Shown one piece after another: positions 1 to 64,000 of a stretch of 64,000 nt of DNA. Made by a program: the position numbers and the translations under genes. The stretch spans positions 15,021 through 79,020 of the forward strand of contig CANEGO010000005.1 in the NCBI GenBank assembly GCA_947427095.1. Reading direction: 5' to 3'. The notes under the pieces are model-generated. The model was given only the letters and a program-made list of their open reading frames with translations, made no database searches and was not told where the DNA came from. The stretch is from an uncultured Clostridium sp. (GTDB taxonomy: Bacteria > Bacillota_I > Bacilli_A > RF39 > UBA660). Numbering within the stretch: the stretch's first letter is position 1; every line of letters begins with the position of its first letter.

Positions 1-350
1 TTAAAACCTCATCTATTGTTCTACTTCCTGCTAAATCGGTCATAAATAATGCTTTAAATATATTTGGCTCTTTATATGCAAATAATGCATACGCATAACT
101 AATAGTAAATAAATAGTCTTTTTTATCCACAAACTTATAAATAAACGCATCATAGTAGTCATGAAGATATTTTTTTAATTTTCCTTTTAGCCCATCCATA
201 CTTCCAAAATTTTTAAATAATGGTTGTGTTGAACATCCAATGTATTTGCATAGTTCCCTAGCATTAAGTAATTGAATACCTTTATTTTTTATAAAGTCTG
301 CTGATTTTTCTAAAATTACTTTTTCATCAAAAACAGTCCTTCTTGCCATA
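1..350 (-). CDS. TetR/AcrR family transcriptional regulator (partial; N-terminal ~116 aa in window, C-terminus beyond window edge)
   Basis: Minus-strand ATG at 350 gives MARRTVFDEKVILEKSADFIKNKGIQLLNARELCKYIGCSTQPLFKNFGS..., a typical TetR N-terminal HTH. The frame stays open to position 1. Confidence 0.6.
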
Positions 351-371
351 AAATCATCCTTTCCAAATATT

Positions 372-389
372 AAATAACAGTTGTTATTT
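372..389. promoter_or_regulatory. Near-perfect palindrome AAATAACAG/TTGTTATTT 22 nt upstream of the TetR start; candidate TetR operator
   Basis: 8-bp perfect inverted arms read directly in the sequence. TetR operators are typically palindromes overlapping the regulator's own promoter. Confidence 0.4.
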
Positions 390-901
390 AATTATAAGTG
401 TTTATATAAGAAATGTCAATACAAAAAAGAAAACTATGTCGAAACATGGTTTTCTTATACATTTGTTGGTAGTAATCATTTATTATTCGCTCCACCCGTA
501 AGCGAATATATCTGTTTTTCTATCAATAATATACATTAGTTTTAAATGGAAATCAGGAGTTTAAAGAAAACATTGAAAATGTAAAAAAGAAAAGTCTGTC
601 TAATTTTCATTATTTATTACAATCATAGCAACACATTGCTCAGTAAATACCCTAATTGAATACCTTCTTTCTCCGTGAGAACTTGAGGTCGAGATTTTCG
701 ACTTCAAAATTTCTAAATCGTAATTATCTAATAACCGACTAAATCTTTTAGGAAATTTTTCTGAATTATTCTTTACGGCCTCATTAATTTTTTACTAAAC
801 CTCTTTCAGCTACCAAATGATACTTTCGCACAAAAAGTTGATTATTTAGCATAAGCTTATATGGTTTAAATTATTCAATGATTTTCTATTTTTTAATAAG
901 T

Positions 902-1267
902 TTATTTTTTTCTTCTTGTTTGAATAGCAAAATATGTTTGAGCAAGAGCAATAACCGACTTTCTACTATCCCCATTTTGAGCAATTAAGTAGCAAGCATA
1001 TCTAGATAGCTTATAATCTTTCTGTTTTCTATATGCTCGCGAACCAATTGCTACCATTTTACTAGCATCAATAAAATGGTAGGTAGCATTAAAATCACTA
1101 TTTTCACAGGCTGTAATTGACTTATTAATTATTTTTTCAAAATTTTGCCAATTTGAATATTGTAATATAGGCATTAACTCTCTTGCTAACCAATACTCAT
1201 TACCATACTCATCAATATGTTTAATACTATGAAATACCATATCATTATGTAATTCTAACTTACTCAT
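902..1267 (-). CDS. DinD-like (DNA-damage-inducible protein D / Bro-N-like) protein; track ORF extends to 1351
   Basis: C-terminal motif LSRYACYLIAQNGDSRKSVIALAQTYFAIQTRRKK and YWLARELMPILQY resemble the E. coli DinD N-terminal region as recalled from memory. Start placed at the internal ATG (1267) because GGAGA lies 8 nt upstream; the 1351 start has no usable SD. Confidence 0.5.
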   Translation of the reverse strand: MSKLELHNDMVFHSIKHIDEYGNEYWLARELMPILQYSNWQNFEKIINKSITACENSDFNATYHFIDASKMVAIGSRAYRKQKDYKLSRYACYLIAQNGDSRKSVIALAQTYFAIQTRRKK

Positions 1268-1573
1268 TTTTAATATCTCCATCCTTATTAGTTTTATATT
1301 AAATTCATAAATTGTGTTTTTTGTTTCATTTGACAACAAATATCTCGGCATCTAACATAATTTGTTTCTCCATTATTTAACATATTAAATTTTCTTTTTT
1401 TCTTCTATTTCATACATAGTATCACTTATTTGATAAAGATTATTGTTTTGTTATAAATATTTATTAAATGAAAAAACCTAATTTACATAAAGTAAAATTA
1501 GGTTTTGAATGACCTAGAGCTTCTAAAGTTTTCTAAGCACCACTCATTTATATTATACTTTTAATTTGTTATT

Positions 1574-2455
1574 TTATACATTAGGATAACCCATTATTCT
1601 TAATATATCATTTATATTTATAGATTCTAATTTACTACTCAGCTTTTTTATTTCATTATTTATAGAATTAATTAATTCATTATACATCTCATAATTTAAA
1701 ATTAATTTTAGTGTTCTTAATATCATATATAGATTTGTTGAATTACCACTTACTAAATAATTTTTATCAATCACTTTAAAACCTAGTGTATATTTATCCC
1801 TAAAACAGAAAAGCCTATCTGAATGAGCTGCTATATTGCGAATACTTGTTAAATTTTTTAATATCTGTTTCAGTAATTTATCAGATATTTTAAAATATTT
1901 AGCAATCATTTGTCTATCATTTTGTTTTAATAATCCATAATAACTACTTGCAACACCAAAAGTTAAAATTTTCATTAATACAAATGGTGGTACATATCCA
2001 TATTTATCTTTATAGTGCGTTATTGCTGAATGAACTTTATAATTATGATCTATTTCATCATTGATTCTATTAATTAAATTTTCTTTTATTTTTATATTAA
2101 CCTTACTATCCAAATTATTTATATTTAAATAATCTTGTAAACCATATACTTTAGAAATTTGGTTAGCCATTAAAGACTTAATTATTGTTTCTATTTCTAA
2201 AGCATATTTTAAAATTATATATTTTAAATTTTTATCAAAATCATATAAAGCATATATTTCATCAAAAGTAACATTAGGTAGATAATTACCATTTCTATCT
2301 TTAAAATTATATTTATAGCTATTTACTATGGAATAATAAGTATATTTTTCAATTTTGTTAATTGCATCTTGTTTATCTTTAACAATTACATTTTTAGATA
2401 CCAAATATTCAATTAATTGTTCATTACTCTTATATTCTTTCATTAAATCCCCCAA
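1574..2455 (-). CDS. Abi_2 family (AbiD/AbiF-like) abortive-infection protein
   Basis: 293-aa ORF with Abi_2-like features (FG..L hydrophobic core, RNIAAHSDRLF motif). GGGGGA SD lies 4 nt before the ATG. Family call rests on remembered motif patterns. Confidence 0.55.
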   Translation of the reverse strand: MGDLMKEYKSNEQLIEYLVSKNVIVKDKQDAINKIEKYTYYSIVNSYKYNFKDRNGNYLPNVTFDEIYALYDFDKNLKYIILKYALEIETIIKSLMANQISKVYGLQDYLNINNLDSKVNIKIKENLINRINDEIDHNYKVHSAITHYKDKYGYVPPFVLMKILTFGVASSYYGLLKQNDRQMIAKYFKISDKLLKQILKNLTSIRNIAAHSDRLFCFRDKYTLGFKVIDKNYLVSGNSTNLYMILRTLKLILNYEMYNELINSINNEIKKLSSKLESININDILRIMGYPNV

Positions 2456-2464
2456 TAGATAAAA

Positions 2465-2503
2465 AATGACCAGGGGCTTCTAAAGTTTCCCTGGCACTAC
2501 TCA
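2465..2503 (-). terminator. Hairpin GCCAGGG-loop-CCCUGG followed by U7 on the minus strand; terminator of the gatCAB operon and/or attenuator in the abi leader
   Basis: Minus strand reads GCCAGGGAAACUUUAGAAGCCCCUGGUCAUUUUUU. It lies downstream of the gatB stop and downstream of a TTGACA-17-TATATT promoter (2510-2538). Confidence 0.6.
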
Positions 2504-2567
2504 ATATGTAATATATCAATTTTTTATATTACTGTCAATAATTTATAATCTAAAATTTCAAAATCTG

Positions 2568-3992
2568 CTATTTATTATAATTAGCAAGTTCTTCTCTTAG
2601 CATTTCCATCGTTTTAGCTGGATTTGCTTTACCACGAGTCTTTTTCATAACCTGTCCAACAAAGAAATCTATCATTCTTGTTTTTTCAGGATTATATTCT
2701 CTTGCTTGTTCATCATTTTCTTTTAATACTTCCATAACAACATCATGAATAGCAGCGTCATCAGTTATTTGCATCATACCTTTTTCCTTAACGATAACGT
2801 TAGGTTCTTTACCTGATTCTATCATATCTTCAAATACTTCTTTAGCTTGTTTTGAGGATATTGTTTTGCTATCAACTAAATCAATTAACGCTTTTATCAT
2901 AGCTGGCTTAACAGGTACATCTTCTATTTTCATTTCATTAGTGTTTAAGTATCCCATAAGCATACCAGTAACCCAGTTACAAGCTTTTTTAGGATCAGCA
3001 CCTAACTCAACACATTCGTTAAAGAAGTCTGAGTTTTCTTTAACTTTAACTAATACTTCTGCATCATACTTAGAAAGTTCATATTCATCCATGTACTTTC
3101 TTACTCTATCTAATTGAAGCATAGGAATTGTTTTTCTAATTTCTTCTAACATTTCGTCAGTTACATCAGTTGGTGCAATGTTTGGTTCGATAAAGTATTT
3201 ATAATCAACTGCATCAGCTTTATCTCTCATCTTGAAAGTCTCTCCAGTTTCATCATCAAAACGTCTTGTTTCTTGTTCTACTTTACCACCATTTTGAAGA
3301 ATTTCAGTTTGTCTTTCAATTTCATAATCAATTGCACGACCAACGTTATAAAATGAGTTAATGTTTTTCATTTCAACTTTAGTACCTAACTTCTCAGAGT
3401 CTGAAATTGATACGTTAACGTCACATCTCATTTGACCTCTATCACTTCTAGCTTCTGATACACCACAGTAAACGATTAATGAACGATATGTCTCTAAGAA
3501 AGTTAAAGCTTCTTCTTTAGAATGTAAACAAGGCTCTGTTACTGTTTCTAAAAGTGGAACACATGCTCTGTTATAATCTATTAAAGAATATGTATCATAG
3601 TGATCAAGGGACGCTGTATCTTCTTCTAAGTGAGTATCATGAATATCTACTCTTTTAATCTCACCATCCACATCAATATCTACATAACCATTTATACCAA
3701 CTGGTTTAGTCATTTGTGTTATTTGGTATCCCTTTGGTAAATCTGGATAGTAATAGTTTTTTCTATCAAAGATTATTTCATCAGGAGTTGTACAATTCAT
3801 TGCCATAGATACCTTTAAAGCTCTTTTAACAGCTTCTTCATTTGCTACTGGTAAGATACCTGGAAAACCTAAATCTTGGTATGCTACGTGTGAGTTTGGC
3901 GCTTCTGTATATCCATTTATAGCAGGAGAAAATACTTTTGAGTTTGATTCTAATTCACAGTGAACTTCTAGTCCAATTGTTACTTTATACAT
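2568..3992 (-). CDS. gatB: Asp-tRNA(Asn)/Glu-tRNA(Gln) amidotransferase subunit B
   Basis: 474-aa ORF beginning MYKVTIGLEVHCEL, with a GatB-like C-terminal domain. Confidence 0.95.
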   Translation of the reverse strand: MYKVTIGLEVHCELESNSKVFSPAINGYTEAPNSHVAYQDLGFPGILPVANEEAVKRALKVSMAMNCTTPDEIIFDRKNYYYPDLPKGYQITQMTKPVGINGYVDIDVDGEIKRVDIHDTHLEEDTASLDHYDTYSLIDYNRACVPLLETVTEPCLHSKEEALTFLETYRSLIVYCGVSEARSDRGQMRCDVNVSISDSEKLGTKVEMKNINSFYNVGRAIDYEIERQTEILQNGGKVEQETRRFDDETGETFKMRDKADAVDYKYFIEPNIAPTDVTDEMLEEIRKTIPMLQLDRVRKYMDEYELSKYDAEVLVKVKENSDFFNECVELGADPKKACNWVTGMLMGYLNTNEMKIEDVPVKPAMIKALIDLVDSKTISSKQAKEVFEDMIESGKEPNVIVKEKGMMQITDDAAIHDVVMEVLKENDEQAREYNPEKTRMIDFFVGQVMKKTRGKANPAKTMEMLREELANYNK

Positions 3993-3993
3993 A

Positions 3994-5433
3994 TTACTTT
4001 TCCTCCCTTACGTTAAGTGGTACAAAACCAATTTTTTCTTCTAATGCTGCAGCCATGTTAATAACTGTGCTATCGGTTTTTATTGGACCGGATATGTTAA
4101 TTGCAACTGGCATACCTTCTACCATTCCAGATGGAATTGAAATTGAAGGAAAACCACCAAAGTTAGAAATTACCATGTTTTCTGCAAATAGCAAATAGTT
4201 ATCTGACATAACGTCACTAGTTTCTCCAAAATGTGGAGCGATAGTGTTAGTATTTGGCATAATGCATCCATCGTATTTTTCAAATAACTCATTCATTTTA
4301 TCAACGATTAATCTTCTAATTCTCCCGGCGTTCTTAAATAGCTTTTCTTGGTTTTCTTTTTGAAGAATAAATGACCCTAAAACAAATCTTCTTCTAATCA
4401 ATTCTGAGAAACCTTCGGTTCTAGTATTAATCATAACCTCAGCCGGAGTAGACCCACCTTTTCTATTTCCAAAAGGAATACCAGTAAGGTTCGAGTTATT
4501 ACTAGTTGCTTCAGCACAAGAAATTGCCATATAAGAAGGATATAAACTTCTTAAAATATTTTCATCTATACTTTCTTCTACAACTTCCATACCACATTCT
4601 TTAGCATATTCTATAATTTTCATAAAGTTATCATAAAACTCTGGAGTATTTTTTAACTCATCGTTTAACTCTTTAATGTAGAATAATTTCTTTCCTTTAA
4701 CGTCAGTAGTATAACTATCTACTAAGTTAATGTTAGATGAATCTATTGATGTCATATCTCTTTCATCTATTCCTTTAATTGCATCAATTACGTATGCAAC
4801 ATCTTTTACTTTTCTTGTAAAACATCCTACGTGGTCCATACTAGATGCAAAGGCAAATAATCCCCATCTAGATACTAAACCGTACGTTGGTTTATATCCT
4901 ACAACACCACAGTATCCAGCAGGTTTACGAATAGAGTCCCCTGTATCAGTACCTAGTGCGTAAGGTACGATTCCTTTTGCTACTGCTGCGGCAGATCCAG
5001 CAGAAGATCCAGCTGTTTGTCTTGTAATATCCCATGGGTTTCTTACAACACCAGTATGACCAGTAGTTCCTGTTCCACCCATTCCAAGTTCATCCATAAC
5101 GGTTTTACCCATCATAACAGCACCAGATTCTTTTAACTTTTCAATACAAGTTGCATCAAATACTGGAACATAATCAGCTAAAATGTTTGATGATGCGGTA
5201 GTTAAAACTCCCTTAGTTGATAAGTTATCTTTAATAGCACATGGAATACCAGATAATACGTTATCAGTTATTTCTTCTTCCTTAGCATCATCTAAGATAG
5301 TTACGAAGCTATTTAGCTCTTCTTGCGAAGCGTGAGCTCTTTCTAACGCTTCTTTAGTCAATTCTCTACTAGTTACCTTACCTTCTTTTAAGGCTGCATG
5401 TATTTCTTCTAAACTTTTATCTAAATAACTCAT
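3994..5433 (-). CDS. gatA: Asp-tRNA(Asn)/Glu-tRNA(Gln) amidotransferase subunit A (amidase family)
   Basis: 479-aa amidase-signature protein (GGSSGGSAAAVA, Ser-cisSer-Lys context) immediately between gatC and gatB. Confidence 0.95.
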   Translation of the reverse strand: MSYLDKSLEEIHAALKEGKVTSRELTKEALERAHASQEELNSFVTILDDAKEEEITDNVLSGIPCAIKDNLSTKGVLTTASSNILADYVPVFDATCIEKLKESGAVMMGKTVMDELGMGGTGTTGHTGVVRNPWDITRQTAGSSAGSAAAVAKGIVPYALGTDTGDSIRKPAGYCGVVGYKPTYGLVSRWGLFAFASSMDHVGCFTRKVKDVAYVIDAIKGIDERDMTSIDSSNINLVDSYTTDVKGKKLFYIKELNDELKNTPEFYDNFMKIIEYAKECGMEVVEESIDENILRSLYPSYMAISCAEATSNNSNLTGIPFGNRKGGSTPAEVMINTRTEGFSELIRRRFVLGSFILQKENQEKLFKNAGRIRRLIVDKMNELFEKYDGCIMPNTNTIAPHFGETSDVMSDNYLLFAENMVISNFGGFPSISIPSGMVEGMPVAINISGPIKTDSTVINMAAALEEKIGFVPLNVREEK

Positions 5434-5738
5434 TATTCTTCACCTCCAACTACTTTTGGAACTTTAACTTCATCATAGATTGTTTCATGTGCGTTTTTAA
5501 CTGCATCTTCAGTAGTTAAAGTACTTGTGGCTTCATCTTTTCTTAATTTAGCATCCTTATTTCTAAATGGAAAAGTCATAGGTTCTACCTTTTCTATTCC
5601 TTCTATTTTTCCAATTAAGTCCATTTGTTTTATTATTGTTTCAAACTCTTTTTCAAAAGTATCAAACTCTTCATCTTTCATCTTAAACATTAATTTTAAT
5701 GCATAATCTTGAATGTTTTCTCTTGTTATTTTTTGCAT
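5433..5738 (-). CDS. gatC: Asp-tRNA(Asn)/Glu-tRNA(Gln) amidotransferase subunit C
   Basis: 101-aa ORF overlapping the gatA start by 1 nt, in the canonical gatCAB order. Confidence 0.85.
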   Translation of the reverse strand: MQKITRENIQDYALKLMFKMKDEEFDTFEKEFETIIKQMDLIGKIEGIEKVEPMTFPFRNKDAKLRKDEATSTLTTEDAVKNAHETIYDEVKVPKVVGGEE

Positions 5739-5753
5739 CCTTTATCCTCCTTT

Positions 5754-6449
5754 TTAATTACTTTGATTTCTTTCTATAATTATATCACTAACCGTTAAAT
5801 TTATATTATTAAATACGTTACTAATAATAACTTCTGCAACATCATCTGGATTCATAAACGTATGTTGCTTTTCTAATGAAACATAATCCCTACTATTTTT
5901 ATAGAAGTTAGTATTTATTCCACCTGGATATACGCCTATTACTTTTACGCTGGTTCCTTTATAGGCTACTTTTAAGCTTTCTGTATAACCTTTTTCTCCC
6001 CATTTAGTTGCACAATAAACACTTTCACCTTTATTTCCTCTTAAGGCAGCAGAACTCATTACATTAGCTATTCTTATATTTTCTTCTTTTATTTTAAGTA
6101 AATTACCAGTAAGCATAATCATTCCATATAGACCTTTAAAACAAGTATCTATATCTTTTTTTACATAGTCCTTAGGTAATTTAAATGATGGTTCTCCGGC
6201 ATTATTAATAAGGCCAATTATATTCCCTTTTTTATTTATATCATTTACAGTATTAATAATAAATTCTTCATCTGATATATCACCATTATAAACATAAACT
6301 TTATCTATATAAGTATTTTTTAATTCATTCGAGGCCTCTTTATCTTGATCAATTACACATACATAATAACCTTGATTAATTAGCTTCTTAGTTAATGATA
6401 AACCTAATCCGTTAGCTCCACCACTAACTATTACTATATCTTTGTTCAT
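5754..6449 (-). CDS. SDR family NAD(P)-dependent oxidoreductase
   Basis: N-terminal VSGGANGLG glycine motif and catalytic Y-x3-K (YCATK). Confidence 0.8.
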   Translation of the reverse strand: MNKDIVIVSGGANGLGLSLTKKLINQGYYVCVIDQDKEASNELKNTYIDKVYVYNGDISDEEFIINTVNDINKKGNIIGLINNAGEPSFKLPKDYVKKDIDTCFKGLYGMIMLTGNLLKIKEENIRIANVMSSAALRGNKGESVYCATKWGEKGYTESLKVAYKGTSVKVIGVYPGGINTNFYKNSRDYVSLEKQHTFMNPDDVAEVIISNVFNNINLTVSDIIIERNQSN

Positions 6450-6451
6450 AG

Positions 6452-7285
6452 CTATACCTCTATTTCTTCCATGTCATCTGGAACAATTACGTTTCCATTA
6501 AAATATTTTTTCCCTTCAGCCTCATATAATTTTTTTCTATCATTACCATGATTTTCCTGCGTATGAAATAGAATTAAATTTTTTACGTTTAAATTATTCA
6601 TAATATCACAAGCATGTTTTACTGTTGAATGCTGTTTTTCATAAGCATGAAATATGTTTTCTTCTGATTCTAAGCACATTGCCTCATGCATAACATAATC
6701 AGAATCTTTTACAATATTATTTAATTCTGGATTCAAAGTAACATCTCCTAAAAAAGTTAACGTTTTATTATTTATTACACACTTAAACCCATACAATTTT
6801 ACCGATTTATTCCTAACATCAAAAAAAGTATATTTAATTCCATTTATTTCAACAACTTCATTGTTTTCTAAAATGTGAAAATTAACATTATCATGTATTA
6901 AATTTACTAATTTTTTCGGTAATACTTGATTTGATACCTCATTTATTGCAGTGTATACAACATCATTACAATATACATTAATATCTTTTTTTATTTCATC
7001 GTGCATTGCCATTACACCAATTTTTTTAAACATCCATATAAGACCTAAAATATGATCAGTATGAGCATGAGAAATAAATATATGATTTATATCACTTAGT
7101 GATATATTAAGGTTATTCAACCTTTTTCTTATTTCAATACTACCACCGGTATCAACTAAAAAATTACCACTATCATTTTTTATAAGAAAGCATGTATTAT
7201 ATAAGTCCATAGTACCACCAGCACCAGTACCCAACATAATAATTTTATTCATAATTTTCTCCTGTAGTTTCCTATTATTCACCAA
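6452..7285 (-). CDS. MBL-fold metallo-hydrolase
   Basis: HAHTDH metallo-beta-lactamase motif; tightly linked to its neighbours. Confidence 0.75.
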   Translation of the reverse strand: MVNNRKLQEKIMNKIIMLGTGAGGTMDLYNTCFLIKNDSGNFLVDTGGSIEIRKRLNNLNISLSDINHIFISHAHTDHILGLIWMFKKIGVMAMHDEIKKDINVYCNDVVYTAINEVSNQVLPKKLVNLIHDNVNFHILENNEVVEINGIKYTFFDVRNKSVKLYGFKCVINNKTLTFLGDVTLNPELNNIVKDSDYVMHEAMCLESEENIFHAYEKQHSTVKHACDIMNNLNVKNLILFHTQENHGNDRKKLYEAEGKKYFNGNVIVPDDMEEIEV

Positions 7286-7850
7286 TATATCCTAAAATTT
7301 CGTCAAACTGCTTTGAATATTCTTCATAATATTTTTCTAAATCCTCTTTGGCCTTTGGTAAAGATAATATATTATATTTTTCGTTTAATTTATATTTTAA
7401 TTGTGTTACTTGCTCTTTAAAGTCACTAGTTCTTTTAGCTAAAACACCAGCATATGTAAATACACCAACTGGATGAATAAATCTATAACAATCAGCATTA
7501 GCACATACTTCTGCTTCCGTACATGTAAAAGGTATTTTACCATGGTGGGCTTCTATACAATTTATTAACTTATCTTTCTCTTCTTTAGTTAAATCATATT
7601 CTTCAAGGAATTCTTTAGCAAAATCTGAAGCCATTTTAACGTGTTCTGAAGCTTTATTTAACTTGTGAGCTTCTCCTAGTTTTATATCCATCAAACAAAC
7701 TCCTATTGTTACAAAATCTTCATCAACATTATACTCTTTTGCTAACATCCTTCCTTTTACTAACGAAATATCAAGATGATTCTTTACTGGTGGCGTATTT
7801 TCACTTGCCATTTTTAATACATCTTCTAATAATTGTTCTTTATTTTTCAT
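7275..7850 (-). CDS. HD-domain phosphohydrolase-like protein
   Basis: H...HD-type motifs (EAHHGK). AGGAGG SD upstream of the start. Confidence 0.65.
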   Translation of the reverse strand: MKNKEQLLEDVLKMASENTPPVKNHLDISLVKGRMLAKEYNVDEDFVTIGVCLMDIKLGEAHKLNKASEHVKMASDFAKEFLEEYDLTKEEKDKLINCIEAHHGKIPFTCTEAEVCANADCYRFIHPVGVFTYAGVLAKRTSDFKEQVTQLKYKLNEKYNILSLPKAKEDLEKYYEEYSKQFDEILGYIGE

Positions 7851-7890
7851 ATAGTCCTCCTATTTATAAAAAACATAATTTACAATATCA

Positions 7891-8307
7891 CTATATTTTT
7901 TCTACTCTTATTGGTTGTGATCCTTCAGAACATAGTTTAGCAGCTTCAATAGCAAATTCTGATAAGCCTTCTGTTATCATTCCTATTGCAGCACCGTTTT
8001 GAAAACCAGTTGGACCAAAACACCATCCTCTATCGTACCATAAGTCAAAACCTACATCATTTCCTCCTAAAGGCATAATAATTATTTCACCAATTGATGG
8101 TAAGCAAGTTTCATTTTCATGTTCGTATTTAGGAAAATTTGAAAGTTTTGTCCATATTTCGCTTCCGGCCCATTTTGCATGCAATGCATCTTGTTCAAAT
8201 GGTAATACCTTAAGTAAGCTATCAATTACAGTTGGACATTTATCATCACGTAATTCAGCAACAACGCTTACTCCACTCTTAACTAATGTTATTTTTATTT
8301 TTGTCAT
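7891..8307 (-). CDS. Hypothetical protein, possibly DUF3830/cyclophilin-like (start moved to the internal ATG with a GAAGGAGA SD)
   Basis: The track ORF 7891..8367 has a better start at MTKIKITL: GAAGGAGA lies 8 nt upstream. Family assignment is from memory only. Confidence 0.45.
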   Translation of the reverse strand: MTKIKITLVKSGVSVVAELRDDKCPTVIDSLLKVLPFEQDALHAKWAGSEIWTKLSNFPKYEHENETCLPSIGEIIIMPLGGNDVGFDLWYDRGWCFGPTGFQNGAAIGMITEGLSEFAIEAAKLCSEGSQPIRVEKI

Positions 8308-8338
8308 AAAAATATCTCCTTCAATTTTATTTTTATAT

Positions 8339-9385
8339 CTAAAAAGGTAATTTACCTTGATATACATATATCCAAGAATAATTATTACTTATATTAGTAA
8401 GCTTATTATTTAATTTAACTTTAACTAATTTATCTTTTATTTGATTGCATTGTTTTCTTGAAATAATTTTTTCAATTATTCTATCTTCTCTTATTTCTAA
8501 AATTCCCATACCAGCCCAGAAATCTACCATCGAAGATTTATTAGATGCTAAGTGAAGCCATGCCTCTCCTCCAGCTCCTAATCCAAATGAACCAAGTAAA
8601 GGTATTAAGTTTTCTTTTTCAAAATATTCTTTACCTCGTAATTCATAATCCATATCTAAAAATGCTTCATTCAGAATCCTCGAGTTATAAATAAACTTAT
8701 TTTTTTCTTCTTCACTAATATTAGTTAAATCTTCTTTGCCATTCCACATTATATTAGTTTCAGCTCTTTTTAATCTAATTTTCTTTTCTTCTTCGTCAAG
8801 TAACGAAAATCTTTTTTCTACTTCTTTTTTATAATCTTTCATTTTAGATAATAGTTCTTCTTTATCATAAAAGTCTCTTGCTAATACAAGACTTAAATTA
8901 ATTGGATAATTATTATTTTCATTAATATATGAAATTATTTTTTTAAATGTATTATTATATTTATCCATCCCATCTTGAGGTGTATTATTCATGTAAGTTA
9001 ATGCTACTTCTTCAGATTCAAACTCAATGTTAACCCCATTATTATAAGTCATGGCTATTGGTAAAACGTATTCTATTAAATACTTTATTGTAAATATTTC
9101 TGCCCAATCAGGTTCAGGATACGTAGGGCTCCAAAAATGCTTATATCCACCAAAGCAGTAACAGAATAAGAAGGCTAAGTTATTATTTAAAATATTATCA
9201 ACTTTTTCTTCTGTATACTTTTTAGCTTCTTCAAATTGTGCTTTACGAGACCATTTTCTAGAAAATAATCTATTTAAAACCTTTTGCTTATAATTATTTC
9301 CTATTAACTCTCCTAATTTAATATTATTAAAATCTAAAAGTTCATTATTTACATAATCATTTACCATTTTTTCTAAGTCTTGCAT
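8339..9385 (-). CDS. Hypothetical protein (348 aa), no family recognised
   Basis: Long ORF with an AAGGTGA SD, inside the tightly packed minus-strand gene run. Confidence 0.6.
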   Translation of the reverse strand: MQDLEKMVNDYVNNELLDFNNIKLGELIGNNYKQKVLNRLFSRKWSRKAQFEEAKKYTEEKVDNILNNNLAFLFCYCFGGYKHFWSPTYPEPDWAEIFTIKYLIEYVLPIAMTYNNGVNIEFESEEVALTYMNNTPQDGMDKYNNTFKKIISYINENNNYPINLSLVLARDFYDKEELLSKMKDYKKEVEKRFSLLDEEEKKIRLKRAETNIMWNGKEDLTNISEEEKNKFIYNSRILNEAFLDMDYELRGKEYFEKENLIPLLGSFGLGAGGEAWLHLASNKSSMVDFWAGMGILEIREDRIIEKIISRKQCNQIKDKLVKVKLNNKLTNISNNYSWIYVYQGKLPF

Positions 9386-9394
9386 TTAATCACC

Positions 9395-9757
9395 TTATTT
9401 CATATCTTCTTCACTAATTAACTTGCATTGTTCTTTATACCAAGCTGGTGTACAAATCATAATTATTTTACAATTACCTTTCCAGTAGTAAACTTCTTCT
9501 TTATCAATTAATAGTAAGTCTCCTTGATTAAATTCAAGATACTCATCTTTTTTATTAAGAAGGCCACTACCTTCTAATATATAAGCTAATTCTTTACACT
9601 TAGTATTACTACAATAACCAGTTTCTGGGTATCTACCGTTTATAGTGTTTATAGCAAAGTCAATATCTTTATCATTTAATTCAACTGAGTATTCTAATAG
9701 TTTGCTAGTATCACTATTGGTAATGTTAACAGCTTTATCTTTTGTTACTATTTTAAT
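9395..9757 (-). CDS. Cupin-domain protein ORF with no canonical start (possible ATT start, or pseudogene); open frame runs 9395..9772
   Basis: 125 stop-free codons ending in TAA at 9395, encoding cupin-like motifs (GRYPETGY...LEGSG...YYWKG). There is no ATG/GTG/TTG in frame. An ATT lies 7 nt after AAGGA, and the frame opens inside the last codons of aspS. Confidence 0.3.
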   Translation of the reverse strand: MKIVTKDKAVNITNSDTSKLLEYSVELNDKDIDFAINTINGRYPETGYCSNTKCKELAYILEGSGLLNKKDEYLEFNQGDLLLIDKEEVYYWKGNCKIIMICTPAWYKEQCKLISEEDMK

Positions 9758-9768
9758 ACAGCTATCCT

Positions 9769-11511
9769 TTATCTTAACTTAATATGAGTTTCTCTTAGTT
9801 GTAATTCAGTAACTTCATTTGGAGTACCAGTAAGTACGTCTTCACCATTTTGGTTTAATGGGAATGCAACTGTTTCTCTTACGTTATCTTCTTCTAATAA
9901 CATCATAAGTGATCTATCAATACCAAGTGCCATTCCTACGTGTGGTGGACATCCATATTGGAATGCTGTGTATAAAGCACTGAATTTCTTCTTTATATCT
10001 TCTTCTGTGTATCCAGCAAGTTCAAAAGCTTTAACTAATACTTCTGGTCTGTTATTTCTAACAGCTCCTGATACAAGTTCTACACCATTACATACAACGT
10101 CAAATTGGTCTGCATATATTTCTAGTGGATCTTCGGTTTCTAATGCTTTTTCTCCACCTCTTGGCATACTAAATGGGTTATGCATAAAGTCTAATTTACC
10201 AGTTGTTTCACTTATTTCATACATTGGCATATCAGTTATGAAACAAAATTCAAATCTAGAGTTATCAATGATATCTAACTTTCTTCCTAATTCATCTCTT
10301 ATTAAACCGGCGTTTTTACATACAACTGCTTCTCTTTTATCAGCGATAAAGAATAATACGCTGCCTACTTTTAAGTCTGCTTTTTCAAATAATGCATTTC
10401 TATCTTCTTCTGTTAAGAACTTATCAATTGGTCCTTTTAAAGACTTATCTTCTTGAACAGTTATATAACCAATACCAGGCATGTCAATTGATTTAGCATA
10501 ATCAACTAATTCATTAAACCAGCTGTTTGGTTTAGATGCGATTGTCTCTACCTTTATTGCTCTTACGATTGAATCTCTAAATGGTCTAAATTCAGTTTCT
10601 TTAAATACTTCTGATACATCAATTATTTCAAGTGGATTTGTTAAGTCTGGTTTATCAGTACCATATTTAAGCATTGATTCCCTATAAGGTATTCTTCTAA
10701 AGTGTCCTTCAGTTACACTTCTTTTACCAAACTCTTTAAAGAATGCAGGAAATACTGTTTCAGCTACTTCCATAATATCTTCTTGGTCTGCGAAAGCCAT
10801 TTCCATATCTAATTGATAGAATTCTCCAACTAATCTATCTCTTCTTCCATCTTCATCTCTAAAACATGGCGCAAGTTGGAAATATTTATCAAATCCTGAA
10901 GCCATTAACAATTGTTTAAATTGTTGTGGTGCTTGTGGAAGTGCGTAAAACTTTCCTTTATGCTTTCTCGATGGAATTATAAAGTCTCTAGCACCTTCTG
11001 GTGATGATGATGTAAGAATTGGTGTTGTAACTTCTAAGAAGCCTAATTCTTGCATCTTATTTCTTAAGAAGTTAAATGCTTTTGATCTTAAGATTATGTT
11101 TTCATGTACCTTTGGATTTCTTAAGTCTAAGAATCTGTATTTTAATCTAACATCTTCTGCTACCTTTTTAGATTCATCTACTTCAAATGGTAATACTTTA
11201 GCCGTATCAGATAGTAATTCTAGTGAGTCTGCTACTACTTCTATTTCTCCTGTAGTAAGTTTTTTATTAACTGTTTCCTCATCTCTTTTAATTACTTTAC
11301 CAGTTATTTTAATAACTGTTTCTTTACTTACTCCTTTTAGCATAGCATCATCATGTACAACAACTTGTGTTACTCCATAATGATCTCTTAAGTCAACGAA
11401 CATAACTCCACCATGGTCTCTTACGCCCTGTACAAAACCTGATAAAGTAACGTCCTTATCTAAATCTTTTATTGTTAATTCTCCGCATGTATTTGTTCTA
11501 TATTTACTCAT
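9769..11511 (-). CDS. aspS: Aspartate--tRNA ligase (probably non-discriminating, given co-located gatCAB and an Asn T-box)
   Basis: 580-aa class II aaRS with an N-terminal OB fold and the FRDED, QLDMEM and GGLAMGIDR-type motifs. Confidence 0.95.
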   Translation of the reverse strand: MSKYRTNTCGELTIKDLDKDVTLSGFVQGVRDHGGVMFVDLRDHYGVTQVVVHDDAMLKGVSKETVIKITGKVIKRDEETVNKKLTTGEIEVVADSLELLSDTAKVLPFEVDESKKVAEDVRLKYRFLDLRNPKVHENIILRSKAFNFLRNKMQELGFLEVTTPILTSSSPEGARDFIIPSRKHKGKFYALPQAPQQFKQLLMASGFDKYFQLAPCFRDEDGRRDRLVGEFYQLDMEMAFADQEDIMEVAETVFPAFFKEFGKRSVTEGHFRRIPYRESMLKYGTDKPDLTNPLEIIDVSEVFKETEFRPFRDSIVRAIKVETIASKPNSWFNELVDYAKSIDMPGIGYITVQEDKSLKGPIDKFLTEEDRNALFEKADLKVGSVLFFIADKREAVVCKNAGLIRDELGRKLDIIDNSRFEFCFITDMPMYEISETTGKLDFMHNPFSMPRGGEKALETEDPLEIYADQFDVVCNGVELVSGAVRNNRPEVLVKAFELAGYTEEDIKKKFSALYTAFQYGCPPHVGMALGIDRSLMMLLEEDNVRETVAFPLNQNGEDVLTGTPNEVTELQLRETHIKLR

Positions 11512-11527
11512 TATTTATCATTCCTTT

Positions 11528-12406
11528 CTAATCATATTGGTTAGCTAATTGGTCGATTGTAGTTCCACCAGTCGCTTTCCAATCTATTTTTATATCATCA
11601 AATTCTTTACTTCTAAAATCATTTAATATTTTATAGTCTTCTTTTTCCATTTCAAAATTTAATGATTCCAAATTTTCCTTAATTCTATTTATATTTGTAC
11701 TTTTTACAAGTGGTATAATATGTTTTTCTTTAATTATCCAATTTAATATTATCTGATTTTGAGTTTTTTCATATTTTTTAGATAATTTTAATAAACAATT
11801 ATAATTTCTAAGTGCCGTTCTATTTCTTCTTAATGGTTGATAACATATAAATTGTATATTATTCTTTTTACAATAATCAATAATACCTATATCTTCATAT
11901 ATTTTACATTCTAAATTATATATACCTTCAAAAAAGTCTATTTTTGAAACTTTCTGTATATCCTTTAGTTGCTCCATACTAACATTACTTACACCTATAT
12001 ATCTTACTTTCTTATTTTCTACTAATTCATTTATTTTAGAATATACATCTTTCAATGGAATGTCTGAGAAAAATGGAGCATGGATTTGAATACTATCAAC
12101 ATAATCTATATTTAAAATACTTAAATATTCATTAAGTTGCTTTTCAACATCATCCTTAACTTTAATTGTAGGCTCCAAATTAACATTAATAAATAAATTG
12201 TTTCTTCCTACCTTATCAATAAACTCTTTCATTTTCCTAACAACATTGCCATCATTATATAACATATATAAAGATAAATAATTTTGTCCTTTTTCAAAAG
12301 AATATTTTAAAGTCTTTATTTCTTTAGAAAAATTTTCAAAATCAATGGTCCATGTTCCAATTCCTATTGGAAATATATCTTTTTTGTCTAACATTTTAGT
12401 TTTCAC
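11528..12406 (-). CDS. Aldo/keto reductase family protein
   Basis: 292-aa ORF with AKR-like features. Overlaps the upstream cupin gene by 11 nt. Confidence 0.65.
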   Translation of the reverse strand: MKTKMLDKKDIFPIGIGTWTIDFENFSKEIKTLKYSFEKGQNYLSLYMLYNDGNVVRKMKEFIDKVGRNNLFINVNLEPTIKVKDDVEKQLNEYLSILNIDYVDSIQIHAPFFSDIPLKDVYSKINELVENKKVRYIGVSNVSMEQLKDIQKVSKIDFFEGIYNLECKIYEDIGIIDYCKKNNIQFICYQPLRRNRTALRNYNCLLKLSKKYEKTQNQIILNWIIKEKHIIPLVKSTNINRIKENLESLNFEMEKEDYKILNDFRSKEFDDIKIDWKATGGTTIDQLANQYD

Positions 12407-12794
12407 TTTCTAACTTTTTTATTGGCAAGTCTCTTAAAGACTTTTGAATCTCACTTCCAGCTTGTGGTGCAAAAATATATAACTGCTCTAATTCTTCATC
12501 AGAATCATTTGCATGGGCATGCATTATTCCTTCTGGAATTAATACACAGTCTCCTTTTTTCAAAATATATTCTGTTCCATCTTCTAGTTTTAACTTTCCT
12601 TCTCCCCTTAGCATATAAATGACTTCTTCAAAGTCTCTTTTATGCATAGCAGTAGAATTCTTAGCTGGAATTGTAACAGTTCCTAAATCTAAGTTTTTAG
12701 CACCTGTCATTTTATCTAATAAGATACTAAGTGTTAGTCCATTTCCAAAATCTTTTATCTCTGTTTTTTCTTTTTCTATTAATTTAATATTCAT
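12396..12794 (-). CDS. Cupin-domain protein
   Basis: 132-aa ORF with a cupin_2-like His cluster (GIMHAHAND). Confidence 0.65.
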   Translation of the reverse strand: MNIKLIEKEKTEIKDFGNGLTLSILLDKMTGAKNLDLGTVTIPAKNSTAMHKRDFEEVIYMLRGEGKLKLEDGTEYILKKGDCVLIPEGIMHAHANDSDEELEQLYIFAPQAGSEIQKSLRDLPIKKLESEN

Positions 12795-12812
12795 CTTTAT
12801 TTTCCTTTCAAA

Positions 12813-13487
12813 TTAATAATTTTCTACGTCTTTAATTCCAAACTCTGGAATTATTACATCATCATCGCATTCTGTTATGAATTTTACTGCTTTAGCTACT
12901 TTTTCTGTTTCTAATCCAGTTGATGTATCATAATCATTTCCAGCTTTCTTAAATAAATCCGTTTGCATAAATCCTGGATAAAAACCAGTAACTTTTATAT
13001 TTTCTTTACTAAGTACTCTTTGTATCGAACGATTAAAGCCTCTCATAGCCCACTTAGAAGCATTGTATACTGCACTAAAATCATCATTATCAAAGCTTGA
13101 TTGTGAACATACATTTATAATCAATCCGCTCTTTTTATTTCTCATTATATGTAATACTGCCTTAGTCATATAAATAGGAGCTTTTGTATTGACATCAATA
13201 CAATCAGATATTTGTTCAAAAGTATTTTCTTCTAAATCTCCTGCTAACCATATACCAGCATTATTAATTAATATATCTACGTCGCCAATTTCTTTTACTA
13301 TACTTTCGATTCTATTATAATCCTTTAAATCGCAAACGTAATACTTACAATTTAATTCAGTAGCTAATGTTTTTAATTTTTCTTCATTCCTTGATATTAA
13401 TATTAAGTTCTCATCTTTTAATTCTCTTGCAATTGATTCTCCCAAACCATCACTTGCACCCGTTATAATTATGTTTTTCATATTCAT
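12813..13487 (-). CDS. SDR family oxidoreductase
   Basis: TGASDGLG and YNASK motifs. Confidence 0.8.
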   Translation of the reverse strand: MNMKNIIITGASDGLGESIARELKDENLILISRNEEKLKTLATELNCKYYVCDLKDYNRIESIVKEIGDVDILINNAGIWLAGDLEENTFEQISDCIDVNTKAPIYMTKAVLHIMRNKKSGLIINVCSQSSFDNDDFSAVYNASKWAMRGFNRSIQRVLSKENIKVTGFYPGFMQTDLFKKAGNDYDTSTGLETEKVAKAVKFITECDDDVIIPEFGIKDVENY

Positions 13488-14737
13488 TCCATCACTCTTT
13501 CTTTTATAAATTTCACTATTTCATCTTCAGCAAAATTACCATCTACAAATATTGGAACTTCATTACCGTAAATATCTATTCCTATTATGCTTAAATCACT
13601 TGTTCCAACCATGAAATCAACATGATTTTTACTTCTGTTTATTCCATTTTTCAATAACTCTCTATCACTCATAACATCACCATTAGGTATACATTTAGGA
13701 AATCCTCTACCTAGTGCCAAGTGACATGATGCATTTTCATCAATCAATATAGAGTTAAATATAATATTTGTTTTTGATATTGGAGAATTATAATCAACTA
13801 ATGCGCACTCTCCCAAAAAGTTCATACCTTCGAATTCTTCCATTAGCTCTAATAATTTATCTTCGTTATTACTAGCCCAAACTTTTTCTACTTTACCATT
13901 TTTAAAAGTTAGTTTAAACTTATCAATTATTTTGCCTTTAATAACTATTGGTCTGCTAGAACAAACTGTTCCATTCACTTTGTTTTTATCTGGTGTTGTA
14001 TAAACTTCTTCAGTTGGCATGTTAACGATTAAATCTTTTTTACCATCAAAACTTTTCTTAGCAGCTCCCCACCATATTACATCCTTTGGAAGACCTATTT
14101 CTAAATTAGTTCCTAACCCGTTTTTATATTTTAATTTAGAAAGTTTTAGTTCATTTAATAAATTTCTTCTTTCTGTGTTTGTTTTTATTTTCTCATTCCA
14201 AGCTTTAATCGGATCTTCTTTATCAATTAAGGTACACTTAAATATAATATTCCACAACTCATCTTCTGAATTAAGGTCTAATTTATCAGCCCACTCTTTT
14301 GTTGCAACTGCCGCTATACACCATGGATACTTATAAATACCTCTTGCTGCTACTGCATTTTCCTGCGTATCAACTTTAATTTTATTCATTAACGTCTTTT
14401 TTTCTAAAGGCACATTATCTAATGTTGATTTGCTATACGATGTTAAGGATAACAATGACCCGCCTTTATCATAAACCTCTTTTATTATAGTTCTATCAAA
14501 ATAAGGTTCTTTTTCTATTTCTTCTAAAGTAGAATTCATTAATATATCTCTTGTCTTTTCACCATCATATTCTACGTCGTATATTCCTGTTATTCCAAGT
14601 TTTTTTGCCTCTTCTTTTACGATATTAACAAATTCTTTTTGTTCTGTTAAATAAATAAGTAATAGTGGTTCCCCAACATTCATAGATAAACATCTGGTTA
14701 ATAAAAATCTAGCATACTTTCTTTTTTTATCATCCAT
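13484..14737 (-). CDS. M29-family aminopeptidase (PepS/AmpS-like); the track's N-terminal extension to 14815 is rejected
   Basis: Start placed at ATG 14737 (MDDKKRKYARFLL) with AAGGAGG 8 nt upstream. The extra upstream codons in the track ORF overlap the T-box terminator. Confidence 0.75.
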   Translation of the reverse strand: MDDKKRKYARFLLTRCLSMNVGEPLLLIYLTEQKEFVNIVKEEAKKLGITGIYDVEYDGEKTRDILMNSTLEEIEKEPYFDRTIIKEVYDKGGSLLSLTSYSKSTLDNVPLEKKTLMNKIKVDTQENAVAARGIYKYPWCIAAVATKEWADKLDLNSEDELWNIIFKCTLIDKEDPIKAWNEKIKTNTERRNLLNELKLSKLKYKNGLGTNLEIGLPKDVIWWGAAKKSFDGKKDLIVNMPTEEVYTTPDKNKVNGTVCSSRPIVIKGKIIDKFKLTFKNGKVEKVWASNNEDKLLELMEEFEGMNFLGECALVDYNSPISKTNIIFNSILIDENASCHLALGRGFPKCIPNGDVMSDRELLKNGINRSKNHVDFMVGTSDLSIIGIDIYGNEVPIFVDGNFAEDEIVKFIKERVME

Positions 14738-15008
14738 CACTAAAACCTCCTTATAAATTAAAAAACAGCAAATCATCCCCATAGGGACGAATGCTGTTTG
14801 TATCCGTGGTACCACCCAGTTTATTATTCTTAAAGAATAATCACTTTATGAAATAATAACGGTTTTTCTTCCGTCTTAGCCTACTTTATAAATTTCGGTA
14901 AGATACTCCGAGGTGTTCTTTCTTTAAATTATCTTACTGATATTCCACCACCATCAGCTCTCTTTTAAGAATCATTTAAATACTTTTCCTCATCAACGTC
15001 TTTAAATA
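14738..15008 (-). ncRNA. T-box riboswitch leader, specifier codon probably AAC (Asn), with intrinsic terminator at 14761-14801
   Basis: Read on the minus strand: a K-turn (UGAUGAGG...CCUCGGAGUA), a specifier loop GAAAGAACA closed by CCUC, a distal loop GGUGGUGGAAU, the T-box sequence ACUGGGUGGUACCACGG, and a terminator ACAAACAGCAUUCGUCCCUAUGGGGAUGAUUUGCUGUUUUU. Confidence 0.75.
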
Positions 15009-15015
15009 TACTTAA

Positions 15016-15043
15016 ATTATATCATATTTTTATTATTTTACAA
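15016..15043 (-). promoter_or_regulatory. Sigma-A promoter TTGTAA-16-TGaTATAAT driving the T-box leader
   Basis: Sequence read on the minus strand ~45 nt upstream of the Stem I K-turn. Confidence 0.55.
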
Positions 15044-15130
15044 CATTTTGTTGTTATTTATGCTTATTTTATAACGTTTTTAACAATATAGTTTATGCAA
15101 CATATAACGTTATTAAAACTAGTAAATTAC

Positions 15131-15160
15131 AAAAAGAAAAAAGTAGCTTAAAGCTACTTT
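15131..15160 (-). terminator. Rho-independent terminator after tRNA-Asn
   Basis: AAAGUAGCUUUAAGCUACUUUUUUCUUUUU read on the minus strand. Confidence 0.6.
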
Positions 15161-15170
15161 TAATTTCATA

Positions 15171-15246
15171 TGGCGCTTCAAGTAGGACTCGAACCTACGA
15201 CCTGCCGGTTAACAGCCGGATGCTCTACCGACTGAGCTATTGAAGC
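15171..15246 (-). tRNA. tRNA-Asn (anticodon GUU)
   Basis: 76-nt cloverleaf GCUUCAAUAGCUCAG...CUGUUAA...GGUUCGAGUCCUACUUGAAGCGCCA. A TTGACA-17-TATAAT promoter lies at 15281-15309. Confidence 0.9.
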
Positions 15247-15387
15247 ATTATGTCGGTTTCCTCTTTCAAGGTACAAACAAATTATATATTAATTAAAATA
15301 CTTTGTCAACAACTTTTTTCAAATATGTGTTTACATATTTCTATTATATGATAAAATACAAATCATATTAAAAAAGTTGGTGATATT

Positions 15388-16116
15388 TTGAAAACCATTA
15401 ATTTTGAAGATTTATATTTTACTGATAATGATATTTATTCTTCTGGAACATATGGAAATATTAAAAAATGCCTTTTCAATGGTAAAACATATGCTTGTAA
15501 AGAATTTAAAGATCCCTTTTATTTAGTTGGAAAAAGGCTTTTAATAGAAGAATTAAGTGATATTCAACATGAAAGTTTATATACTCCGGAATTTTGGGTA
15601 AAAAAAGATGGTGAAACAAATAGATACTTAACTGACTTTTGCACAGGTAAAGATATAGATTCATATAGTGATTATCCAATTAATGAAAAAATTAAAATAT
15701 TAAAACATACTAAAAACTTAATTTTATCAATGCATGAGGAAGGAATAATCCATGCAGATTTAATAGGCTCTAACATTATGGTGGAAAACGCTTCTCCTTG
15801 TATTATAGATTTCGATAACGCAAGCTATAAAAATCATAAAACTTGTATATATGATGTATGTGATTTATCCCAAGCATTTATTAAAGCATACGGAATAAAA
15901 AAGGAAATTGATACTTTTATTTTTAATATATTAACTTTTTCAATAATAAATGAATGTGAATTTTATTTATGCCGTAAAAATGTTTTTCTTAATAACCTTG
16001 GTTATTTTAATAATAGTGATTCAAAGAAAATATGTGATAGCTTCTTTTTGGATACAAAAGTACCTAACAAAGATTTCCTAATAGATACAATAGATGAAAC
16101 TAATTTTACTCCTTAG
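15388..16116 (+). CDS. Protein kinase-like family protein (atypical; HADLIGSNIMV catalytic loop, DFD motif)
   Basis: TTG start with GGTGA 6 nt upstream. A TTTACA-16-TGaTAAAAT promoter lies at 15330-15357. Confidence 0.55.
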   Translation: MKTINFEDLYFTDNDIYSSGTYGNIKKCLFNGKTYACKEFKDPFYLVGKRLLIEELSDIQHESLYTPEFWVKKDGETNRYLTDFCTGKDIDSYSDYPINEKIKILKHTKNLILSMHEEGIIHADLIGSNIMVENASPCIIDFDNASYKNHKTCIYDVCDLSQAFIKAYGIKKEIDTFIFNILTFSIINECEFYLCRKNVFLNNLGYFNNSDSKKICDSFFLDTKVPNKDFLIDTIDETNFTP

Positions 16117-17599
16117 TTTCATCTATTTTTATATTATACTGGCTAGGGCCTTTAATGGCATTGCCGTCAACATCAAATCTAGAACCATGACACGGACAAT
16201 CCCAAGTTTTATCTATTTCATTAAATGTTAAAAAACATCTTAAGTGTGGACAAATATTAGATACGATATGTTCCTTTCCTGCATCATCATAATAAATACC
16301 TACCCTTTTACCATCTTTCCTTGTAACCAATGCTTTATCTTTGTACCAAGAAGGGTTTTTTTTAATTAAATTCAATACGTAGGCCTTAGCATTAGAACTT
16401 AATGTGTTAACAGTAAAATTTTTTATTTTCTTTAAATTCATACTCCTTGATGGATTAAATATTTTTTCATACTTATTTTTTTTATGTTTTAATAAATCGG
16501 TTAATATTTTCGCAGCAATTGTACCATTTGTCATTCCCCACGTATTATATCCAGTTGCCACAAAAACCTCTTTTTCTTCCTCTGATATACGTCCAATTAA
16601 AGGTAAGAAGTCATTTGTCATAACATCCATGTTGGTCCATTTATAATTTGGTAATTTACCAGTTATTTTTTCAGAAACACTAATGGTATCATCATAATTA
16701 TCTTTATAATTTAATTTATCACATATCTTTGAAGAATTGGATAAATATATAAAAAATCTACTATCTTTTTCTTCATAAAACCTAAAAGATACTGTTGGAT
16801 AATTACTTGTAATTCCATTTATCTTTTTATTTTTGTCTATCTTTGTTGCGGTAATATACGATTTTTCCATATATGTTTTCAAAGGGGTAAAACCTGGAAT
16901 TATAAAAAATGGATAGTTACATGCTATGACAATTTTTCTTGTTTTTATTTCAAATCCATTTACTATCGAAACATAATAACCATCTTCTTTTCTTATTTTA
17001 GTTGCGATGCTATTTTCGTAAACTTTTATGTTATTTGATTTTTTTATACGTTTCATTAACCCCTTTAAATATTTAACAGGATTAAATACATAGGTATTTT
17101 TAACCGATATTAACCGGTTTACCCCATTATTTTTAAAAATGTCAGAAACATTTGAATAATTAGCTCCTACCTTTTTAAAAAACTCCTCTTCTTTAATAAA
17201 CTTATAAACTTCTTTTTCGTCAGTTGTAAAAGTAATAGACTCTGTTTTTTCTAAACTGCAATCAATTTCGTTTTCTTTTACAATCTTCTTTACTATCCTT
17301 ATCGCCTCTTTTTGCGACTCATAATATAATTTAGCGGTTTCAAAGTCATAAATATTACATATGTCTTGATATTTTAAGTCCTGAAGATAAGTAAGCTTAC
17401 CCGTACTTTTAGCAGTAACTTCATTAAAGCATTTTCCTCGATCTATCAAAATAACATTAAAATTACTATCAATTAAATTATAAGCCGTGGTAACTCCTGT
17501 TATCCCTGCTCCAATAATTAATACATCTGTTTTAATGTTTTCATTTATAGGTTCTAGTTCTTTTAAATTATTATCTTTTTGCCATAAACTTTTTTCCAT
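16106..17599 (-). CDS. FAD-dependent oxidoreductase fused to a C-terminal Rieske [2Fe-2S] domain (YhfW-like)
   Basis: N-terminal IIGAGITG dinucleotide motif. C-terminal CPHLRC...CPCHGS Rieske ligands. Confidence 0.8.
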   Translation of the reverse strand: MEKSLWQKDNNLKELEPINENIKTDVLIIGAGITGVTTAYNLIDSNFNVILIDRGKCFNEVTAKSTGKLTYLQDLKYQDICNIYDFETAKLYYESQKEAIRIVKKIVKENEIDCSLEKTESITFTTDEKEVYKFIKEEEFFKKVGANYSNVSDIFKNNGVNRLISVKNTYVFNPVKYLKGLMKRIKKSNNIKVYENSIATKIRKEDGYYVSIVNGFEIKTRKIVIACNYPFFIIPGFTPLKTYMEKSYITATKIDKNKKINGITSNYPTVSFRFYEEKDSRFFIYLSNSSKICDKLNYKDNYDDTISVSEKITGKLPNYKWTNMDVMTNDFLPLIGRISEEEKEVFVATGYNTWGMTNGTIAAKILTDLLKHKKNKYEKIFNPSRSMNLKKIKNFTVNTLSSNAKAYVLNLIKKNPSWYKDKALVTRKDGKRVGIYYDDAGKEHIVSNICPHLRCFLTFNEIDKTWDCPCHGSRFDVDGNAIKGPSQYNIKIDETKE

Positions 17600-17640
17600 A
17601 ATAAAATCACCAATAATATGATGGTGATTTTATTATAAGG

Positions 17641-18195
17641 TTATTCACCTTTACGAGTTAAAACGTTAACATACGGTAATTTTTCTGTTTTAGTGATCGT
17701 TTCATCGTCAGTATATTTAATGTTAACATCATCTTCCATGCCAAGTGAAAATTGAAGAAATAGTTTTTTTAAATCAACTAATCTATTTTTTTCCTTAAAA
17801 TTAAAACACGTCTTAGCCTCATTCCAAAGTTGTTTTTCCATCTCATCCCTGCAATTATAATTAAATAATTCTTCAATTGCATAACTTGCTTTTAATGGTT
17901 TTTCAAGAAGAATATTTCTAATTATGCTTGATAACCTCATTGCATTAATTTTTTTAACTGTGTATTTATAAGTCATCACTTCATTGCCAGTTGGTATTAT
18001 TTCTATTATTTCACATTCATAAAAAACATTATTTGAATTTTCAGGTATCGTGCCATAAAACTCTTCTATTTCAGTTTCCACACCATAATACTCATCTAAA
18101 TTTTTAAGGACTGATAATAAATAATTATAATAAACCAAAACATCTAATCTAACTATTTTTTGTTCTCTTTTTCCATATATTGTAATTTTTTTCAT
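17641..18195 (-). CDS. Hypothetical protein
   Basis: 184-aa ORF with TATAAT and AAAGGAG upstream. Confidence 0.5.
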   Translation of the reverse strand: MKKITIYGKREQKIVRLDVLVYYNYLLSVLKNLDEYYGVETEIEEFYGTIPENSNNVFYECEIIEIIPTGNEVMTYKYTVKKINAMRLSSIIRNILLEKPLKASYAIEELFNYNCRDEMEKQLWNEAKTCFNFKEKNRLVDLKKLFLQFSLGMEDDVNIKYTDDETITKTEKLPYVNVLTRKGE

Positions 18196-18287
18196 TTTAC
18201 TGCTCCTTTTTTCAATATATTATATACCAAAAATGGTAATTTTAAAACAAAAATAAAAACATAAGTTAAACTTATGTTTTAAATTCA

Positions 18288-18364
<77 letters not shown>

Positions 18365-18377
18365 ATAAATATATAAG

Positions 18378-18470
18378 TGGCGGAGGAAGAGGGATTCGAA
18401 CCCCCGCGCCGGTTGCCCGACCTCCCGGTTTTCAAGACCGGTCCCTTCAACCAGACTTGGGTATTCCTCC
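18378..18470 (-). tRNA. tRNA-Ser (anticodon UGA), type II
   Basis: 93-nt tRNA GGAGGAAUACCCAAGUCUGG...CUUGAAAACC... with a long variable arm and CCA end. Confidence 0.9.
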
Positions 18471-19171
18471 GAATACATTAACTATTATATGCAAAAACAA
18501 AATGTATATAACAATTAAACAGCACTAAAATTATAGCATTCCATGTTTTATTTGTCAACACATAATTTAAAAACCATAAAAACAGGCACCTATTTTCGTG
18601 CCTGTTTATTGTAATCTAATTTGTTGGTCACTTGGTATACAAAAAAACTTTAGCATCCTTTAAACCAACCACATGATTTTCACCACCTATTCGAAAATTA
18701 TATATTAATGTTTAAAATTATTGTAATCTTTACTAAAAATTGGTTATTAACATCTTAAAAACTTATTTTTTACCAACTAAATAAGCAACACCTCACTTTC
18801 TATTTTAATTGTACCTTTAAAATATTAAATTATTGTGTTATTTTTATTAAAGTTTATAAAAAAAGAAACTATCTTTAGTTTCCTTAGCTATTGTGGTTAA
18901 CATGTACCATACAATACTTTGTTGATGGTAGTACTTTTTCGTTATCATCATGTACGTTTTATGCTATATCATGAGTATTTGAAACACTCATATCCTTGTC
19001 AATTGATATTTCAACATCTATATAATATATATTACCAAGCATCCACAAGTAAAGCACCAAAATCTATCTTTTTGGCGGCGCTCCTTGTATACCAGTACAT
19101 CGCTAAGATGTATAAATCACATACTTTATCGTGCTTTAAAATATTAACGTAATACCTTATGCAAAGTCAAT

Positions 19172-19462
19172 TTACTTTTTAGCTTCTTTTATCTTTATAT
19201 AATCAATTTGAGGGTTATATAAATTATCTGCAAAATGTAATATTTTTGGAGCTGTTTCTTGTATTTTTGTTACACCACCATTTATTATCATCACAATTTC
19301 ATGGTCATCTATTTGTTTAGTAACAATTCCTCTGGCATTATCTGGAAATAGACTTTTATTTGGAGCAATTAAACCAATATTATTTGGTAACATTTTGCTA
19401 ATAAAATTTGGTAACATACCATTATGTATATGACCAGCTAAAATCAAATTTATTAATTTCAT
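19172..19462 (-). pseudogene. Truncated metallophosphoesterase: C-terminal third only (GHIHNG motif near its N-terminus)
   Basis: 96-aa ORF carrying only the last calcineurin-like motifs. An in-frame stop lies 14 codons upstream, and there is no room for the N-terminal 2/3 before tRNA-Leu. Confidence 0.4.
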
Positions 19463-19608
19463 ATCATTTACAGAATTTAATACTTTTTCATTTAAAATGT
19501 TCTAAAACTTTCATGCGTACCACCTTCAAAAACGTTTTTGTTTTATAGTATAATACATTTTAAAGAAAATAAATAAAAAACTAACCTTTAAGGTTAGTTA
19601 TTTTTAAG

Positions 19609-19697
19609 TGGTGCCCGAGGCCGGACTTGAACCGGCACGAGGTATGAATCTCGCAGGATTTTAAGTCCTGTGCGTCTACCAATTCCGCCACTCGGGC
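19609..19697 (-). tRNA. tRNA-Leu (anticodon UAA), type II
   Basis: GCCCGAGUGGCGGAAUUGGUAGACGC...CUUAAAA...CGGGCACCA. Terminator at 19571-19600. Confidence 0.9.
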
Positions 19698-19699
19698 AA

Positions 19700-19774
19700 T
19701 GGTGTCCTGTATGCGACTCGAACGCATGACCCTTTGATTAAAAGTCAAATGCTCTACCTACTGAGCTAACAGGA
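19700..19774 (-). tRNA. tRNA-Lys (anticodon UUU)
   Basis: GUCCUGUUAGCUCAGUAGGUAGAGC...CUUUUAA...ACAGGACACCA. Confidence 0.9.
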
Positions 19775-19791
19775 CGTACTACTAAATAAAT

Positions 19792-19866
19792 TTGGTTGCC
19801 TCGGCAAGATTCGAACTTGCGCATGTCAGAGTCAAAGTCTGATGCCTTACCACTTGGCGACGAGGC
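19792..19866 (-). tRNA. tRNA-Gln (anticodon UUG)
   Basis: UGCCUCGUCGCCAAGUGGUAAGGC...CUUUGAC...CGAGGCAACCA. Confidence 0.9.
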
Positions 19867-19874
19867 AATCTAAA

Positions 19875-19959
19875 GTGGTGGGGAGAGGTGGATTCGAACC
19901 ACCGAACCCGAAGGAACAGATTTACAGTCTGCCGCGTTTAGCCACTTCGCTATCTCCCC
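19875..19959 (-). tRNA. tRNA-Tyr (anticodon GUA), type II
   Basis: GGGGAGAUAGCGAAGUGGCUAAACGC...CUGUAAA...CUCUCCCCACCA. Confidence 0.9.
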
Positions 19960-19964
19960 GTTTA

Positions 19965-20040
<76 letters not shown>

Positions 20041-20048
20041 AATAATAA

Positions 20049-20125
20049 ATGGTGGACGCTATAGGACTCGAACCTATGACCCCCTGCTTGTAAGGCAGGT
20101 GCTCTAACCAACTGAGCTAAGCATC
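20049..20125 (-). tRNA. tRNA-Val (anticodon UAC)
   Basis: GGAUGCUUAGCUCAGUUGGUUAGAGC...CUUACAA...UAGCGUCCACCA. First gene of the six-tRNA cluster. Confidence 0.9.
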
Positions 20126-20128
20126 CAA

Positions 20129-20179
20129 ATATATACGTGAGAACGTATATAAATATATCAGTATTTTTGAGTATTGTCA
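20129..20179 (-). promoter_or_regulatory. tRNA-cluster promoter (TTGACA-17-TATATT) overlapped by a 9-bp perfect palindrome TATATACGT-N4-ACGTATATA at the TSS/leader
   Basis: Promoter hexamers and palindrome read directly. The palindrome ends 4 nt before the tRNA-Val 5' end. Confidence 0.45.
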
Positions 20180-20187
20180 AGTAAGTT

Positions 20188-20547
20188 TTACAATTTTTTG
20201 TTAATCTCTTCCATTTTCTCTTGGATCCAATTAGGCAATGCTGTTTTAAGTAAATAAAATCCAAATACTGTCTCTTTTATCTTTTTTCTCTTATTTTTTT
20301 GTAATTCATAGTTAACGTTCTTAGCAGATAATCTTAGTTGATTATGTAAATTCGGCACAGATAATATTTTAACGTTAATAACGTCCCCTATTTCAACGAA
20401 ATCAGCTATATCTCTAACGAACTTATCAGTTATTTCAGAAATATGAATAAGGCCACTATATTCATCGTCAATTGACGCAAACGCACCATATTTTTCAATC
20501 GCTGTTATTCTTGCTTTAACAACGTCTCCTTCCTTATATTTATTCAT
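20188..20547 (-). CDS. S1 RNA-binding domain protein (YugI/GSP13-like)
   Basis: S1-fold motifs. Start moved to MNKYKEGD with GGAAGGTG 7 nt upstream. Confidence 0.7.
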   Translation of the reverse strand: MNKYKEGDVVKARITAIEKYGAFASIDDEYSGLIHISEITDKFVRDIADFVEIGDVINVKILSVPNLHNQLRLSAKNVNYELQKNKRKKIKETVFGFYLLKTALPNWIQEKMEEINKKL

Positions 20548-20649
20548 AATTAGCACCTTCCAAAACACATTATATCACATATTCTATTGCTATTACAAAT
20601 TGCCTTTACTTTAATAAAGTCATGGGTTATAATTTATTTGGTGATAAAC

Positions 20650-20886
20650 ATGAAAGAAACAGAAAGAAAAATTGTAGAAATACTAGAAAAAATAAGACCA
20701 TATCTTAATAATGACGGTGGTGACGTAGAATTTATAAAGTTTAAAGATGGTATTTGTTATGTCAAACTTAAAGGTGCATGCGCAGGGTGTGCATTCGCAG
20801 ACATGACAATCCAAAACACAGTTGAAGAAATGCTTGTTTCAGAAATTCCAGAAGTAATAAAAGTGTTAAACGTAGAGGAAGCTTAA
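20650..20886 (+). CDS. NifU-like Fe-S cluster assembly protein (Nfu/YutI-like)
   Basis: CAGCAFADMT motif. Start at MKETERK with GGTGA 6 nt upstream; the track's longer start is rejected. Confidence 0.7.
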   Translation: MKETERKIVEILEKIRPYLNNDGGDVEFIKFKDGICYVKLKGACAGCAFADMTIQNTVEEMLVSEIPEVIKVLNVEEA

Positions 20887-21812
20887 ATAAAGCTTCCTTT
20901 TATTAACCAATCTACCGATGGAATATATTTGTTATATATTTTCGTCAAAAAGAAATATACATTCGTTAAAAAGGTTTCATACTCTTCTGATTTAATGGCT
21001 ATATTTTCAATTAAATCTTCGTTTAAATCCTTATTTACTATATCATCATATAAATCAAAAAAATAAGAAGGATAAAGAAGTCTTCCATAAAATAGCAACG
21101 CTTCTTTATAACTTATATAGTTATTTTTAAAATATTCAATAACTATTTCATACGCGTTCTCATTGTTAAAAAAGGCTGATTTTATGTATTCACATACATC
21201 TCTAATTCTAAAATCATAAATATATCTTAATGGATTGTATAATTCAAATAAATCATCGTTTACGTTTATTCTTTTATGGCAAACGCTAATTAACGTAGTA
21301 TCTTCCAACCCTCCTGCTTCTTTTACATATGATATTGCATTTTCTGCTAACCCTATATAATAATTTGCATAATTACATAAATTAGGATATTTTTTACTAA
21401 TTTCATTTATTTGAGCTTCAAAGTAATCATTTTTTGTTTCCCATAACGATACCCAATCATATCGGTTTAATATTTTTTCACATTCTATTCCTACCGAGTT
21501 ATTATTAATATAACACACATCGGATAAATTTATTCTGGCATCTTTATTAACATATATTTCCATTAAAACATATGGTGTATTATTAACATACGTTACTATT
21601 TTATTTTCATTATTAATTATTATTTCATGAACAAGAATTTGCTTTTCTATCATTTGTCTATTTATTTTATATAAGCAGTCCACATCAGAAATCGGCCTTT
21701 CAAATGGCTCAAAAACATACTTACAATCGAGGTAATCAAAAAAATATTTATTATCTTTATGAGAAATTTCATTAGGGTGCAAGCTGTAATAATAATTAAG
21801 TATGTTTTTCAT
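20883..21812 (-). CDS. CotS-family / YutH-like spore coat protein (kinase-like fold)
   Basis: Similar in size and pattern to B. subtilis YutH, which also sits next to the NifU-like yutI. Start at MKNILNYYY with AGGAGG upstream. Confidence 0.5.
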   Translation of the reverse strand: MKNILNYYYSLHPNEISHKDNKYFFDYLDCKYVFEPFERPISDVDCLYKINRQMIEKQILVHEIIINNENKIVTYVNNTPYVLMEIYVNKDARINLSDVCYINNNSVGIECEKILNRYDWVSLWETKNDYFEAQINEISKKYPNLCNYANYYIGLAENAISYVKEAGGLEDTTLISVCHKRINVNDDLFELYNPLRYIYDFRIRDVCEYIKSAFFNNENAYEIVIEYFKNNYISYKEALLFYGRLLYPSYFFDLYDDIVNKDLNEDLIENIAIKSEEYETFLTNVYFFLTKIYNKYIPSVDWLIKGSFI

Positions 21813-21842
21813 GAATATACCTCCTGTTAAATAATATGAAAA

Positions 21843-21868
21843 AAAGAGCATTTAAATGCTCTTTTTAG
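21843..21868. terminator. Bidirectional terminator AAAAAGAGCAUUUAAAUGCUCUUUUU
   Basis: Perfect palindrome flanked by A/T runs on both strands. Confidence 0.6.
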
Positions 21869-22057
21869 CTCAAGTATTTTTTGAATACCTTCTTAGTTAT
21901 TAGATTTTTAAAAAAATAGTTTTTCATCTATCATGTATCAATTATATTTTTCGTTTAAATGAAGTTTATTAACAAACCTGAGTTTCAAAGCAGCCTCCAC
22001 TGATACTTTTTTATAATACAGCATTCACTCAAAATCTAGATTAGTAAAAAAGAAGCC

Positions 22058-23611
22058 TTACTTAGCTTCTTCTGTTGCTCTTGTCTCTCTTATTACCGTT
22101 ACCTTAACTGTTCCTGGATATTGCATTTCTTTTTCAATTCTATCTTTAATATCACGAGCTGTTTTATAGCTTCCTACATCATCTACTTTTTCTGGCTCAA
22201 CAATTACTCTTAATTCCCTACCGGCTTGCATTGCGTAAGCTTTTTCAACGCCATCAAAATCTTTTGCAATAGATTCTAATTGTTCAAGTCTTTTTACGTA
22301 ATTTTCTAAAGAATCATTTCTAGCTCCAGGTCTTGCAGCTGATAAACTATCTGCTATAGCAACTAACACGGATATAATATTATTTGGATTTTTGTCACCG
22401 TGATGTGACTCTATAGCATTTAAAACAATATCATCTTCATCATACTTCTTAGCTAAATCCGCACCTATTTCGACATGACTTCCTTCTACTTCAAAGTCAA
22501 TTGCCTTTCCAATATCGTGAAGCAATCCGGCACGTTTTGCTAACGCTACGTTTTCACCCAATTCTGCCGCCATAATACCAGCTAAATGGGCTACTTCCTT
22601 AGAATGCTGCAAAGCATTTTGACCATAACTTGTTCTGAAATTTAACTTTCCTAAGATGGTTACTAACTCAGGGTCAAGCTTAGTAATACCAAGTTCAAAC
22701 ATGGCTTCTTCACCATATTCCCTTATTTTTACATTTAATTCTTTACAAGTTTTATCATATAATTCTTCAATTCTAGAAGGATGAATCCTTCCATCTTTTA
22801 TTAAGGATTCTATAGTCTGTTTAGCAATTTCTCTTCTTAAAGGATCAAAACTTGATAAAACTATAGCTTCAGGAGTATCATCGATAATAAGATCTACACC
22901 AGTTACAGCCTCAATCGTTCTTATATTTCTTCCTTCTCTACCTATAATTCTACCTTTCATATCATCATTAGGTAACGTAACAACACTAACAGTTTGTTCA
23001 TTAGTTACGTCTGATGCATATTTTTGCATTGATTCAACAAGTAAATTTTTTGCTTTTTTATCAACTTCTAATTTAGCCTCTGCTTCTTTTTCCTTAATAT
23101 AAGTGGAAATTTCCGCACTCATAGAAATTTCTACCTGTTTCATTATTTCTTCTTTTGCTTGTTTTTTAGAGAAACTAGATATTTTCTCTAATTTTTCTAT
23201 TTGTTCTTTAATTATATTTTCTGCCTTTTCTTCTAATTTTTGAATATCTTTTTGCTTTTTTACAATTCCATTTTCTTTTTCATCTAACATTTGTTCACGA
23301 TTTTGAAGTAAACCATCACGTCTATCAATACTATTTTCACGTTGTAACAAACGCTCTTCGTTTTCTTTCATTTCTTGTTTTTTTTCTTTTATTTCTTTAT
23401 CAGTTTCTAACTTTAATTTATAAGCCTCTTCTTTTGCTTCTAAAAGAGCATCTCTTTTTGCTTTTTCCGCTTCTTTTTTTGCCTTTTCAATTATATTAGA
23501 GGCTTTGTGTTCCTCATTTTTCTTCTTTATTGTCATTATGACAAATGCGATAATCGCGCCAACAAATAATCCAACTATTAGAAGTAAAACAGGAATCAAT
23601 ATATTTCCCAT
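22058..23611 (-). CDS. rny: Ribonuclease Y
   Basis: N-terminal TM helix, coiled-coil, KH and HD domains (HDIGK). Terminator hairpin overlaps the stop at 22041-22066. Confidence 0.95.
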
Positions 23612-23784
23612 TTTAATTCCTCCTTATTATGTATAATCAATATACAACTCTATTGTAAAATTTATCTGGTTTAATGTCAAGGAAAGAGATAAATAAAAAA
23701 AATAATTAACGTAAATTAATTATCTTTTTATCAGTATTATTTGTTTCTTATTAAATCATACATAAAACATCGTAATAGCTTAAT

Positions 23785-24846
23785 TTAAAAAAGCTTATCA
23801 ATTATTTTTGAAAACCATCCCTTTTTATTATCATCATGTTTTTCTTTTACAGTAATATATAGTTTTTCTTTATGAATAATCTTGTTACCGAGTTTTATAA
23901 TAGCTTCTCCTACCTGTTCGTTATTTTTATACTTATCTTTATCCTTTAACTTATAATCAATGTTTATAAGTTCCTTTTCTGACGAAGTGATAGGATAATA
24001 ATAATCGTCTAAGGCATATATATTTTTGTTAGGAAGATTCATTTTATCCTTGTCAAAAACTTTAAACATACTATAGTTTTTAAAACCATACTCATATAAT
24101 TCCTTATGGTTCTGGAAATCATTTCCATCATTTAAAGTCACAACAATTAAATTCATATCATTTTTACTAGCGGAGGTAACAAGTGTTCGATGTGCTTTTT
24201 CGGTATACCCCGTTTTACCACCGGTAGTATATTTATAACTATATAAAAGTTTATTCTTATTTGACCAAACATAAGTTTTTTCTTCAGTTTTAACCGTATG
24301 TTTTTTAGTTCCAACTATCTTTTTAAACTCTGGCAAACTATTTGCATAACGCATTAAAATAGCCATATCATACGCGGTTGAATAATTCTGTGTCTTTTCA
24401 TCTAATCCATGTGGATTAGCAAATGTAGTATTTTTCATTCCAATTTGCTTTGCTTTTTTATTCATCTTATCAACAAACTTCTCTTCTCCACCTAAATAAT
24501 CTGCAATCATTAATGCTGCGTCATTCCCACTTTGCATCATAAGACCATATACCATGTCCTCTAATTTCATCTTTTCTCCAATACTTAAATAAATAGCTGA
24601 CCCATATGATTCTAAAACTTTATCATTAACTTTTACCATCTTATTCATCTTTCTAGATTCAATCGCTATTACGGCAGTCATTATCTTGGTGGTTGACGCA
24701 ATTAATTTTTTCTTAGTCATATTTTTAGATATTAAAACCCTTTTTGTATCCTCTTCCATGAGTACTGCAGCTTCTCCTAAACTATAAGCATTTATCTTTA
24801 TTGGAATAATTAAAAGTAAAAATAACACTACAAAAAGTTTTTTCAT
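23785..24846 (-). CDS. D-alanyl-D-alanine carboxypeptidase (PBP5/DacB/DacF-like)
   Basis: Signal peptide plus STTK (SxxK), SGN and KTG motifs. Confidence 0.85.
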   Translation of the reverse strand: MKKLFVVLFLLLIIPIKINAYSLGEAAVLMEEDTKRVLISKNMTKKKLIASTTKIMTAVIAIESRKMNKMVKVNDKVLESYGSAIYLSIGEKMKLEDMVYGLMMQSGNDAALMIADYLGGEEKFVDKMNKKAKQIGMKNTTFANPHGLDEKTQNYSTAYDMAILMRYANSLPEFKKIVGTKKHTVKTEEKTYVWSNKNKLLYSYKYTTGGKTGYTEKAHRTLVTSASKNDMNLIVVTLNDGNDFQNHKELYEYGFKNYSMFKVFDKDKMNLPNKNIYALDDYYYPITSSEKELINIDYKLKDKDKYKNNEQVGEAIIKLGNKIIHKEKLYITVKEKHDDNKKGWFSKIIDKLF

Positions 24847-24898
24847 ATCGTATCACCTAAAACATTGTATGAAAAAAAGACTTCAAATATTAAAGCCT

Positions 24899-25369
24899 TT
24901 ATTCCATAAATGAACTAGGATGATAAACTGTTATTCCCATTTCTTCCGCTTTTCTTAAGACATCTAATCTATCATCAATAAAAACAGCATCTTTTAAATT
25001 AAAATAATATTTTTTAGAATATTCTACTATCACTTCTGGTTTAAGCATTGTAGAGGAAATAAATACCATATTTTCTTTTTTAAACCAAGGATAATTTTTT
25101 TCAAGCCAAACTAGTTTCTGATTAATTTCATTATTGCATACTACTGTCCCTAAAATAAATATTTTATCAGCATTAAGCTTTGAAGTAATATTTTGCATAG
25201 TTTTAAGTGGTCTAGAATTTATAAATAAATTACCAAATAATAAATCTTCAAGAGTTTGGCATCCCAGGTTAGGGTTTTTGCTAACATAAACTTTGTTATG
25301 ATATCTATATTCATTTAAAGTACCATCAACATCAAAAAATACATACTTATCTTTTAATTTTTCTATCAA
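24899..25369 (-). CDS. HAD-superfamily hydrolase (5'(3')-deoxyribonucleotidase-like)
   Basis: FFDVDGTL motif I. Start reassigned to a TTG with GAGGTGA 6 nt upstream, because the track start lies inside the htpG terminator. Confidence 0.55.
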   Translation of the reverse strand: MIEKLKDKYVFFDVDGTLNEYRYHNKVYVSKNPNLGCQTLEDLLFGNLFINSRPLKTMQNITSKLNADKIFILGTVVCNNEINQKLVWLEKNYPWFKKENMVFISSTMLKPEVIVEYSKKYYFNLKDAVFIDDRLDVLRKAEEMGITVYHPSSFME

Positions 25370-25418
25370 TTGAATCACCTCGTTACTAATTATAACAAAA
25401 GAAGACTTAATTGTCTTC

Positions 25419-27278
25419 TCATTTAGATAACATCTCACATACCAAATTACTTAATTCAGTTGGATTGGAAACAGGAAGTCCCTCTATTAATCTTGCTTCG
25501 TTATATAAAATCTTTGTATACTTCTTTAACGTTTCTTTATCGTTTTCATATAAGTCTTTTATCTTATCTGCTATATCATGTGATTCATTTATTTCAAGAA
25601 CTAACTTAGCGTTAATATGTTCATCAGTTGGCATAGCATTTATTACCTTTTGCATTTCTACGGTTACTTCCCCATCACTAGTTAAACATATTGGATGGTT
25701 CTTTAACTTATTGGTATATCTTATTTGTGATACCTCGTTATCTAAGCATTCTTTCATGAAATCAAACATCTCTTTTTCTTCTTCATTCTTTTTATTTAAC
25801 GCTTCTTTTTCTTCTTTGCTTGATAAATCAAAATCATTAGATGATACGTTAACGAACTTTTTATCTTCGTATTTATCTAACATTTTAAGAACAAATTCAT
25901 CTACGTAGTCAATTAAGTATAATACTTCTTTATCATTATCTTTTAAACTTTCAACTTGAGGCATCATATCTATTTTATCTATTGTTTCACCACAAGCATA
26001 ATAAATGGTATCTTCATTTTCATTCATCCTTGATACGTATTCTTTTAAAGTAACATTCTTCTTTTCCTTAGATGAATAAAATATTATTAAATCTTTTAAT
26101 TCATCTTTTTTAGCTCCATAATTATCATATACACCATATTTTATGTTTACTCCAAAAGTTTTAAAGAAAGCTTCATAGTTTTCTCTATCATTTTCAAGCA
26201 TACTTTGAAGTTCTTTTAATACTTTTTTCTCAATGTTTTTTGCAATTACTTTAAGTTGTCTGTTTTGCTGCAACATTTCCCTTGAGATATTAAGTGATAA
26301 ATCAGGTGAATCTACAACACCTTTTACGAAGTTTAGGTAATCTGGTAATAAATCTTCGCATTTTTCCATTATTAGAACTCCATTTGAGTATAGTTCTAAT
26401 CCCTTTTTATATTCTTTAGTATAAAAATCATAAGGAGGATTTGCAGGAATAAACATTAATGCATCATAGCTAACTAATCCTTCTGCGTTAGTGTGAATTA
26501 CCTTAAGAGGCTTAGCATAATCAAAGAATTTATCCTGATAAAAACTATTATATTCTTCCTCTTTTATTTTCTTTTTATTTTTCTTCCATAATGGAACCAT
26601 ACTATTTATTGCATCGGTTTCTGTTACTTTTTTTGTTTCTTCATCTACCATATCCATCTTTATAGGATATGTTACGTAATCAGAATATTTTTTTACTAAA
26701 CCTTGAATTTTAAATTCTTCTAAATATTCATCATAGTTTTCTTCGTTTTCATTTTCCTTAATGTGTAAAGTAATTGTTGTACCTGCCATTTCTTTATCAC
26801 AAGAGGTTATCTCATAACCATCTGCTCCAGTAGATACCCAACGATAAGCTTCATCTGACCCTGCTTTTTTACTTTCTACGGTAACTTTATCTGCCACCAT
26901 AAAGCTTGAATAAAAACCAACACCAAATTGACCTATTATGTTAGTTTTATCTTTTTTATCTAATGCTTCTTTAAATGCTAAAGAACCACTTTTAGCAATG
27001 GTACCTAAGTTTTCTGCAAGTTCTTCTTTATCCATTCCAATACCATTATCAGAAATAGTAAGTAGTCTTTTTTCCTTATCAATATTTATTTTAATACCTA
27101 ATTTCTTTTTATCTACTTTAAGCCTCTTATTAGTTAAGGACTCGTAAGATAATTTATCTAATGCATCATTAGCATTTGAAATGAGTTCTCTTAAGAATAT
27201 TTCTTTATTAGTATAAATTGAATTAATCATTAAATCTAATAATTTCTTAGATTCAGCTTTAAATTGTCTTTTAGACAT
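25419..27278 (-). CDS. htpG: Molecular chaperone HtpG (Hsp90)
   Basis: 619 aa with an N-terminal GHKL ATPase (NKEIFLRELISNANDALDK) and the IGQFGVGFYS motif. Confidence 0.95.
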   Translation of the reverse strand: MSKRQFKAESKKLLDLMINSIYTNKEIFLRELISNANDALDKLSYESLTNKRLKVDKKKLGIKINIDKEKRLLTISDNGIGMDKEELAENLGTIAKSGSLAFKEALDKKDKTNIIGQFGVGFYSSFMVADKVTVESKKAGSDEAYRWVSTGADGYEITSCDKEMAGTTITLHIKENENEENYDEYLEEFKIQGLVKKYSDYVTYPIKMDMVDEETKKVTETDAINSMVPLWKKNKKKIKEEEYNSFYQDKFFDYAKPLKVIHTNAEGLVSYDALMFIPANPPYDFYTKEYKKGLELYSNGVLIMEKCEDLLPDYLNFVKGVVDSPDLSLNISREMLQQNRQLKVIAKNIEKKVLKELQSMLENDRENYEAFFKTFGVNIKYGVYDNYGAKKDELKDLIIFYSSKEKKNVTLKEYVSRMNENEDTIYYACGETIDKIDMMPQVESLKDNDKEVLYLIDYVDEFVLKMLDKYEDKKFVNVSSNDFDLSSKEEKEALNKKNEEEKEMFDFMKECLDNEVSQIRYTNKLKNHPICLTSDGEVTVEMQKVINAMPTDEHINAKLVLEINESHDIADKIKDLYENDKETLKKYTKILYNEARLIEGLPVSNPTELSNLVCEMLSK

Positions 27279-27312
27279 AAAATCATCTCCTCAAATATGT
27301 TTGCTTACTTCG

Positions 27313-27355
27313 ATTATAATACCATTTTTTAGCAAAGTCAATATCAGAGTGCTAA
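27313..27355 (-). promoter_or_regulatory. htpG promoter TTGACT-17-TATAAT overlapped by a CIRCE-like inverted repeat TTAGCACTC-N9-CTTTGCTAA
   Basis: One arm is a perfect CIRCE half-site (TTAGCACTC/GAGTGCTAA); the other matches 6/9. The 9-nt spacer is conserved. Confidence 0.5.
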
Positions 27356-27393
27356 CTAATTATTAAAAAAAATTAAGAGAAAAACCCTTAATT

Positions 27394-27930
27394 TTAATAT
27401 AATCCATGAAGCTTAGATATGTCATCACTAGATAATTGATTTACTTTCCACATACCGTTTTCTTTGGTTAGGGATAGCTCAATAGTATGAGTAGTAGTAT
27501 CAGTTACTTCTTGCATTTTTTCTATTTTATAATCCATGTATTTTTCCTCAGAAAAATTTCCTTCTTCATTATTAAATTTATCAGGATTAGATTTTAATTC
27601 TTCTTCGGCCTTTAATACTGCACTTCTATAATTAAGCACCGTTAATTCTACCGTTGCCACAGCTTCATCTTTTTCTTCTTTTATATCTTTTATAACATAT
27701 GCAAAACTATCATATTGCTTTTCCATAAGATCTTGATATTTTTCTTTAGATTCATCATTTAAATCTTCGTTTTTGATAGTATCTATTAGCTGTGTTATTA
27801 TATCATCATCTTTAGCACGATACTTTTCAAAGAAAGTTTCTACAGCTTCCTCTGGCTTATTATCGTTCATACTGCAACTACATCCAGTAAAAAGTAAAAC
27901 CGCACACAAAACAACCAAAATTTTTTTCAT
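27394..27930 (-). CDS. Lipoprotein, function unknown
   Basis: Signal peptide with an LLFTGCS lipobox. Confidence 0.5.
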   Translation of the reverse strand: MKKILVVLCAVLLFTGCSCSMNDNKPEEAVETFFEKYRAKDDDIITQLIDTIKNEDLNDESKEKYQDLMEKQYDSFAYVIKDIKEEKDEAVATVELTVLNYRSAVLKAEEELKSNPDKFNNEEGNFSEEKYMDYKIEKMQEVTDTTTHTIELSLTKENGMWKVNQLSSDDISKLHGLY

Positions 27931-27977
27931 TTTTATCCTCCTTCAGTAATAATTTGGCAGGAAATTCTTTTTTTATA

Positions 27978-28616
27978 CTATTTTTTTACAACTTTAATAA
28001 GACCACTTAATTTTTCTATAACGTTAAAATTAGCTGTTTCAACTTGTTTTACTAGCTCGTTATAAGCTTTTTCTTCATCCTTAGTTTCCTTATCAAAGCA
28101 TTCTAAATACATATACATAATTTCAAGGTCACCTTTATTTTCATAAATAGACTTTAAGTATTCCAATAATGATTCAATAGTTTTATACTCTTTTCTAGTA
28201 TAATTTCCTCTAACGTTGCAAACCGATATAATATTATAATCTATTATCGTTTCTTCTAGATTAAAACAAGACGTTATAATATCGTCTGACTCATCAAATA
28301 AAAGGTTACTTTTTCCAATTAAATTTCCATTAGAATCAAATGTAAATGCTAAGGCTTTACAGTCAGAAAATAAAACACATGCATATTTTTCTACCTTAAC
28401 TATACCTTTACAAAATACTTCGGTTTTATCTTCTATTTTTTTTAAAAAATCCGTACTCACTAACAACTCATTATTATAAAAGTCAAGTAAACAAGCGCTA
28501 GAAACCCTAAAAGTTGGAATTGTTTTGATATGTTTTATGTCATCATTTTTATTCCATTCATAAAATTCATACGCTCTTTTTTTAAAATTCACCAGAATAT
28601 CATATGTGTTTTTCAT
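27978..28616 (-). CDS. Hypothetical protein
   Basis: 212-aa ORF. Confidence 0.45.
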   Translation of the reverse strand: MKNTYDILVNFKKRAYEFYEWNKNDDIKHIKTIPTFRVSSACLLDFYNNELLVSTDFLKKIEDKTEVFCKGIVKVEKYACVLFSDCKALAFTFDSNGNLIGKSNLLFDESDDIITSCFNLEETIIDYNIISVCNVRGNYTRKEYKTIESLLEYLKSIYENKGDLEIMYMYLECFDKETKDEEKAYNELVKQVETANFNVIEKLSGLIKVVKK

Positions 28617-28830
28617 TTTTATCTCCTTTTAGTAAAATCGAAACATTAAGTAATACAAATCCTATTATTAAATAATAAAATTCGGGTAATTTTATTATAT
28701 AACAGATGTATTCTTTAAAATTATACCCAAAGCCAAATAAATTTATGTATAAAATTAAGGTTGAAAGTCCAAGTACCATTAGAGCAAATCCCAATAAAAA
28801 TAAAAAAATTTTTAAAGCCATCTTAATCAC
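28600..28830 (-). CDS. Small membrane protein (2 TM helices), hypothetical
   Basis: 76-aa hydrophobic ORF overlapping the downstream gene's start. Confidence 0.35.
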   Translation of the reverse strand: MIKMALKIFLFLLGFALMVLGLSTLILYINLFGFGYNFKEYICYIIKLPEFYYLIIGFVLLNVSILLKGDKNEKHI

Positions 28831-28897
28831 CTAATAAATATTATTTATTTTAAACTTATTTTAGTATATAATGTAATAGAAAGTAAGGAGAGATATA

Positions 28898-29710
28898 ATG
28901 AACATAATAAAAGTTATTCAGTATGTTTTTTTAGGAATAATTCAAGGTTTTACTGAGCCAATACCAATTTCTTCAAGTGGGCATCTTTTAATTTTTAAAA
29001 AGTTATTTAACTTTGATATGTTAAATGACATTAATTTTGAAATCGTAGTTAACTTTGGATCTTTTCTAGCAATTTTATTTTTATATAGAAAAGAAATTAT
29101 AAAAATAATATCTGATTTTTTTGGATTTGTTAAAACAAAAAAAGATACCTATAAAGAGAATTATAAGTATGCATGGTTAATTGTTATAGGAACCATACCT
29201 GCGGGAATATTTGGAATAATCCTAAAAGATAAAATAGATGCTATATCAAATAACGTAAAGCTAGTTGGGCTTGCTCTTTTAATAACTTCGCTAGCACTTT
29301 TCTTAATAAAGGATATGAAGGGGAAAAAAGAAAAAAAAGAAATAACCTACCTCGATGCATTAACAGTTGGATTATTTCAAGTTATTGCTTTATTTCCAGG
29401 TATATCAAGAAGTGGATCTACGGTAGTAGGTGCTATGACAAGAGATTTTAAAAGACAAACCGCAGTAAACTATTCTTTTATGTTATATTTACCTATTAGC
29501 GTAGCAACCATGATACTAGGAATAAAAGATTTAATAAATACCCCTAACATTTCTAATTTATTTTTACCATACATGCTTGGAATGATAACAAGTATGATAG
29601 TTACCTACTTTAGTGCAAAATGGTTTATAAATATAATGAAAAAAGGAAAATTAGGTTATTTTTCAATATACTGTTTGGTAGTTGGAATACTCGTAATATT
29701 ATTTTTATAA
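28898..29710 (+). CDS. uppP: Undecaprenyl-diphosphatase
   Basis: BacA family PGISRSG motif. Bidirectional terminator at 29713-29742. Confidence 0.9.
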   Translation: MNIIKVIQYVFLGIIQGFTEPIPISSSGHLLIFKKLFNFDMLNDINFEIVVNFGSFLAILFLYRKEIIKIISDFFGFVKTKKDTYKENYKYAWLIVIGTIPAGIFGIILKDKIDAISNNVKLVGLALLITSLALFLIKDMKGKKEKKEITYLDALTVGLFQVIALFPGISRSGSTVVGAMTRDFKRQTAVNYSFMLYLPISVATMILGIKDLINTPNISNLFLPYMLGMITSMIVTYFSAKWFINIMKKGKLGYFSIYCLVVGILVILFL

Positions 29711-29735
29711 AAAGAGATTCATTTTAGAATCTCTT

Positions 29736-29838
29736 TTTATATCAATAAACCTATTATCATTACAATTAGCAAAAGAACTACGCAAATAACCATTTTTACG
29801 ATAATGCTCTTTTTCTCTTGTTCATTTAAATTGTTCAT
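29736..29838 (-). CDS. 33-aa membrane peptide (MNNLNEQEKKSIIVKMVICVVLLLIVMIIGLLI) downstream of holA
   Basis: GGAGG SD 4 nt before the ATG. Its stop overlaps the terminator. Below the 60-aa cutoff of the ORF track. Confidence 0.35.
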
Positions 29839-29890
29839 AAGGCCTCCATATTATGTTTTCATTCTAACATAGTTTAGTTAAAACTTCAAC

Positions 29891-30835
29891 TTAAATATGC
29901 AAAAGGAAATTTTCTAAGCCAAACGTTTTATCTATGTTTCCGCTTTTTATACCAAAGTCTAGATCATGTAATTTTTTTAAAATATCACTTAGTTCTGATA
30001 TTAAATAGTCCGTCTCCAAGGCGAGTTTAACACGATAAGGATGAACCTTTAAAACTTCTGCGATTTCTTTACTAGTCTTTCCGTTAGAACTTAGTAGTTT
30101 AACCTGATACGTTAATAAAAATTGATTAGCTAAAAGAGCAATAATCTTTATTGGTTCTTCCCCTACCGTTATTAAATCTTTATAGCATTCAAATATTTTT
30201 TTATAGTCTTTTTTCATTATTCCATCAGTTAAGTCAAAGATATTGTCTTTAAACCCCTTACACGATATTTCATTAATATCGTGTAATAAAATATTTTTAT
30301 CATCTGCTTTATAAATAATCATTTTTCTTATTTCACTAATTAATATGTCAACGTTTTTACCTACGTAATTAACAAAATAATTAGCGGTTTTGTAATCGAT
30401 ATCATAACCTTTAGCTTTAAATTCGGATAAAACAAAACTAGATAAATCTTTTTCATCTATTACTTCTTTTTTTATAACAGTAACGTTTTTCTTTAAGGTC
30501 TTAACTATTTTTTTTCTTTCATCTAGCTTATCGCTTTCAACCGTTAAAATAACAACGTTATCATGATTTTCATCTTCTAAATAACTTGATAAATAATCCA
30601 AATTATGATTCACATTATTTGTAGTAGCAGTTAAAAATAAAGCATTTTCGCCTATTAATACCTTTTTATCACCAAATAACGATATACAAGAAGCATCATC
30701 TAATAACTCATCTATTTTATCTACTGACAAATCATATTTAACAACATCTGTTATACCAGATGCTATATTATCTATTTCTCTTTTTATTAAACTGTAATCA
30801 GTTCCATATATTAAATAAGTATTCATGTATATCAC
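29891..30835 (-). CDS. holA: DNA polymerase III subunit delta
   Basis: 314-aa HolA/YqeN-like ORF. Confidence 0.75.
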   Translation of the reverse strand: MIYMNTYLIYGTDYSLIKREIDNIASGITDVVKYDLSVDKIDELLDDASCISLFGDKKVLIGENALFLTATTNNVNHNLDYLSSYLEDENHDNVVILTVESDKLDERKKIVKTLKKNVTVIKKEVIDEKDLSSFVLSEFKAKGYDIDYKTANYFVNYVGKNVDILISEIRKMIIYKADDKNILLHDINEISCKGFKDNIFDLTDGIMKKDYKKIFECYKDLITVGEEPIKIIALLANQFLLTYQVKLLSSNGKTSKEIAEVLKVHPYRVKLALETDYLISELSDILKKLHDLDFGIKSGNIDKTFGLENFLLHI

Positions 30836-31899
30836 CTATTTTCTTTTTTTAAAGTTATATCTTTTATATTTGGCACATAAGAATACATACTATCTTTATA
30901 TACCATATAATTATTTATTTTATTTTTGCATAAATCCGATATATCTTCTAATCTATAATTAATACCTTCATAATTACAAAGCGGCATAACATATCTTCTT
31001 TTAGCTTTTAAACTAACGCAATAATTTAACGGTCTTTCGTCGGTTCTTTCTAAATGAGAAGCATTTTCAAATTCAAAGAATGAATTAATGTTATGTTCAA
31101 GTAATTTTACTACATATTCTTCTGATTTAGTATATAAATCCTCGAGTTTGATAACATTTTCATCTATTAAAACTTTTAAGGCATCTGCAATATATTGCAT
31201 TGTATATTTATCTTCATTACCTTGTAAAACAATACTATATTTATACGATGCATCAAAGAACTTTTCGCAGGCTTTTTTATCATCAAATCCTATCTCATCT
31301 TGACCTTCTTCATTTTTTAAAATAGTAATATGTTCATATACTTTTTTTATATCATCTAGATTCCAAAATCCTTGCCAAATAAAAGCCGTATGTAAAACTC
31401 CATCCAACCTGTCAGAACATAACTTTGGTTTTTCATTTTCAACTACACCATATTGATAAGCCGCTTTTAAATCTTCTAAACTAATATTATCTTCTTTTAA
31501 TAAATTAGTTAGTTCACTTGAAGACTCAATTATTTTAAAGATATTTCTTTCCGATGAATTTTGTCTTTCAGTATCACCTAATAAATAGTCAATCACATGA
31601 CTGAAAACAGGGGTTCCTAAATCATGAAATAGTGCCATTAAAGTTTTAGATCTATCATTAGTAAGATGCCAAACCATTAGCGCACATGAAATACTATGAT
31701 CCAACCTTGAATAAAAAAATTTAACGTTATGTAATTTAGTATAATCACACCCACAAAATTGCCCTACTTTTGAAATCCTTTTAAGTTCCTTTGTATCTAA
31801 ATACTTTTCTATAAATAAAGGATAATCATTACCACATAAAATTAAAAAATATTTTTTTAGTTCATCATTAACGTTCTCATAATAAAGCATAAAAACCAC
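30832..31899 (-). CDS. HD-domain-containing hypothetical protein
   Basis: H...HD motif (WH...ALFHDLGTP). Confidence 0.5.
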   Translation of the reverse strand: MVFMLYYENVNDELKKYFLILCGNDYPLFIEKYLDTKELKRISKVGQFCGCDYTKLHNVKFFYSRLDHSISCALMVWHLTNDRSKTLMALFHDLGTPVFSHVIDYLLGDTERQNSSERNIFKIIESSSELTNLLKEDNISLEDLKAAYQYGVVENEKPKLCSDRLDGVLHTAFIWQGFWNLDDIKKVYEHITILKNEEGQDEIGFDDKKACEKFFDASYKYSIVLQGNEDKYTMQYIADALKVLIDENVIKLEDLYTKSEEYVVKLLEHNINSFFEFENASHLERTDERPLNYCVSLKAKRRYVMPLCNYEGINYRLEDISDLCKNKINNYMVYKDSMYSYVPNIKDITLKKENR

Positions 31900-31974
31900 C
31901 CTTAAAATAATAAATATCTTATATTGAAATTATAACATGTAAACAGAAAAAAAACGAGTATAACAATACTCATT

Positions 31975-33741
31975 TTATATCAAATTATCTTGACTTGAAA
32001 ATAATTTATAGTATTCTTTCCTTTTATTCATAAGTTCTTTATGACTCCCAATTTCATAAATCCGTTTATCTTTTATAAGCATTATAACATCAGAATTAAC
32101 AATGGTAGATAGTCTATGTGCGATGGTAATCGTTGTTTTATCTTTTAATAAAGTATTAATCTTCTTTTGAATTATACTTTCAGTTTTAACGTCAATCTTA
32201 CTAGTTGCCTCATCTAAGACTAATATCTTAGGATCATTTATTAAAATTCTTATGTAACTAATTAGCTGTCTTTGACCATCTGATAAAGTATTACCATGGT
32301 TTTCTAATACGGTATAATATCCTTTTTCAAATTCATTTATCCAATTATCTAAATCAAGTTTTTTACATATTTTTATAACTTCTTCATCGCTCATTTTAGA
32401 ATTACCATATTTTAAATTATTCATTATCGTATCAGTAAATAAATAATTATCCTGCTGCATTATGGATATTTGTCTTCTAAGAGTATTTAAATCATAGTTC
32501 CTAATATCTATATCATCGATTAGTATTTCTCCATCATTTATATCATAGAACCTTGCCATAAGGTTTGCAATAGTGGTTTTACCACTTCCAGTTTCTCCTA
32601 CTATCGCTATTTTTTGTCCAGGTTTTACTTCAAAAGATACCTTATCTAAAATTACTTTATCCTCATTATATGAAAATACAACATCTTTAAATTTAATATC
32701 ACCTATTATTTCTTTTTTTACTGGATTTTCTATATTCGTTATCGTAATTGGCTCATCTATCGTTTCTAATATTCTTTCTAGATAAGTAATCGATTCAATA
32801 AAATCATCCATTGCTACAAAAAGGTTTCTTATCGGATTCCAAAACCTGCTAGAATAACTTCCCATTGCAACTATCGTTCCAAGAGAAATACCTGGTACAA
32901 GATAAAATACACCTATCGTATAAATTAGAACTTGAACAACGTTTGAGATGATGTTAGTACTACTCCAAGTTATGTTTCCATACACTATATAATCACACCA
33001 AGATTCAAAATATTCATCTGTTAATCCATCGTGAATTGCACCATTTTCTTTTTGTCTATTAAACACCTTGGTTGTATCTGTTCCTTTTAATGATTCATAT
33101 AAATAAGCATTCATATTTGACCGTTTATTATTTATCTTAAGTTTCTTTTTTCTTTTTATCTTGGTAGTAAAATTAAATATTAAGCTTAATATTATTACTC
33201 CAATAAACGTTATAAACGTTAGTTTAACACTCGTTATAAGCATAAATATTATCGTTAAAACAAGACTTATTAACTGCAAAATCGTATCGATTAATCTATT
33301 TGTAATAAGTGATGATACACTTTCAGCGTACTCGGTTAATCGAACTAAAATCTTACCATGTGGCCTTGTATCATAATACTTAGAAGATAAATATTGTAAA
33401 TGTGAAAATAAATCGTTTTTTAAATCTTCTACGATGTTTTGGTTTACCTTTACTAATATATCATTTTTTATCTTAATTGTTAATATAACTCCTATTTGAA
33501 TAGAAATACCTATCAAGCATAGTTTTACTAGACCATTAAAGTTCCAACCATTTGTAATGTTATCAATCCCATATTGAATTAACTTAGCATAAATAAGAGT
33601 TAATAAGGTTGATGCTAAACTTACGATTAATGCTATAAATAACTTTTTCTTATAGTCTTTTAGATACTTAAGAGCACGCTTAAGGTTTTTAAAACTAAAA
33701 CTTGTATTACGCTCGTCCACGTCGTATTTGTTAACTCTCAT
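31975..33741 (-). CDS. ABC transporter permease/ATP-binding protein (type I exporter half-transporter)
   Basis: Six-TM domain plus Walker A GETGSGKTT and LSDGQRQ signature. Terminator at 31946-31975. Confidence 0.9.
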   Translation of the reverse strand: MRVNKYDVDERNTSFSFKNLKRALKYLKDYKKKLFIALIVSLASTLLTLIYAKLIQYGIDNITNGWNFNGLVKLCLIGISIQIGVILTIKIKNDILVKVNQNIVEDLKNDLFSHLQYLSSKYYDTRPHGKILVRLTEYAESVSSLITNRLIDTILQLISLVLTIIFMLITSVKLTFITFIGVIILSLIFNFTTKIKRKKKLKINNKRSNMNAYLYESLKGTDTTKVFNRQKENGAIHDGLTDEYFESWCDYIVYGNITWSSTNIISNVVQVLIYTIGVFYLVPGISLGTIVAMGSYSSRFWNPIRNLFVAMDDFIESITYLERILETIDEPITITNIENPVKKEIIGDIKFKDVVFSYNEDKVILDKVSFEVKPGQKIAIVGETGSGKTTIANLMARFYDINDGEILIDDIDIRNYDLNTLRRQISIMQQDNYLFTDTIMNNLKYGNSKMSDEEVIKICKKLDLDNWINEFEKGYYTVLENHGNTLSDGQRQLISYIRILINDPKILVLDEATSKIDVKTESIIQKKINTLLKDKTTITIAHRLSTIVNSDVIMLIKDKRIYEIGSHKELMNKRKEYYKLFSSQDNLI

Positions 33742-35444
33742 AGCTTAATCCCCCTTTTTTGAATATCATAAATTTCTTTATAAATACCATTTTTCTTAAG
33801 TAAGGATTTATGAGTACCACACTCTTTAACAATGCCTTTTTCCAAAACAAATATTTCATCTGCGTCTTTAACCGAAAGGATCTTTTGTGCAATAATAAGC
33901 TTAGTAGTATCTAGGTTTAAATCATTTATGTTTTTAGTTACTTCTAGCTCAGTTTCAAAATCAAGTGCTGAGGTAATATCATCTAGTATTAAAAGATTAG
34001 GATTAACAGCAAGCGTTCTTGCAAGTGATAACCTTTGTTTTTCACCACCTGATAAATCAACACCACCCTCACCGATTACTTCATCAATTCCGTTTTTTAA
34101 GTTAAAAACATAATCTGCTTTTGCAAGTTTAATATATTTAATTACTTCTTTATCCGTTAACTTAGAGTTTCCAAAACGAACGTTATTTCTTATAGTATCA
34201 GAAAACAAGAACGGAGTTTGACTAACATATCCAAAATTCTTTCTTAAAGAACTCATTTTGTACTCTTTAATATTTATCCCATCAATTAGTATTTCACCAC
34301 GACTTACATCTTCTAATCTAAGTAATAATCTTGCAATAGTCGATTTTCCACTACCTATTAAGCCTATTAAAGCATAAGTCTTCCCTGGCATAATATGCAT
34401 ATTAAAATCTTTTAAAACAAAAGTTTCATCATATTTTAACCACACGTTTTTAAATTCTATTTCATGTTTTTTACCTTTTAATTCTAAAGTGCCGTCTAAA
34501 ATTTTTGACTTCCTAGACAAAATCCATTTCATTTTATTTAAAGCGACACCAAAGTTTTGCCAGTTATCTAAAAGTGTACTAGCATTTTCAAACGGAGTTT
34601 TTAAACACCACAAAAGAGAGTCAAAAACAAGCCACTGTCCTATTGTTATTTCACCATTCATAACAAATAAAAATCCAAAAAATATAAGCAAAGCACAAAT
34701 AAGTTCGTTAAGTGCGGTAGTTGTTACATTGTAATTTATAAACTTATACCTGATTTTTAAATTCTTATTTTTAAGTGTTCTATTTTTAATTTTAAATTTT
34801 TTTATTTCTTCTTTTTCTGTTCCATAGTTTTTAACTAGTCTATTAGAATCAATGTTTTCTTGTATAAAGTTATTAAAAGTAGATAAATACTCTCTTTTAT
34901 CTTGATAGTTTTTCTTTGATGTTTTTATGTACCTATTTGAAAAGTAAAATAAAATTGGAAGTGGAATCATTATTATAAGCGTTAATTTAGGGCTTATTAT
35001 AAAACAGTAAGCAAGTGCTCCAAAAAATCTAAGTACTGCTGCTAAAACGGTTTTAACTGTAAAACACATATTCATTCTTATTTGGTATGCATCAGAAAAA
35101 ATAGTTGTTACTTCTCCTAGAGGGTTTTCATTGTAAAAACTAGAATCTAAACTATTTAATTTCTCGTACATTTTAATTCTTAATTTCTTACATAATCTAA
35201 ATCCCCAGGAGTCAATTAAAATAACTCCAAAATATGCTAAAACAGTGCCAAAAACAACTATTACTATGGTTGTTATAGCAAGTGGTAATATAATACTTTT
35301 ATTTCCACCAATAAGACCATCATCAACCATTTTTCCCATTAATATTGCAGGAAAAATCATTAGTACGTCTCCAAATACTATCATAAAATTATATAGAAAG
35401 TATTTTAGTTTATTTTCTTTATCAAAATTAAGTACCCATTTCAT
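33738..35444 (-). CDS. ABC transporter permease/ATP-binding protein (heterodimer partner)
   Basis: GLIGSGKST Walker A and LSGGEKQRLSLAR signature. 4-nt overlap with the partner gene. Confidence 0.9.
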   Translation of the reverse strand: MKWVLNFDKENKLKYFLYNFMIVFGDVLMIFPAILMGKMVDDGLIGGNKSIILPLAITTIVIVVFGTVLAYFGVILIDSWGFRLCKKLRIKMYEKLNSLDSSFYNENPLGEVTTIFSDAYQIRMNMCFTVKTVLAAVLRFFGALAYCFIISPKLTLIIMIPLPILFYFSNRYIKTSKKNYQDKREYLSTFNNFIQENIDSNRLVKNYGTEKEEIKKFKIKNRTLKNKNLKIRYKFINYNVTTTALNELICALLIFFGFLFVMNGEITIGQWLVFDSLLWCLKTPFENASTLLDNWQNFGVALNKMKWILSRKSKILDGTLELKGKKHEIEFKNVWLKYDETFVLKDFNMHIMPGKTYALIGLIGSGKSTIARLLLRLEDVSRGEILIDGINIKEYKMSSLRKNFGYVSQTPFLFSDTIRNNVRFGNSKLTDKEVIKYIKLAKADYVFNLKNGIDEVIGEGGVDLSGGEKQRLSLARTLAVNPNLLILDDITSALDFETELEVTKNINDLNLDTTKLIIAQKILSVKDADEIFVLEKGIVKECGTHKSLLKKNGIYKEIYDIQKRGIKL

Positions 35445-35490
35445 AAAACTTACTCCTTAAAACATTTTAATTATACAATAAAAAAAGAAA

Positions 35491-36069
35491 CTATGCTAGT
35501 TTCTCTAATAATTCAGCCTTTTTCATTGAAGTATATCCTTCAATTCCTTTTTCCTTAGCCATTTTCTTAAGTTCAGCTACAGTTAATTTTGATATGTCTT
35601 CAGTTTCTTCCTTCTTTGGGGCTTCTGTTTTAGCTGAAGCTTTTTTAGTTTCTTCTTTTACTTCTTTTTTAGCAGCTGGTTTACTTTCAGCTTTTGCTTC
35701 TTTTGGCATTTTACCATCTAAAGCATCTTTTGCAATTACTACTAAATCAGCAAAGGCTTTTGGTGAATCAATTGCTATTTCAGCAAGCATCTTACGGTTA
35801 ACGGTAACGCCAGCCTTTGAAAGACCATTAATAAATCTTGAATAACTAATTTCATTTTCACGACATGCAGCGTTAATTCTAACAATCCATAACTTTCTAA
35901 AATTACGTTTAGTTTGTCTTCTATCTCTATATGCATACATATAAGAATGCATTACTTGTTCTTTTGCAGTTTTAAATAAACGATGTTTACTTCCAAAATA
36001 TCCCTTAGCTTCTTTTAATACTTTTTTACGACGTGCTTTTGTCACAGCACCATTCTTTACTCTTGCCAT
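35491..36069 (-). CDS. rplT: 50S ribosomal protein L20 with an unusual ~75-aa C-terminal extension ending in a Rho_N/SAP-like motif
   Basis: Residues 1-117 align with L20. They are followed by a K/A/E-rich linker and [31 protein letters not shown]. Confidence 0.9.
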
Positions 36070-36095
36070 TATTTGTTTCCTCCTTAATTCTTATC

Positions 36096-36299
36096 TTATA
36101 AAGTATCGATTATTCTCTTTAATCTGTTTTGATCTGCCTTGCTTAAATTTGACTTAGATCTTTTATTTCTGTTAAAAGCAGCATTTTTTGAACCAGTATT
36201 ATGTCTTGAACCAGGATGTCCAATAGTAATAGTTCCACTTTGTCTTACGTTTAATACCTTTTTAGTACCTTTATGAGTCTTTTGTGTTTTCTTTGCCAT
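36096..36299 (-). CDS. rpmI: 50S ribosomal protein L35
   Basis: 67-aa basic protein, MAKKTQKTHKGTKK.... Confidence 0.85.
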   Translation of the reverse strand: MAKKTQKTHKGTKKVLNVRQSGTITIGHPGSRHNTGSKNAAFNRNKRSKSNLSKADQNRLKRIIDTL

Positions 36300-36321
36300 A
36301 TTATTTTCCTCCTACTTTAAT

Positions 36322-36864
36322 TTACTTATTTTTTACTGGGCTAATCATAGCCATCATGTTTCTGCCATCAAGCATAGGAGCACTTTCTAACGCTCCAACG
36401 TCGCTTAAGCTTTCCGCAAATTTTAGCAAAACATCTCTACCTTTATCAGTAAATTGCATTTCGCGTCCTCTAAAACGAATAGTAAGCTTGATTTTATGAC
36501 CCTTTTCTAAATATTTTTTAGCATTATTTAGTTTCGTATTAAAGTCATGTACGTCAATGTTTGGTGATAAACGATATTCTTTAGTTTCAGCATTATTTTC
36601 TTTTTGTCTCTTTTGAGATTCTTTTAGTTTCTTTTTCTTTTCGTATTTGAACTTGTTATAGTCCATTAACTTACATACTGGATTTTCACCCTTATCATTA
36701 ATTAAAACTAAATCAAACCCAGCATAAGACGCAAGTGTTAACGCCTCTTCCTTAGATTTAATACCAAGCTGTTCACCATTAGGTCCAATTACAAGCATTT
36801 GTCTTACTCTTATTTGCTCATTAACTGGCATGTCTTTTTCTTTTGCTATGTCAAGCACCTCCAT
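36322..36864 (-). CDS. infC: Translation initiation factor IF-3
   Basis: NEQIRVRQMLVIGPNGEQLGI...PVCKLMDYNKFKYE. Confidence 0.9.
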   Translation of the reverse strand: MEVLDIAKEKDMPVNEQIRVRQMLVIGPNGEQLGIKSKEEALTLASYAGFDLVLINDKGENPVCKLMDYNKFKYEKKKKLKESQKRQKENNAETKEYRLSPNIDVHDFNTKLNNAKKYLEKGHKIKLTIRFRGREMQFTDKGRDVLLKFAESLSDVGALESAPMLDGRNMMAMISPVKNK

Positions 36865-37010
36865 AATAAAAAGTGAATACGAGATTAGTATTCACCTTAT
36901 AAAAACGCTTAAAAAATATGTTAATCACAAGCTGGCGTTTGACCCATTACTAGTTGTAATCGGGTGAGATGAATACTCGTCTTCTTTCCTTCATATCAAA
37001 ATTACTTTTT
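36865..37010 (-). promoter_or_regulatory. infC-rpmI-rplT leader with a hairpin + U-tract directly upstream of the infC ATG (L20-type autoregulatory attenuator leader)
   Basis: Minus strand reads GUGAAUACUAAUCUCGUAUUCACUUUUUAUUAUGGAGGUGCUUGAC-AUG. Firmicutes regulate this operon through an L20-binding leader. Confidence 0.45.
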
Positions 37011-37068
37011 TAGTATACAACATATTTTATGTTATGTAAAGCAATTTTATTATTTTACTATTAAAATC

Positions 37069-38055
37069 TTATAATTTTTTAGATAACGTTTTAATTTTTG
37101 GCTCTTCTTTTGGTACTAAAACCTCATCTCTATATATATTACCTTTTATTGTTATACCATAATTAATTATATCATCTACGGTTATTTTATTACCAAAGTA
37201 AGCATCACCATCAATAACTAGCTCCTTATTCAAACCATTCAAGCTTTCTAAACTATCAAAAAATGCTGTTCCGCCAATATATTTTAAACTCCCTAAACCT
37301 GATGCGCTTTTTAAACTACTAAAGTCCGCTAAATCGGCTATTGATTCTAACCCATTTAAGCCTGTTGCATCCGTCAAATTATTAAATCGTGCGAGTCCTC
37401 CAATACTTTTTAAATTATATAACCCTACCGCATCTTTTAAGCTACTAAATATGGCTTTTCCACCAATTATTTTTAAATTATATAATCCTGATGCACTTAT
37501 TAAACTTTCAAAATGTGCTTCGGCACCAATTATTTTTAAATTCCCTAACCCCGATGAATTTTCTAAACTATAAAAATTTGCCCTTACACCTATAACTGTC
37601 AAATTAATTAGTTTTGATGCATCTTTTAGTTTTTCAAAATTTGCTGTATAACCAATTATTTTTAAATTACTTAAATTAACCGATTCTTTCTTGCTAAATA
37701 TATCACCTAAAACACATATCAAATTTCTAATCTTATTATTATCTATTACATCTATATTAAGGTTACTACAAACATATAAATCATTATTTTTAAAATCAAT
37801 TTCATTTATCGCAATATTTTCCTCTTGACATTCAAAGAGAATTGATAAATTATGTTTTTCACTTAGTAAACTCTTTATTTGCTTTAGCCTTGGATTCCCT
37901 ACTAATCCAAACTGATTTATTTCTTTTTCTATATCAAATAGAAAAGTTAATTCTTCTTTATTTCCTACTTTTTTTTCTATGATATTTAACTTTTCTCTAA
38001 ACATTTCTTTATATAGTTCATTTAAGAAGTCTATTCTTTCTTTCCAAGTTTCCAT
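37069..38055 (-). CDS. Leucine-rich repeat protein (BspA-like LRR, ~23-aa repeats), cytoplasmic
   Basis: Tandem repeats NLKIIG..A.F..L..A.GL visible in the translation; no signal peptide. Confidence 0.6.
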   Translation of the reverse strand: METWKERIDFLNELYKEMFREKLNIIEKKVGNKEELTFLFDIEKEINQFGLVGNPRLKQIKSLLSEKHNLSILFECQEENIAINEIDFKNNDLYVCSNLNIDVIDNNKIRNLICVLGDIFSKKESVNLSNLKIIGYTANFEKLKDASKLINLTVIGVRANFYSLENSSGLGNLKIIGAEAHFESLISASGLYNLKIIGGKAIFSSLKDAVGLYNLKSIGGLARFNNLTDATGLNGLESIADLADFSSLKSASGLGSLKYIGGTAFFDSLESLNGLNKELVIDGDAYFGNKITVDDIINYGITIKGNIYRDEVLVPKEEPKIKTLSKKL

Positions 38056-38200
38056 AATTATTTTTCACCACTTTCAATTTTAACTTAAATTTATTATAAC
38101 CATCTAAATTAGTTACACAAAAATTAAAATAGCCATATTCTATAAATTAATCATCCGAAGGATTGTTTTAAATTCCATTATCATTGTAAAACTTATTTTA

Positions 38201-38848
38201 TTATTTCTTTCCTTTGAAATATCTTTTTAAATGAAAACTCACGTTTTCTATATTATTATTAAGTTTCTCTAAATCGGAATTATTTTCAATAATAAAATCA
38301 AAATACGTTGGTTCTAACATTTCGGGTTTTCCCTTTTTAATTTGGTAATACATATCTTGATCATATGACGTGGAATAATTAACATTATCTCCAATTACAT
38401 TTGCATCTTTATAATTATAGTTCATTATCCTATTTTCAATTCGTCTTATGTTTTCTTCATCATTTTTTGAATCTATTTTTATTTTTATAACACTATATTT
38501 AAATAAACTAGCTATTTTTTCAATTTTTGAAATTGATTCTAAAGTATTTAAATTAGCATCGATTATAAGTGAACGTCTATTAATTAAAAGCTTAATTAAT
38601 CTTTCTTTATTAATACGAGCTACAATTCTAGGTATTTTTAATTGCTTTTCTTGATCATCTTCAAACTTAACAAAATAATAATTTCTAATGTAATCATTGC
38701 TTAACACAAATAGCCCAAAACGTTTAGATAATTCTTTTGCAACCGTGGTTTTTCCACTACCTGGTAATCCACTTAGAGTTATTATTGCAGGATTTTTATA
38801 TTTAGTTGCACATTTAATATTCATTTCTTTAATAAAATTTTTTACCAT
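38201..38848 (-). CDS. P-loop NTPase / AAA_33-like kinase
   Basis: Walker A GLPGSGKTT. Confidence 0.55.
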   Translation of the reverse strand: MVKNFIKEMNIKCATKYKNPAIITLSGLPGSGKTTVAKELSKRFGLFVLSNDYIRNYYFVKFEDDQEKQLKIPRIVARINKERLIKLLINRRSLIIDANLNTLESISKIEKIASLFKYSVIKIKIDSKNDEENIRRIENRIMNYNYKDANVIGDNVNYSTSYDQDMYYQIKKGKPEMLEPTYFDFIIENNSDLEKLNNNIENVSFHLKRYFKGKK

Positions 38849-38880
38849 TAAAACACATTCCTTTTAATGGTGTTTATAAT

Positions 38881-38914
38881 AACAAAAAAGGTATAATTCT
38901 GTCAATCATACCTT
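38881..38914 (-). terminator. Terminator of the rlmN-prpC-prkC-rsgA-rpe operon
   Basis: AAAGGUAUGAUUGACAGAAUUAUACCUUUUUUGUU read on the minus strand. Confidence 0.6.
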
Positions 38915-38935
38915 TTTGTTTTACAAATGTAATTT

Positions 38936-39556
38936 TTATCTTAACTCTTTTATCTTATCATCATAATTATTACTATTAGTTACGTAAGAACCGGAAACAA
39001 CCATATCACAAACTGCATATTTACATAGTTCTATCGTTTTATTGTTAACCCCACCATCAATACTGATAATTAAATCTTTAGGTGCTATTTCTTTTAATCT
39101 TTTTATTTTATCTATAACCTCTTCTTTAAACATTTGACCACCTAGTCCTGGGTTTACACTCATAAATAAAACTAAATCTATATCATCTATGTAAGGTGTT
39201 AGTTTATCTATGGTAGTTTCCGGATTAATAGCAAGCCCTACCTTTATACCAAGAGATTTAACATGGTCAATTAATTCATAATCTTTAATTACTTCAACAT
39301 GAAATGTTAAATAATCGGGTTTTAATAAAGCATATCTTTTTATTAAATCTTCCTCATCAACCATTAAATGAACATCTAATGGCTTTTTACTAATACTAAT
39401 TATATCTTTTACTACTTCTATTGGGAATTTCTTATCCGGAACAAACCTTCCATCCATTACATCAATGTGTAAAAAATCAGCGCTTGATTCATTTACTTTT
39501 TTAACAGCGTTTATAAGCCTATCATAAACGCTTAATACTGATACTGAAACTTTCAT
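38936..39556 (-). CDS. rpe: Ribulose-phosphate 3-epimerase
   Basis: HIDVMDGRFVP and DVHLMV motifs. Confidence 0.9.
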   Translation of the reverse strand: MKVSVSVLSVYDRLINAVKKVNESSADFLHIDVMDGRFVPDKKFPIEVVKDIISISKKPLDVHLMVDEEDLIKRYALLKPDYLTFHVEVIKDYELIDHVKSLGIKVGLAINPETTIDKLTPYIDDIDLVLFMSVNPGLGGQMFKEEVIDKIKRLKEIAPKDLIISIDGGVNNKTIELCKYAVCDMVVSGSYVTNSNNYDDKIKELR

Positions 39557-39559
39557 ACA

Positions 39560-40402
39560 TTACCTCTTATTAATATTTATTTGATCAATAAATTTTAAGT
39601 AGTTTTCATACCTAGATTTTAATATTTTCCCCTCTTTAACTAGTTCTTTTATATAACATCCATCTTCTTTTGCATGAATGCAATCTTGATATTTACATCT
39701 ATCTTCATTATTATAAAATTCAATAAAATTATCTTTTATATCTTTTTTGTTCATACCGATAAAATCAAGTGACGAAAAACCAGGGGTATCTGCAACTAGT
39801 CCATCTTCTATTTTAAGTAATTCAACATGCCTAGTGGTATGTCTTCCTCTACCTAAAGCTTTTGATATTTCTCCGGTTGGAAGATTTAATTCGTTTTTTA
39901 ACTTGTTTAATAAGGAAGATTTACCTACCCCGGTTTGTCCCGTAAGAACGCTAAGATGTCCTTTTAATATTTTTTTTATGTTTAATAATTCGTTATTTAT
40001 ATATACACAATATCCTATTTTTTTATAGTAGTTAATTATGGAGTCAATTTCACTAGTATCTTTTAATAAATCGTACTTAGTAAAACAAATGATTGGTTTA
40101 ACATTATTATACTCTATTATAACTAGCATTTTATCAAGTAAATTACTAGAAAAATTAGGTTCTTTACAACTTACTAATATTATCCCTTGATCAACATTTG
40201 CAATTGGAGGTCTTATAAGTTCATTTTTTCTTGGCATTATTTTAGTTATAACCTTATTATTAACATCAACTTCTACCATATCTCCAACTAAGGGAGATAT
40301 TTTTAAATATTTAAATTTACCAATAGAAGAACATTCATACTGTTTATTTTCTATTTCTACCGTCCATTTATTACTTATTGATTTTATTACTCTACCAACC
40401 AT
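39560..40402 (-). CDS. rsgA: Ribosome small-subunit-dependent GTPase A
   Basis: GQTGVGKSSLLN G1 motif and a C-terminal Cys/His zinc finger. Confidence 0.9.
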   Translation of the reverse strand: MVGRVIKSISNKWTVEIENKQYECSSIGKFKYLKISPLVGDMVEVDVNNKVITKIMPRKNELIRPPIANVDQGIILVSCKEPNFSSNLLDKMLVIIEYNNVKPIICFTKYDLLKDTSEIDSIINYYKKIGYCVYINNELLNIKKILKGHLSVLTGQTGVGKSSLLNKLKNELNLPTGEISKALGRGRHTTRHVELLKIEDGLVADTPGFSSLDFIGMNKKDIKDNFIEFYNNEDRCKYQDCIHAKEDGCYIKELVKEGKILKSRYENYLKFIDQININKR

Positions 40403-42168
40403 TATTCACCTTGATTTTCGTTTTCATTCACAGTTGTGGTAGTTACCTTAGTTGTTGTAGTTGTAGTTGTAGTTGGTTGTGCTTTTGAAACCACAACCTT
40501 AAATATATCATTTTCGAATATTTCCTCACCGGCTTTAGGAGATTGAGCAAGTACTATATTTTCTGCCACTTCATTTGTTTCCTTATAAGTAACTTTAATG
40601 GTAAGCCCATATTTTTCACAAAACTCGGTTGCTCTTTCGATTGTCCAAGCGTCAGTTACCATATCTGGATACATAGACAATATTTTAGGAATGTATAATA
40701 TTATTTTTTGACCTGATGCAATTTTTTCTCCTTTTTTAACATTTTGTTCAATTATTAGTTGTTCTTTTCCTTCATACTTAACAGAATCTTCAACCTCTTT
40801 TTCCTCTATTTCCACGTTAATTCCATCTAATTCAAGTCTTGCCTTCACTTCATAGACATTTAAACCAGTATAATCTTCAACCGTTATTTTTTTAGAGCCT
40901 GAAGAATAATAAATCGTTATCGTACTTCCTTTTTTAATGTACCTGTTTTTACTAGGTTCAGTTTCTATTACTAGGTTTTGATCAATTTCATCACTAGGTT
41001 TTTCCTTAGAACTAATTTTAAAACCAGACTTTTTAATCATATCTTCAGCTTTTGATATTTCCATACCATATACATCAGGAACTTTTATCTCCTTAGATTC
41101 AGTTGCCTTAGGTAAAACTATTATAATAAATACCATTAGACAAACAAAAACAGCAATTATAGAACCAATAATAATCATTTTCTTTTTGTTTGATTTTTCT
41201 ATTTTATCTTCCTCAGTTATTTGTTTTGCTACTGGTTTTTCATCCTTATTTTCCTTTTTTTCTTCTTTAAGAACGTTAACCGTTTTAGTATCAGAAAAAT
41301 CAGTCTCAGGATATTTAAAAACTATTTTTTGCTCATCTTTTCTTTCTTCATCTAGGGAAGTTTTTATATCTTCAGCCATTTGCCTTACGTCACGATATCT
41401 GTTTTTAGGGTTCTTAGCAGATGCTTTTAATATTATATTCTCAACGGATTGTGGTACAACAGGGTTAAGATCTCTTACGCTAGGAAGGGGTTCTTTCATA
41501 TGTTTTAATGCAATTTCAACGGCACTATCACCTTTAAATGGCATTTTACCTGTTAACATTTCAAACATAAGTATTCCAAGGGAATATATATCACTTCTTA
41601 TTGTAGATCCTTTACCACTAGCTTGTTCTGGCGGTAAATAATGAACACTTCCCATTACTGAATTTGTTTGTGTTAGTTGTGCATTATTAAGTGCCATCGC
41701 TATACCAAAATCAGTAATTTTCACTAAGCCACTTTCTTTAATCATTATGTTTTGAGGCTTAATATCCCTATGTATTATATAAGAATCATGAGCACTAGCT
41801 AAAGCATCTAAAAGTTGAAGCATAATATCCATGGTCTCAGGAAGAGATAATACGCCACGTTTTTTTATTAATTGCTTTAAAGTTTTGCCTTCAATAAATT
41901 CCATTACGATGTAAAAATTCCCATCATCTTCACCAACGTCATATATTTCAACAATATTAGGATGAGATAAAGAAGACGCAGAAAGTGCTTCTCTTTGAAA
42001 TCTTCTAACAAATTTTTCATCGCCCGCTAAATCTCCTCTTAGTACTTTAACCGCTACTTTTCTATCTAATATGGTGTCCAATGCTAAGTAAACATTAGCC
42101 ATTCCCCCTTCACCAATTAATTTCTCTATTTCATAGCGATCATTTATTTTCTGCCCCTTTGCAATCAC
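40402..42168 (-). CDS. prkC: Ser/Thr protein kinase with PASTA repeats (PrkC-like); poly-Thr C-terminus
   Basis: Hanks kinase domain (HRDIKPQNIM, DFG), TM helix, PASTA-like repeats. Confidence 0.9.
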   Translation of the reverse strand: MIAKGQKINDRYEIEKLIGEGGMANVYLALDTILDRKVAVKVLRGDLAGDEKFVRRFQREALSASSLSHPNIVEIYDVGEDDGNFYIVMEFIEGKTLKQLIKKRGVLSLPETMDIMLQLLDALASAHDSYIIHRDIKPQNIMIKESGLVKITDFGIAMALNNAQLTQTNSVMGSVHYLPPEQASGKGSTIRSDIYSLGILMFEMLTGKMPFKGDSAVEIALKHMKEPLPSVRDLNPVVPQSVENIILKASAKNPKNRYRDVRQMAEDIKTSLDEERKDEQKIVFKYPETDFSDTKTVNVLKEEKKENKDEKPVAKQITEEDKIEKSNKKKMIIIGSIIAVFVCLMVFIIIVLPKATESKEIKVPDVYGMEISKAEDMIKKSGFKISSKEKPSDEIDQNLVIETEPSKNRYIKKGSTITIYYSSGSKKITVEDYTGLNVYEVKARLELDGINVEIEEKEVEDSVKYEGKEQLIIEQNVKKGEKIASGQKIILYIPKILSMYPDMVTDAWTIERATEFCEKYGLTIKVTYKETNEVAENIVLAQSPKAGEEIFENDIFKVVVSKAQPTTTTTTTTKVTTTTVNENENQGE

Positions 42169-42911
42169 TTAACTTCACCACTTTCTTTTTCCAAATACGC
42201 GATGGATACATTATCAGTACCACCCCTTAAATTACTCTTTCTTATTAATTTAACTATTTTTTCTTCAGCTCCTAAATCACTATTTAAAACCTTTTCGATT
42301 TGATCATTTGTAAGCATATTAGTAAGACCATCACTACACAAAAGAACTGCATCACAACCAGTATCAACGTCAAAGATATCAACATCTATCGGATTATTAG
42401 CACCAAGTGCTCTCATTAGAACATTCTTTCTAGGATGGTTTTCTGCTTCTTCAGGAGTAAGTTCTCCAGTTTCAACAAGCAAATTAACAAGGGTATGATC
42501 CTTAGTAACCTTATACAAAACATTCTTTTTCATTACAAAGCCAGAAGAATCACCGACGTTTCCAAATAATATATAATCCTTTGTTATTACCGCAAGAACA
42601 AGCGTTGTTCCCATTCCTTTGCTTTCAGGAAACTCATCCGTATACTTAAAAATAGAATCATTAAGGTCGCCTGCATTCTTTCTTATCCAGTTTACTGCTT
42701 CTTGCTTTTCACCAATAGATTCTAAAGCCTTAAATTTATCAGTAAGACCATTTACAACGATCGATGATGCAATTTCTCCAGCCTTATGTCCACCCATACC
42801 ATCGGCTACTACCATTAAATATTCACCAGTCAAATTTTTTACAATCATCACGGAATCTTCGTTATGAGTTCTAACCTTTCCCGTATCAGTTATATAATAT
42901 GATTTCATCAT
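42165..42911 (-). CDS. prpC: PP2C-family Ser/Thr phosphatase (PrpC/Stp)
   Basis: DGMGGH metal-binding motif. Translationally coupled to prkC. Confidence 0.9.
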   Translation of the reverse strand: MMKSYYITDTGKVRTHNEDSVMIVKNLTGEYLMVVADGMGGHKAGEIASSIVVNGLTDKFKALESIGEKQEAVNWIRKNAGDLNDSIFKYTDEFPESKGMGTTLVLAVITKDYILFGNVGDSSGFVMKKNVLYKVTKDHTLVNLLVETGELTPEEAENHPRKNVLMRALGANNPIDVDIFDVDTGCDAVLLCSDGLTNMLTNDQIEKVLNSDLGAEEKIVKLIRKSNLRGGTDNVSIAYLEKESGEVK

Positions 42912-42917
42912 TTTCGC

Positions 42918-43967
42918 TCACTTTCCAATAGTTTGTTCGCTTCTTAACTGTCCACATGCAGCTGATACTTTGGAACCGAACTCACGTCTTATTGTTACGT
43001 TTATATTATTCTTTTTTAATATATCATAAAATTTATCAATTGTCACTTTTTTACTAGTCTTATACTTTATATGACTAGTTTCATTATAAGGAATTAAATT
43101 AACATAACAATTTATTCCCTTTAAAAGTTTTGCTAATTCTTTGGCATCTTCTTCACTATCATTAACATCATTTAATAAAATATATTCAAAAGTAACCCTT
43201 CTATTTGTAACTTTTATATAATCCTTAACAGTCGAAATTATAGATTCTATATTATAAACCTTATTAATGGGCATTATTTTACTTCTTAATTCATCGTTTG
43301 GTGCATGTAAACTTATCGCTAAATTTACGCCAGTTTTCTCGCTGGTAAATTTTTTTATTTTAGGAACCAAACCACAAGTGGATATGGTAATATGTCTTAT
43401 ACCAATATTTATTCCTTTAGGATCATTTATTATTTTAATAAATTTAATTACGTTATCATAATTATCAAATGGTTCTCCAATTCCCATTAAAACAACATGA
43501 CTTATACGTGCCTTTATATCTTTTTCAACTGCTAAAATTTGTTCAACTAACTCAAATGCATTTAAGTTTCTTACTTTTTTTAGTCTTCCGCTCTCGCAAA
43601 ATGAACATCCCATATTACAACCAACTTGGCTAGAAACACATATGCTATTACCATAATCATGCTTCATTAATACTGCTTCTATTTTATTGCCATCGAAAAG
43701 CTCAAATAAATATTTTTTTACATCAACATCCTCTTCTTTTTTCACCAATTTTAATTCATCCATTTTAAAATTATCATTTAAAAAAGTTATTAACGATTTT
43801 TTTAAATTGGACATCCCTTCAAATGATTTAACTCTTTTAACATAAAGCCAATCAAAAACTTGACTAGCTCTATATTTAGTTTCTCCAATATCTTCAAAAT
43901 AGTTTATCAAATCTTCTAGAGGATAATCGTAAATACTATTCATATAAATCTCCTTAACTAATAACAA
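42918..43967 (-). CDS. rlmN: 23S rRNA (adenine2503-C2)-methyltransferase (radical SAM)
   Basis: CNMGCSFCESG radical SAM motif. Confidence 0.9.
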   Translation of the reverse strand: MLLVKEIYMNSIYDYPLEDLINYFEDIGETKYRASQVFDWLYVKRVKSFEGMSNLKKSLITFLNDNFKMDELKLVKKEEDVDVKKYLFELFDGNKIEAVLMKHDYGNSICVSSQVGCNMGCSFCESGRLKKVRNLNAFELVEQILAVEKDIKARISHVVLMGIGEPFDNYDNVIKFIKIINDPKGINIGIRHITISTCGLVPKIKKFTSEKTGVNLAISLHAPNDELRSKIMPINKVYNIESIISTVKDYIKVTNRRVTFEYILLNDVNDSEEDAKELAKLLKGINCYVNLIPYNETSHIKYKTSKKVTIDKFYDILKKNNINVTIRREFGSKVSAACGQLRSEQTIGK

Positions 43968-44112
43968 TTATACCAAATATATAAATAAAGGTTAATAATA
44001 TTTAGGTAAATATAATCCAGTAACAATCATATTTATAAATAATCTTTACATAATTTGATATAAAAAGAATAGTTTAATAAAAATTAGAAATAATATTAGC
44101 GGAGGTAAAAAA

Positions 44113-44280
44113 ATGGATGATAACAATAAATCTATAAAGTGTGATGTTTTATCTTGTAAATATAATGATAACAACAATAAATACTGCACTTTAAACGAAA
44201 TTAAAGTAAGTTGTAATTGCAAACCTGATAACGCACAAAAAAAAGAAACTATTTGTGATAGTTTTAAAGAAGGAAAATAA
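44113..44280 (+). CDS. DUF1540-like small cysteine-rich protein (55 aa)
   Basis: GGAGGT SD 7 nt upstream. Translates to MDDNNKSIKCDVLSCKYNDNNNKYCTLNEIKVSCNCKPDNAQKKETICDSFKEGK. Missed by the ≥60-aa ORF track. Confidence 0.55.
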   Translation: MDDNNKSIKCDVLSCKYNDNNNKYCTLNEIKVSCNCKPDNAQKKETICDSFKEGK

Positions 44281-44328
44281 CACTTAATTTCTATATCAAA
44301 AAAATCCCATAGGGGATTTTTTTTACAT

Positions 44329-44976
44329 TTACATATGTTTTTTAGTATCGTCTGTCTTTGAAACATTTATCTGAGCCAACTTCATATTTTCTTGTTTTTT
44401 ATCCTCTAATATTTTTTTATTTTCAGGTGATATTTCACCGTAAGCAGTTGCTTCCCAAAATTCAGGCCCTCTACTTGAAAAACTAAATAAAATATTTCTT
44501 ACCAATGATGCCGACATACCAGAATGTCCTTGATTGTCTAGAATTTTCGACGCCTCTTCCATTGAAGCACCATTTTCCAATGCCTGCATTATTTCTAACG
44601 CCGAATCCAATTCTAATCCATGATATAAATCATTTGCTCTTGCTTGAACACATTTTTCCCATTCTTCATATCTTTCAGGAAAAATTAATTCTTGACCTTT
44701 TTTAATCCAACTTGGAATGTTTTCTTTTGCTCTTTGTTTTGCTATTTCCTCTTGTTTTTTGTAATTTTCTTGCCACTCATTCATTTTATGATCATGCTCT
44801 GCTTTAGTATATCCGCAAACTTCCATATATGCTGAATCCATAGAAACAGAATCAGAATGCAATTTATGTCCGTTAAAAATACAATAAACATGTTCACCCC
44901 TTGATTTAGCAGCTAATAATGTATAAACAACACTTTCAAGAGTGCTACCTCCTAAAACCTCAATTTCTCTTTCCAT
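44329..44976 (-). CDS. Hypothetical protein occupying the position where rsmB normally sits between fmt and rlmN
   Basis: 215-aa ORF. Its promoter region contains the poly-C/G tract. Bidirectional terminator at 44296-44328. Confidence 0.5.
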   Translation of the reverse strand: MEREIEVLGGSTLESVVYTLLAAKSRGEHVYCIFNGHKLHSDSVSMDSAYMEVCGYTKAEHDHKMNEWQENYKKQEEIAKQRAKENIPSWIKKGQELIFPERYEEWEKCVQARANDLYHGLELDSALEIMQALENGASMEEASKILDNQGHSGMSASLVRNILFSFSSRGPEFWEATAYGEISPENKKILEDKKQENMKLAQINVSKTDDTKKHM

Positions 44977-45021
44977 TTTTATCTACTTCACTTCCTTTCT
45001 TATGTTGATAATATCATATAA

Positions 45022-45030
45022 CCCCCCCCC
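45022..45030. repeat. Homopolymeric C9 (G9 on minus) tract inside the promoter spacer of the 44329..44976 gene
   Basis: CCCCCCCCC in a 28 % GC genome. Minus strand reads TTGAC-G9-TTATATGATATTATC. Confidence 0.8.
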
Positions 45031-45260
45031 GTCAAGTTTTTATAAAAGTTGTGTAAAAAAGTGTAGTGTAAATTAAAAGTAGACAATCTTTCAATACTTT
45101 AAACAATGTTAAAAGGGCTGTTTTTAAGTTCGTAGAAAACTCTTATAACAGTAAAATAATTCATTCTACTTTAGAGCTTTTATTTCCTATTCACGTTTTA
45201 ATAAAATCTACCTAATTCTTTTGTCTAATATCTTGAATTAACTTCCTTAAAATAAAAAAA

Positions 45261-46217
45261 CTATTTAAGTACTTTACTTAAATAGTCTTCTTTTTTATTT
45301 CCATTTATAAAATCTTTTATGTTCATTTTCTTTTTACCTGACAATTGTAATTCAGTAATTAAAATACTTCCGTCTTTTGTTACTACTTCCATACCATTTT
45401 TATCTATGCTTACAATTGTACCTGGTTTTTCATTATACTTCTTATCACTTATTTTAGATAACCATAATTTAATATTCTTATCATTCAATATAGCATAGGC
45501 CCCAGGCCATGAATTAAGTCCTCTTATCTGATTAAAAATTTCTCTTGAAGTTTTATTAAAATCAATGTGTTCATCTTCCCTTGATACATTGTAAGCGTAA
45601 GTAGCTTCTTCGTTATTTTGCTTTTCCCTTTTATTAGTGCCATCTATAATAGTTGGTAAAGTCTCAAGTAAAAGTGGTACCGCTGCTTTTTGTAATTTAT
45701 CATGCAAGCTTTCTGCGGTATCATTATCTTCTATTTTTACCTCTACTTTTGATATCATGTCTCCCGTATCCATACCCTTATCCATATACATAATGGTTAT
45801 TCCTGTTTTGGCATACCCATTTATAATCGCTTTATGAATAGGAGCTCCCCCTCTTAATTTCGGTAAGAGCGATGCATGAACGTTTATACATCCGTATTTC
45901 GGATAATTTAAAACTATTTCTGGTACTATTTGCCCATAAGCACAAGTAATTATTATATCTGGTTTTAAATTTATTATATCCTCATATTCATCTCTTATTT
46001 TAATCGGCTGCAAAACTCTTATATTATGTTCTAAGGCTCTCTTTTTAATGGGAGAATATACTATTTCTTTTTTTCTACCAACTTCTTTATCAGGCTGAGT
46101 TACTATCGCTAGTACGTTATACTCTTTAATCAAACTTTCTAATATAGGAACACAAAATTCTGGTGTACCCATAAATATTACCTTTAAATTTTTCATTTTT
46201 TTCACCCTCTTTAACAA
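45261..46217 (-). CDS. fmt: Methionyl-tRNA formyltransferase
   Basis: MKNLKVIFMGTPEF N-terminus; formyltransferase fold motifs. Confidence 0.9.
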   Translation of the reverse strand: MLKRVKKMKNLKVIFMGTPEFCVPILESLIKEYNVLAIVTQPDKEVGRKKEIVYSPIKKRALEHNIRVLQPIKIRDEYEDIINLKPDIIITCAYGQIVPEIVLNYPKYGCINVHASLLPKLRGGAPIHKAIINGYAKTGITIMYMDKGMDTGDMISKVEVKIEDNDTAESLHDKLQKAAVPLLLETLPTIIDGTNKREKQNNEEATYAYNVSREDEHIDFNKTSREIFNQIRGLNSWPGAYAILNDKNIKLWLSKISDKKYNEKPGTIVSIDKNGMEVVTKDGSILITELQLSGKKKMNIKDFINGNKKEDYLSKVLK

Positions 46218-46229
46218 AAGAGACTTTTA

Positions 46230-47270
46230 TTAGAAAAGTCTTAATACATCCTTTATTGTTATATATATCATAAGAGCAAATAGCAAATATAAACCAATAC
46301 TATTTATAACTGCGTCGACTTTCGCATTAACCTTTTTACCAGTTATTTTTTCAATTAATATAACCACTGCACGATAACCATCAAAAGCTGGAAATGGAAT
46401 TAAATTAATAAAACCAACGTTTATTGATAAGTACGCGAGTAAATAAAGCAACCCAGAGGCTCCAGCCTTACTTTGAGAACCAACGATTGAATATATTCCA
46501 ACCGGTCCCGATAATGAATTTAATCCTACTTTACCAGTTATAAGGGATTTTATTGTGACAATCATAGAATTAAAAATAGAACCAAATTTACTTGTGGCAT
46601 ATTTAAATGCATTACCTATACCATGATACTTAGTATCATCAAGGGCTATACCATAAGAATAAGAAACATTACCTTCCTTGTCGGTTACTTTAGTAGGTTT
46701 AACTTTTAGTTCCTTTTCACCATCTGATGTTTCTACAGTAAAAACTTGAGTCTTTTCATTATTGGCTAAAGTAAGCTTTAAGGTCACATCATCCCATGTT
46801 TTTGTTCTTTCTCCATTTATTTTTAAAATCTTATCTCCTTTTCTAAGACCAGATTCATAACTTGCCGAATCTTTTACTACGGTACCAAGAATTGGTTTAG
46901 TGGTGTAAGAGCCATAAATAAGAGCAATAATAAATAAAACAATAAATCCCAAAATAAAGTTGTTCATTACACCAGCCAAAACGATTATTAACTTTTTATA
47001 CCAAGGTTTATTATACATTTTTTTACTCTTAGGAACAGACTTATCATCGTCTACTTCCTCTCCTGCCATTGCAACATATCCACCAATTGGTATAAGTCTT
47101 AAACAATATAAAGTTTCGTCATTCTTTCTTTTAAAAGAAAAAAGTTTTGGCCCAAAACCAAGCGAAAACTCATAGCAGTATACACCTGATTTTTTTGCCC
47201 AGAAAAAATGGCCAAGTTCATGTATAAAAACAATTATTCCAAGCATTAAAACAAAATATATTAGTGTCAT
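46230..47270 (-). CDS. rseP: RIP metalloprotease RseP (site-2 protease) with PDZ domain
   Basis: HELGHF zinc motif in TM1. Confidence 0.9.
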   Translation of the reverse strand: MTLIYFVLMLGIIVFIHELGHFFWAKKSGVYCYEFSLGFGPKLFSFKRKNDETLYCLRLIPIGGYVAMAGEEVDDDKSVPKSKKMYNKPWYKKLIIVLAGVMNNFILGFIVLFIIALIYGSYTTKPILGTVVKDSASYESGLRKGDKILKINGERTKTWDDVTLKLTLANNEKTQVFTVETSDGEKELKVKPTKVTDKEGNVSYSYGIALDDTKYHGIGNAFKYATSKFGSIFNSMIVTIKSLITGKVGLNSLSGPVGIYSIVGSQSKAGASGLLYLLAYLSINVGFINLIPFPAFDGYRAVVILIEKITGKKVNAKVDAVINSIGLYLLFALMIYITIKDVLRLF

Positions 47271-47280
47271 TTTAATCCTC

Positions 47281-48054
47281 CTAGATTATTCCTGATAATA
47301 AAATATATCCAATAACAACAAAAATAATACTATCTAATCTATCTAACACGCCTCCATGCCCTGGCATTATATTAGAAAAATCTTTAATACTATGATTTCT
47401 TTTTACAGCGCTAAAGAACAAATCACCTAATTGTCCTAAAGAAGATAAGAATAGCGTTATAATCAAAAGCCCTAGAATATTGACTGTACCATCAACAAAA
47501 ATAAAGTAAAAAGTTGCTGCACAAAGGGTACCAAATATACCGCCGATTATGCTACCTTCCCAAGTTTTATTTGGTGAAATCTTAGGAGCTAATTTATGTT
47601 TTCCAATTAAAGTACCGCCTAAATGCGCATAAGTATCAGTAAGGGTAGTAATTAAAAATAAATAAATAAACTTCATTAATCCCTCATTTCTTATTAACGT
47701 AAATTGATGAAATATAGTTCCAACAAGAATCGTCATACCAATTAATTTAAAAGCATTATCGGCATTATACTTTTTATTGTCATTACAATATATAACCGCA
47801 AGCATTGGAAGTAATATCGTTAAGAAATAATAAGTTATACGATTTTTATCAATAAAAACAAGTAATATAACCAAAGCATATAAAATCATATCTACATACC
47901 TAGGTCTTCTTTCTTCTCCTGGTAAACTCAAAAACTCTTTCATACCTAATACTGCCAAAATAGTAGCAGCAACTTTAAACCACATACCACCTAGAATAAT
48001 AAGTGGAATAAATATAGCTAGAGCAACAATCGCACTAATTACTCTTTTCTTCAT
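47281..48054 (-). CDS. cdsA: Phosphatidate cytidylyltransferase
   Basis: 257-aa multi-TM protein with a CDS-family C-terminal signature. Confidence 0.85.
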   Translation of the reverse strand: MKKRVISAIVALAIFIPLIILGGMWFKVAATILAVLGMKEFLSLPGEERRPRYVDMILYALVILLVFIDKNRITYYFLTILLPMLAVIYCNDNKKYNADNAFKLIGMTILVGTIFHQFTLIRNEGLMKFIYLFLITTLTDTYAHLGGTLIGKHKLAPKISPNKTWEGSIIGGIFGTLCAATFYFIFVDGTVNILGLLIITLFLSSLGQLGDLFFSAVKRNHSIKDFSNIMPGHGGVLDRLDSIIFVVIGYILLSGII

Positions 48055-48165
48055 ATAATCACATCCTTATGTTCTTATTATAATACAATTAACATTTTTT
48101 AACAATTAAATTATTATTTGAGTTGATATGTTTACATAAATTAATTAATAATGTATAATTTAATT

Positions 48166-48252
48166 AGTGAGAGCACCTAACTTAAGGTTAGTAGCTTTCC
48201 TTAATATTACTTAAGGAAAAAGCGTACACCCCCTGGGTAAGTACGCTTTTTC
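48166..48252 (+). ncRNA. Candidate small RNA (~87 nt) with its own TTTACA-17-TGTATAAT promoter (48131-48159), two internal hairpins and a terminator; possible antitoxin of a type I TA pair
   Basis: Promoter hexamers read directly. Hairpins CUAACuuaagGUUAG and UUCCUUAAuauuacUUAAGGAA, then GCGUACaccccugggUAGUACGCUUUUUCUUUU. Confidence 0.3.
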
Positions 48253-48254
48253 TT

Positions 48255-48335
48255 TTACATTTTAAAAATTAGTATGGCTAATAATAAAATTAAAAGGATA
48301 ATTATTACTTTAAGAAACTTAGTTTCTTTTTTCAT
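48255..48335 (-). CDS. 26-aa hydrophobic peptide MKKETKFLKVIIILLILLLAILIFKM; candidate type I toxin
   Basis: GGTGGTGA SD 5 nt before the ATG. A single TM helix with a charged N-terminus. Its 3' end shares the bidirectional terminator with the convergent sRNA. Confidence 0.3.
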   Translation of the reverse strand: MKKETKFLKVIIILLILLLAILIFKM

Positions 48336-48466
48336 AAATATCACCACCCTTCTATTATTCATAAAAAGATGGAAAGCTACTACCCATTATTAGGTTCTCT
48401 CATCTTTATTGTTAGACAAAACTTTTTAAAACCCTCAAAAAATATAAAAAGAAGCCTTTAAGCTTC

Positions 48467-48715
48467 TTAATATGAGTCAATATTAATATTCACCCTTTTG
48501 TTATCATTTATGTATGAACTTGCTTGAACTATTGTTCTAAGTGCTTTTGCCATCTTTCCTTCTTTACCAATTACTCTTCCCATTTCACTTTCGGGAACCA
48601 TAACTTGGATAATAATTTCATCTTCGTTCTCGCTTGGAAACTCTTTTACCGTAATAGATTCTGGATCGCTTACAAGTTCTTTTACGATTAACGTTGTTAA
48701 TTCTACTAACTTCAT
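48467..48715 (-). CDS. KH-domain RNA-binding protein (YlqC-like)
   Basis: 82 aa with a GRVIGKEGKMAKALR KH motif. Confidence 0.8.
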   Translation of the reverse strand: MKLVELTTLIVKELVSDPESITVKEFPSENEDEIIIQVMVPESEMGRVIGKEGKMAKALRTIVQASSYINDNKRVNINIDSY

Positions 48716-48717
48716 AA

Positions 48718-48990
48718 TTACTTACCTTGTTTTTCGTTAGCGAACTTAGTCATTATTCCAGCTTTAGAAAAAATATTTTTTACAGTATCAGTAGGAGTTG
48801 CTCCATTTCTTAACCATTTCATTGCTGTTTCTTCATCTATCTTAGTTTCAGCTGGGGTAACTAATGGATTATAAGTTCCTATAGTTTCAATAAAACGACC
48901 ATCTCTTGGACTTCTTGAGTCTGCCGCAACAATACGATAAAATGGCCTTTTTTTAGCTCCCATTCTTTTTAACCTTAATTTAACTGCCAT
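48718..48990 (-). CDS. rpsP: 30S ribosomal protein S16
   Basis: [35 protein letters not shown]. Confidence 0.95.
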
Positions 48991-49089
48991 GTTTTATTCC
49001 TCCTTCATTACATATTAATTTTAACATACTAATATATACGTGTCAACTATTTTTGTTAACAAGGTATTTTTTAACATTTAAAAAGGATT

Positions 49090-49608
49090 CTAAATAAAAT
49101 CCTCTTTAACTTCTTCTTCAATTGCTTTTTCTACCGTTTCTTCATCATCGTCTATTGTATCCCATGGTTCCTCTTCTTCTAGGGTTGCTATTTTTACCTT
49201 TTCATCGTTAACAACTTCTATACCCAATTCTTTTTCAATATCAAACTCTATTACATCATCTTTTACATTGACATTACTACAGCTTGGCTGTTTAAGTGCC
49301 CTGACAATTATATCGCTTCCAGAAAGTGAAGTTCCCGCCTTTGTTTTAACATTAACGCTTTCACTATATGATATACGTTTGCTAGCAACAGCGGTTTTTT
49401 TGTCATCATCGTATGAATACCATATGTTAATATCGAAATTTCCATCAATAATTACTTTATCACCACTTACGGTACCTTTAAACTCATGATTAATTACCCA
49501 ACAACCTAATATTGTATTAGCATTATTTTCTGCTAAAAGATTATAACTATTTTTAAAATACTTTTTACCTTTTCCTATAACCGCTTTGGTAACTATTTCT
49601 TTAAACAT
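49090..49608 (-). CDS. cotE: Outer spore coat morphogenetic protein CotE-like
   Basis: EIVTKAVIGKGKK, ILGCWVINH, DINIWYSY and LKQPSC motifs track B. subtilis CotE (from memory). Acidic C-terminus. A CATAgatTA sigma-K-like -10 lies upstream. Confidence 0.7.
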   Translation of the reverse strand: MFKEIVTKAVIGKGKKYFKNSYNLLAENNANTILGCWVINHEFKGTVSGDKVIIDGNFDINIWYSYDDDKKTAVASKRISYSESVNVKTKAGTSLSGSDIIVRALKQPSCSNVNVKDDVIEFDIEKELGIEVVNDEKVKIATLEEEEPWDTIDDDEETVEKAIEEEVKEDFI

Positions 49609-49670
49609 TAGAATCCCCTCCTCGTTTTAATCTATGCTAATTAACTAAAAAAAGTGCTAATTTTAGCACT

Positions 49671-50087
49671 TTATTTTTCAGATTCTAATTTTTCTAATAC
49701 CTTCTTTGTTGCATCTATTGCCTTTTGTTTTAAAATTTCAGCTGCATCTTGAGCTACTGGAGTAGCTTTTTCCTTCGTGTAAGCAACTAATTCTTCAGCG
49801 TTTTTTTTCAAATCAGAAGCTTTTTTCTTAGCGATTTTTAATACTTTTTCTTTATCTAAATCCTTAAGTTCTTCCATTATGTTATTAACTTTTTTCTCAA
49901 TGGTATCCCTTACTTCTTTTACGTCAATTTCTTTTACCTTTTCAATCAAATCATTTGCTTTTTCTTTAAGTTCTTTTCTAGTTTCTTTACCCGATTTAGG
50001 TGCAAATAAAAGGCCAATTACAGCTCCTATAGCGGCTCCTAAAACGAACTTCCCAGTATTTTTTTTCTTCATATTTTTTTTACTCAT
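49671..50087 (-). CDS. YtxH-like protein
   Basis: N-terminal GAAIGAVIGLLFAPKSGKETR motif. Confidence 0.7.
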   Translation of the reverse strand: MSKKNMKKKNTGKFVLGAAIGAVIGLLFAPKSGKETRKELKEKANDLIEKVKEIDVKEVRDTIEKKVNNIMEELKDLDKEKVLKIAKKKASDLKKNAEELVAYTKEKATPVAQDAAEILKQKAIDATKKVLEKLESEK

Positions 50088-50391
50088 ATTCCTCTTCCTC
50101 CTGTTCTTCCTTTTCGATTTTCTTTTTTCTTTTTTTAAAAATACCTCTTATAAATAGTATTATTGAATCTGATATCACTTCGGTTAATGCCGATAATTTA
50201 TCAGTCACAGAATCGACGATGTTAAAAATTCCATTAAGTGATTTCACCTTGTCATCTACATCATCAACGATTCCTTCAACCCTATTCATGGTTTTAATTA
50301 CTTTAACACATATTACAATAAGTAAAATAATCAAAATACATAATAGTATATAAATCAAAATCGGTAAATATTCATTTAAAAAGCCTTGCAC
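50080..50391 (-). CDS. DUF948 (YtxG-like) membrane protein
   Basis: N-terminal TM helix followed by a coiled-coil. Pairs with the ytxH-like gene as in B. subtilis ytxGH. Confidence 0.6.
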   Translation of the reverse strand: MQGFLNEYLPILIYILLCILIILLIVICVKVIKTMNRVEGIVDDVDDKVKSLNGIFNIVDSVTDKLSALTEVISDSIILFIRGIFKKRKKKIEKEEQEEEEYE

Positions 50392-51302
50392 TATTCTTCA
50401 CTTCCCTCTTTTTGATACATTGAATCAATTAAATTAAATAAATCTTGCTCTTTGGTGTCATCATCGTCATCATCATCTAAATCTTTAGAAACTTCTTTTT
50501 CTTTTAATAAATCATTTTTCAAATCCTTTGTACGTTCTTTATCAACGTCTATTTCCTTGAAGTTTACGTTTGGTAAAATCATGTCATCATCGTCATCTTT
50601 CTCTTCCTCGCGAATAACAACCGGTTTTTGAGTATTAACTTTTTTTGCTTTATCTTTTGTTCTAGAAAGTTCCTTTTCTTCTTGCTCCATGTCTTTTTCT
50701 GCTTCTTCTATTGTCTTTTTACTTAAGCGTTTCATTGTATCTTCTAATTCCTTATCCAACGAACCATACGCTTTTTTTCTAACAATATCAAGTGACATTT
50801 CATCATCATATTTATTCTTCTCATTTTTTTTCGAATCATTCTTGATTTTATTGCCTTCTTTGTCTAACAAACCATATATAGGCGATATTATAGGACTAGG
50901 TTTAAATTTTTTAGTTTCTTCCTTACGTTTACTGCCTTGATATAATATTGGTTTTACTTCCTCATTAGTAGGTTTAATAATAGGTTCTGGTTTTGATCTA
51001 GTAACCATGAAATCGTCATCATCAAACTCTGGAAATTTAAATTCTTTTTCGCTTTTAAGCGTTCTTGACTTGATTTCGCTAGCTTCAGTAACCTTAGGTT
51101 CCGAAACATCTTCAAAGTATAATTCCTCTATTTCTTGAGTTTTTGACAAATCATCATCATTTTCAATTTCAACTTCCTTTTTATTTTCCTTTTTGAAAGA
51201 AAGTTTAGGAGTTTTTTTAACTTCTTTTTCTTCATCTTCCTCATCAAATAAGAAACTCTTCATTTTGTTTAACTTACTTTTTAATCCCATAAGAACATTC
51301 AC
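50391..51302 (-). CDS. Acidic low-complexity (D/E/K-rich) hypothetical protein
   Basis: 303-aa ORF with DDDDDD runs. Confidence 0.5.
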   Translation of the reverse strand: MNVLMGLKSKLNKMKSFLFDEEDEEKEVKKTPKLSFKKENKKEVEIENDDDLSKTQEIEELYFEDVSEPKVTEASEIKSRTLKSEKEFKFPEFDDDDFMVTRSKPEPIIKPTNEEVKPILYQGSKRKEETKKFKPSPIISPIYGLLDKEGNKIKNDSKKNEKNKYDDEMSLDIVRKKAYGSLDKELEDTMKRLSKKTIEEAEKDMEQEEKELSRTKDKAKKVNTQKPVVIREEEKDDDDDMILPNVNFKEIDVDKERTKDLKNDLLKEKEVSKDLDDDDDDDTKEQDLFNLIDSMYQKEGSEE

Positions 51303-51314
51303 ACCTTTCTCTTA

Positions 51315-52052
51315 CTAAGCTTCTGAAGTTTTATCATTTTTAGTACTATCAGTTGTTTTAACATTCGTGCTGCTAGTTGTTGTTTCTTCTTTTTTTTCTT
51401 CTATGATAATTTCTTCTTCTTTGGTTTCATCGGTACCGCCATCATATTTATCAAATTCCTTAATGTACTCAAGGAAATTTCCTTCTTTTTCCTTATTATC
51501 AAAAAGCTTATATACTTCTTCTTTAGAATCAAAATTTCCAGACTCATACATCTTTTTTAACAAAGAATCATTAAAATTAGTACTAGATAAAATATAACTA
51601 ATATCCATAATAGCTAGATTTAAATCGGATTCTTTTACATACGTTTCTATTTTAGCATAATTATACTTCATTTGAACATATAATTTATCTTTCTTTTTTT
51701 CGATTGTTATATATCCTTCTTTTCCATTATTACTAATTTTACGAAAAAAATAGGAATTATTATTAACTTCATAATCAATTTTAGACTTATAATAATAACT
51801 TACAACATCAACGTATAAATAATATTTATTATCGCCTCTTTTTAAGACATCATTATAATCTTCAGAATCTATTCTAACTACCCCGCGTGGCGCATAATAC
51901 TTATAACCTTTTCCAACTTTATTGTAAGTATTTATGTCCAGAGATAGTATTTTATCCATTATTTTTTCATAATTGTAATTATCAACTCGGGTTATGGTGC
52001 AACCTGATAATAAAATTAAAACTGAAAGTATCAATAAAAATTTTTTCAACAA
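51315..52052 (-). CDS. Lipoprotein, function unknown
   Basis: Signal peptide with an LLSGC lipobox. Confidence 0.6.
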   Translation of the reverse strand: MLKKFLLILSVLILLSGCTITRVDNYNYEKIMDKILSLDINTYNKVGKGYKYYAPRGVVRIDSEDYNDVLKRGDNKYYLYVDVVSYYYKSKIDYEVNNNSYFFRKISNNGKEGYITIEKKKDKLYVQMKYNYAKIETYVKESDLNLAIMDISYILSSTNFNDSLLKKMYESGNFDSKEEVYKLFDNKEKEGNFLEYIKEFDKYDGGTDETKEEEIIIEEKKEETTTSSTNVKTTDSTKNDKTSEA

Positions 52053-52115
52053 TCCTTCACCTACTTTAAAAATATTATAACAAAAAAAGGTAAAAAATAA
52101 AACCTTTTGATGGTA

Positions 52116-53303
52116 TTAGCGATATAAAACGTTTATGTCAACGAATGTATCAATACCATCTATCTTACCATTTTGGCATAATTGCCACATTAAAAAAGGC
52201 TTATCATAATCAGTATTTTTAGTGTAATGAGCTAACCAGACATCATAATTATTATATTTCCACACACTATTTAAATAATTTTTACTACCATATAACATAA
52301 CGTCATATCCTTCTTTTTTAATGATTTTTAAAAATTCATTTGATATTTCGTTTAAACCAAACAAGCTAATTTCCATTTGATTAAAATAAGAATAACACTC
52401 CCAGTCTAGTGCAACTGGTAAGGTAATATTATAAGGTTTTATATTTTGAACAACCCATTTAGCTTGTTTTTTTGCTTCTTTTAAACTATTAGCATATGAG
52501 TAAAAATAAACTCCTACCTTTAATCCACTATCCGTAGCAGATTTAATATTCTCCTTAAAATAAGGGTCAATAACATACTTTCCGTTAATACCGTCTTGCG
52601 TTCCTAACCTAATCATAACAAAATCAGATCCAGCAGCCTTGACCTTTTCAAAATCTATTTTACCTTGCCATTTGGAAACATCTATGCCAATTAAAGTATT
52701 ATCATTTTTATAGTTTTCTAAAAAATAATTAAAATCAGTAAAAGACTTTAAAGACGTATTTTCACTGCGTTCTTCATCATACACAACAAGAGTAAATTTA
52801 ACGTTTTTTTGATTATTACTACTATCTATAGCAACATAATCAAGATTATAATTTCCAGTCTTTGTAAGATCATACTCTCCTTTTATCTTACAATTAGGCC
52901 TATTATCATAATTATCAGCGCACATTATCTTTTCATCTAGATTATCGTCACTGTTAACTTTTATAAAGTATCTTTCATTTAACCATATAATTGGAGCCTC
53001 ATCATCAATAACTTTGATTTTAAAGGTGCCCCTTCTTTTTTTCCCTTTATAATTTAAATATATAAAAGAAATTTCTTTTGTACCTAAAATTTTAGTATCT
53101 ATTTTATCACTGTTTATTATTTTTAAATCTTTATCAACAATAAAATCATTTACCGTAACCTTATCAAAAACATTACAATACAAATCTTCTTTTAACGTAA
53201 AGCCACTATTATCATCTACTATTTTATTATCAAAATAAATGATTAATATAACTACTAACAAAGATATAAAAATCGCAGTAAAAAAAACTATTTTTTTATT
53301 CAT
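52116..53303 (-). CDS. GH25 family lysozyme/muramidase with N-terminal TM anchor and Ig-like domain
   Basis: GIDVSKWQGKIDFEKVKAAGSDFVMIRLG GH25 signature. Confidence 0.8.
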   Translation of the reverse strand: MNKKIVFFTAIFISLLVVILIIYFDNKIVDDNSGFTLKEDLYCNVFDKVTVNDFIVDKDLKIINSDKIDTKILGTKEISFIYLNYKGKKRRGTFKIKVIDDEAPIIWLNERYFIKVNSDDNLDEKIMCADNYDNRPNCKIKGEYDLTKTGNYNLDYVAIDSSNNQKNVKFTLVVYDEERSENTSLKSFTDFNYFLENYKNDNTLIGIDVSKWQGKIDFEKVKAAGSDFVMIRLGTQDGINGKYVIDPYFKENIKSATDSGLKVGVYFYSYANSLKEAKKQAKWVVQNIKPYNITLPVALDWECYSYFNQMEISLFGLNEISNEFLKIIKKEGYDVMLYGSKNYLNSVWKYNNYDVWLAHYTKNTDYDKPFLMWQLCQNGKIDGIDTFVDINVLYR

Positions 53304-53322
53304 AAAACACCTTTTAAATAAA

Positions 53323-53958
53323 TTATTTGTCCTTATAAGCTTCTAACCTGCAAATCTTAACACCTTTATCATTAAATTTCTTTTCATACTCGGTTGCAAC
53401 GTTACCTTCTATCATATTATCATATAAATCAAGCGTAACATTTTTCAAGGTATATCCATAAAGACTTAATGCTTCTATCGAGAAAGCAAATAGATTAATA
53501 TTATCAGTTTTTTGTATTATCACCTTTTTTTCCTTAAACACATCATCATATTTACATAAAAACTCATAACTGGTAAGTCTCCTTTTAGCGTGGCGTTTTT
53601 TTGGCCATGGATCAGAAAAGTTAAGGTATATGGTATCTATTTCTTTTTCAAATGCCTCATTAATATAATTAGCATCCATCCTAATTAATCTTAAATTAGG
53701 AATATATTTATCATCCAGCTTTTGAACAGCCCGTGCCATAACACTATCGAACATTTCTATTCCAATATAATTGATATCTGGATTTTGGATTGCCATACCT
53801 ATTATAAAATCACCTTTTCCCATGCCTATTTCAATTTTTATGGGATTGTTATTTTTAAATTCCTTATCCCATTTGCCTTTGTTATTTTTAAAATCTTTAA
53901 TAACGTATTTAGATTCATTTATAATATTTGAAGCATTTTTAACGTTTTTTAGTCTCAA
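53323..53958 (-). CDS. trmB: tRNA (guanine46-N7)-methyltransferase
   Basis: TrmB motifs (IEIGMGKG, DPWPKKRH). Start moved to a TTG with AGGTGA 5 nt upstream; the track's GTG start lies inside the SD. Confidence 0.85.
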   Translation of the reverse strand: MRLKNVKNASNIINESKYVIKDFKNNKGKWDKEFKNNNPIKIEIGMGKGDFIIGMAIQNPDINYIGIEMFDSVMARAVQKLDDKYIPNLRLIRMDANYINEAFEKEIDTIYLNFSDPWPKKRHAKRRLTSYEFLCKYDDVFKEKKVIIQKTDNINLFAFSIEALSLYGYTLKNVTLDLYDNMIEGNVATEYEKKFNDKGVKICRLEAYKDK

Positions 53959-54042
53959 AATAATCACCTAGCTATAATTATACACCAAAACGGGCAAGAA
54001 ACATATAATTAAATGAAAGCTAATTTACAGGAGGACATAAAT

Positions 54043-54357
54043 ATGAAAAGTGATAGAAACAACTTAGGCTCTCAAATGATGCCTTTTAACCCAATGATGG
54101 GCATGCCAACCAACATGATGATGTTCCCAAATTTTATGAATGATAACTACTCTAACTTAGATAGCAGAATAAACACATTAGAAAAAAAAGTAAAAGTTTT
54201 AGAAAATAGAATATCAAGACTAGAAAACCCATACCAAAATACAAATAACCAAAACTACCCACAATCTGGGGCAAACACGCAAAACCAAAATAGCGGTGTT
54301 CCATATCAAACAACCCAAAACAATACCGGATATAATGGTGAAATGTACATGATGTAA
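54043..54357 (+). CDS. Met-rich / Q-N-rich low-complexity protein with central coiled-coil (possible coat or matrix protein)
   Basis: AGGAGG SD. Translates to MMPFNPMMGMPTNMMMFPNFM...LEKKVKVLENRISRLE...NQNYPQSGANTQNQN. Confidence 0.5.
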   Translation: MKSDRNNLGSQMMPFNPMMGMPTNMMMFPNFMNDNYSNLDSRINTLEKKVKVLENRISRLENPYQNTNNQNYPQSGANTQNQNSGVPYQTTQNNTGYNGEMYMM

Positions 54358-54381
54358 AAAAGTCTACACAAGTAGACTTTT

Positions 54382-55200
54382 TTATTTTGAATAATTACCA
54401 TCGTTTAAGGATGTACTTACTTTTTTATATTCATCTATTAAGTTTTGAGGAATATACCTTTCAAGTGCATCAACGTTACCATTTTGAAATTCATTTATCA
54501 AATAAGTTTTTTGTCTATCATTAAGATTTGCTCTATTAATTTCATCAACAATCATATCCGTGATACTATTTAACCCATTTTCTTCATAATTTTTCATATT
54601 ATTTTTTATCCAGTCATTAGCAACCTTGTTTGCATAAACACTGATTACTGCTCCAGGAACGCTTGATATCATCTTTAATTCTTTTGACATCTCGTCTAAT
54701 ATCTGTTCTAGACTTCTTTTAGTAACATAAGTTCTTGTACCATTTTTCGAACTAAAAATATAAACATGTTTATTATCAAAATAATCGGATAAGATTATTT
54801 TAGCAAACTTAACAACTTCACTTTTATCTTTAGGATTAAATTTTGCTTGATAATAAGAAAGCGTTTTTTGCATTACCTCATTAAATGAATTAATTTCATT
54901 TTTTGATTTCAAATAATCATCAATTAAAACATCAGATATTTTATCAAGTAAAACTTCATAACTTAAATATTGCTTTCCTTTATAAATTCTGCTACTTGCT
55001 ATTTCCATAATTTCTTCATTAATTTTACTAATCCCTTTTTCTTTAACATATCTGCTAGTAATTGAATTATCCTCTTTTCCAACATAAGCTTGCCCAAGAA
55101 AATATCTTAGCATACCTCTAAGTTCTTGTTTTTCATTAAAGCCACAAGAATCTAAGTCCAGTTTTAAAGCTTCATATAAATTATTTGGCATATAAATCAC
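54382..55200 (-). CDS. Hypothetical protein
   Basis: 272-aa ORF. Confidence 0.5.
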   Translation of the reverse strand: MIYMPNNLYEALKLDLDSCGFNEKQELRGMLRYFLGQAYVGKEDNSITSRYVKEKGISKINEEIMEIASSRIYKGKQYLSYEVLLDKISDVLIDDYLKSKNEINSFNEVMQKTLSYYQAKFNPKDKSEVVKFAKIILSDYFDNKHVYIFSSKNGTRTYVTKRSLEQILDEMSKELKMISSVPGAVISVYANKVANDWIKNNMKNYEENGLNSITDMIVDEINRANLNDRQKTYLINEFQNGNVDALERYIPQNLIDEYKKVSTSLNDGNYSK

Positions 55201-55283
55201 TCCTTATAACTAATATAACATGTAAAACTTAATTTTTTTGTTATTTTAAAGTTTATAAACAAAAAAGCAAAGTATTTTAACAC

Positions 55284-56918
55284 CTACTTTACTTTTTTTG
55301 ACTTTCTAAATAAATTATCACCAAAAATATTACTGAAAGCACCATTTTTAATGGTAATACCAAAATATATAATAGCACCAACAATAGTATATAGCAAAAT
55401 AGTTATAATAGACGTAAGTCTATTAGTTAAATTAAATGGTAAAAATACTTTCATTACAATTAACACAATTATCATTATTAAAAGTGGATAAATAAATTTT
55501 ATCATCTTTTTTAAATATTCTTTTAAATCTAAACCAACCGTTTTATTAATTACTACTAAATTAGTTATAACAGACGTTGATAGACCTATTAAAGTAGCTA
55601 GTGTTGATCCCCAGAAAGGATATAAACCTAAAGCATTAAATAAATGCATCATTGGTATTTGAAGCACTAATTTAACTATAATACCTGCTATTATACTTAA
55701 AAATACGTTTTTGAACTTATTTAATGATTGTGCAATTGATATAGATGTTGTAAACATGCATCTAAATAGTGCTATAAAGATAGTAAAACAAAATACCTTT
55801 GGTCCCCATGTGCTTGCTCCGTAAAACGCGTTAAATACAGGGCCTGCTAAAATAGATAAACCTACTGCCATTGGCATAGTTACATAAAGTAACATTAAAA
55901 ACGATTGGTTAACTTTTTTCTTAACGTCTTTTTTATCTCCTTTAACAAAGCTTGCGGTAATATTTGGAACCAAACTTGTCATTAACCCAGTTGATATTGC
56001 AAGAACAACACTATTTAATTTATTTCCCGTTGTATTAATAACGCCTAATACACTTTCGGCGTCTTTAGTTTTAAATCCTAAATCAGTAAGAGTACCAATA
56101 ATGGTTGTCATATCAATGTAATCATATACTGATAAAGCAAGTCCAAATGATATAAAAGGGACTGAATAAATAAGTAATTTCTTTATTATAGCTTTGTTAC
56201 TTATTTTCTTTTCTTCTTTTTTTATTTCTTCATCTTTAGTTTCTTTTATAATATCTTTCTTATTTTTCTTTATCTTAATGAGCAAATAAGAAAGGGCAAC
56301 AATAGCTCCTACGGTAGCGCCAAAAACAGCAACCCCAATTGCGTTTGTAACGCCTACGTTAAATACTCTCATGCATAAGTAACTACCGATTAGAATAACT
56401 GCTATTCTAACTACTTGTTCTATTACCTGGCTAACAGACGATGGCGTCATAAACTTATGGCCTTGTAAGTATCCTTTTGTAACACTTAAAAGCGGAACAA
56501 CTAAAATTGCCGTTGATATAATTCTAATTACAAAAGTAATACTTTCTTTAGAGTTTCCACCAGTATTATTACCCATTATTTGATGTGCTATAAAAGGTGC
56601 CCCTACAAACATTACCATAAATAAAACTATACCTAGTACTACAAGTAACCTTTTGCCTAATTTATAAGCTCTTTCTTTTGTATCGTAATATCCAAGAGTA
56701 TTATACTCGCTAATTAACTTACTCATCGCAGGTGGAATACCTACCGTTGATAATGATAAAAATAAATTATAAATAGTATATGCATAACCATATAAAGCAA
56801 TATTAGCTTCTCCTATTATCGCATAAAATGGTATTACGTATATAATTCCTAAAAACTTAGTTGTAACAATACCTATGGTTGAAATTAAAGCTCCGTTTAT
56901 AAAACTATTTTTTTTCAT
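55284..56918 (-). CDS. MOP-superfamily flippase (MurJ/YtgP/SpoVB-like polysaccharide biosynthesis protein)
   Basis: 544 aa, ~14 TM helices, Wzx/MurJ-like. Confidence 0.8.
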   Translation of the reverse strand: MKKNSFINGALISTIGIVTTKFLGIIYVIPFYAIIGEANIALYGYAYTIYNLFLSLSTVGIPPAMSKLISEYNTLGYYDTKERAYKLGKRLLVVLGIVLFMVMFVGAPFIAHQIMGNNTGGNSKESITFVIRIISTAILVVPLLSVTKGYLQGHKFMTPSSVSQVIEQVVRIAVILIGSYLCMRVFNVGVTNAIGVAVFGATVGAIVALSYLLIKIKKNKKDIIKETKDEEIKKEEKKISNKAIIKKLLIYSVPFISFGLALSVYDYIDMTTIIGTLTDLGFKTKDAESVLGVINTTGNKLNSVVLAISTGLMTSLVPNITASFVKGDKKDVKKKVNQSFLMLLYVTMPMAVGLSILAGPVFNAFYGASTWGPKVFCFTIFIALFRCMFTTSISIAQSLNKFKNVFLSIIAGIIVKLVLQIPMMHLFNALGLYPFWGSTLATLIGLSTSVITNLVVINKTVGLDLKEYLKKMIKFIYPLLIMIIVLIVMKVFLPFNLTNRLTSIITILLYTIVGAIIYFGITIKNGAFSNIFGDNLFRKSKKVK

Positions 56919-56923
56919 TTATA

Positions 56924-57097
56924 TCATCCTTTATTTATATATATTATCATTGCCGAAAAACAATATAATTGTTCTTCCCCGCAAGTTGCTATTGATACTT
57001 GATATTTTATATCAACTATTTCTTTATCCGCAATAAAATCATTAACTGATTCCTCTAAATCCCTTTCATGATCACAATCAAAAACTTTAACTCTCAT
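56924..57097 (-). CDS. Cse60-like sporulation peptide
   Basis: MRVKVFDCDHERDLEESVNDFIADKEIVDIKYQVSIATCGEEQLYCFSAMIIYINKG matches the Cse60 pattern as recalled. GGGTGA SD present. Confidence 0.5.
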   Translation of the reverse strand: MRVKVFDCDHERDLEESVNDFIADKEIVDIKYQVSIATCGEEQLYCFSAMIIYINKG

Positions 57098-57345
57098 ATT
57101 ATCACCCATGTTAATAATACAAAAATAAAGGTAATTAAATTGTCTTCTTTTATTATTATATCAAATTATTTATATTTTTTAAATTTCAATATGTATTTAT
57201 TGTAAACAAAAAGATTGCCGAAAAAACAGCAACCTATTTTTTATAAGAACTTTCTTTATATAAACCATTCATATCAAATATATAATCTAAATAATAACCT
57301 TGAAAAAATACGTTCAAATAAATTATCGCTAAAATAATGAAAGTC

Positions 57346-58677
57346 TTACTTTTTAATATCTTTAATTTTTGATTTTCTTTTAACCAGAAGAATTATTATT
57401 AGCAATGTAATTATAATTGCAATTCCTACTAATGAACCTATAACATATGGGTTTAATTTATTACTATTATTTTTTTTCAATATATCTTTAGTTTCAGATA
57501 CCTTAAGCTCTGAGGCTGCTAAAACATATTCAGAACAATGATCTATATCAAAAGCTGCGTATCCATCATCATCAACTACTACATAATAATCTTTATCATC
57601 ACTAGATAAATTCATTTTATCTAATTTTTTCTTTTCTTTATTGTAATAGAATAAATTAAGTTTTTTCCCCTTTTTAAATTTATCTCCAACATAAATACTT
57701 ACTTTAGCAGTTCCACCTAATTTTCCTTCATGTTTAAAAGATATAAATTTCAATTTATCATTAAGATCTTTTTTCTTATATTCAAATAATTCTACTATTT
57801 CATCTTCATATGAAGAATTATCTAATTCTATTTTTGTATCATAATTTATATCTATCGCATCACCATTTTCATCAAATAGTGTCCAACTATATTTAAGATT
57901 GTTTTTTTGATCATACTCAGCATAAAAATTATTAATATTCTCACTAATCAAATTATTATCTTCATTATCTTTATTAGTAAAATTAGAATTAGCAGAAATT
58001 ACGTTATTATTTTCTCCTAAATCAATTTTTTCATCCTCAATAATAATAATAGACATCTTAGTTTTTTTTAAATCAATTACTGGATTTAGATTTTGTATAT
58101 CAGATACACAATATTCTCCCTTTTGTTCTAGTCCATTTAATGAATCGACAATGGCCATTCCACCTCCTACGGATGGTTCACCCTTAAGGGTTCCTGAAAG
58201 TGGTGCAGTAGAAGAAAAAACTTCTAAATAACCATAATTTCTAAAATAATAATCACTTTCATTACTAGTTAAAGTATATCCGCAATCAGTAGCTTCATGA
58301 TTTAGTTGCATGAAATATGCTCCTTCTTTAGATGGGGCATGATAATCTATATTAGCTTGTAACAATGAATAAACATTATCATATTTTTCCGTAAAAAGCT
58401 TATTTATGTCGCTTCTTTTTACTGATAAATAAAATACGTCACTAGCATCATCATACCTTGCTGATACATTTTTTATTATTTTTGCATCATTACTATACCC
58501 GCTTTGATTAATATTAAAATGTACTTCAACAGATGCATATAAAGTTTTTCCTTTATAATTAAACGGAGTTTTATTTTCTATTTTATTACTATCGTTAGAC
58601 CTAGACGCTGATATAACGGGTATAGATATAAAAAATATAAATAAAACCAAAACTAATTGTAATACTCTTTTTTTCAT
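57346..58677 (-). CDS. Secreted, C-terminally membrane-anchored surface protein, function unknown
   Basis: N-terminal signal peptide and a C-terminal TM helix followed by KRKSKIKDIKK. Confidence 0.6.
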   Translation of the reverse strand: MKKRVLQLVLVLFIFFISIPVISASRSNDSNKIENKTPFNYKGKTLYASVEVHFNINQSGYSNDAKIIKNVSARYDDASDVFYLSVKRSDINKLFTEKYDNVYSLLQANIDYHAPSKEGAYFMQLNHEATDCGYTLTSNESDYYFRNYGYLEVFSSTAPLSGTLKGEPSVGGGMAIVDSLNGLEQKGEYCVSDIQNLNPVIDLKKTKMSIIIIEDEKIDLGENNNVISANSNFTNKDNEDNNLISENINNFYAEYDQKNNLKYSWTLFDENGDAIDINYDTKIELDNSSYEDEIVELFEYKKKDLNDKLKFISFKHEGKLGGTAKVSIYVGDKFKKGKKLNLFYYNKEKKKLDKMNLSSDDKDYYVVVDDDGYAAFDIDHCSEYVLAASELKVSETKDILKKNNSNKLNPYVIGSLVGIAIIITLLIIILLVKRKSKIKDIKK

Positions 58678-59057
58678 TTTCTTACTCCTCCTACTTTAAT
58701 AATAACATATTTTATAAAATTTAAATAACAAAATTACATTTTAAACTTTTTACAATTGACATCTATTAATCTCCTTATAATTATTCTATCTTTTTCATCT
58801 ATTTTCTTTTAAAAACTATAAACAAAATTTTCATATTTAAAATCCACAATAAAGAAATCTTCTTTGTTTCTAATCCCTGTTAAGTATCATTAATCAAAGC
58901 AGCACAATGTTCTTTATTATCTTGAACAACAAGTATAGCGTCTGTATAAATATCCTTTAATATTAAGAAGTACTCATAACAATATTCATTAGTAAAACAC
59001 CCAAATATATCATCCTAAAAATAATTAGATAAACATTTATTTATGTTAATAATGGTT

Positions 59058-59100
59058 AAAAGAACCGACAAAAAAATCACCATAATATTTTATGATGATT
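59058..59100 (-). terminator. Terminator downstream of parC
   Basis: AUCAUCAUAAaauAUUAUGGUGAUUUUUUUG read on the minus strand. Confidence 0.5.
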
Positions 59101-59122
59101 TTTTATATGAAATTATTTTTAA

Positions 59123-61666
59123 TTAATCAAAGTTATCTAAAAAGTCATCGATGGTCATAAACTTATCATCAATTTCCTTTATTGATACTTCTTTTTTTTC
59201 TTTAGCTTCTTCTTTAGTAACCGGTTTAGATACTTCTTTTGGTGCTTCTATATTATCTCCAGTTAAGCTTGCTATGTCAGATACTAAATCTATTTTTGAT
59301 TTAGTAATGCTACTACCAGTAGAATATCTATCCATAATAGGAATCTCAGTTAACTTAAGCTCCTTATCTTTACCACTTACTTTTAATAATATATTGCGTT
59401 TAGCATCACCTACAAATACTTTTATGATTTCCTGTGGATTGCTTTTTACTTCTCTTAGTAATAATAAACCTCTTTTCGCGCGTGATGTTTTTTCAAACTC
59501 GGAAAGCTTAACACGCTTTGCAAGTCCCTTATGAGTTATAACAGTTACGTATTCTGCTTCCCCATCAAACACGCATCCACTTGCTACTTCATCGTCCTTT
59601 AGATTAATTGCTTTAACTCCCGCAGTTTTTAAACCTATTACAGGTATCTCTGATCTATCATACCAAAGCCCATAACCTTTTTTAGTTGCGATAAACACTT
59701 CGTTATAAGCTCCCATTGTAACATCTACTACTTCATCATTATCCTTTAGCTTAATAAAAGTAATTGGTTTTGAGTAACGTTGCACAACAAAGTCAGATAA
59801 AACAGACTTTTTAGTCATACCATTTTTAGTAAACGTAATTATTTCACGATCATCAAATTTAGATATTGGAAGTGCTTTTATTACCTTTTCATCTTGGGTT
59901 ATTGGTACTATGTTACTTACATGTTTACCAAGTTCTTTCCATTTAAGCTCTGGTAATTCATGTACTGGTATATATAAATAATTACCTTTGTTAGTAAATA
60001 AAAGTAGTGTATCAAGAGTATTTTGTTCAAATAATCCAATTACAAAGTCATCTTCCTTAACCAGTGTTGCTTCTCCATCTGATGCAGCATAAGATTTTTT
60101 AGACACACGTTTTACGTACCCTTCGTTTGAAATAGCAACAATAACATCCTCTTTTGGTATCATTGCGCTCATATCTATCTTAATTTCTGTTATCTCATCT
60201 TTAATAATGGTTTTTCTAGAAATAGCAAATTCTTTCTTAACCGCTCTTAATTCTTCTTTCATAACCTTTTTAAGTTCGTTTTCATCAGATAAGATAAGTT
60301 CATATTCTTTTACCAACTCTTCTAAAGCTTTCATCTCGTTTTCAACATCCGTTATATCAGTATTAGTTAAACGATATAATTGTAACATTACGATTGCGGT
60401 TGCTTGTCTTTCGGTAAATGAAAACTCTTTTATTAAGTTAGCGATTGCATCCGCTTTATTTTTAGAAGCTCTAATTACTTTTATTACTTCGTCTAAAATA
60501 CTTATTGCCTTAAGTAAACCTTCTAAAATATGTAATCTGTCTTTAGCGTGTGCTAAATCAAATTTAGTACGCCTTGTTACTACATCTTTTTTATGATTAA
60601 TAAACGCATCAAGAATACCAAGTACCCCTACTTGTCTTGGCCTACGATTAACTATTGCAATCATGTTAAAACTATATGATACTTGCATATCAGTATTTTT
60701 AAGTAAATAGTTAGTAACAAGATCTACGTTAGCATCTTTTTTTAGTTCTATTACTATTCGAAGCTCTCCACGTGAAGTCTCATCTCTTACCTCTTGTATA
60801 CCTTCTATTTTTTTATCAATTCTAATATCATTCATCTTTTTAACAAGCGCTGCTTTATTAACTTCGTATGGTATTTCGGTAATAACAATCATTTGTTTAC
60901 CTTTATCTTTAACTACTTCATATTTAGATTTAACGATTATTTTACCTTTACCAGTTTCGTATGCATTTTTAATTTCTTTAGATCCTTCTATTACACCACC
61001 AGTCGGAAAATCTGGACCAGGCATAACTTCTAATACCGAATCTAATCTGCAATTCGGAGAATCTATTCTTTTAATGGTTGCATCGATTACCTCTCCTAGA
61101 TTATGGGTTGGAATATTCGTTGCATAACCTGCTGATATACCTGTTGATCCATTTACTAAAAGATTAGGAAATCCCGCAGGAAGTACTACTGGTTCCATCA
61201 AGGTATCATCGTAGTTTGGAGCCATTTCAACGGTATCTTTGTTGATATCATTTAAAAGTACGTTACTTATTTTAGCTAGTCTTGCTTCGGTGTAACGCAT
61301 TGCTGCTGCTCCATCACCGTCCATTGAACCATTATTACCATGCATATCAATGTATGGAGTCATCATCTTCCAATCCTGACTCATTCTAACTAATGCATCA
61401 TAAATTGATGAGTCACCATGTGGATGGTAGTTACCCATTATTTCACCAACTGCTTTAGCACTTTTACGATACTTTTTATCATAGGTATTACCTGATTTAT
61501 ACATCGCGTATAAAATTCTTCTTTGAACAGGCTTTAAGCCATCTCTTACGTCAGGAAGTGCACGATCTAAAATGATGGTTTTAGCATATCTACCAAAACG
61601 TTCACCCATTATCTCTTCTAGTGAATATTCTTCTATTCTTTGTAATACTTCTTTCATTTTGTGCAC
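59123..61666 (-). CDS. parC: DNA topoisomerase IV subunit A
   Basis: ParC-type N-terminus (EEIMGERFGRYAK...MSQDWK..HGNNGS) and no GyrA box. Confidence 0.85.
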   Translation of the reverse strand: MHKMKEVLQRIEEYSLEEIMGERFGRYAKTIILDRALPDVRDGLKPVQRRILYAMYKSGNTYDKKYRKSAKAVGEIMGNYHPHGDSSIYDALVRMSQDWKMMTPYIDMHGNNGSMDGDGAAAMRYTEARLAKISNVLLNDINKDTVEMAPNYDDTLMEPVVLPAGFPNLLVNGSTGISAGYATNIPTHNLGEVIDATIKRIDSPNCRLDSVLEVMPGPDFPTGGVIEGSKEIKNAYETGKGKIIVKSKYEVVKDKGKQMIVITEIPYEVNKAALVKKMNDIRIDKKIEGIQEVRDETSRGELRIVIELKKDANVDLVTNYLLKNTDMQVSYSFNMIAIVNRRPRQVGVLGILDAFINHKKDVVTRRTKFDLAHAKDRLHILEGLLKAISILDEVIKVIRASKNKADAIANLIKEFSFTERQATAIVMLQLYRLTNTDITDVENEMKALEELVKEYELILSDENELKKVMKEELRAVKKEFAISRKTIIKDEITEIKIDMSAMIPKEDVIVAISNEGYVKRVSKKSYAASDGEATLVKEDDFVIGLFEQNTLDTLLLFTNKGNYLYIPVHELPELKWKELGKHVSNIVPITQDEKVIKALPISKFDDREIITFTKNGMTKKSVLSDFVVQRYSKPITFIKLKDNDEVVDVTMGAYNEVFIATKKGYGLWYDRSEIPVIGLKTAGVKAINLKDDEVASGCVFDGEAEYVTVITHKGLAKRVKLSEFEKTSRAKRGLLLLREVKSNPQEIIKVFVGDAKRNILLKVSGKDKELKLTEIPIMDRYSTGSSITKSKIDLVSDIASLTGDNIEAPKEVSKPVTKEEAKEKKEVSIKEIDDKFMTIDDFLDNFD

Positions 61667-61670
61667 CTCC

Positions 61671-63581
61671 TTACTTTAACATCTCGTAGTTATCTTCTAA
61701 TGTAAAGTCTACGTTTTCTTCTATCCATTCTTTTCTAGGTTCAACCTTATCACCCATAAGAACGGATACTCTTTTTTCTGCTAAGGCAACGTCAGTTATC
61801 TTAACCCTAAATAAGCTTCTCTTTTCCGGATCCATGGTTGTTTCCCAAAGTTGCGTTGCATCCATTTCACCAAGACCTTTGTATCTTTGTAAGTCTTCCA
61901 TCTTACGACCATTAGTTACTTCTTTTAACTCATCATCAGAGTAAACATATACTTCTTCTTTCTTAGAGAAAGATACTTTATATAAAGGTGGATTTGCAAT
62001 GTATACGCGTCCAGCTTCTATGAGTGGCCTCATGTAACGATAGAAGAATGTTACAAGTAAAACTTGTATATGACATCCATCATCATCAGCATCGGTCATT
62101 ATTATTATTTTATCGTAATTACAATCTTCAATGTGGAAATCTGGTCCAACACCCGCACCTATCGTGTATATTAAAGTGTTTATCTCAGCGTTTTTATAAG
62201 CTTCATCCATGGTACATCTTTCGGTATTTAAAACCTTACCACGAAGCGGTAATATTGCTTGGAAACTTCTTTCACGACCAGTTTTTGCACTACCGCCTGC
62301 TGAATCTCCTTCGACTATGAATAATTCGTTTTTCTTAGGATCTTTTTTAGTTGCTGGTGCTAACTTATCAGATAAATTCTTTTCTTTAGCGTTTTTATTT
62401 TTTCCCTTGCGAGCCTCTTCCCTTGCTTTTCTAGCTGCTTCTCTTGCAGCTTTTCCTTTTAAGGCTTTATTTATTATATCGGTTGCTATTCCTTTATTTT
62501 CTTCTAGAAAATACTGCATCTTTTCATAAACGATTTGATCAACAACCGTTTTAGCAAGTGGCGTTCCAAGTTTACCTTTAGTTTGTCCTTCAAATTGTAA
62601 TAAATCTTCAGGAATCTTTAAAGATAAAATAACGGTTAATCCTTCTCTTACGTCACTACCTTCAAAGTTTTTATCTTTAGCTTTCAAATACCCATTACTT
62701 CTAGCGTATTCATTAAACGCTTTAGTAAGAGCACTTTTTAAACCTACCTCATGGCTTCCACCATCGCTTGTCTTAACGTTGTTAACGAAAGATACAACGT
62801 TTTCGTTATATGAATCAGTGTATTGCAAAGCACACTCTACTTCTATCTTGTTTTTAGTTCCTTCAAAACCTACAACGTTATGAATCGTTTTTTTACCCTC
62901 GTTTAAATATGATACGAACTCTTCTAAACCTCTTTCGTAATGGAAATGTGCTTCTTTTTCGTCTTCTTCATCTATTACGTCAATCATAAGACCTTTTATT
63001 AAAAAAGCTGATTCTTGCATTCTTTCACAAATGGTTGTAAATGAAAAAGTAGTAGTTGAAAATATTTCATCATCAGGCATAAACCTAACGGTTGTTCCTG
63101 TTCTGTTAGTGGTACCAACCTTTTTTAAATCTTCATCTAAATGTCCACCGTCTTTAAATGATATTTCGTATTTACCACCATCACGATTTATGCTTACCTT
63201 CATCCATTTGGAAAGTGCATTAACAACTGATGCACCAACACCGTGCAGTCCGCCTGATACTTTATATCCACCTTCTTGGAATTTACCACCAGCATGAAGT
63301 ACAGTATAAATAACCTCTGGAGTTGATTTTCCAGATTCATGCTTTCCAACTGGTACACCACGACCTTCATCAGAAACTGATACGGAACCATCCTTATGAA
63401 TAGTAACTTTTAAATGATTACCATACCCGTTTATCGCTTCATCGATACCATTGTCAACTATTTCCCAGACAAGATGGTGTAAACCTCTTTTGTCAGTTGA
63501 TCCTATATACATACCAGGTCTTTTTCTTACTGCTTCAAGACCTTCTAATATTTTAATTGATGATTCATCATATTTTGCCAT
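61671..63581 (-). CDS. parE: DNA topoisomerase IV subunit B
   Basis: GHKL ATPase, TOPRIM (EGDSAGGS) and PLRGK motifs. Adjacent to parC. Confidence 0.85.
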   Translation of the reverse strand: MAKYDESSIKILEGLEAVRKRPGMYIGSTDKRGLHHLVWEIVDNGIDEAINGYGNHLKVTIHKDGSVSVSDEGRGVPVGKHESGKSTPEVIYTVLHAGGKFQEGGYKVSGGLHGVGASVVNALSKWMKVSINRDGGKYEISFKDGGHLDEDLKKVGTTNRTGTTVRFMPDDEIFSTTTFSFTTICERMQESAFLIKGLMIDVIDEEDEKEAHFHYERGLEEFVSYLNEGKKTIHNVVGFEGTKNKIEVECALQYTDSYNENVVSFVNNVKTSDGGSHEVGLKSALTKAFNEYARSNGYLKAKDKNFEGSDVREGLTVILSLKIPEDLLQFEGQTKGKLGTPLAKTVVDQIVYEKMQYFLEENKGIATDIINKALKGKAAREAARKAREEARKGKNKNAKEKNLSDKLAPATKKDPKKNELFIVEGDSAGGSAKTGRERSFQAILPLRGKVLNTERCTMDEAYKNAEINTLIYTIGAGVGPDFHIEDCNYDKIIIMTDADDDGCHIQVLLVTFFYRYMRPLIEAGRVYIANPPLYKVSFSKKEEVYVYSDDELKEVTNGRKMEDLQRYKGLGEMDATQLWETTMDPEKRSLFRVKITDVALAEKRVSVLMGDKVEPRKEWIEENVDFTLEDNYEMLK

Positions 63582-63680
63582 AAAAAACCATCTCCTTACC
63601 TTCTTAACCTACAAAAGCATTATATCATAAGAATTTAAAAAAGTGCAAAATTCTTGACACTTTTTGTCATATCTTTAAAT

Positions 63681-64000
63681 TTACTTAACTTTTTCTTTTA
63701 CTTTGTTTAACTTATAAGTAGTTAGAAAAATATCTAAATCACTTACGTATTCTAGTATTAACTTATTGTTCTTTCTTGATATTATTATACCCATTGTTTT
63801 ATTGTGATTAGGTTCTTTTAACGTTTTATCTATTACTTTCATATAATTTAAGGTTTGTCCAATATCTTTTGCAGTTACTTGCGTCTTTTTTAGTTCACAC
63901 GCTATAAACCTATTTAATTTATAGTTGAAAAATAGTAAATCTATAAAGTAATTTTTATCATTATACGTTACTTTATTTTCACTCCCTACAAAAGTAAATC
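63681..64000 (-). CDS. PDDEXK-nuclease-like protein of the DUF1016/YhcG family (partial; N-terminus beyond the window)
   Basis: C-terminal ...DLLFFNYKLNRFIACELK...GQTLNYMKVIDK...TMGIIISRKNN. Terminator at 63625-63660 overlaps the parE promoter TTGCAC-18-TGaTATAAT. Confidence 0.55.
   Translation of the reverse strand, partial: FTFVGSENKVTYNDKNYFIDLLFFNYKLNRFIACELKKTQVTAKDIGQTLNYMKVIDKTLKEPNHNKTMGIIISRKNNKLILEYVSDLDIFLTTYKLNKVKEKVK

Follow-up and report, generated by a model that had tools for sequence, protein, structure and literature searches.

AbiF proteins are toxins that are neutralised through direct binding of an adjacent ncRNA, with a terminator placed between the RNA and the gene (PMC12373285, PMC12737573, PMC13064643). 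PbAbiF from Prevotellaceae, the system of Zilberzwige-Tal et al. 2025 as relayed in later accounts, is a type III toxin which is neutralised by an upstream ncRNA and forms a homodimer that binds two RNAs (PMC12737573, PMC12373285, PMC13064643). RCd22, the RNA partner of AbiFCd in C. difficile, is expressed from a SigA-type promoter and followed by a terminator ahead of the toxin ORF, so that the short RNA predominates, and it is the structure of its stem, not the stem sequence, that matters (PMC12373285). Characterisation of AbiF toxin/RNA-antitoxin systems dates from 2025 only. They are considered ancestral to Cas13, a HEPN effector that derives evolutionarily from AbiF (PMC12373285, PMC12737573). 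In the AbiF accounts consulted here, a single RNA class (RF03085) appears, and it always lies upstream of the gene.

The locus described here lies in a stretch of 64,000 nucleotides (the window) from an uncultured Clostridium sp. and occupies positions 2538-1465 on the minus strand, where it quite probably constitutes a self-contained AbiF/AbiD-type toxin-antitoxin (abortive infection) module of ~1.1 kb, with a HEPN toxin and two cognate RNA copies. Its protein, first delineated as an ORF of 293 aa, belongs to Abi_2 as a preliminary description had proposed (PF07751, E=5e-41, 141.5 bits; cutoff 25.6), matches the PADLOC AbiD profile (1.2e-49) and is homologous to PbAbiF (PDB 8VZ6_A, 1.5e-13) over residues 2-276, i.e. 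nearly full length. The real start is most likely ATG 2443, which yields an abi_2 / abiF-abiD-like gene of 289 aa (1574-2443, minus strand); this ATG sits 5 nt after a GGGGGA ribosome-binding site (GGGGG at 2449-2453) with GGAGG or GGGGG at the same place in orthologues, and these likewise begin with MKEYK. The HEPN catalytic R-phi-x3-H motif is intact (R202-N-I-A-A-H207); R202, N203, A206 and H207 are invariant in an alignment of 11 orthologues, and R202/H207 correspond to R202/H207 of AbiFCd (PMC12373285). Judged by these features, the window protein is a HEPN RNase and the predicted toxin of an AbiF-type system. A protein-based search of phage genomes and IMG/VR returned distant Abi relatives only (<=31%; 28-34%), so this Abi subfamily is not evidently phage-borne. 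All genes of the region are on the minus strand.

Around the gene, an element of ~39 nt occurs twice (1508-1546 and 2465-2503), the copies being 957 nt apart and identical at 31/39 positions (79%). Both had been noted in the preliminary description, and both are found by R1, a covariance model built from homologous hairpin elements, which across the window hits exactly these two (66.4 and 63.4 bits; next best 11 bits); similarly, the exact 13-mer GCTTCTAAAGTTT has just two sites in the 64-kb window, each within a repeat copy. On the minus strand the two copies form the same hairpin, in which internal loop and apex (AAACUUUNGAAGC) are invariant and a 7-bp stem varies in a compensatory manner. 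Hairpin A, the 5' leader RNA element (2462-2506; R1 63.4 bits, E=2e-15), is supported by fold, covariation and conserved position; it comprises stem P2 (GCCAGGG at 2495-2489 paired with CCCUGGU at 2475-2469, from fold and covariation), the conserved core AAACUUUAGAAGC (2488-2476), a tentative outer helix P1 suggested by folding (2502-2498 with 2468-2464) and, after stem and UCA, an attenuator- or terminator-like U6 tract (2466-2461). Hairpin B, the 3' copy (1505-1549; R1 66.4 bits, E=3e-16), is supported by its fold and its presence in 80/81 complete loci; its P2 pairs GCUUAGA (1538-1532) with UCUAGGU (1518-1512) through folding that includes two G-U pairs, the core AAACUUUAGAAGC recurs at 1531-1519, and CAUUCAA follows directly, with no U-tract. 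It had been claimed that the upstream copy is a clean hairpin with a U-tract and that the downstream copy has mutated stem arms, which swaps the two: it is 2465-2503 that has the Watson-Crick stem and U6, and the arms at 1508-1546 are not decayed but a compensatory variant lacking a U-tract.

Single-sequence folding energies are modest (z = -1.7 to -2.1), so the case for the hairpins comes from cross-species conservation and covariation rather than from thermodynamics. Among 95 distinct hairpin copies from ~80 species, the 7 bp of P2 are paired throughout (100%), compensatory double changes are seen in 6/7 pairs (one of them from a single sequence), paired cells overall amount to 96.4% as against 22-52% with the partner shifted by 1-3 columns, and the observed covariation was reached by 0/500 shuffles; P2 and P3 were recovered independently by RNAalifold. 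G-U pairs are frequent (pair 12-38 is G-U in 46/95 copies), which means that the helix works on the gene strand only, i.e. as RNA. The 13 nucleotides of internal loop and apex are invariant or nearly so throughout the 95 copies, as expected of a protein-recognition surface. A copies taken alone display at least 5 different stems, all of them fully paired. Rare substitutions in A outside P2 are common to the B copy of the same locus in 20/29 cases (shuffled 4.9 +/- 1.8; 0/2000 reach 20), and A and B thus co-evolve within loci; such lineage-specific changes in the presence of distinct P2 stems point to a shared binding partner and not to wholesale gene conversion. P1 (columns 5-9/39-43), which RNAalifold did not predict, is weak, with A-C or C-A at two pairs in 18-21/95 copies. 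Some compensatory change does speak for it (G-U to U-A in L087/L090), and we keep it tentatively.

How widely this arrangement is conserved can be seen from 81 complete loci, of which 79 come from GTDB species representatives and two from metagenomes, the last being that of the window. In 80/81, L023 being the sole exception, the hairpin pair flanks the Abi_2 orthologue (56-100% protein identity) in unrelated genomic contexts, one hairpin lying ~45 nt before the start and the other ~45 nt behind the stop, both on the strand of the gene. Both hairpins are therefore kept with the abi gene across about 80 species and differing contexts. More than 150 hairpin instances were collected, and 27/150 are solo hairpins without any Abi gene; in some of these the promoter is A-type and the stem and terminator are B-type, and the solo set includes copies on two ~100-kb phage contigs, beside lysis or structural genes. 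With solo hairpins this common, the RNA may have a toxin-independent role.

When set against the described systems, the locus resembles PbAbiF-AbiFr in its homologous Abi_2/HEPN protein with the same Rx4H motif and in having a short, structured hairpin RNA encoded just ahead of the gene on its own strand; unlike the PbAbiF locus, which has a single RF03085 hairpin directly upstream and no downstream copy, the window has one copy 5' and one copy 3' of the ORF. With the validated antitoxins its RNA has in common an outer stem of 6-7 bp, an asymmetric internal loop and a 3-bp inner stem, yet the asymmetry is reversed, the loop of the PbAbiF RNA being 5' A / 3' CAAAUC and that of the window 5' AAA / 3' C. 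Transcription of the opposite strand, which would mimic the RF03085 loop asymmetry, is rejected on the strength of the G-U pairs, promoters, U-tracts and fixed orientation. AbiFCd-RCd22 of C. difficile (phi027/phiC2 prophage) also pairs an Abi_2 toxin (~29% identity, RNxxAH) with two hairpin motifs per locus, but there both motifs are of the RF03085 type and stand in tandem in a single upstream RNA of ~100 nt rather than being split across the ORF, and that system sits in a prophage lysis module whereas ours is chromosomal and downstream of gatCAB. The RF03085 abiF RNA motif is likewise a sense-strand hairpin of ~37-45 nt tied to abiF/Abi_2 genes, albeit with other conserved nucleotides and without the extra conserved flanks (5' GAGUGGU, 3' UCAUU) of the window RNA. 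Indeed, the Rfam abiF model RF03085 matches neither the window nor L005/L006 at E<=10, while its positive controls matched (PbAbiF locus, 58.5 bits; phage phiC2, 37.6 bits), and R1 in turn does not detect PbAbiF's RNA and finds nothing in RF03085-type or streptococcal/enterococcal phage Abi_2 loci. As it is unmatched by RF03085, the window RNA relates to the validated antitoxins by analogy, not by demonstrated homology. Rfam searches at permissive thresholds found nothing relevant in the region; a SAM-II match inside gatB (22.9 bits, E=0.6) was dismissed as chance. On our best reading of these sequence comparisons, the window RNA would form a new class and its 5' plus 3' arrangement would be undescribed, with Zilberzwige-Tal et al. 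2025 (Cell), which may already catalogue either, lying outside the comparison.

More distant parallels concern ToxIN/CptIN/TenpIN and Cas13. In the former, an RNase toxin is paired with a repetitive RNA antitoxin encoded in cis, and the RNA:toxin ratio is governed by a terminator, but their toxins have the unrelated ToxN/AbiQ fold instead of Abi_2/HEPN, and their antitoxins are upstream tandem arrays of 2-5.5 repeats with pseudoknots as opposed to two dispersed hairpins; a ToxIN-like tandem array upstream of a toxin of ToxN/AbiQ fold is not what the window locus contains. In Cas13 (type VI CRISPR), too, a HEPN effector binds a short repeat hairpin, here the direct repeat of the crRNA, and repeats flank an intervening sequence. 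The window differs in having no array or variable spacers, the intervening sequence being the effector gene itself, and no evidence at the locus speaks for a guide function of its hairpins comparable to Cas13 crRNA.

Transcription of the module would start at P_A (2510-2538, minus strand), where a -35 TTGACA (2538-2533) and a TG-extended -10 TATATT (2515-2510) are separated by a 17-nt spacer. The match to consensus (11/12 plus TG) and the equivalent -35 TTGAnn and TG-extended -10 elements that precede copy A in 77 orthologous loci suggest that P_A functions as a promoter. From there the transcript is predicted to begin around columns 4-6 of hairpin A, and copy A ends in U6 before the RBS. In terminator terms hairpin A has a 7-bp stem, UCA and U6, and a consensus terminator scan did not call it; a U-run follows A in essentially all orthologues, while CAA and a separate terminator follow B. 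We infer an attenuator/terminator role of hairpin A. Ahead of hairpin B, a -10-like hexamer TATAAT (1552-1557, minus strand) at the same spacing as that between the P_A -10 and A marks a candidate internal promoter, P_B. At identical offset TATAAT precedes B in 58/77 loci and TAAAAT in 12/77 (70/77 together), with neighbouring intergenic columns poorly conserved; P_B is without TG extension and has a weak -35 only, so this box is a candidate for an internal promoter or, alternatively, for an RNA-level signal or conserved RNA processing site. The transcript with abi and hairpin B would end at an intrinsic terminator (1465-1506, minus strand) with a 12-bp perfect stem followed by UUCAUUU, the arms AAAACCUAAUUU (1506-1495) and AAAUUAGGUUUU (1484-1473) being a perfect inverted repeat; a comparable CCUAG...CUAGG terminator with U-tract comes after copy B in orthologues. 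This 12-bp repeat (~1473-1506) had been spotted before and ascribed to the DinD-like gene; the repeat exists, but its position 3' of Abi_2 and 5' of the DinD ORF, on the strand that both share, would make it the terminator of the abi transcript and not of that of DinD.

Upstream of the module lies gatB (2568-3992, minus strand; GatB_N and GatB_Yqey domains), the last gene of gatCAB, with no terminator of its own in the window between its stop codon and P_A. In four relatives (L101-L104) whose GatB is 88-97% identical, nucleotide homology to the window ends at or within ~20 nt of the gatB stop (exactly at the stop in 3/4), and beyond that point the cargo differs (unknown genes, KilA-N or, immediately behind gatB, a DinD-like gene). 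What follows gatB is thus a hypervariable hotspot, and the Abi_2 abortive-infection gene does sit in an accessory region right after gatB, as had been stated. Behind gatB in these abi-less relatives an abi hairpin was not found; L102 and L103 have a canonical terminator right after gatB that is unrelated to the hairpin, and a doubtful 20-bit R1 match in L102 was rejected for want of a convincing stem. Nor does L103, where a Bro-N gene directly follows gatB, have recognisable intergenic homology with the window at the junction. The abi module is next to gatB in 0/80 other species, and a scan of positions 1-8000 revealed no tRNA, hence no tRNA-linked integration here.

The neighbours on the other side do not belong to the module. 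At 902-1267 (minus strand) lies a truncated dinD (Bro-N) fragment with the N-terminal 121 of about 275 residues. Its earlier assignment as DinD/Bro-N-like rests on real similarity (PF02498, 3.6e-11), but NF008573 is matched at 177.6 bits (cutoff 242) over profile positions 8-121 of 288, the intact L001 orthologue has 275 aa (327 bits), and homology between L001 and the window stops at window 904. An ORF at 2-349 (minus strand), cut by the window edge, may be the N-terminal part of a TetR-like regulator; for its earlier call as a TetR regulator, TetR_N is below threshold (14.7 bits vs cutoff 24, E=0.028) and NCBIfam gives no match. A 12/12 consensus promoter for this ORF is found at 419-391, and in L001 it is not syntenic with the abi block. 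As to the proposal of a defence islet based on the Abi-DinD neighbourhood, the DinD-like and KilA-N neighbours do match PADLOC candidate defence families (PDC-S13 and PDC-S22), but Abi-DinD adjacency occurs in just 1/80 other species, which speaks against a functional link between the two. AbiF is RecA-dependent in Lactococcus (PMC13064643).

By analogy with the characterised systems, the hairpin pair most likely serves as RNA antitoxin in an abortive-infection system of the AbiF type, where the Abi protein would be toxic, the RNA would bind it and act as antitoxin, and the whole would function against phage. Copy A would make up the first ~45 nt of the P_A transcript, and its GC-rich stem plus U6 would serve as a leaky terminator/attenuator, such that mostly small hairpin RNA is made and toxin mRNA arises from read-through only. 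Copy B, in the 3' UTR and probably with a -10 promoter of its own, would end at the strong 12-bp terminator and give rise to a second hairpin RNA. As with PbAbiF/AbiFr and AbiF/RCd22, each protomer of an AbiF homodimer may bind one hairpin so that the HEPN site is occluded (type III TA), and two hairpin genes per locus would fit a 2:2 stoichiometry. Upon phage infection the RNA, being labile, would be lost, and the RNase thus released would arrest growth. As a side effect in this genome, hairpin A probably terminates gatCAB read-through as well.

Other explanations have to be weighed against an RNA antitoxin. It is unlikely, to our minds, that the hairpins are purely cis-regulatory for abi (attenuation or control of translation on the 5' side, protection of the 3' end, perhaps with the protein regulating itself) with no antitoxin blocking the RNase in trans. 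Placing copy A in the leader, its U-tract directly before the RBS, and copy B in the 3' UTR would suit such control, and there are precedents in the C. difficile ncRNA, which also acts in cis via premature termination (PMC12373285), and in lactococcal AbiD1, which is controlled translationally through its mRNA (PMC13064643); solo hairpins with their own promoter and terminator yet no downstream abi gene, however, fit a trans-acting RNA, and the conserved -10 box of copy B is hard to reconcile with cis action only. We give still less weight to the view that these are generic end structures, i.e. Rho-independent terminators of the usual sort or 5' and 3' hairpins that stabilise mRNA, present twice through chance or descent and without a specific protein partner. 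Stem-loops at 5' termini and 3' ends are classic mRNA stabilisers in Firmicutes, the folding z-scores are modest, and hairpin A with its U6 stands where a gatB terminator would be expected. But terminators conserve stems and U-tracts, not loops, whereas here a 13-nt loop is near-invariant and the stem covaries; moreover, copy B has a separate terminator behind it in place of a U-tract, abi-less relatives use unrelated terminators after gatB, and lineage-specific substitutions are common to A and B.

Least credible are two explanations at the DNA level. That the repeats are insertion scars, left when an abi cassette entered the gatB terminator with target-site duplication as the preliminary description had it, seems highly improbable although they bracket the gene in an insertion hotspot and duplicative insertion does occur here (L101, one of the relatives, has a 216-nt second copy of the gatB 3' end behind a different inserted gene). 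A target-derived repeat would differ from site to site, but the same hairpins recur in 80/81 loci with unrelated neighbours; they lie within the conserved promoter and terminator of the module, their stem differences are compensatory and not random, and the empty sites behind gatB in abi-less relatives have no hairpin. Equally hard to credit is the view of the repeats as recombination sites, attC-like or cassette ends of another sort, by which the abi gene is mobilised. Hairpin-forming repeats do bracket a module found in many contexts without an obvious mobility gene, and solo copies resemble products of A x B recombination; against this, the conserved neighbourhood holds no recombinase or integrase, conservation runs past the repeats into promoter and terminator, the G-U pairs restrict the structure to one strand, always the transcribed one, and orientation relative to the gene is fixed. 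Recombination between the copies, which had also been suggested, gains indirect support as an evolutionary process from the solo hairpins that join an A-type promoter to a B-type stem and terminator.

The locus defines a second, well-supported RNA class next to RF03085 (>150 instances, covarying stem, invariant loop) in a split 5'/3' arrangement kept across about 80 uncultured gut Bacillota species. For annotation, R1 can be used to detect an RNA that is at present invisible to Rfam and PADLOC, and the locus puts right the easy mistake of taking direct repeats on either side of a gene for insertion scars. The ways in which HEPN toxins recognise different RNAs can be studied here in a natural example, and the solo and phage-borne hairpins are a lead on RNA-based anti-defence and on toxin loss via repeat recombination. 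A bolder and rather improbable twist is that the toxin mRNA has an antitoxin of its own at either end, a single AbiF dimer binding the 5' and 3' hairpins of the same transcript or excising them as Cas13 processes pre-crRNA, with solo hairpins as trans-acting antitoxins. Phage-encoded antitoxin mimics for ToxIN were reportedly described by Blower et al. in 2012, and phage-borne solo hairpins would, if this scenario were true, be anti-AbiF decoys analogous to pseudo-ToxI. The toxin would then clamp or process its own message and thereby couple toxin synthesis to antitoxin supply, and the 'repeat-payload-repeat' unit would be a plausible stepping stone from single-hairpin AbiF to the repeat arrays of type VI CRISPR.

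All genes in window 1-6450 are carried by the minus strand, where gatC (5738-5433), gatA (5433-3994) and gatB (3992-2568) are followed by the abi ORF (289/293 aa; start at 2443 or 2455, end at 1574), by a short ORF with a Bro-N match (1267-902) and, last, by the N-terminal fragment of an ORF without significant Pfam match (349-2). The preliminary description was right that the 293-aa ORF belongs to Abi_2 (Pfam, 5e-41) and lies between two repeats (1508-1546 and 2465-2503); these are 79% identical, and a 13-mer common to both occurs at these two sites only in the 64-kb window. The flanking-repeat observation is thus real and highly non-random, and it is its interpretation that has changed. Clean stem and U-tract, previously assigned to 1508-1546, belong to the copy at 2465-2503, and the former, rather than having degenerate stem arms, is compensated. 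Hairpin A (2506-2462, minus strand), between gatB and the abi start, folds as GCCAGGG-AAA-CUU-UAG-AAG-C-CCCUGGU; a promoter-like site (TTGACA-17 nt-TG-extended TATATT; 2538-2510, minus strand) lies directly 5' of it, and UCAUUUUUU, a GGGGG RBS and the ATG at 2443 follow. Hairpin B (1549-1505, minus strand) starts 25 nt past the abi stop codon and has an A-like fold with another stem (GCUUAGA/UCUAGGU), followed by CAUUCAA and a 12-bp perfect hairpin with U-tract (1506-1465, minus strand). The latter had been taken for the DinD terminator; since it is positioned 3' of B and the DinD-like ORF sits further downstream on the same strand, it is the predicted terminator of the abi transcript instead. 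Together, promoter, hairpin A with its U-tract, RBS, abi, a -10 box, hairpin B and terminator make up a module of about 1.1 kb (window 2538-1465).

Whether the repeats belong to abi or to a gatB target, as the idea of insertion-linked copies of the gatB terminator would have it, can be judged from the more than 1400 relatives of the abi protein, which we sampled in three groups: loci from other assemblies that are exact or near copies of the abi locus; 80 GTDB genomes (one locus per species, 56-81% identity), all of them uncultured gut Bacilli, Clostridia or 'Tenericutes' MAGs; and, in detail, two metagenomic contexts (L005, 77% identity; L006, 68%). Of 81 complete loci, 80 keep a hairpin on either side of the gene, some 45 nt 5' of the start codon and some 45 nt 3' of the stop codon, oriented with the gene strand in every case. 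The sole complete orthologous locus that lacks B (L023, 2368-2560) has unrelated sequence after the stop. Neighbours are unrelated across the 80 other species: gatB adjoins the module in none of them, and a DinD-like gene does so in one. Both hairpins also hold their positions in L005, where abi has a response regulator on one side and a PNPOx gene on the other, and in L006, with two tRNA genes 5' and an HD-domain gene 3' of abi. Hairpin-abi-hairpin occurs as a tandem duplicate of the whole module at two loci (L050, 124-2516; L075, 1357-2676). Conservation with abi away from gatB assigns the repeats to the abi module rather than to a gatB target. As to further features of these contexts, L075 has an extra truncated hairpin (2509-2545; 40 bits) without the 5' flank; the L006 module lies about 300 nt 3' of the tRNA genes (3493-3656), and no tRNA was found within 8 kb in the window. 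Several units of about 100 nt, each promoter-like, then structured, then ending in a T-run (for example 'gaagaagcgataatctcattctgttacatttgtaactggaacgtcgcctctttatttttt'), precede the L005 module (3490-3900); they gave no Rfam match and could be a small RNA or leader family.

The gatB side of the question leads to the same answer. In four relatives whose GatB is 88-97% identical (L101-L104), homology to the window ends at most some 20 nt from the gatB stop, and exactly there in three, with a breakpoint at window 2563-2569 and about 5925 in each relative. What lies 3' of gatB differs in each: a 471-aa gene of unknown function plus KilA-N (PADLOC PDC-S22) and then alr in L101, a Bro-N gene directly 3' of gatB in L103, and unknown genes in L102 and L104. 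Behind its inserted 471-aa gene, L101 carries a second copy of the last 216 nt of gatB (7543-7758). Such differing cargo marks the region 3' of gatCAB as a genuine variable hotspot. None of the four carries the hairpin 3' of gatB, and two (L102, L103) have ordinary, canonical terminators right after it, so that an accessory region at this place stands while the hairpins are not its boundary scars. A weak match (6070-6114; 20.2 bits, E=0.004) to R1, the covariance model built from homologous hairpins, is seen 3' of gatB in L102, which has no abi; it contains a core-like AAAACUUUAAAGGC without a convincing stem and may be a decayed remnant or due to chance. Window 550-423 is 90% identical to L104 sequence directly 3' of gatB.

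A same-species contig (L001) is 97.8% identical to window 5756-904 (gatC to dinD') only, with different flanks on both sides, and encodes an intact DinD of 275 aa (327 bits against an NF008573 cutoff of 242). The window's DinD-like gene does have its Bro-N match (3.6e-11) but is cut after codon 121 by the right breakpoint and so retains only residues 1-121. The breakpoints of the gatC-dinD' block reflect either real rearrangement/mosaicism or a chimeric assembly. The TetR regulator could not be upheld: TetR_N is sub-threshold and the TetR-like side is non-syntenic in L001. About 40 nt 5' of the TetR-like ORF start (349) is a 12/12 sigma-70 consensus, TTGACA-17-TATAAT (391-419, minus strand).

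The hairpin structure is supported by covariation. In a gap-free alignment of 95 distinct 45-nt copies, all cells (100%) of the 7-bp helix P2 (columns 12-18/32-38) are paired, with compensatory double changes at six of its seven pairs (at one pair from a single sequence). The proposed structure is 96.4% paired, compared with 22-52% after a shift of the 3' partners by 1-3 columns; none of 500 shuffles matched the observed covariation, and RNAalifold independently returned P2 and an invariant 3-bp inner helix (P3). Because G-U pairs are frequent, only the transcribed strand can form the helix. A possible outer helix (P1) is weak. The sequence is invariant or nearly so in the internal loop and apex (AAA-CUU-UNG-AAG-C) and in the flanks GAGUGGU and UCAUU, and A copies alone provide at least five fully paired stem types, while the B stem is nearly fixed (CUUAGA/UCUAAG). 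Rare A substitutions outside P2 are common to the same-locus B in 20 of 29 cases (chance, 4.9 +/- 1.8; sharing of 20 or more in 0/2000 shuffles), and yet the stems of A and B stay distinct. This pattern is consistent with joint adaptation of both RNAs to a single partner.

Expression signals of both hairpins are inferred from their conservation across loci. Upstream, A copies have TTGAnn and a TG-extended -10 box, from which transcription would begin near column 4-6 of the element; downstream they have a U-run. Before B, TATAAT (58/77 loci) or TAAAAT (12/77) is found at exactly the spacing seen before A, in intergenic sequence otherwise poorly conserved; B copies have no TG extension, a weak -35, and downstream CAA plus a separate strong terminator. 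With less confidence than for pairing of the hairpins with the Abi_2 protein, we assign a putative attenuator role to A and a putative internal promoter role to the -10 box before B. In the interval that separates the gatB stop from the abi promoter (window 2539-2567), gatB has no terminator of its own, and gatCAB read-through would enter hairpin A and its U6 tract.

A candidate partner for these RNAs is provided by the abi protein, whose homology to PbAbiF (PDB 8VZ6; E=1.5e-13) spans almost its entire length and which keeps the HEPN motif R202-N-I-A-A-H207, invariant among orthologues. According to three reports, direct binding of an upstream ncRNA neutralises the toxins PbAbiF and C. difficile AbiF, with two hairpins bound per AbiF dimer; in C. 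difficile, a terminator between RNA and AbiF gene makes the short RNA predominant, and it is the structure of the stem that matters, not its sequence (PMC12373285, PMC12737573, PMC13064643). RF03085, the Rfam abiF RNA model, finds one hairpin directly upstream at the PbAbiF locus (58.5 bits), where no second copy was found, and the motif 5' of phiC2 abiF (37.6 bits); on the window, L005 and L006 it has no match even at E<=10, nor does R1 match the PbAbiF and phiC2 reference loci. Both kinds of RNA have an outer stem, an asymmetric internal loop and a 3-bp inner stem, but differ in their conserved nucleotides, and the loop asymmetry is reversed. The locus is hence a member of the AbiF systems by protein and gene-RNA association, with an RNA that falls outside RF03085. 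By analogy, we file it as one that would work like an AbiF type III TA system, and the hairpins probably serve the Abi_2 protein as its cognate RNA.

Hairpins also occur away from abi. Scanning metagenomes and IMG/VR by motif yielded 150 with paired P2. Of these, 99 lie next to an Abi_2 homologue (56 in A, 43 in B position) and 27 are solo, lacking Abi_2 with flanks of at least 1.1 kb to either side (R1, 46-72 bits). Solos, for example on metagenome contigs L217 (5032-5076, minus), L205 (6336-6380, minus), L160 (5624-5668, plus) and L126 (3604-3648, minus), have a promoter of their own plus a terminator or U-tract and lie next to unrelated genes (sigma factors/sigma-70, GerM, FTCD_C, NYN). Some combine an A-type promoter with B-type stem and terminator, which would be the expected remains of abi deletion via A-B recombination. 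Two are on viral contigs of about 100 kb: L106 (IMGVR_UViG_3300045988_165086, 99.6 kb; 2652-2696, minus; 69 bits), just 3' of endolysin/amidase and tail-fibre-like genes, and L105 (IMGVR_UViG_3300045988_173931, 105 kb; 11427-11471, minus; 60 bits), whose contig has a portal gene. With pseudo-ToxI as the analogue, solo hairpins are leads only, to orphan or phage-encoded antitoxins, and those of L105 and L106 may be antitoxin mimics (anti-AbiF).

The accessible AbiF literature holds no description of hairpins both 5' and 3' of the gene, and the novelty of RNA class and arrangement is subject to further ncRNA classes that the primary PbAbiF paper (Cell) may catalogue. With this proviso, protein homology, gene-RNA association, failure of RF03085 and the 5'+3' arrangement mark the locus as a probable AbiF toxin/RNA-antitoxin system whose sequence class and arrangement are new, situated in the variable region after gatCAB.

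Follow-up and report, generated by a model that had tools for sequence, protein, structure and literature searches.

The locus described here raises the question of why a tight run of redox- and hydrolase-like genes lies among the genes for aspartyl-tRNA synthetase (aspS) and the amidotransferase GatCAB, and whether those genes form a pathway co-regulated with Asn-tRNA synthesis or simply ride on the operon. The window, meaning the whole 64,000-nt stretch of DNA that was analysed, comes from an uncultured gut bacterium whose genome is compact and has a GC content of 28%; all positions are window coordinates. The favoured answer, held with a probability of roughly two in three, is that the run is one transcription unit supplying Asn-tRNA(Asn), with passenger genes in two sites.

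Results

The gene run and its leader

Open reading frames and family assignments place 14 genes on the minus strand between positions 14737 and 2568 (Table 1); the original prediction announced 15 and listed 14. Its description of a tightly packed co-directional run is otherwise accurate, as the gene families are those it named and all 13 junctions measure 40 nt or less, ranging from -4 (or -11) to +40 nt. Elsewhere in the window only 19 of 48 junctions are this short (naive p ~6e-6), and the longest stretch of tight junctions is four. Because almost the whole window is encoded on the minus strand, the shared direction of the genes is unremarkable and the packing is the special part. Each gene of the run is preceded by an SD-like sequence. 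The aspS product matches the NCBIfam aspS model with 729.7 bits and the GatCAB subunits match the Pfam families GatC, Amidase, GatB_N and GatB_Yqey, with aspS, gatC, gatA and gatB all intact in one unit. The small cupin-like ORF (cupinB), for which no canonical start had been noted, begins with ATT 7 nt past AAGGA, and its ortholog in the relative L001 has ATG at the same codon. An assembly artefact is ruled out, since the same gene order is found again in independent assemblies (L125-L130) from six independent sequencing runs. The genes flanking the run are a kinase-like gene, a DAO-Rieske gene, AbiD and Bro-N. AbiD, the downstream Abi_2 gene, is the only defence-type gene found there.

Table 1. 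Features of the operon and its upstream region, in order of transcription (window coordinates)
Feature	Position	Strand	Remarks
Promoter-like site of tRNA-Asn gene	15281-15309	-	TTGACA-17-TATAAT, 12/12 matches
tRNA-Asn(GUU) gene	15171-15246	-	G1-C72, G73; presumed T-box effector and substrate of operon enzymes
Terminator-like hairpin and U-run past tRNA-Asn gene	15139-15161	-	
Promoter-like site of T-box leader	15016-15043	-	TTGTAA-16-TATAAT, TG extension
T-box leader	14773-15005	-	Specifier AAC (Asn); T-box sequence GGGUGGUACCACGG; terminator 14790-14773 and U-run
M29 (AmpS/PepS-type) aminopeptidase	13484-14737	-	First gene past T-box; absent in compact relatives
SDR oxidoreductase 1 (SDR1)	12813-13487	-	Putative passenger
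Cupin_2 protein	12396-12794	-	Putative passenger
Aldo/keto reductase (AKR)	11528-12406	-	Putative passenger; alternative start ATG 12394 possible
aspS, bacterial-type aspartyl-tRNA synthetase with GAD domain	9769-11511	-	Probably non-discriminating
Small cupin-like ORF (cupinB)	9395-9757	-	120 aa, ATT start
348-aa protein	8339-9385	-	Predicted isonitrile-synthase (PvcA/IsnA) fold; putative passenger
DUF3830 protein	7891-8307	-	138 aa from internal ATG; putative passenger
191-aa protein	7275-7850	-	Weak HD-domain match; putative passenger
MBL-fold hydrolase	6452-7252	-	Resembles RNase Z and Apyc1; putative passenger
SDR oxidoreductase 2 (SDR2)	5754-6449	-	Putative passenger
gatC	5433-5738	-	
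gatA	3994-5433	-	Amidase subunit
gatB	2568-3992	-	3-10 turn segment RSDR
Hairpin and U-run past gatB	~2465-2503	-	CCAGGG/CCCUGG, 13-nt loop; first terminator-like element past gatB

The presence of an Asn T-box in front of the run is confirmed by a match to RF00230 at 14780-15005, which covers the full-length model and scores 148.6 bits against a gathering threshold of 93. The specifier lies in the Stem I specifier loop in the context GAAAG-AAC-A-CC, with a purine after the codon; it is invariant in five aligned leaders and was pattern-matched in six more. The T-box sequence is followed by a mutually exclusive terminator hairpin with its U-run. The T-box bulge reads UGGU, which permits only a G-U wobble with the discriminator G73 of tRNA(Asn). 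A terminator scan of the minus strand from 14773 to 2568 finds no terminator-like sites, in line with what had been reported. The hairpin past gatB, which a promoter-like site at 2538-2510 precedes, was missed by the scanner because its loop is 13 nt long.

Under the favoured reading, the promoter at ~15043-15016 would drive the Asn-specific leader, in which transcription would end at 14790-14773 unless uncharged tRNA(Asn), encoded just upstream, were bound; read-through would then express aspS and gatCAB. AspRS, which may be taken as non-discriminating only because of the Asn T-box and the occurrence of asnS in the same position in L135, would load Asp onto tRNA(Asn), and GatCAB would amidate the bound Asp to Asn. 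Two insertion sites, one between T-box and aspS and the other between aspS and gatC, would accept promoter-less single genes that each bring their own RBS and belong to a common stock of some 25 small hydrolases and oxidoreductases (SDR, cupin, AKR, HD, MBL, DUF3830, 348-aa protein and others). Such passengers would borrow the operon's transcription and would not be steps of one pathway.

Compact relatives of the operon

The core of the locus (Asn T-box, aspS and gatCAB) is an operon of an already known kind, and precedent for an Asn T-box-controlled aspS-gatCAB operon comes from Clostridium acetobutylicum (Saad et al., 2012, J Biol Chem 287:20382, cited in PMC4206432). The Asn T-box precedes aspS-gatCAB in lineages down to ~55% protein identity. 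Expanded versions of the operon number at least seven, all different (window, L125, L001, L002, L144, L131 and L142), and compact versions number four. The earlier view of the window as an unusual expansion of a compact operon is upheld. Compact relatives share the flanks of the window (DAO-Rieske gene, kinase-like gene, tRNA-Asn gene and T-box): L137 has bare aspS-gatCAB, with an aspS 92% identical to that of the window, and L139 has asnS-aspS-gatCAB. A further relative, L084, has gatC directly after aspS.

Possible asparagine synthesis on a G1-C72 tRNA

Bacterial GatCAB is reported to need U1-A72 in its tRNA (Bailly et al., 2006, PMC1635274; Nakamura et al., 2010, PMC2811023), and in the genera tabulated in PMC4206432 tRNA(Asn) has U1-A72 in every bacterial genus without AsnRS (186 of 186 and 98 of 98, or 284 altogether). 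The first base pair is read by the 3-10 turn of bacterial GatB, which is K183-M184-x-E186 in S. aureus. G1-C72 and G73 are present in the tRNA-Asn gene of the window and in each of the 15 other full-length ones found beside related operons, and two 5'-truncated genes (L042 and L045) have C72; the tRNA-Gln of the window shows the canonical U1-A72. The window GatB aligns end to end with that of S. aureus (E 1e-132) and keeps the length of the turn segment, which reads RSDR against the canonical bacterial K-M-E-E. The Met position of the turn is occupied by Ser, Thr or Ala throughout the GatB clade of the window, whereas 145 of the 150 closest cluster representatives have Met, Leu or Ile there. 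By the published rules, a GatCAB without the canonical Met that is paired with a G1-C72 tRNA(Asn) should not accept that tRNA. The relative L048, considered as a genome with both a canonical and a variant GatCAB, was rejected as such because the gatB fragment found upstream there falls within the variant clade.

[quoted passage not shown] A tentative proposal, put at about one chance in three, is that Asn-tRNA(Asn) arises in this clade through transamidation on a tRNA with G1-C72, using a divergent GatCAB that would have lost the Met-anchored 3-10 turn and would recognize its substrate in an archaeal-style, first-pair-independent manner. The amidotransferase genes come together with their own tRNA-Asn gene and Asn T-box, and at this locus asnS (direct route) and aspS (indirect route) take each other's place among close relatives.

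A rather unlikely alternative is that Asn is not made on tRNA here, so that the T-box would be inherited from an asnS-first ancestor, aspS and gatCAB would be housekeeping genes for Asp-tRNA(Asp) and Gln-tRNA(Gln), and an AsnRS encoded elsewhere would charge the G1-C72 tRNA(Asn). This would agree with the tRNA-Gln of the window and with the nearest surveyed taxa (Mollicutes and Erysipelothrix), which PMC4206432 records with AsnRS and with a tRNA(Asn) that lacks U1-A72. In L135 and L140 the T-box is followed by asnS and gatCAB without aspS, and the gatCAB linked to asnS may serve only Gln-tRNA(Gln). In L131 and L139 asnS stands upstream of aspS; the asnS of L139, however, has an in-frame stop, whereas its aspS-gatCAB is intact. 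The AAC specifier is strictly retained in many operons without asnS (window, L001, L002, L137, L142, L044, L049 and L141), which points to selection for an aspS-gatCAB expression that responds to Asn. Also against the alternative, tRNA-Asn genes are directly joined to gatCAB-aspS in L141, L042 and L045, and no asnS was found within the 64-kb window.

Transcription of the accessory genes

The reading of the run as a single transcript would be weakened if some or all accessory genes had their own promoters inside upstream coding sequences and were independent of the T-box, the packing then reflecting only genome compaction. The genome is indeed compact overall with nearly all genes in one direction, and promoter-like hexamers are frequent in this AT-rich DNA (for example at 13816-13787, 11655-11628, 7400-7371 and 6244-6217), but their number equals the shuffled expectation (88 found, 88.5 expected). 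Because such hexamers occur at the chance rate in a genome of 28% GC, internal promoters in coding regions may exist. Junctions of 40 nt or less nevertheless leave no intergenic room for promoters, and 13 tight junctions in a row far exceed the maximum of four elsewhere in the window, which makes independent transcription of the accessory genes quite unlikely.

Apparent turnover of the accessory genes

Synteny comparison, proposed along with the original prediction, finds the accessory genes to be variable among relatives with nearly identical core genes. In L125, L001, L002 and L144 the core proteins are 95-100% identical and the accessory sets differ. L144, with a GatB 95% identical to that of the window, has no gene for the 348-aa protein, DUF3830, MBL, AKR or cupinB, and the extra genes therefore appear to be strain-variable passengers and not a conserved pathway. 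SDR1 is present or absent between strains that are 97-100% identical; it is missing in the near-identical L125 and fused to M29 in L144, while cupinB survives in L002 as a 3' remnant only. Nothing convincing in the way of microhomology is seen at the SDR1 indel between window and L125, and the 377-nt M29-aspS stretch of L001, considered as a possible deletion scar, holds no remnants of SDR, cupin or AKR. Several accessory genes recur across expanded versions (S66, MBL protein, VOC, Ppx, SDR2 and 348-aa protein), so some of the array is of long standing and might be under selection.

Two other explanations of the array were rejected. For an anti-phage defence system, PADLOC run on the nine accessory proteins other than M29 returns nothing beyond weak generic MBL matches. 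For integron-like cassettes, there is no integrase, and junctions of -4 to +40 nt leave no space for attC sites.

The 348-aa protein

Structure prediction for the 348-aa protein had also been proposed earlier. The AlphaFold2 model (pLDDT 93.9) matches 9DHM, 9DH4 and 3E59 over the full-length fold in Foldseek (E 4e-9 to 5e-8, TM 0.53-0.70), and the protein is thus predicted to have the isonitrile synthase (PvcA/IsnA) fold. Its score against PF05141 (DIT1_PvcA) is 16.5 bits, under the gathering threshold of 26.4, and a profile search against PDB sequences reaches E 0.08. A partner Fe(II)/2-oxoglutarate oxygenase (PvcB/IsnB) is found neither in the run nor beside the homologs examined. In gut Bacilli, CPR bacteria and DPANN archaea members of this family stand singly, and no neighbouring gene is conserved around them in either the gut Bacilli or the CPR/DPANN loci; those next to the CPR/DPANN members are UPF0102, NUDIX, malic enzyme, radical SAM and EamA genes. 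Some homologs are fused to an SDR, with a second SDR adjoining the fusion. In relatives, 348-aa homologs at 80% identity or less are located elsewhere, unlinked to any other gene of the run.

Functional roles considered for the array

A protective role for part of the array is highly unlikely. It would shield AspRS from microcin C-type aspartyl-adenylate mimics, a block of AspRS leaving tRNA(Asn) uncharged and opening the T-box to yield extra AspRS along with detoxifying enzymes. The idea draws on an S66 protein encoded between aspS and gatC in L001, L002, L131 and L144, whose best PDB matches are MccF-like microcin C immunity proteins; S66 also covers LD-carboxypeptidases, however, so that the PDB ranking is no functional assignment. 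L131 additionally has an Acetyltransf_3-type GNAT, the group that includes MccE and RimL, and nucleotide-directed hydrolases (HD, MBL, NUDIX and Ppx/GppA) are numerous among the other passengers, but the S66 and GNAT genes are both absent from the window.

Barely credible is the proposal, put forward originally, that the accessory genes constitute a single pathway, for amino-acid salvage or for a small molecule, whose co-regulation with Asn-tRNA synthesis would be deliberate: tight packing under a single riboswitch, the SDR fusions of 348-aa homologs with their adjoining second SDR, and the joint presence of cupinB, the 348-aa gene and DUF3830 in the window, L125 and L001 would suit it, but no two expanded versions have an identical gene set, L144 is without five of the genes, L137 and L139 carry none, distant 348-aa homologs are unlinked, and the families are chemically heterogeneous, so that synteny largely refutes it. 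The alternative proposal of hitch-hiking is supported, in that the genes do look like passengers on the operon, although they come from a shuffled pool of unrelated single genes and not from one small-molecule pathway.

Discussion

If these readings hold, an essential riboswitch-controlled translation operon would serve as an expression platform for fast-changing, unrelated small genes, which calls for caution when the function of genes in compact genomes is read from the operon they belong to. The clade would also be a candidate exception to the bacterial U1-A72 rule for tRNA-dependent Asn synthesis, one with a specific GatB residue change and with natural asnS/aspS swaps that would document the transition between direct and indirect routes. 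The 348-aa protein would define a conserved family of predicted isonitrile-synthase fold spanning gut Bacilli, CPR bacteria and DPANN archaea. It resembles the PvcA/IsnA/Dit1 isonitrile synthases in fold and in the aligned motifs F-x-x-K, P-D-x-A-E and S-[DE], and differs from them in its identity of just 12-14% and its sub-threshold Pfam score.

The accessory array resembles integron cassette arrays and flexible genomic islets in consisting of co-directional, promoter-less single genes that vary by strain and occupy fixed sites between conserved genes. Unlike integron arrays, it has no integrase and no attC space, and it lies inside an essential translation operon.

The GatCAB of the window shares its three subunits and domain structure with canonical bacterial GatCAB, and the D-loop of the relatives' tRNA(Asp) fits the U20A antideterminant of canonical bacterial recognition. 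The window departs from the canonical system in that no tRNA(Asn) beside the operons has U1-A72 and the Met of the turn is replaced. As in the archaeal system, the tRNA(Asn) of the window has G46-U47, and the tRNA(Asp) of relatives has A46; the enzyme, however, is bacterial by sequence, and whereas the archaeal GatB turn is 1-3 residues shorter, that of the window keeps its length with different residues.

The aspS-gatCAB operon of C. acetobutylicum is reportedly a transamidation operon under an Asn T-box. The window has the same arrangement of an Asn T-box leader followed in one direction by bacterial-type aspS and gatC, gatA and gatB, with uncharged tRNA(Asn) as the presumed inducer of the two-step route to Asn-tRNA(Asn). 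It differs in having ten extra genes, four before aspS (M29 and three others) and six between aspS and gatC, in a set that changes from strain to strain, and in having a tRNA-Asn gene adjoining the leader. Its tRNA(Asn) carries G1-C72, against the U1-A72 listed for C. acetobutylicum, and its GatB belongs to a divergent clade.

Structure and control of the operon

The tightly packed run of genes containing aspS and gatCAB is real, and its core belongs to a known type of operon. The window has a GC content of ~28% and carries nearly all of its genes on the minus strand. Between 14737 and 2568, the tight co-directional run holds as predicted but comprises 14 minus-strand genes rather than 15. With the most plausible starts, its 13 junctions measure -4 to +40 nt, in agreement with the close spacing first described, and a Shine-Dalgarno-like sequence lies ahead of every gene. 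The M29 aminopeptidase and SDR1 genes overlap by 4 nt (ATGA). In the rest of the window, 19 of 48 junctions are equally tight (<=40 nt) and the longest tight stretch is 4. Co-directionality is ordinary in this window, but the packing of the run is not. The cupin-like ORF behind aspS (cupinB), noted originally for lacking a canonical start, begins with an ATT codon located 7 nt 3' of AAGGA.

A full-length T-box leader precedes the run (148.6 bits against an Rfam threshold of 93), and its specifier, AAC followed by A, identifies it as the Asn T-box of the original prediction. Just upstream, a perfect promoter-like site precedes a tRNA-Asn(GUU) gene, which has a terminator of its own. No minus-strand terminator-like site was found within the run, and the first one after gatB is the expected hairpin with a U-run. 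Promoter-like hexamers are uninformative either way, since their number (88) equals the shuffled expectation (88.5). Upstream of the hairpin behind gatB is a strong promoter-like site (TTGACA-17-TATATT with TG), so the AbiD transcript would carry this hairpin in its leader as well.

Coordinates of features in the window and in related loci (L numbers)
Locus	Feature	Position
Window	AbiD/Abi_2 and Bro-N genes, following gatB	902-2455 (-)
Window	Hairpin and U-run after gatB	~2503-2465
Window	Promoter-like site upstream of this hairpin	2510-2538 (-)
Window	gatB	2568-3992 (-)
Window	SDR2	5754-6449
Window	348-aa protein gene	8339-9385 (-)
Window	cupinB	9395-9757
Window	cupinA	12396-12794
Window	SDR1	12813-13487
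Window	T-box terminator	14790-14773
Window	T-box leader	14780-15005
Window	Promoter-like site of T-box leader	15043-15016
Window	tRNA-Asn(GUU)	15171-15246 (-)
Window	Kinase-like and DAO-Rieske genes	15388-17599
Window	tRNA-Gln	19793-19867
L001	S66 peptidase	11930-12946
L002	cupinB remnant region	9640-10000
L002	S66 peptidase	11935-12951
L042	tRNA-Asn, U-run	1-105
L045	Hairpin with seven-U run	1-120
L131	asnS	3-944
L131	S66 peptidase	5178-6194
L131	GNAT	7016-7561
L135	asnS	6864-8240
L139	asnS	5117-6481
L140	asnS	6400-7788
L141	Asn T-box and two tRNA-Asn genes	7800-8290
L144	M29-SDR1 fusion	1-1458
L144	S66 peptidase	4190-5206

Gene content of related loci

Related loci were collected using the 348-aa protein (genome contigs), aspS (metagenome contigs) and GatB homologs as search anchors. 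Several are compact. In L137 (aspS 92% identical, GatB 88%) the operon consists of aspS-gatCAB only, with flanks as in the window: the DAO-Rieske gene, the divergent kinase-like gene, the tRNA-Asn gene and the T-box, with Bro-N downstream. In L084 (aspS 88%) gatC directly follows aspS. The synthetase gene is itself exchanged: L139 carries asnS-aspS-gatCAB with one in-frame stop in asnS, L131 has asnS upstream of aspS, and aspS is missing from both L135 (asnS-gatCAB) and L140 (asnS, a VOC gene, then gatCAB). Among more distant lineages, the order is T-box-aspS-gatCAB in L044 and L049 and gatCAB-aspS in L042, L045 and L141. This alternation of asnS and aspS at one T-box locus may capture an ongoing exchange between the direct and the indirect pathway.

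Gene order in the expanded versions of the operon
Locus	Order
Window	M29 aminopeptidase, SDR1, cupinA (Cupin_2), AKR (aldo/keto reductase), aspS (bacterial-type, GAD domain), cupinB (120-aa cupin-like ORF), 348-aa, DUF3830, weak HD, MBL-fold, SDR2, gatC, gatA, gatB
L125	Window order minus SDR1; core 97-100% identical
L001	M29, aspS, cupinB, 348-aa, VOC, DUF3830, S66, Ppx, Lactamase_B_3, SDR2, Dabb, gatCAB
L002	M29, PTPS, NUDIX, P-loop, SDR1, cupinA, AKR, aspS, cupinB remnant, 348-aa, VOC, DUF3830, S66, MBL, ...
L144 (GatB 95%)	M29-SDR1 fusion, NUDIX, cupinA, aspS, S66, HD, SDR2, Ppx, Dabb, gatCAB
L131	asnS, aspS, YunG, PnuC, 348-aa, SnoaL, S66, MBL, GNAT, AF_0155, two unknowns, gatCAB
L142	aspS, 67-aa ORF, Ppx, gatCAB

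The accessory genes had been proposed to form a pathway co-regulated with Asn-tRNA synthesis or, alternatively, a small-molecule pathway hitch-hiking on the operon. When synteny was compared across the related loci, the inserted genes did not behave as a fixed set but differed from locus to locus. A co-regulated pathway is not upheld: the set is strain-variable, no two of the seven expanded versions are alike and compact relatives exist. L144, for example, lacks the 348-aa, cupinB, DUF3830, MBL and AKR genes. The hitch-hiking idea survives insofar as the accessory genes ride on the operon, as a strain-variable collection of passengers instead of one pathway.

Turnover can be followed at individual genes. 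The L001 ortholog of cupinB has ATG at the codon that is ATT in the window, and in L002 most of the gene is replaced by unrelated sequence with 23 C-terminal codons left; together these show that genes turn over within the operon. Compared with L001, the window (positions 1-22000) is mosaic in DNA identity, at 95-96.5% in the shared operon blocks (aspS to gatB, and downstream), 87.5% across M29 and the T-box region and 72-77% in the further upstream flank, a pattern suggestive of recombination or of a transfer of the operon block. From these comparisons, we conclude that the core is an Asn T-box, then asnS and/or aspS, then gatCAB, and that the other genes come from a shared pool, with gains, losses and replacements at two fixed sites. 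The M29 gene probably belongs to this pool as well.

Several further arrangements were observed. The fused M29-SDR1 gene of L144 is a single 641-aa ORF. In place of the two genes behind gatB in the window, the near-identical strains L001 and L126 have an ORF6N gene and an alanine racemase gene, making this a second strain-variable spot. Upstream, the plus-strand divergent kinase-like gene converges on the DAO-Rieske oxidoreductase gene with an 11-nt overlap, and this pair is conserved upstream of the operon in L137, L139 and L142. In L141, two tRNA-Asn genes directly follow the Asn T-box and precede gatCAB-aspS, which apparently places these tRNA genes within a T-box unit or immediately after one. 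Between the tRNA gene(s) and gatC, L141 and L045 have a hairpin with a seven-U run; in L042 the tRNA-Asn gene is directly upstream of gatC with only a U-run between them.

Candidate functions of putative passenger genes

An S66 peptidase gene recurs between aspS and gatC in L001, L002, L144 and L131, accompanied in L131 by a GNAT gene; neither is present in the window. The best PDB matches of the peptidase are MccF-like microcin C immunity proteins, and this arrangement may protect AspRS against aspartyl-adenylate mimics.

The 348-aa protein belongs to a well-conserved family (L016-L037, proteins P0106-P0120) from gut Bacilli, Patescibacteria (CPR) and Micrarchaeota, with the conserved motif FGGYKHFW...PDWAE and invariant residues that include G79, Y81, K82, H83, W85, P90, D93, E96, S124, E125, N134 and Q312. 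Homologs at <=80% identity are located elsewhere without conserved neighbours. In some organisms the family member carries an N-terminal SDR fusion and adjoins a second SDR gene. In sequence searches, matches to DIT1_PvcA all stayed below the threshold. In Foldseek, the AlphaFold2 model (pLDDT 93.9) aligns along its entire length with PIsnA and PvcA (E ~4e-9, TM 0.6-0.7), with tyrosyl-tRNA synthetases and cyclodipeptide synthases far behind. The predicted structure points to an isonitrile-synthase scaffold and makes the protein a candidate for, rather than a demonstrated member of, that family.

The tRNA(Asn) first pair and GatB

Bacterial GatCAB requires U1-A72 in tRNA(Asn) and rejects G1-C72, according to two reports (PMC1635274; PMC2811023), and a survey of 547 genera found U1-A72 in 284 of 284 genera lacking AsnRS (PMC4206432). 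The tRNA-Asn beside the T-box in the window has G1-C72 and G73, which recur in each of the other 15 full-length tRNA-Asn genes beside related operons, and two 5'-truncated genes (L042, L045) have C72; the loci concerned are the window, L001, L002, L044, L047, L049, L135, L137, L139, L141, L042 and L045. The tRNA-Gln of the window has the usual U1-A72, and tRNA-Asp genes of the relatives have G1-C72 too.

The part of GatB that reads the first pair is a 3-10 turn, formed in S. aureus by K183-M184-E185-E186, whose M184 is anchored in a hydrophobic core (PMC2811023). The window GatB has RSDR at these positions without a change in segment length. The search pattern for the motif matched 114 of the 120 GatB homologs listed (61-98% identity) and missed six; each of the 114 carries Ser, Thr or Ala in place of the Met, and so do more distant operon-linked GatBs. 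Across the nearest 150 representatives of 50%-identity clusters, this column holds Met in 126, Leu in 17 and Ile in 2, the exceptions being the three representatives of this GatB clade and two singletons. The clade forms a long branch whose best outside cluster representative is <=45% identical.

This correlation fits a GatCAB that would recognise tRNA(Asn) independently of the first pair. Alternatively, these organisms may use AsnRS to charge tRNA(Asn) and GatCAB for Gln only, as do Mycoplasma and Erysipelothrix, the survey's nearest named taxa (PMC4206432). In lineages whose operon lacks asnS, the AAC specifier is strictly conserved, an argument for selection on the Asn-responsive control of aspS-gatCAB. 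The points most deserving pursuit are the anomaly in the tRNA and GatB and the interchange of asnS and aspS.

Proposed mechanism and comparison with known systems

Uncharged tRNA(Asn) would stabilise the T-box antiterminator, and read-through would allow expression of AspRS and GatCAB and thereby restore Asn-tRNA(Asn). The passengers would be co-transcribed with the core, since the short junctions leave no space for a promoter or terminator between genes, and each would be translated from a ribosome-binding site of its own. We infer a single transcript across the run, a non-discriminating AspRS and passenger status for the accessory genes. The proposed mechanism matches an operon of the same type described in C. 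acetobutylicum (Saad et al., 2012, as cited in PMC4206432, ref 18). The window tRNA(Asn) also shares a feature with the archaeal GatCAB system: its variable loop contains G46-U47, the determinants of the archaeal amidotransferase according to PMC1635274, and in the tRNA(Asp) of relatives position 46 is A and the D-loop is compatible with U20A.

What the first reader, a model, noticed from the sequence alone, without database searches (positions are those of the whole stretch)
14738..15309. Asn-specifier T-box leader, preceded by a tRNA-Asn gene, heads the operon carrying aspS and gatCAB
The minus strand shows a complete T-box leader, which a sigma-A promoter would place in front of the aminopeptidase-aspS-gatCAB run (promoter, K-turn, specifier loop, T-box sequence and terminator spelled out in the feature list). 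By analogy with glyQS (GAAGGCA closed by CUUC), the specifier loop GAAAGAACA closed by CCUC puts AAC, the Asn codon, at the specifier position. A tRNA-Asn(GUU) gene with its own perfect TTGACA-17-TATAAT promoter and terminator sits immediately upstream. An Asn-responsive T-box on aspS makes sense only if AspRS is non-discriminating and Asn-tRNA(Asn) is made by GatCAB, and both genes are in the run below it. The first gene under T-box control is an M29 aminopeptidase, which would link tRNA-Asn charging to peptide scavenging.
Basis: partly seen in the sequence, partly recalled or inferred. Interest (0 to 1): 0.8.

Follow-up and report, generated by a model that had tools for sequence, protein, structure and literature searches.

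The report
Asparagine-tRNA-sensing T-box on aspS–gatCAB operon
A standard tRNA-sensing RNA switch (T-box) that reads uncharged asparagine tRNA sits in front of a 14-gene operon carrying the enzymes that make Asn-tRNA by the indirect route; this type of control is already known from Clostridium acetobutylicum, but here the tRNA and the GatB enzyme have unusual features.

Summary
Rfam RF00230 matches window 15005..14780 (minus strand) full length at 148.6 bits (threshold 93). tRNA-Asn(GUU), its 12/12 promoter and its terminator lie just upstream. The specifier is AAC (14917..14915). The covariance-model alignment places it there. A Stem I base helix with compensatory changes fixes the loop boundary. 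AAC plus a purine is invariant in all 30+ related aspS-linked T-boxes examined.

The controlled operon has 14 genes, not 5: M29, three cargo genes, aspS, six cargo genes, then gatCAB. Close relatives carry, behind the same T-box, asnS-aspS-gatCAB, M29-asnS-gatCAB or aspS-gatCAB. The regulon is therefore a module that supplies Asn-tRNA(Asn).

An Asn T-box on aspS-gatCAB was shown experimentally in C. acetobutylicum (Saad 2012, 2013), including the overlapping GAA/AAC codons that are also present here. The core finding is therefore a new member of a known kind.

One thing is unexplained. The tRNA-Asn has G1-C72 instead of the U1-A72 pair that bacterial GatCAB requires. The GatB 3-10 turn that reads this pair is remodelled across the clade (KMEE to R-S/T-D-K/R).

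In sister lineages, tRNA-Asn genes lie downstream of the T-box terminator.

The parts
15281..15309 (-). sigma-A-type promoter of the tRNA-Asn gene (TTGACA-17-TATAAT)
   Evidence: 12/12 consensus match; the same promoter is found in L097
15171..15246 (-). tRNA-Asn(GUU) gene with encoded CCA; G1-C72, G73, D-loop without nucleotide 20A
   Evidence: ARAGORN; Rfam tRNA 73.5 bits; sequence read; 100% identical in L097
15139..15161 (-). intrinsic terminator of the tRNA-Asn unit
   Evidence: 10-bp stem plus U-run; -10.0 kcal/mol, z -3.9
15016..15043 (-). promoter of the T-box operon (TTGTAA-16-TATAAT with extended -10 TG)
   Evidence: conserved in L095 and L097
14780..15005 (-). T-box leader (Stem I with GA/K-turn motif, specifier loop, AG bulge and distal loop, Stems II, IIA/B and III, antiterminator)
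   Evidence: RF00230, 148.6 bits, full length; 18 of 30 predicted pairs show compensatory changes in 10 relatives
14915..14917 (-). specifier codon AAC (Asn); the purine A at 14914 follows it; the overlapping GAA (Glu) lies at 14918..14916
   Evidence: CM alignment; loop boundary fixed by the covarying helix 14991..14988 / 14913..14910; AAC plus purine invariant in relatives
14811..14814 (-). T-box bulge 5'-UGGU-3' that pairs with the tRNA 3' end NCCA (U opposite G73 gives a G.U wobble)
   Evidence: wobble at this position is accepted and common in Trp T-boxes according to TBDB (PMC7778990)
14760..14799 (-). intrinsic terminator that competes with the antiterminator
   Evidence: -20.4 kcal/mol, z -5.9, followed by a U-run; detected by the terminator scan
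13484..14737 (-). M29 aminopeptidase, first gene of the operon
   Evidence: PF02073, 362.6 bits; the T-box-M29 pairing recurs in L081-L091, L095 and L097
11528..13487 (-). cargo block 1: SDR (13487..12813), cupin (12794..12396), aldo/keto reductase (12406..11528)
   Evidence: Pfam; absent from the sister species L082-L091
9769..11511 (-). aspS, bacterial-type AspRS with GAD domain (580 aa)
   Evidence: NF001750, 729.7 bits; PF00152, PF01336 and PF02938
5754..9757 (-). cargo block 2: cupin-like ORF with ATT in place of ATG (9757..9395), unknown 348-aa protein (9385..8339), DUF3830 (8367..7891), HD-like (7850..7275), MBL-fold hydrolase (7285..6452), SDR (6449..5754)
   Evidence: gene content differs in every close relative examined
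2568..5738 (-). gatC (5738..5433), gatA (5433..3994), gatB (3992..2568)
   Evidence: blastx and tblastn against relatives; GatB matches PDB 2df4_B at 1.1e-132; Pfam families GatC, Amidase, GatB_N and GatB_Yqey on orthologues

Best explanation
This is a canonical transcription-attenuating T-box riboswitch specific for tRNA-Asn.

Transcription starts at about 15009 from an extended -10 promoter. Stem I presents the codon AAC to the GUU anticodon of tRNA-Asn. If the bound tRNA is uncharged, its 3' GCCA end pairs with UGGU in the antiterminator bulge (a G.U wobble at the discriminator). The antiterminator forms, and RNA polymerase reads through into a 14-gene, roughly 12-kb operon. If the tRNA is charged, the -20 kcal/mol terminator (14799..14763 plus U-run) forms instead.

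The conserved payload is an Asn-tRNA(Asn) supply module. AspRS is inferred to be non-discriminating and to attach Asp to tRNA-Asn. GatCAB is inferred to amidate that Asp to Asn on the tRNA. An M29 aminopeptidase comes first in the operon (proposed role: releasing amino acids from peptides). Nine strain-variable cargo enzymes are carried along.

Shown: the RNA element, its specifier, the tRNA match, the terminator/antiterminator alternative, the gene content and the comparative conservation. Inferred: the non-discriminating activity of AspRS, the use of this tRNA-Asn by GatCAB, co-transcription of all 14 genes and the physiological role of M29.
For: - RF00230 full-length match at 148.6 bits.
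- Terminator at -20.4 kcal/mol, z -5.9; the antiterminator alone is weak (-5.8), as expected for a tRNA-stabilised structure.
- The Stem I base helix covaries (GC5/AU4/GU1; AU7/UA3; GC9/AU1). This places AAC at positions 2-4 from the 3' end of the loop, which is the TBDB rule.
- AAC plus a purine is invariant in about 30 aspS-linked T-boxes of Bacilli and Clostridia MAGs, while the nucleotide before it varies (G, U, A or C).
- tRNA-Asn(GUU) with G73 lies 166 nt upstream.
- There is no terminator-like site on the minus strand between the T-box terminator and the end of gatB, and all gaps are 40 nt or less.
- Behind orthologous T-boxes with the same specifier loop: asnS-aspS-gatCAB (L101-L104, GatB 93% identical, 11 contigs), M29-asnS-gatCAB (L097, collinear with the window at 85-96% nt identity apart from the swapped segment), orf-asnS-aspS-gatCAB (L027), aspS-gatCAB (L001, L005; L008 seen as far as gatC, L009 only aspS before the contig ends) and tRNA-Asn arrays followed by gatCAB-aspS (L002, L003, L007).
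- The loss of aspS from the operon in L097 implies that another aspS exists in that lineage. The operon copy would then be a specialised second enzyme, as in C. acetobutylicum, which has three aspS genes.
- Experimental precedent: a tRNA-Asn-dependent T-box controls aspS-gatCAB in C. acetobutylicum (Saad 2012 and 2013, as cited in PMC4052509, PMC4574755 and PMC4206432).
Against: - The tRNA-Asn has G1-C72. In N. meningitidis this change lowers GatCAB amidation 102-fold (PMC1635274). In a survey of 547 genera, every genus that depends on GatCAB for Asn had U1-A72 (PMC4206432).
- Mollicutes and Erysipelothrix, which also lack U1-A72 in tRNA-Asn, use AsnRS.
- The rest of the genome could not be searched for asnS, asnA, asnB or a second aspS. 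The 64-kb window holds no class IIb paralogue.
- No sequence signature could be applied to establish that this AspRS is non-discriminating.
- gatCAB is presumably also needed for Gln-tRNA(Gln); the tRNA-Gln here has U1-A72. Control by tRNA-Asn alone is therefore odd unless the terminator is leaky or internal promoters exist.
- The discriminator contact is a wobble pair rather than a Watson-Crick pair.
- No transcript data are available.
Confidence: 0.75

Rival explanations
1. The leader is a two-codon T-box like the C. acetobutylicum NT-box. The loop A-G-A-A-C-A offers both GAA (tRNA-Glu) and AAC (tRNA-Asn) by a one-base shift. The operon would then respond to the charging of both tRNAs, which would couple GatCAB (it consumes Gln and releases Glu) to Glu status. 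This extends the best explanation rather than excluding it.
For: GAAC is present at 14918..14915 and is conserved in the window's own clade (window, L001, L005, L008, L009, L082-L091, L095, L097, L101). The bulge UGGU forms a Watson-Crick pair with A73 of the clade's tRNA-Glu but only a wobble pair with G73 of tRNA-Asn. In L002, L003 and L007 a tRNA-Glu gene lies immediately upstream of the T-box. Dual binding was shown experimentally for the Clostridium element (Saad 2013, via PMC4052509).
Against: The G is not conserved outside this clade. L002 and L003 read UAAC, L007 reads AAAC, and the Clostridia versions have A, C or U at that position. Many relatives have UGGC, which cannot pair with A73. 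The downstream genes in relatives include asnS, not gltX. A loop that happens to contain GAA is expected fairly often by chance, because the S-turn motif is itself GAA-rich.
Confidence: 0.2
2. The AspRS is the organism's ordinary discriminating enzyme, and GatCAB serves only Gln-tRNA(Gln). Asn-tRNA(Asn) is made by an AsnRS encoded elsewhere in the genome. The Asn T-box on aspS-gatCAB would then be an inherited arrangement that merely co-regulates translation genes.
For: By the published rule, G1-C72 in tRNA-Asn predicts a poor GatCAB substrate. Related lineages without U1-A72 (Mycoplasma, Erysipelothrix, Acholeplasma) have asnS. asnS exists in this clade, inside the same operon, in L097, L101-L104 and L027. 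tRNA-Gln has the canonical U1-A72.
Against: AAC is strictly conserved on this AspRS clade across distant Firmicutes. In L002, L003 and L007 the tRNA-Asn genes themselves are embedded between the T-box and gatCAB-aspS. L097 dispensed with the operon aspS while keeping the T-box, so the operon copy is not the sole AspRS of the lineage. The GatB element that discriminates the first base pair is altered across the whole clade. It is hard to see why an essential Asp or Gln function would be gated by Asn charging.
Confidence: 0.2
3. The specifier is read in another frame (ACA for Thr, or GAA for Glu only) or is GAC (Asp). The leader would then not be Asn-specific.
For: All three frames of GAACA would pass a discriminator test with UGGU if wobble is allowed; tRNA-Thr in the window has A73.
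Against: There is no GAC in the loop. The CM alignment and the covarying helix put AAC in the canonical frame. The base after the codon must be a purine; it is A after AAC but C after ACA. AAC is the only triplet that is invariant across relatives. asnS lies downstream in relatives.
Confidence: 0.03
4. The leader is a decaying remnant, and the operon is driven constitutively or from internal promoters.
For: Weak promoter-like hexamers occur inside the operon, but no more often than in shuffled sequence.
Against: The CM match is full length and high scoring, the terminator is intact, and helices keep pairing through compensatory substitutions in many lineages.
Confidence: 0.02

Closest known systems
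C. acetobutylicum 'NT-box': tRNA-Asn-dependent T-box controlling the aspS-gatCAB transamidation operon (Saad et al. 2012, J Biol Chem 287:20382; Saad et al. 2013, PNAS 110:12756)
   Same: A T-box with an AAC specifier overlapped by GAA. It lies upstream of an operon that encodes a bacterial-type AspRS and GatCAB. The host is a low-GC Firmicute without GlnRS. The AspRS is probably one of several paralogues.
   Different: The host is an uncultured gut 'Bacilli' lineage (28% GC). M29 aminopeptidase is the first gene. Nine strain-variable cargo genes are inserted. The tRNA-Asn has G1-C72, whereas C. acetobutylicum is listed with U1-A72. GatB has a remodelled 3-10 turn. Close relatives swap or add asnS in the operon. 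I could not read the two primary papers (not held) or fetch the Clostridium sequence, so the comparison rests on how other papers cite them.
Canonical T-box leaders (B. subtilis tyrS and glyQS; Rfam RF00230)
   Same: The full architecture, and the inferred mechanism of tRNA-dependent antitermination.
   Different: Nothing structural. The specifier loop has 9 nt on its 3' side, and the discriminator contact is a G.U wobble.
Asn-specific T-boxes on asnS in a few Firmicutes (Wels et al. 2008, PMC2494555)
   Same: Asn specifier. Relatives of this window (L097, L101, L027) carry asnS behind the orthologous T-box.
   Different: In the window the regulated synthetase is AspRS, not AsnRS. Wels et al. 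reported no T-boxes upstream of amidotransferase genes.
Bacteria that keep both routes to Asn-tRNA(Asn) (S. aureus, T. thermophilus, D. radiodurans, B. bacteriovorus; PMC4206432)
   Same: AsnRS coexists with ND-AspRS and GatCAB; the tRNA-dependent route acts as an Asn biosynthesis pathway.
   Different: Here both routes can sit in one T-box operon (L101, L027), and the composition varies between near-identical genomes.
Archaeal GatCAB, which accepts G1-C72 tRNA-Asn because it lacks the bacterial 3-10 turn (Nakamura et al. 2010, PMC2811023)
   Same: The tRNA-Asn has G1-C72. Discrimination against tRNA-Asp could rest on the D-loop alone.
   Different: The window's GatB is bacterial, and the turn has the same length. 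Its conserved Met and acidic residues are replaced (KMEE to RSDR) rather than deleted. The functional consequence is untested.

Membership tests
T-box leader (RF00230) | Covariance-model score above the curated gathering threshold over the full model | tested here: met
   148.6 bits against 93, positions 1-219 of 219, E 2.2e-33
T-box leader (RF00230) | Stem I with a GA/K-turn motif at the base, an S-turn specifier loop (AGUA ... GAA), an AG bulge (AGAGA) and a distal loop (GGUGNRA) | tested here: met
   UGAUGA/GGAG, AAAAGUA/GAAAGAACA, AGAGAG and GGUGGAA all align to the consensus with high posterior probability. The MFE fold gives the GAGG/CCUC base helix.
T-box leader (RF00230) | A codon at positions 2-4 from the 3' end of the specifier loop, followed by a purine, that matches the anticodon of a host tRNA | tested here: met
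   AAC-A before CCUC. tRNA-Asn(GUU) is encoded 166 nt upstream. The helix boundary is supported by compensatory changes.
T-box leader (RF00230) | A conserved T-box sequence whose UGGN pairs with the tRNA NCCA end | tested here: met
   UGGGUGGUACCACG is present. N = U opposite G73 gives a G.U wobble, which is accepted by TBDB and is found in 46% of Trp T-boxes.
T-box leader (RF00230) | Mutually exclusive antiterminator and intrinsic terminator | tested here: met
   Terminator at -20.4 kcal/mol, z -5.9, with a U-run. Its 5' arm overlaps the 3' arm of the antiterminator.
T-box leader (RF00230) | Readthrough induced by uncharged cognate tRNA | not testable with these tools
   Needs in vitro transcription or reporter assays.
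T-box-controlled transamidation operon (C. acetobutylicum NT-box type) | aspS and gatC, gatA, gatB in one transcription unit behind an Asn T-box | tested here: met
   All four genes lie on the minus strand downstream of the leader, with no intervening terminator-like site. Co-transcription itself is inferred.
T-box-controlled transamidation operon (C. acetobutylicum NT-box type) | Overlapping GAA and AAC codons in the specifier loop | tested here: met
   GAAC at 14918..14915. It is conserved only within the window's own clade.
T-box-controlled transamidation operon (C. acetobutylicum NT-box type) | The AspRS is non-discriminating (it charges tRNA-Asn) | not testable with these tools
   No reliable sequence signature was available. 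Support is indirect: the asnS/aspS interchange and the AAC conservation.
Bacterial tRNA-dependent Asn synthesis (ND-AspRS plus GatCAB) | tRNA-Asn carries the U1-A72 pair required by bacterial GatCAB | tested here: not met
   G1-C72 in the window and in all 20 or so tRNA-Asn genes of the clade. The rule comes from PMC1635274 and PMC2811023.
Bacterial tRNA-dependent Asn synthesis (ND-AspRS plus GatCAB) | tRNA-Asn lacks the D-loop anti-determinant (nucleotide 20A) found in tRNA-Asp | tested here: met
   The D-loop is AGUCGGUA, 8 nt, without 20A.
Bacterial tRNA-dependent Asn synthesis (ND-AspRS plus GatCAB) | Canonical GatB 3-10 turn (K-M-E-E in S. aureus) that reads U1-A72 | tested here: not met
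   The window has R-S-D-R at the same length. The Met position is hydrophobic in 145 of 150 diverse GatB representatives; it is Ser or Ala only in the window's three nearest clusters, plus two unrelated exceptions (Arg, Pro). All 120 closest homologues (listed after E-value ranking) have R-(S/T/A)-D-x or D-T-K-K.
Bacterial tRNA-dependent Asn synthesis (ND-AspRS plus GatCAB) | No AsnRS in the genome, or no AsnA/AsnB, so that the route is needed | tested here: inconclusive
   No class IIb paralogue in the 64-kb window. Close relatives do carry asnS.

The most novel reading that the evidence does not exclude
In this uncultured gut Bacilli clade, the bacterial 'U1-A72 rule' for tRNA-dependent asparagine synthesis may be broken. 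On this reading, GatCAB has a remodelled first-base-pair-reading 3-10 turn (KMEE to R-S/T-D-K/R, fixed in the clade and essentially absent elsewhere). It amidates Asp on a G1-C72 tRNA-Asn and still serves a U1-A72 tRNA-Gln, so it would discriminate through the D-loop alone, as archaeal GatCAB does. The Asn T-box operon would then be a plastic Asn-tRNA supply cassette. Its synthetase slot toggles between asnS, aspS or both among near-identical genomes. In sister lineages it also contains the genes for its own tRNA-Asn ligand, which would give a feed-forward loop.
Probability: 0.35. Interest if true: 0.7.

Novelty: new member of a known kind. Interest (0 to 1): 0.45.

Why it matters
As a T-box the element is ordinary. 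As an Asn T-box on aspS-gatCAB it repeats a system already dissected in C. acetobutylicum. Its main value is to show that this regulatory logic extends well beyond clostridia, into abundant uncultured human-gut Bacilli.

The comparative set found here also gives a natural experiment. The same leader heads asnS, aspS or both. This supports the functional assignment of the AspRS and shows that the direct and indirect Asn-tRNA routes are exchanged within a species-level group.

The conflict between a G1-C72 tRNA-Asn and the accepted GatCAB identity rule, together with a clade-specific change in exactly the GatB element that reads that pair, is a concrete hypothesis about how tRNA identity evolves. 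It can be tested cheaply.

T-box-gated tRNA-Asn genes, if real, would be a previously undescribed kind of T-box regulon member. I found no report of this in the held literature.

Tried and rejected
1. An exact-sequence look-up of the window's AspRS found nothing on record.
2. The primary papers (Saad 2012, Saad 2013, Vitreschak 2008, Chuawong and Hendrickson 2006) are not held. The comparison with the Clostridium NT-box therefore rests on citing papers. No anticodon-domain signature could be applied to call the AspRS non-discriminating.
4. A regex-based extraction of specifiers misfired, because one anchor was too loose. I discarded it in favour of the alignments.
5. No tRNA-Asn genes were found in the Clostridia-type loci. 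The proposed covariation (canonical GatB turn with U1-A72, remodelled turn with G1-C72) is therefore shown directly on one side only. The other side comes from the literature.
6. Rfam found no T-box in L004, L006, L015, L033 or L067, so not every member of the AspRS clade is T-box controlled, or the contigs are cut.
7. Literature searches for T-box-controlled tRNA genes and for T-box plus M29 aminopeptidase returned nothing relevant.
8. I considered an integron-like cassette mechanism for the cargo genes and rejected it. The gaps between cargo genes are only 2-40 nt, which leaves no room for attachment sites.
9. A GAC (Asp) specifier is rejected, because no GAC occurs in the loop.
Full report
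**1. What is there**

On the minus strand of the window, Rfam's T-box model (RF00230) matches 15005..14780 over all 219 positions. The score is 148.6 bits against a gathering score of 93 (E 2.2e-33). ARAGORN and Rfam both call a tRNA-Asn(GUU) at 15246..15171.

The consensus scan finds:
- a perfect TTGACA-17-TATAAT promoter at 15309..15281 for the tRNA;
- a 10-bp terminator at 15161..15139;
- a TTGTAA-16-(TG)TATAAT promoter at 15043..15016 for the leader.

The leader's terminator hairpin (14799..14763 plus a U-run) folds at -20.4 kcal/mol (z -5.9). The antiterminator alone is weak at -5.8 kcal/mol, as expected for a structure that needs the tRNA. An RBS and the ATG of an M29 aminopeptidase gene (14737) follow directly.

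**2. Specifier**

The covariance-model alignment reads GAA-ag-AAC-A-CCUC. An RNAalifold run on ten orthologous leaders predicts the Stem I base helix GAGG/CCUC. Three of its four pairs carry compensatory changes (GC5/AU4/GU1; AU7/UA3; GC9/AU1). The window has GAGG/CCUC, for example, where L097 and L095 have AAGG/CCUU. This fixes the 3' end of the loop. AAC (14917..14915) then occupies positions 2-4 from the loop end and is followed by the purine A, which is the rule TBDB uses (PMC7778990).

In alignments of 8 and then 30 T-boxes lying upstream of relatives of this AspRS (Bacilli and Clostridia MAGs, AspRS 53-88% identical), AAC plus a purine is invariant. The preceding base is G, U, A or C. 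There is no GAC. The bulge reads UGGU, and the tRNA-Asn discriminator is G73. The acceptor contact is therefore a G.U wobble, which is known to be tolerated.

**3. The operon is larger than described**

Downstream on the minus strand the genes are:
- M29 aminopeptidase;
- SDR, cupin and aldo/keto reductase (first cargo block);
- aspS (bacterial type with a GAD domain; NF001750, 729.7 bits);
- a cupin-like ORF, an unknown 348-aa protein, DUF3830, an HD-like protein, an MBL-fold hydrolase and an SDR (second cargo block);
- gatC, gatA and gatB.

Gaps are 40 nt or less, or the genes overlap. No minus-strand terminator-like site lies between 14773 and 2568. A single transcript of about 12 kb is the simplest reading, but this is an inference.

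**4. Relatives**

The nearest AspRS sequences belong to uncultured gut 'Bacilli' MAGs, and the window has 28% GC. Behind orthologous Asn T-boxes I found five operon states.
- (A) asnS-aspS-gatCAB. L101-L104 have GatB 93% identical to the window's and are seen on 11 contigs from several samples; the T-box scores 133 bits and the asnS is 87% identical to that of L097. The state also occurs in the Erysipelotrichaceae MAG L027, where asnS scores 608 bits.
- (B) M29-asnS-gatCAB in L097. The asnS scores 630.6 bits against a cut-off of 414. The locus is collinear with the window at 85-87% nt identity upstream and 96% across gatCAB. Only the segment between the end of M29 and gatC differs. The tRNA-Asn and the specifier loop are identical to the window's. 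A remnant of the cupin gene lies in the asnS-gatC spacer.
- (C) M29-(cargo)-aspS-(cargo)-gatCAB. This is the state of the window, L095, L096 and L098, each with a different cargo. The sister species L082-L091 has no cargo.
- (D) aspS directly behind the T-box: aspS-gatCAB in L001 and L005 (gatB cut off in L005). L008 is seen only as far as gatC and L009 only as far as aspS before their contigs end.
- (E) tRNA-Ile, tRNA-Glu, T-box, tRNA-Asn x2-4, gatCAB-aspS in L002, L003 and L007.

The common denominator is the supply of Asn-tRNA(Asn). State B shows that the operon's aspS is dispensable in the lineage, so another aspS must exist there (an inference). The operon copy would then be a specialised enzyme, as in C. 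acetobutylicum, which has three aspS genes and two gatCAB sets (PMC4206432 supplement). M29 as the first gene recurs in at least three lineages (window, L082-type, L081), but it is absent from L001 and L101.

**5. Mechanism**

The most likely mechanism is classical T-box antitermination by uncharged tRNA-Asn. It switches on a non-discriminating AspRS and GatCAB, which build Asn on the tRNA. An aminopeptidase is co-induced and may feed amino acids from peptides. PMC4206432 discusses why peptide-derived Asn is unreliable, because of deamidation.

Shown: the RNA anatomy, the specifier, the tRNA match, the gene content and the conservation. Inferred: the non-discriminating specificity of AspRS, the amidation of this tRNA by GatCAB, co-transcription of the 14 genes and the role of M29.

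**6. What does not fit**

Bacterial GatCAB recognises U1-A72. A G1-C72 tRNA-Asn is amidated 102-fold less well by the N. meningitidis enzyme (PMC1635274). All surveyed genera that depend on GatCAB for Asn have U1-A72.

The window's tRNA-Asn has G1-C72, and so does every tRNA-Asn found in this clade, including those embedded in the gatCAB-aspS operons. The tRNA-Gln keeps U1-A72. Mycoplasma, Erysipelothrix and Acholeplasma also lack U1-A72 in tRNA-Asn, and they have asnS.

The 3-10 turn of GatB (S. aureus K183-M184-E185-E186) is the element shown to create the preference for U1-A72; deleting it abolishes the preference (PMC2811023). The window's GatB has R-S-D-R there, at the same length. The picture across homologues is as follows.
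- All ten clade members seen by tblastn have S or T at the Met position, followed by basic residues. All eight Clostridia-type GatBs keep K-M-(Q/E)-E.
- Among 150 diverse cluster representatives the Met column is M, L or I in 145. It is S or A only in the three clusters nearest to the window.
- All 120 closest homologues carry the variant.

[quoted passage not shown] The asnS strain L097 has the same GatB and the same tRNA.

A second oddity concerns gatCAB. It is presumably essential for Gln-tRNA(Gln), yet it sits behind an Asn-gated terminator.

**7. The Glu codon**

GAAC offers GAA one base upstream of AAC, as in the experimentally dual-specific Clostridium NT-box (Saad 2013, via PMC4052509 and PMC4574755). 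UGGU would form a Watson-Crick pair with A73 of the clade's tRNA-Glu. However, the G is not conserved outside the window's own clade, and many relatives have UGGC. Dual sensing is possible here, but it is not required by the data.

**8. Comparison and novelty**

The element meets every sequence and structure criterion for T-box membership. The operon matches the C. acetobutylicum transamidation operon in its logic. It fails the U1-A72 criterion and the canonical GatB-turn criterion of the bacterial indirect pathway.

The finding as stated is a new member of a known kind. The features around it deserve follow-up: the G1-C72/GatB pairing, the asnS/aspS interchange, the T-box-embedded tRNA-Asn arrays and the hypervariable cargo.

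I could not read the two Saad papers or fetch the Clostridium sequence, and I could not search the rest of the genome for asnS.

Noticed in passing
L003:5890-6775; L002:6137-6777; L007:1-690: In three sister MAGs the T-box lies inside a tRNA operon. A single promoter is followed by tRNA-Ile and tRNA-Glu, then 22 nt, the Asn T-box and its terminator, then about 19 nt, 2-4 tandem tRNA-Asn(GUU) genes and gatCAB-aspS. The genes for the riboswitch's own ligand therefore appear to be under its control. I found no report of T-box-gated tRNA genes in the held literature.
   Followed up: partly
window 2568-3992 (GatB residues 182-185); window 15171-15246: The GatB 3-10 turn that reads the first tRNA base pair is R-S-D-R instead of K-M-E-E, and this holds across the whole clade. 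It co-occurs with a G1-C72 tRNA-Asn. The variant is essentially absent from 150 diverse GatB representatives.
   Followed up: partly
window 5754-9757 and 11528-13487; L095, L096, L098, L100: The slots between M29 and aspS and between aspS and gatC are hotspots for small-enzyme cargo that differs in every close relative: SDRs, cupins, AKR, NUDIX, MBL/YunG, HD-like, DUF3830, S66 peptidase, Ppx-GppA, Dabb, AF_0155. The genes are packed with gaps of 2-40 nt, and the flanks stay 91-96% identical at the DNA level.
   Followed up: partly
L097:6756-8126; L101:456-1826; L027:8586-9974: asnS occupies the synthetase slot of the orthologous Asn T-box operon in close relatives. It replaces aspS in L097 and precedes it in L101-L104 and L027. 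The direct and indirect Asn-tRNA routes are therefore exchanged or combined within one operon family.
   Followed up: yes
window 9395-9757 (-): A 120-codon cupin-like ORF directly after aspS has ATT where its orthologue in L096 has ATG. It either initiates at ATT or is a gene with an inactivated start codon. ORF lists that require ATG, GTG or TTG do not show it.
   Followed up: partly
window 18288-20126 (-): There is a cluster of eight tRNA genes (Val, Thr, Tyr, Gln, Lys, Leu, then Ser, Met) upstream of the locus. The order is conserved in L082-L091 and L097. The tRNA-Gln has the canonical U1-A72 pair.
   Followed up: partly
window 1-2560; L095:11609-14359; L096:11563-13337; L097:11662-13190: The region just downstream of gatB is also strain-variable: KilA-N and ORF6N domain genes appear in relatives, and different ORFs in the window. 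It starts with a near-consensus promoter at 2538..2510.
   Followed up: no
L082:8977-9660; L095:1921-2604: In sister genomes a 227-aa ORF without any Pfam match separates the tRNA-Asn gene from the T-box promoter. It is absent from the window and from L097, where the two units are 166 nt apart.
   Followed up: no
L097:8127-8254: The asnS-gatC spacer of L097 holds a short ORF whose N-terminus resembles that of the window's cupin (12794..12396). This suggests that the asnS state arose by replacement in a cargo-bearing ancestor.
   Followed up: partly

Follow-up and report, generated by a model that had tools for sequence, protein, structure and literature searches.

Does a run of nine guanines between the predicted -35 and -10 elements of a promoter set the expression of the gene that follows it? 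The question is raised by the region upstream of a 215-aa hypothetical gene (44329–44976, minus strand) in the window, that is, the whole 64-kb stretch of DNA analysed here, which has a G+C content of 28.4 % and carries nearly all of its ORFs of at least 150 aa on the minus strand. The minus-strand G9 tract occupies positions 45022–45030 (the plus strand shows C9 there) and is the only C/G homopolymer in the window longer than 5 nt, the next-longest G or C run being 5 nt. In dinucleotide-preserving shuffles, G9/C9 runs occurred at a mean of 0.04 per window, with any such run present in 2 of 100 shuffles. The tract is a real outlier, unexpected by chance. The first-pass annotation, which had placed a 9-nt G run between TTGAC and TATTAT in an A+T-rich setting, was accurate on both counts. 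Within the window, no repeat of the 284-nt intergenic region was found elsewhere, and the region itself yielded neither a credible small ORF nor an RNA family in Rfam.

Predicted promoter architecture

The minus strand reads CTTGAC-G9-TTATATGATATTATCAACATAAGAAAGGAAGTGAAGTAGATAAAA-ATG. A promoter consensus scan covering window positions 43900–46300 identified here a -35-like hexamer, TTGACG (45035–45030, minus strand), the final base of which is the first G of the tract, followed by a 16-nt spacer and TATTAT (45013–45008), with 10 of 12 consensus positions matched and a TG before the -10. The scan and direct reading of the sequence together delimit an extended -10 at 45008–45018 on the minus strand, composed of TATG (45018–45015), a single A and TATTAT. 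Such TRTG-type extended -10 elements are common among low-G+C Gram-positive bacteria. No promoter-like match in the scanned region scored higher and two others equalled 10/12, but TTGACG/TATTAT is the only one of these placed to serve the 215-aa gene, lying on the correct strand and 45 nt upstream of its ATG. As a class, promoter-like matches show no enrichment in this A+T-rich DNA (13 found versus 14.6 expected from shuffled sequence), and the case for a promoter therefore rests on position and conservation and not on the match alone.

The -10 places the predicted start of transcription near 45001–45002, giving an inferred 5′ UTR at 44977–45001 (minus strand), within which a weak and distant Shine–Dalgarno-like sequence, AAAGGAAG, is located at 44998–44991. 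The spacings of 15, 16 and 17 nt previously assigned to G8, G9 and G10 alleles are right if the first G of the tract is counted in the -35 hexamer.

The gene upstream is fmt (45261–46217). RNA folding places a 16-bp A+T-rich hairpin over its stop codon, followed by U7 (45254–45290, minus strand), and the hairpin is kept in both the MFE and the centroid structures; the terminator scan demands at least three G–C pairs and hence missed it. This predicted terminator would insulate the 215-aa gene against fmt read-through, and since a strong hairpin with U7 appears to end fmt, the 215-aa gene is expected to require a promoter of its own. Approximately 200 nt of extra intergenic DNA (about 45046–45253) extends from the fmt terminator to the promoter in the window lineage and is absent from the sister lineage, L021; no window repeat, Rfam match or ORF was found for this segment. 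In L021, the intergenic region comprises 83 nt (L021 2876–2958) and passes from the fmt terminator directly to TTGAC, the G tract and the extended -10. A different segment, of 35 nt, is present about 95 nt upstream of the ATG in contig L013 (1–60).

The acquired gene and its neighbourhood

Downstream of the 215-aa gene lies a convergent DUF1540 gene encoding 55 aa (44113–44280, plus strand), which matches Pfam PF07561 with 40.1 bits against a gathering cut-off of 22.1 over model positions 1–40 of 40, and the two genes are separated by a bidirectional terminator-like hairpin (44298–44324) composed of an A-run, TCCC..GGGA and a T-run. The 215-aa gene had been proposed to replace rsmB within this otherwise conserved block. 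No rsmB-like ORF was found among the scanned large ORFs of the window. Nor does rsmB lie between fmt and rlmN in the closest relatives without the 215-aa gene: in those with RlmN 87 % and 82 % identical, the order is cdsA-rseP-fmt-DUF1540(convergent)-rlmN-prpC-prkC-rsgA-rpe, with 20–63 nt and a single hairpin between fmt and DUF1540, whereas relatives with RlmN at 92 % and 79 % keep DUF1540-rlmN with unrelated or other genes upstream. DUF1540 adjoins rlmN in L025, L027–L030 and L069, as part of fmt-DUF1540-rlmN without rsmB in L027–L030 and with other genes upstream in L025 and L069. Since relatives keep DUF1540-rlmN without rsmB, the clade ancestrally had DUF1540 beside rlmN, and rsmB was already absent from the site.

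Gene order thus points to a later insertion of about 1 kb between fmt and DUF1540, comprising the 215-aa gene with its own predicted promoter and terminator, at a junction that had seemingly already lost, or never had, rsmB. The insertion appears to be common to the window species and the L021 lineage, in which the protein is 86 % identical and the context, cdsA-rseP-fmt-gene-DUF1540, is the same as in the window. The earlier description of the locus as a lineage-specific replacement consequently stands as regards lineage specificity and fails as regards replacement, and the corrected synteny is that of an insertion into the fmt/DUF1540 junction, not of an rsmB swap. A link between DUF1540 and the 215-aa family was considered and rejected, because DUF1540 is absent beside the L004 homologue and is linked instead to rlmN. 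Immediately upstream of rlmN, a second promoter-like site, TTAACC-17-TATAAT with a TG and 10/12 matches, is found at 43967–43995 (minus strand), and it is consistent with rlmN-prpC-prkC-rsgA-rpe forming a separate transcription unit after DUF1540.

The 215-aa protein itself belongs to a sizeable family, with at least 150 clusters in metagenomes, and searches of Pfam, NCBIfam, PHROGs and PADLOC with the window protein found no family. A comparison with L021 gives a dN/dS of 0.12, indicative of purifying selection, so the gene must be expressed. AlphaFold2 predicts, with a mean pLDDT of 94.9, that a small alpha/beta unit at the N-terminus precedes a helical domain and long helices; no solved structure resembling this fold was found, and a viral fold library returned one uncharacterised phage protein (E = 2e-7), which is uninformative on function. 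Homologues with 34–39 % identity are encoded by Lysinibacillus pBsph, Clostridium perfringens pJFP838A and other large Firmicute plasmids, and further homologues occur in two human-gut phage records. The gene is accordingly regarded, from the distribution of its relatives, as probably horizontally acquired and of mobile-element origin, and its product looks cytoplasmic. On pBsph (L031, NC_010381.1) and pJFP838A (L032, NZ_CP013615.1), the homologues lie inside long same-strand runs of small hypothetical genes, and one plasmid homologue adjoins an MT-A70 methyltransferase; the arrangement recalls the arrays of accessory or anti-defence genes carried by mobile elements.

Two candidate family assignments were rejected. 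Membership of ATP-grasp_IQCH failed at 17.8 bits against a cut-off of 27, and the best match to Tad3 (PF25185), covering 25 residues of a 306-aa homologue, reached 26.7 bits against a gathering cut-off of 27. The window protein itself gave no match to Tad3, while short matches of 25–28 residues were obtained for 7 of 47 family members at profile positions 29–57 of 119, falling on a conserved motif, QGHSGMS..VRN..F.FSS. Tad3 is a phage inhibitor of type I Thoeris, and the 215-aa family likewise occurs in phages and plasmids, although its proteins are roughly twice as long as the Tad3 model and all scores lie below the cut-off; the resemblance may serve as a lead only.

The G tract is not shared by the family. 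No G/C run of 5 nt or more was found within 160 nt upstream of the homologues at any of 39 loci in other lineages, most of which have ordinary TGn-TATAAT promoters and strong ribosome-binding sites without a G tract. The absence of such runs suggests that the tract is an innovation of this lineage and not a family trait.

Several other features of the window concern the organism more generally. A homologue of CotE, the outer spore coat morphogenetic protein, is encoded at 49090–49608 (minus strand, 140 bits), adjoining rpsP and a KhpA-like KH gene; the organism is therefore presumably spore-forming, and probably so despite the ‘Tenericutes’ and ‘Bacilli’ labels of related MAGs. DUF1540 domains are found in cysteine-rich spore proteins too. 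A full-length T-box leader (14780–15005, minus strand, 148.6 bits) immediately precedes an M29 family aminopeptidase ORF (13484–14815, minus strand), an unusual T-box cargo, which is followed by a short-chain dehydrogenase gene (12813–13487). Ribosomal protein L20 (35491–36069, minus strand, 192 aa) carries a C-terminal extension that matches Rho_N (32.7 bits against a cut-off of 24.9) and is also present in the relative L069 (12640–13029). Four minus-strand ORFs, at 57346–58677, 37069–38055, 50391–51302 and 51315–52052 (443, 328, 303 and 245 aa, respectively), have no Pfam family at the thresholds used.

Tract length in natural populations

Exact-protein look-ups with the 215-aa product and its near-identical variants retrieved 20 contigs from different sequencing runs, with gene divergence of up to 3.7 %, and 18 of these include the tract. 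Among these 18 other assemblies of the species-level clade, 13 have G9, which like the window gives a -35/-10 spacer of 16 nt, and five (L002, L008, L016, L017 and L018) have G8, giving 15 nt, while the sister lineage L021 has G7 together with the loss of one adjacent T and a spacer of 13 nt. A uniform G9 across isolates, which the first-pass annotation had named as refuting its proposal, was thus not seen. The G10 allele, which would provide the optimal 17-nt spacing, is not among the observed alleles, and a search of metagenome contigs for exact matches to the promoter, whatever its tract length, yielded no further samples.

The G8 allele is found on three separate gene haplotypes. In L008, it accompanies a gene identical to that of seven G9 contigs, five of them (L006, L009, L011, L012 and L015) from its own run series; L002 differs by one SNP from L001, which has G9; and L016–L018, from three runs, have G8 on a common gene haplotype. 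On a neighbour-joining tree, Fitch parsimony requires at least three tract-length changes within the species, compared with 29 variable sites over 688 nt, and G8 appears to have arisen independently at least three times, although part of this apparent recurrence could reflect recombination. The flanks are nearly invariant. TTGAC is unchanged in 19 of 19 informative sequences and in L021, which retains AAAAACTTGAC, the G tract and the extended -10 in the form TATGCTATTAT, and of the roughly 31 positions from the -35 to about +1, a single one differs between the window and L021, while the dS of the gene is 0.61.

The region thus combines a slippable repeat, taken here as a G/C homopolymer of about 7–8 nt or more between or overlapping the -35 and -10, with variation of its length between populations and nearly invariant flanks. 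At the sequence level, the locus fits the known class of repeat-mediated phase-variable promoters, of which it is a credible but unproven candidate. The mechanism we propose, and regard as evenly poised between acceptance and doubt, is that a slippage-prone G tract in the spacer of a sigma-A-type promoter tunes transcription of the acquired 215-aa gene. Slipped-strand mispairing at replication would add a G to the tract or remove one, which would alter the distance between TTGACG and TATG-n-TATTAT (16 nt with G9, 15 nt with G8 and 13 nt with the sister G7), and the changed spacing would reset the transcription strength of the gene heritably and reversibly. A graded effect, rather than an on/off one, is to be expected since an extended -10 tolerates a poor -35. 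The proposal supposes that the TTGAC-G tract-TATTAT site is a promoter in use, that the spacing changes alter expression of the 215-aa gene, and that length switching takes place inside clonal populations and benefits the cell, all of which we infer from the comparison of sequences.

A bolder extension, which seems rather unlikely, would make the locus a true contingency locus, in which, in a spore-forming, low-G+C gut Bacilli lineage with hardly any other G/C repeats, a single poly-G dial stochastically tunes a domesticated phage or plasmid gene that possibly modulates or interferes with phage defence. Subpopulations would then differ in the trait conferred by the 215-aa gene. The typical cargo of phase variation is a surface or restriction–modification function, and the cytoplasmic-looking 215-aa product, being unlike it, counts against the tuning proposal.

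A competing explanation, possible though open to serious doubt, is that the tract is a neutral mutational hot spot, unstable in length but with little or no effect on expression and under no selection, the extended -10 alone driving the promoter. The TRTG-type element is indeed present and may leave the -35 and, with it, the spacing almost without influence, as the prevalence of TGn-TATAAT-type promoters without a G tract among homologues elsewhere would also allow. In the sister lineage, the gene is intact and under purifying selection despite the 13-nt spacer, which indicates that selection can maintain it even where TTGAC is out of register. Tuning is likewise disfavoured by the failure to observe G10, the optimal allele, by the lack of enrichment of promoter-like matches and by the behaviour of a second homopolymer. 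As controls, homopolymers of at least 7 nt and G runs of 5 nt were compared across the retrieved contigs at every position covered by one contig or more. Length differences were confined to the G tract and an A8 run of the downstream terminator-like hairpin at 44317–44324 (minus strand; T8 on the plus strand), the latter being A7 in 17 assemblies and A8 in two and in the window, whereas 7-nt A/T runs and a coding T8 showed no differences. The A8 run, whose variation is recurrent, is the one other non-coding homopolymer of at least 8 nt in the shared region. This pattern is expected from length-dependent slippage alone; long non-coding homopolymers may be generally unstable in this organism, and the variability of the A8 run means that tract polymorphism alone does not prove a regulatory role. 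Against neutrality stands the invariance of the TTGAC that abuts the tract, both within the species and in the sister lineage, despite high neutral divergence, and in DNA of 28 % G+C chance alone is very unlikely to produce or preserve a G9 run. In characterised sigma-70-type promoters with a near-consensus -35, a 1-nt change of spacer usually alters strength, as it does in porA, which further weakens the neutral account.

It is improbable that the tract has one stable length and that the G8/G9 differences and contig breaks are sequencing or assembly errors. Errors are common at homopolymers, neither of the lone G8 calls, in L002 and L008, is replicated, L002 also departs from its nearest relative at the A-run, and 9 of the 20 contigs terminate at the tract or next to it, 25–85 nt upstream of the ATG, so that these breaks and single calls could reflect sequencing or assembly trouble at poly-G. 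Such breaks are to be expected if reads are heterogeneous at the tract, whether biologically or technically; the start of L008 coincides exactly with the first 31-mer by which G8 can be told from longer alleles (k = 31), and five G9 contigs start 1 nt off the predicted G9/G10 branch point by De Bruijn graph reasoning, a fit of contig ends to tract-length branch points that is suggestive only. However, G8 is replicated in three independent runs on the same haplotype (L016, L017 and L018) and G9 in 13 runs, and the G7 of the sister lineage comes with a neighbouring T deletion. The constancy of the 7-nt A/T runs and of one 8-nt run, the coding T8, in the same contigs also argues against random assembly noise.

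Least probable is that TTGAC/TATTAT is fortuitous, with transcription arising elsewhere in the 284-nt region and the tract being an insertion relic or a protein-binding site, since, although shuffled sequence yields such matches at least as often and the extra 200 nt or so in the window lineage could house another promoter, the 83-nt region of L021, made up of the fmt terminator and the promoter block, leaves no room for one, and the TTGAC-G tract-extended -10 block is the conserved part of the region.

Comparison with known phase-variable promoters

If tract length sets expression, as the tuning model proposes, the locus would be a clean example from nature, beyond the usual Gram-negative pathogens and mycoplasmas, of a promoter tuned by a repeat, here in an uncultured, spore-forming organism of commensal type, and, if it were a true contingency locus, promoter-spacer phase variation would extend to a clade and a cargo class in which it is not known to have been described. 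The cargo family travels on Firmicute plasmids and gut phages. As G8 and G9 alleles segregate among public metagenomes, the link between length and expression is testable without cultivation.

Other repeats in promoter spacers include the poly-C tracts of Neisseria meningitidis opc and Bordetella fim, the poly-A tract of Mycoplasma hyorhinis vlp and the TA repeats of Haemophilus influenzae hifA/hifB. The principle common to these loci and the one described here would be that slipped-strand mispairing in or near the -35/-10 spacer alters promoter geometry. Those loci control surface antigens or adhesins in genomes with many loci of this kind, whereas here a single such tract occurs in 64 kb and the cargo is non-surface.

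The closest parallel considered is porA of Neisseria meningitidis, in which an 11G tract lies between the -35 and -10 and expression is graded, 11G > 10G > 9G (PMC3639595). The two loci differ in several respects, and both the host, an organism seen solely in metagenomes, and the cargo are unusual for a promoter of this kind. The host here is an uncultured, low-G+C, presumably spore-forming Bacilli-like organism and that of porA a Gram-negative pathogen; the -10 here is of the extended type; the predicted product is a cytoplasmic protein of mobile-element origin in place of a surface porin; and the G10 allele, with its optimal 17-nt spacing, was not observed. Both nevertheless carry poly-G in the spacer and show 1-nt length changes among natural isolates (PMC3639595), and a graded rather than strictly on/off outcome would be expected here too.
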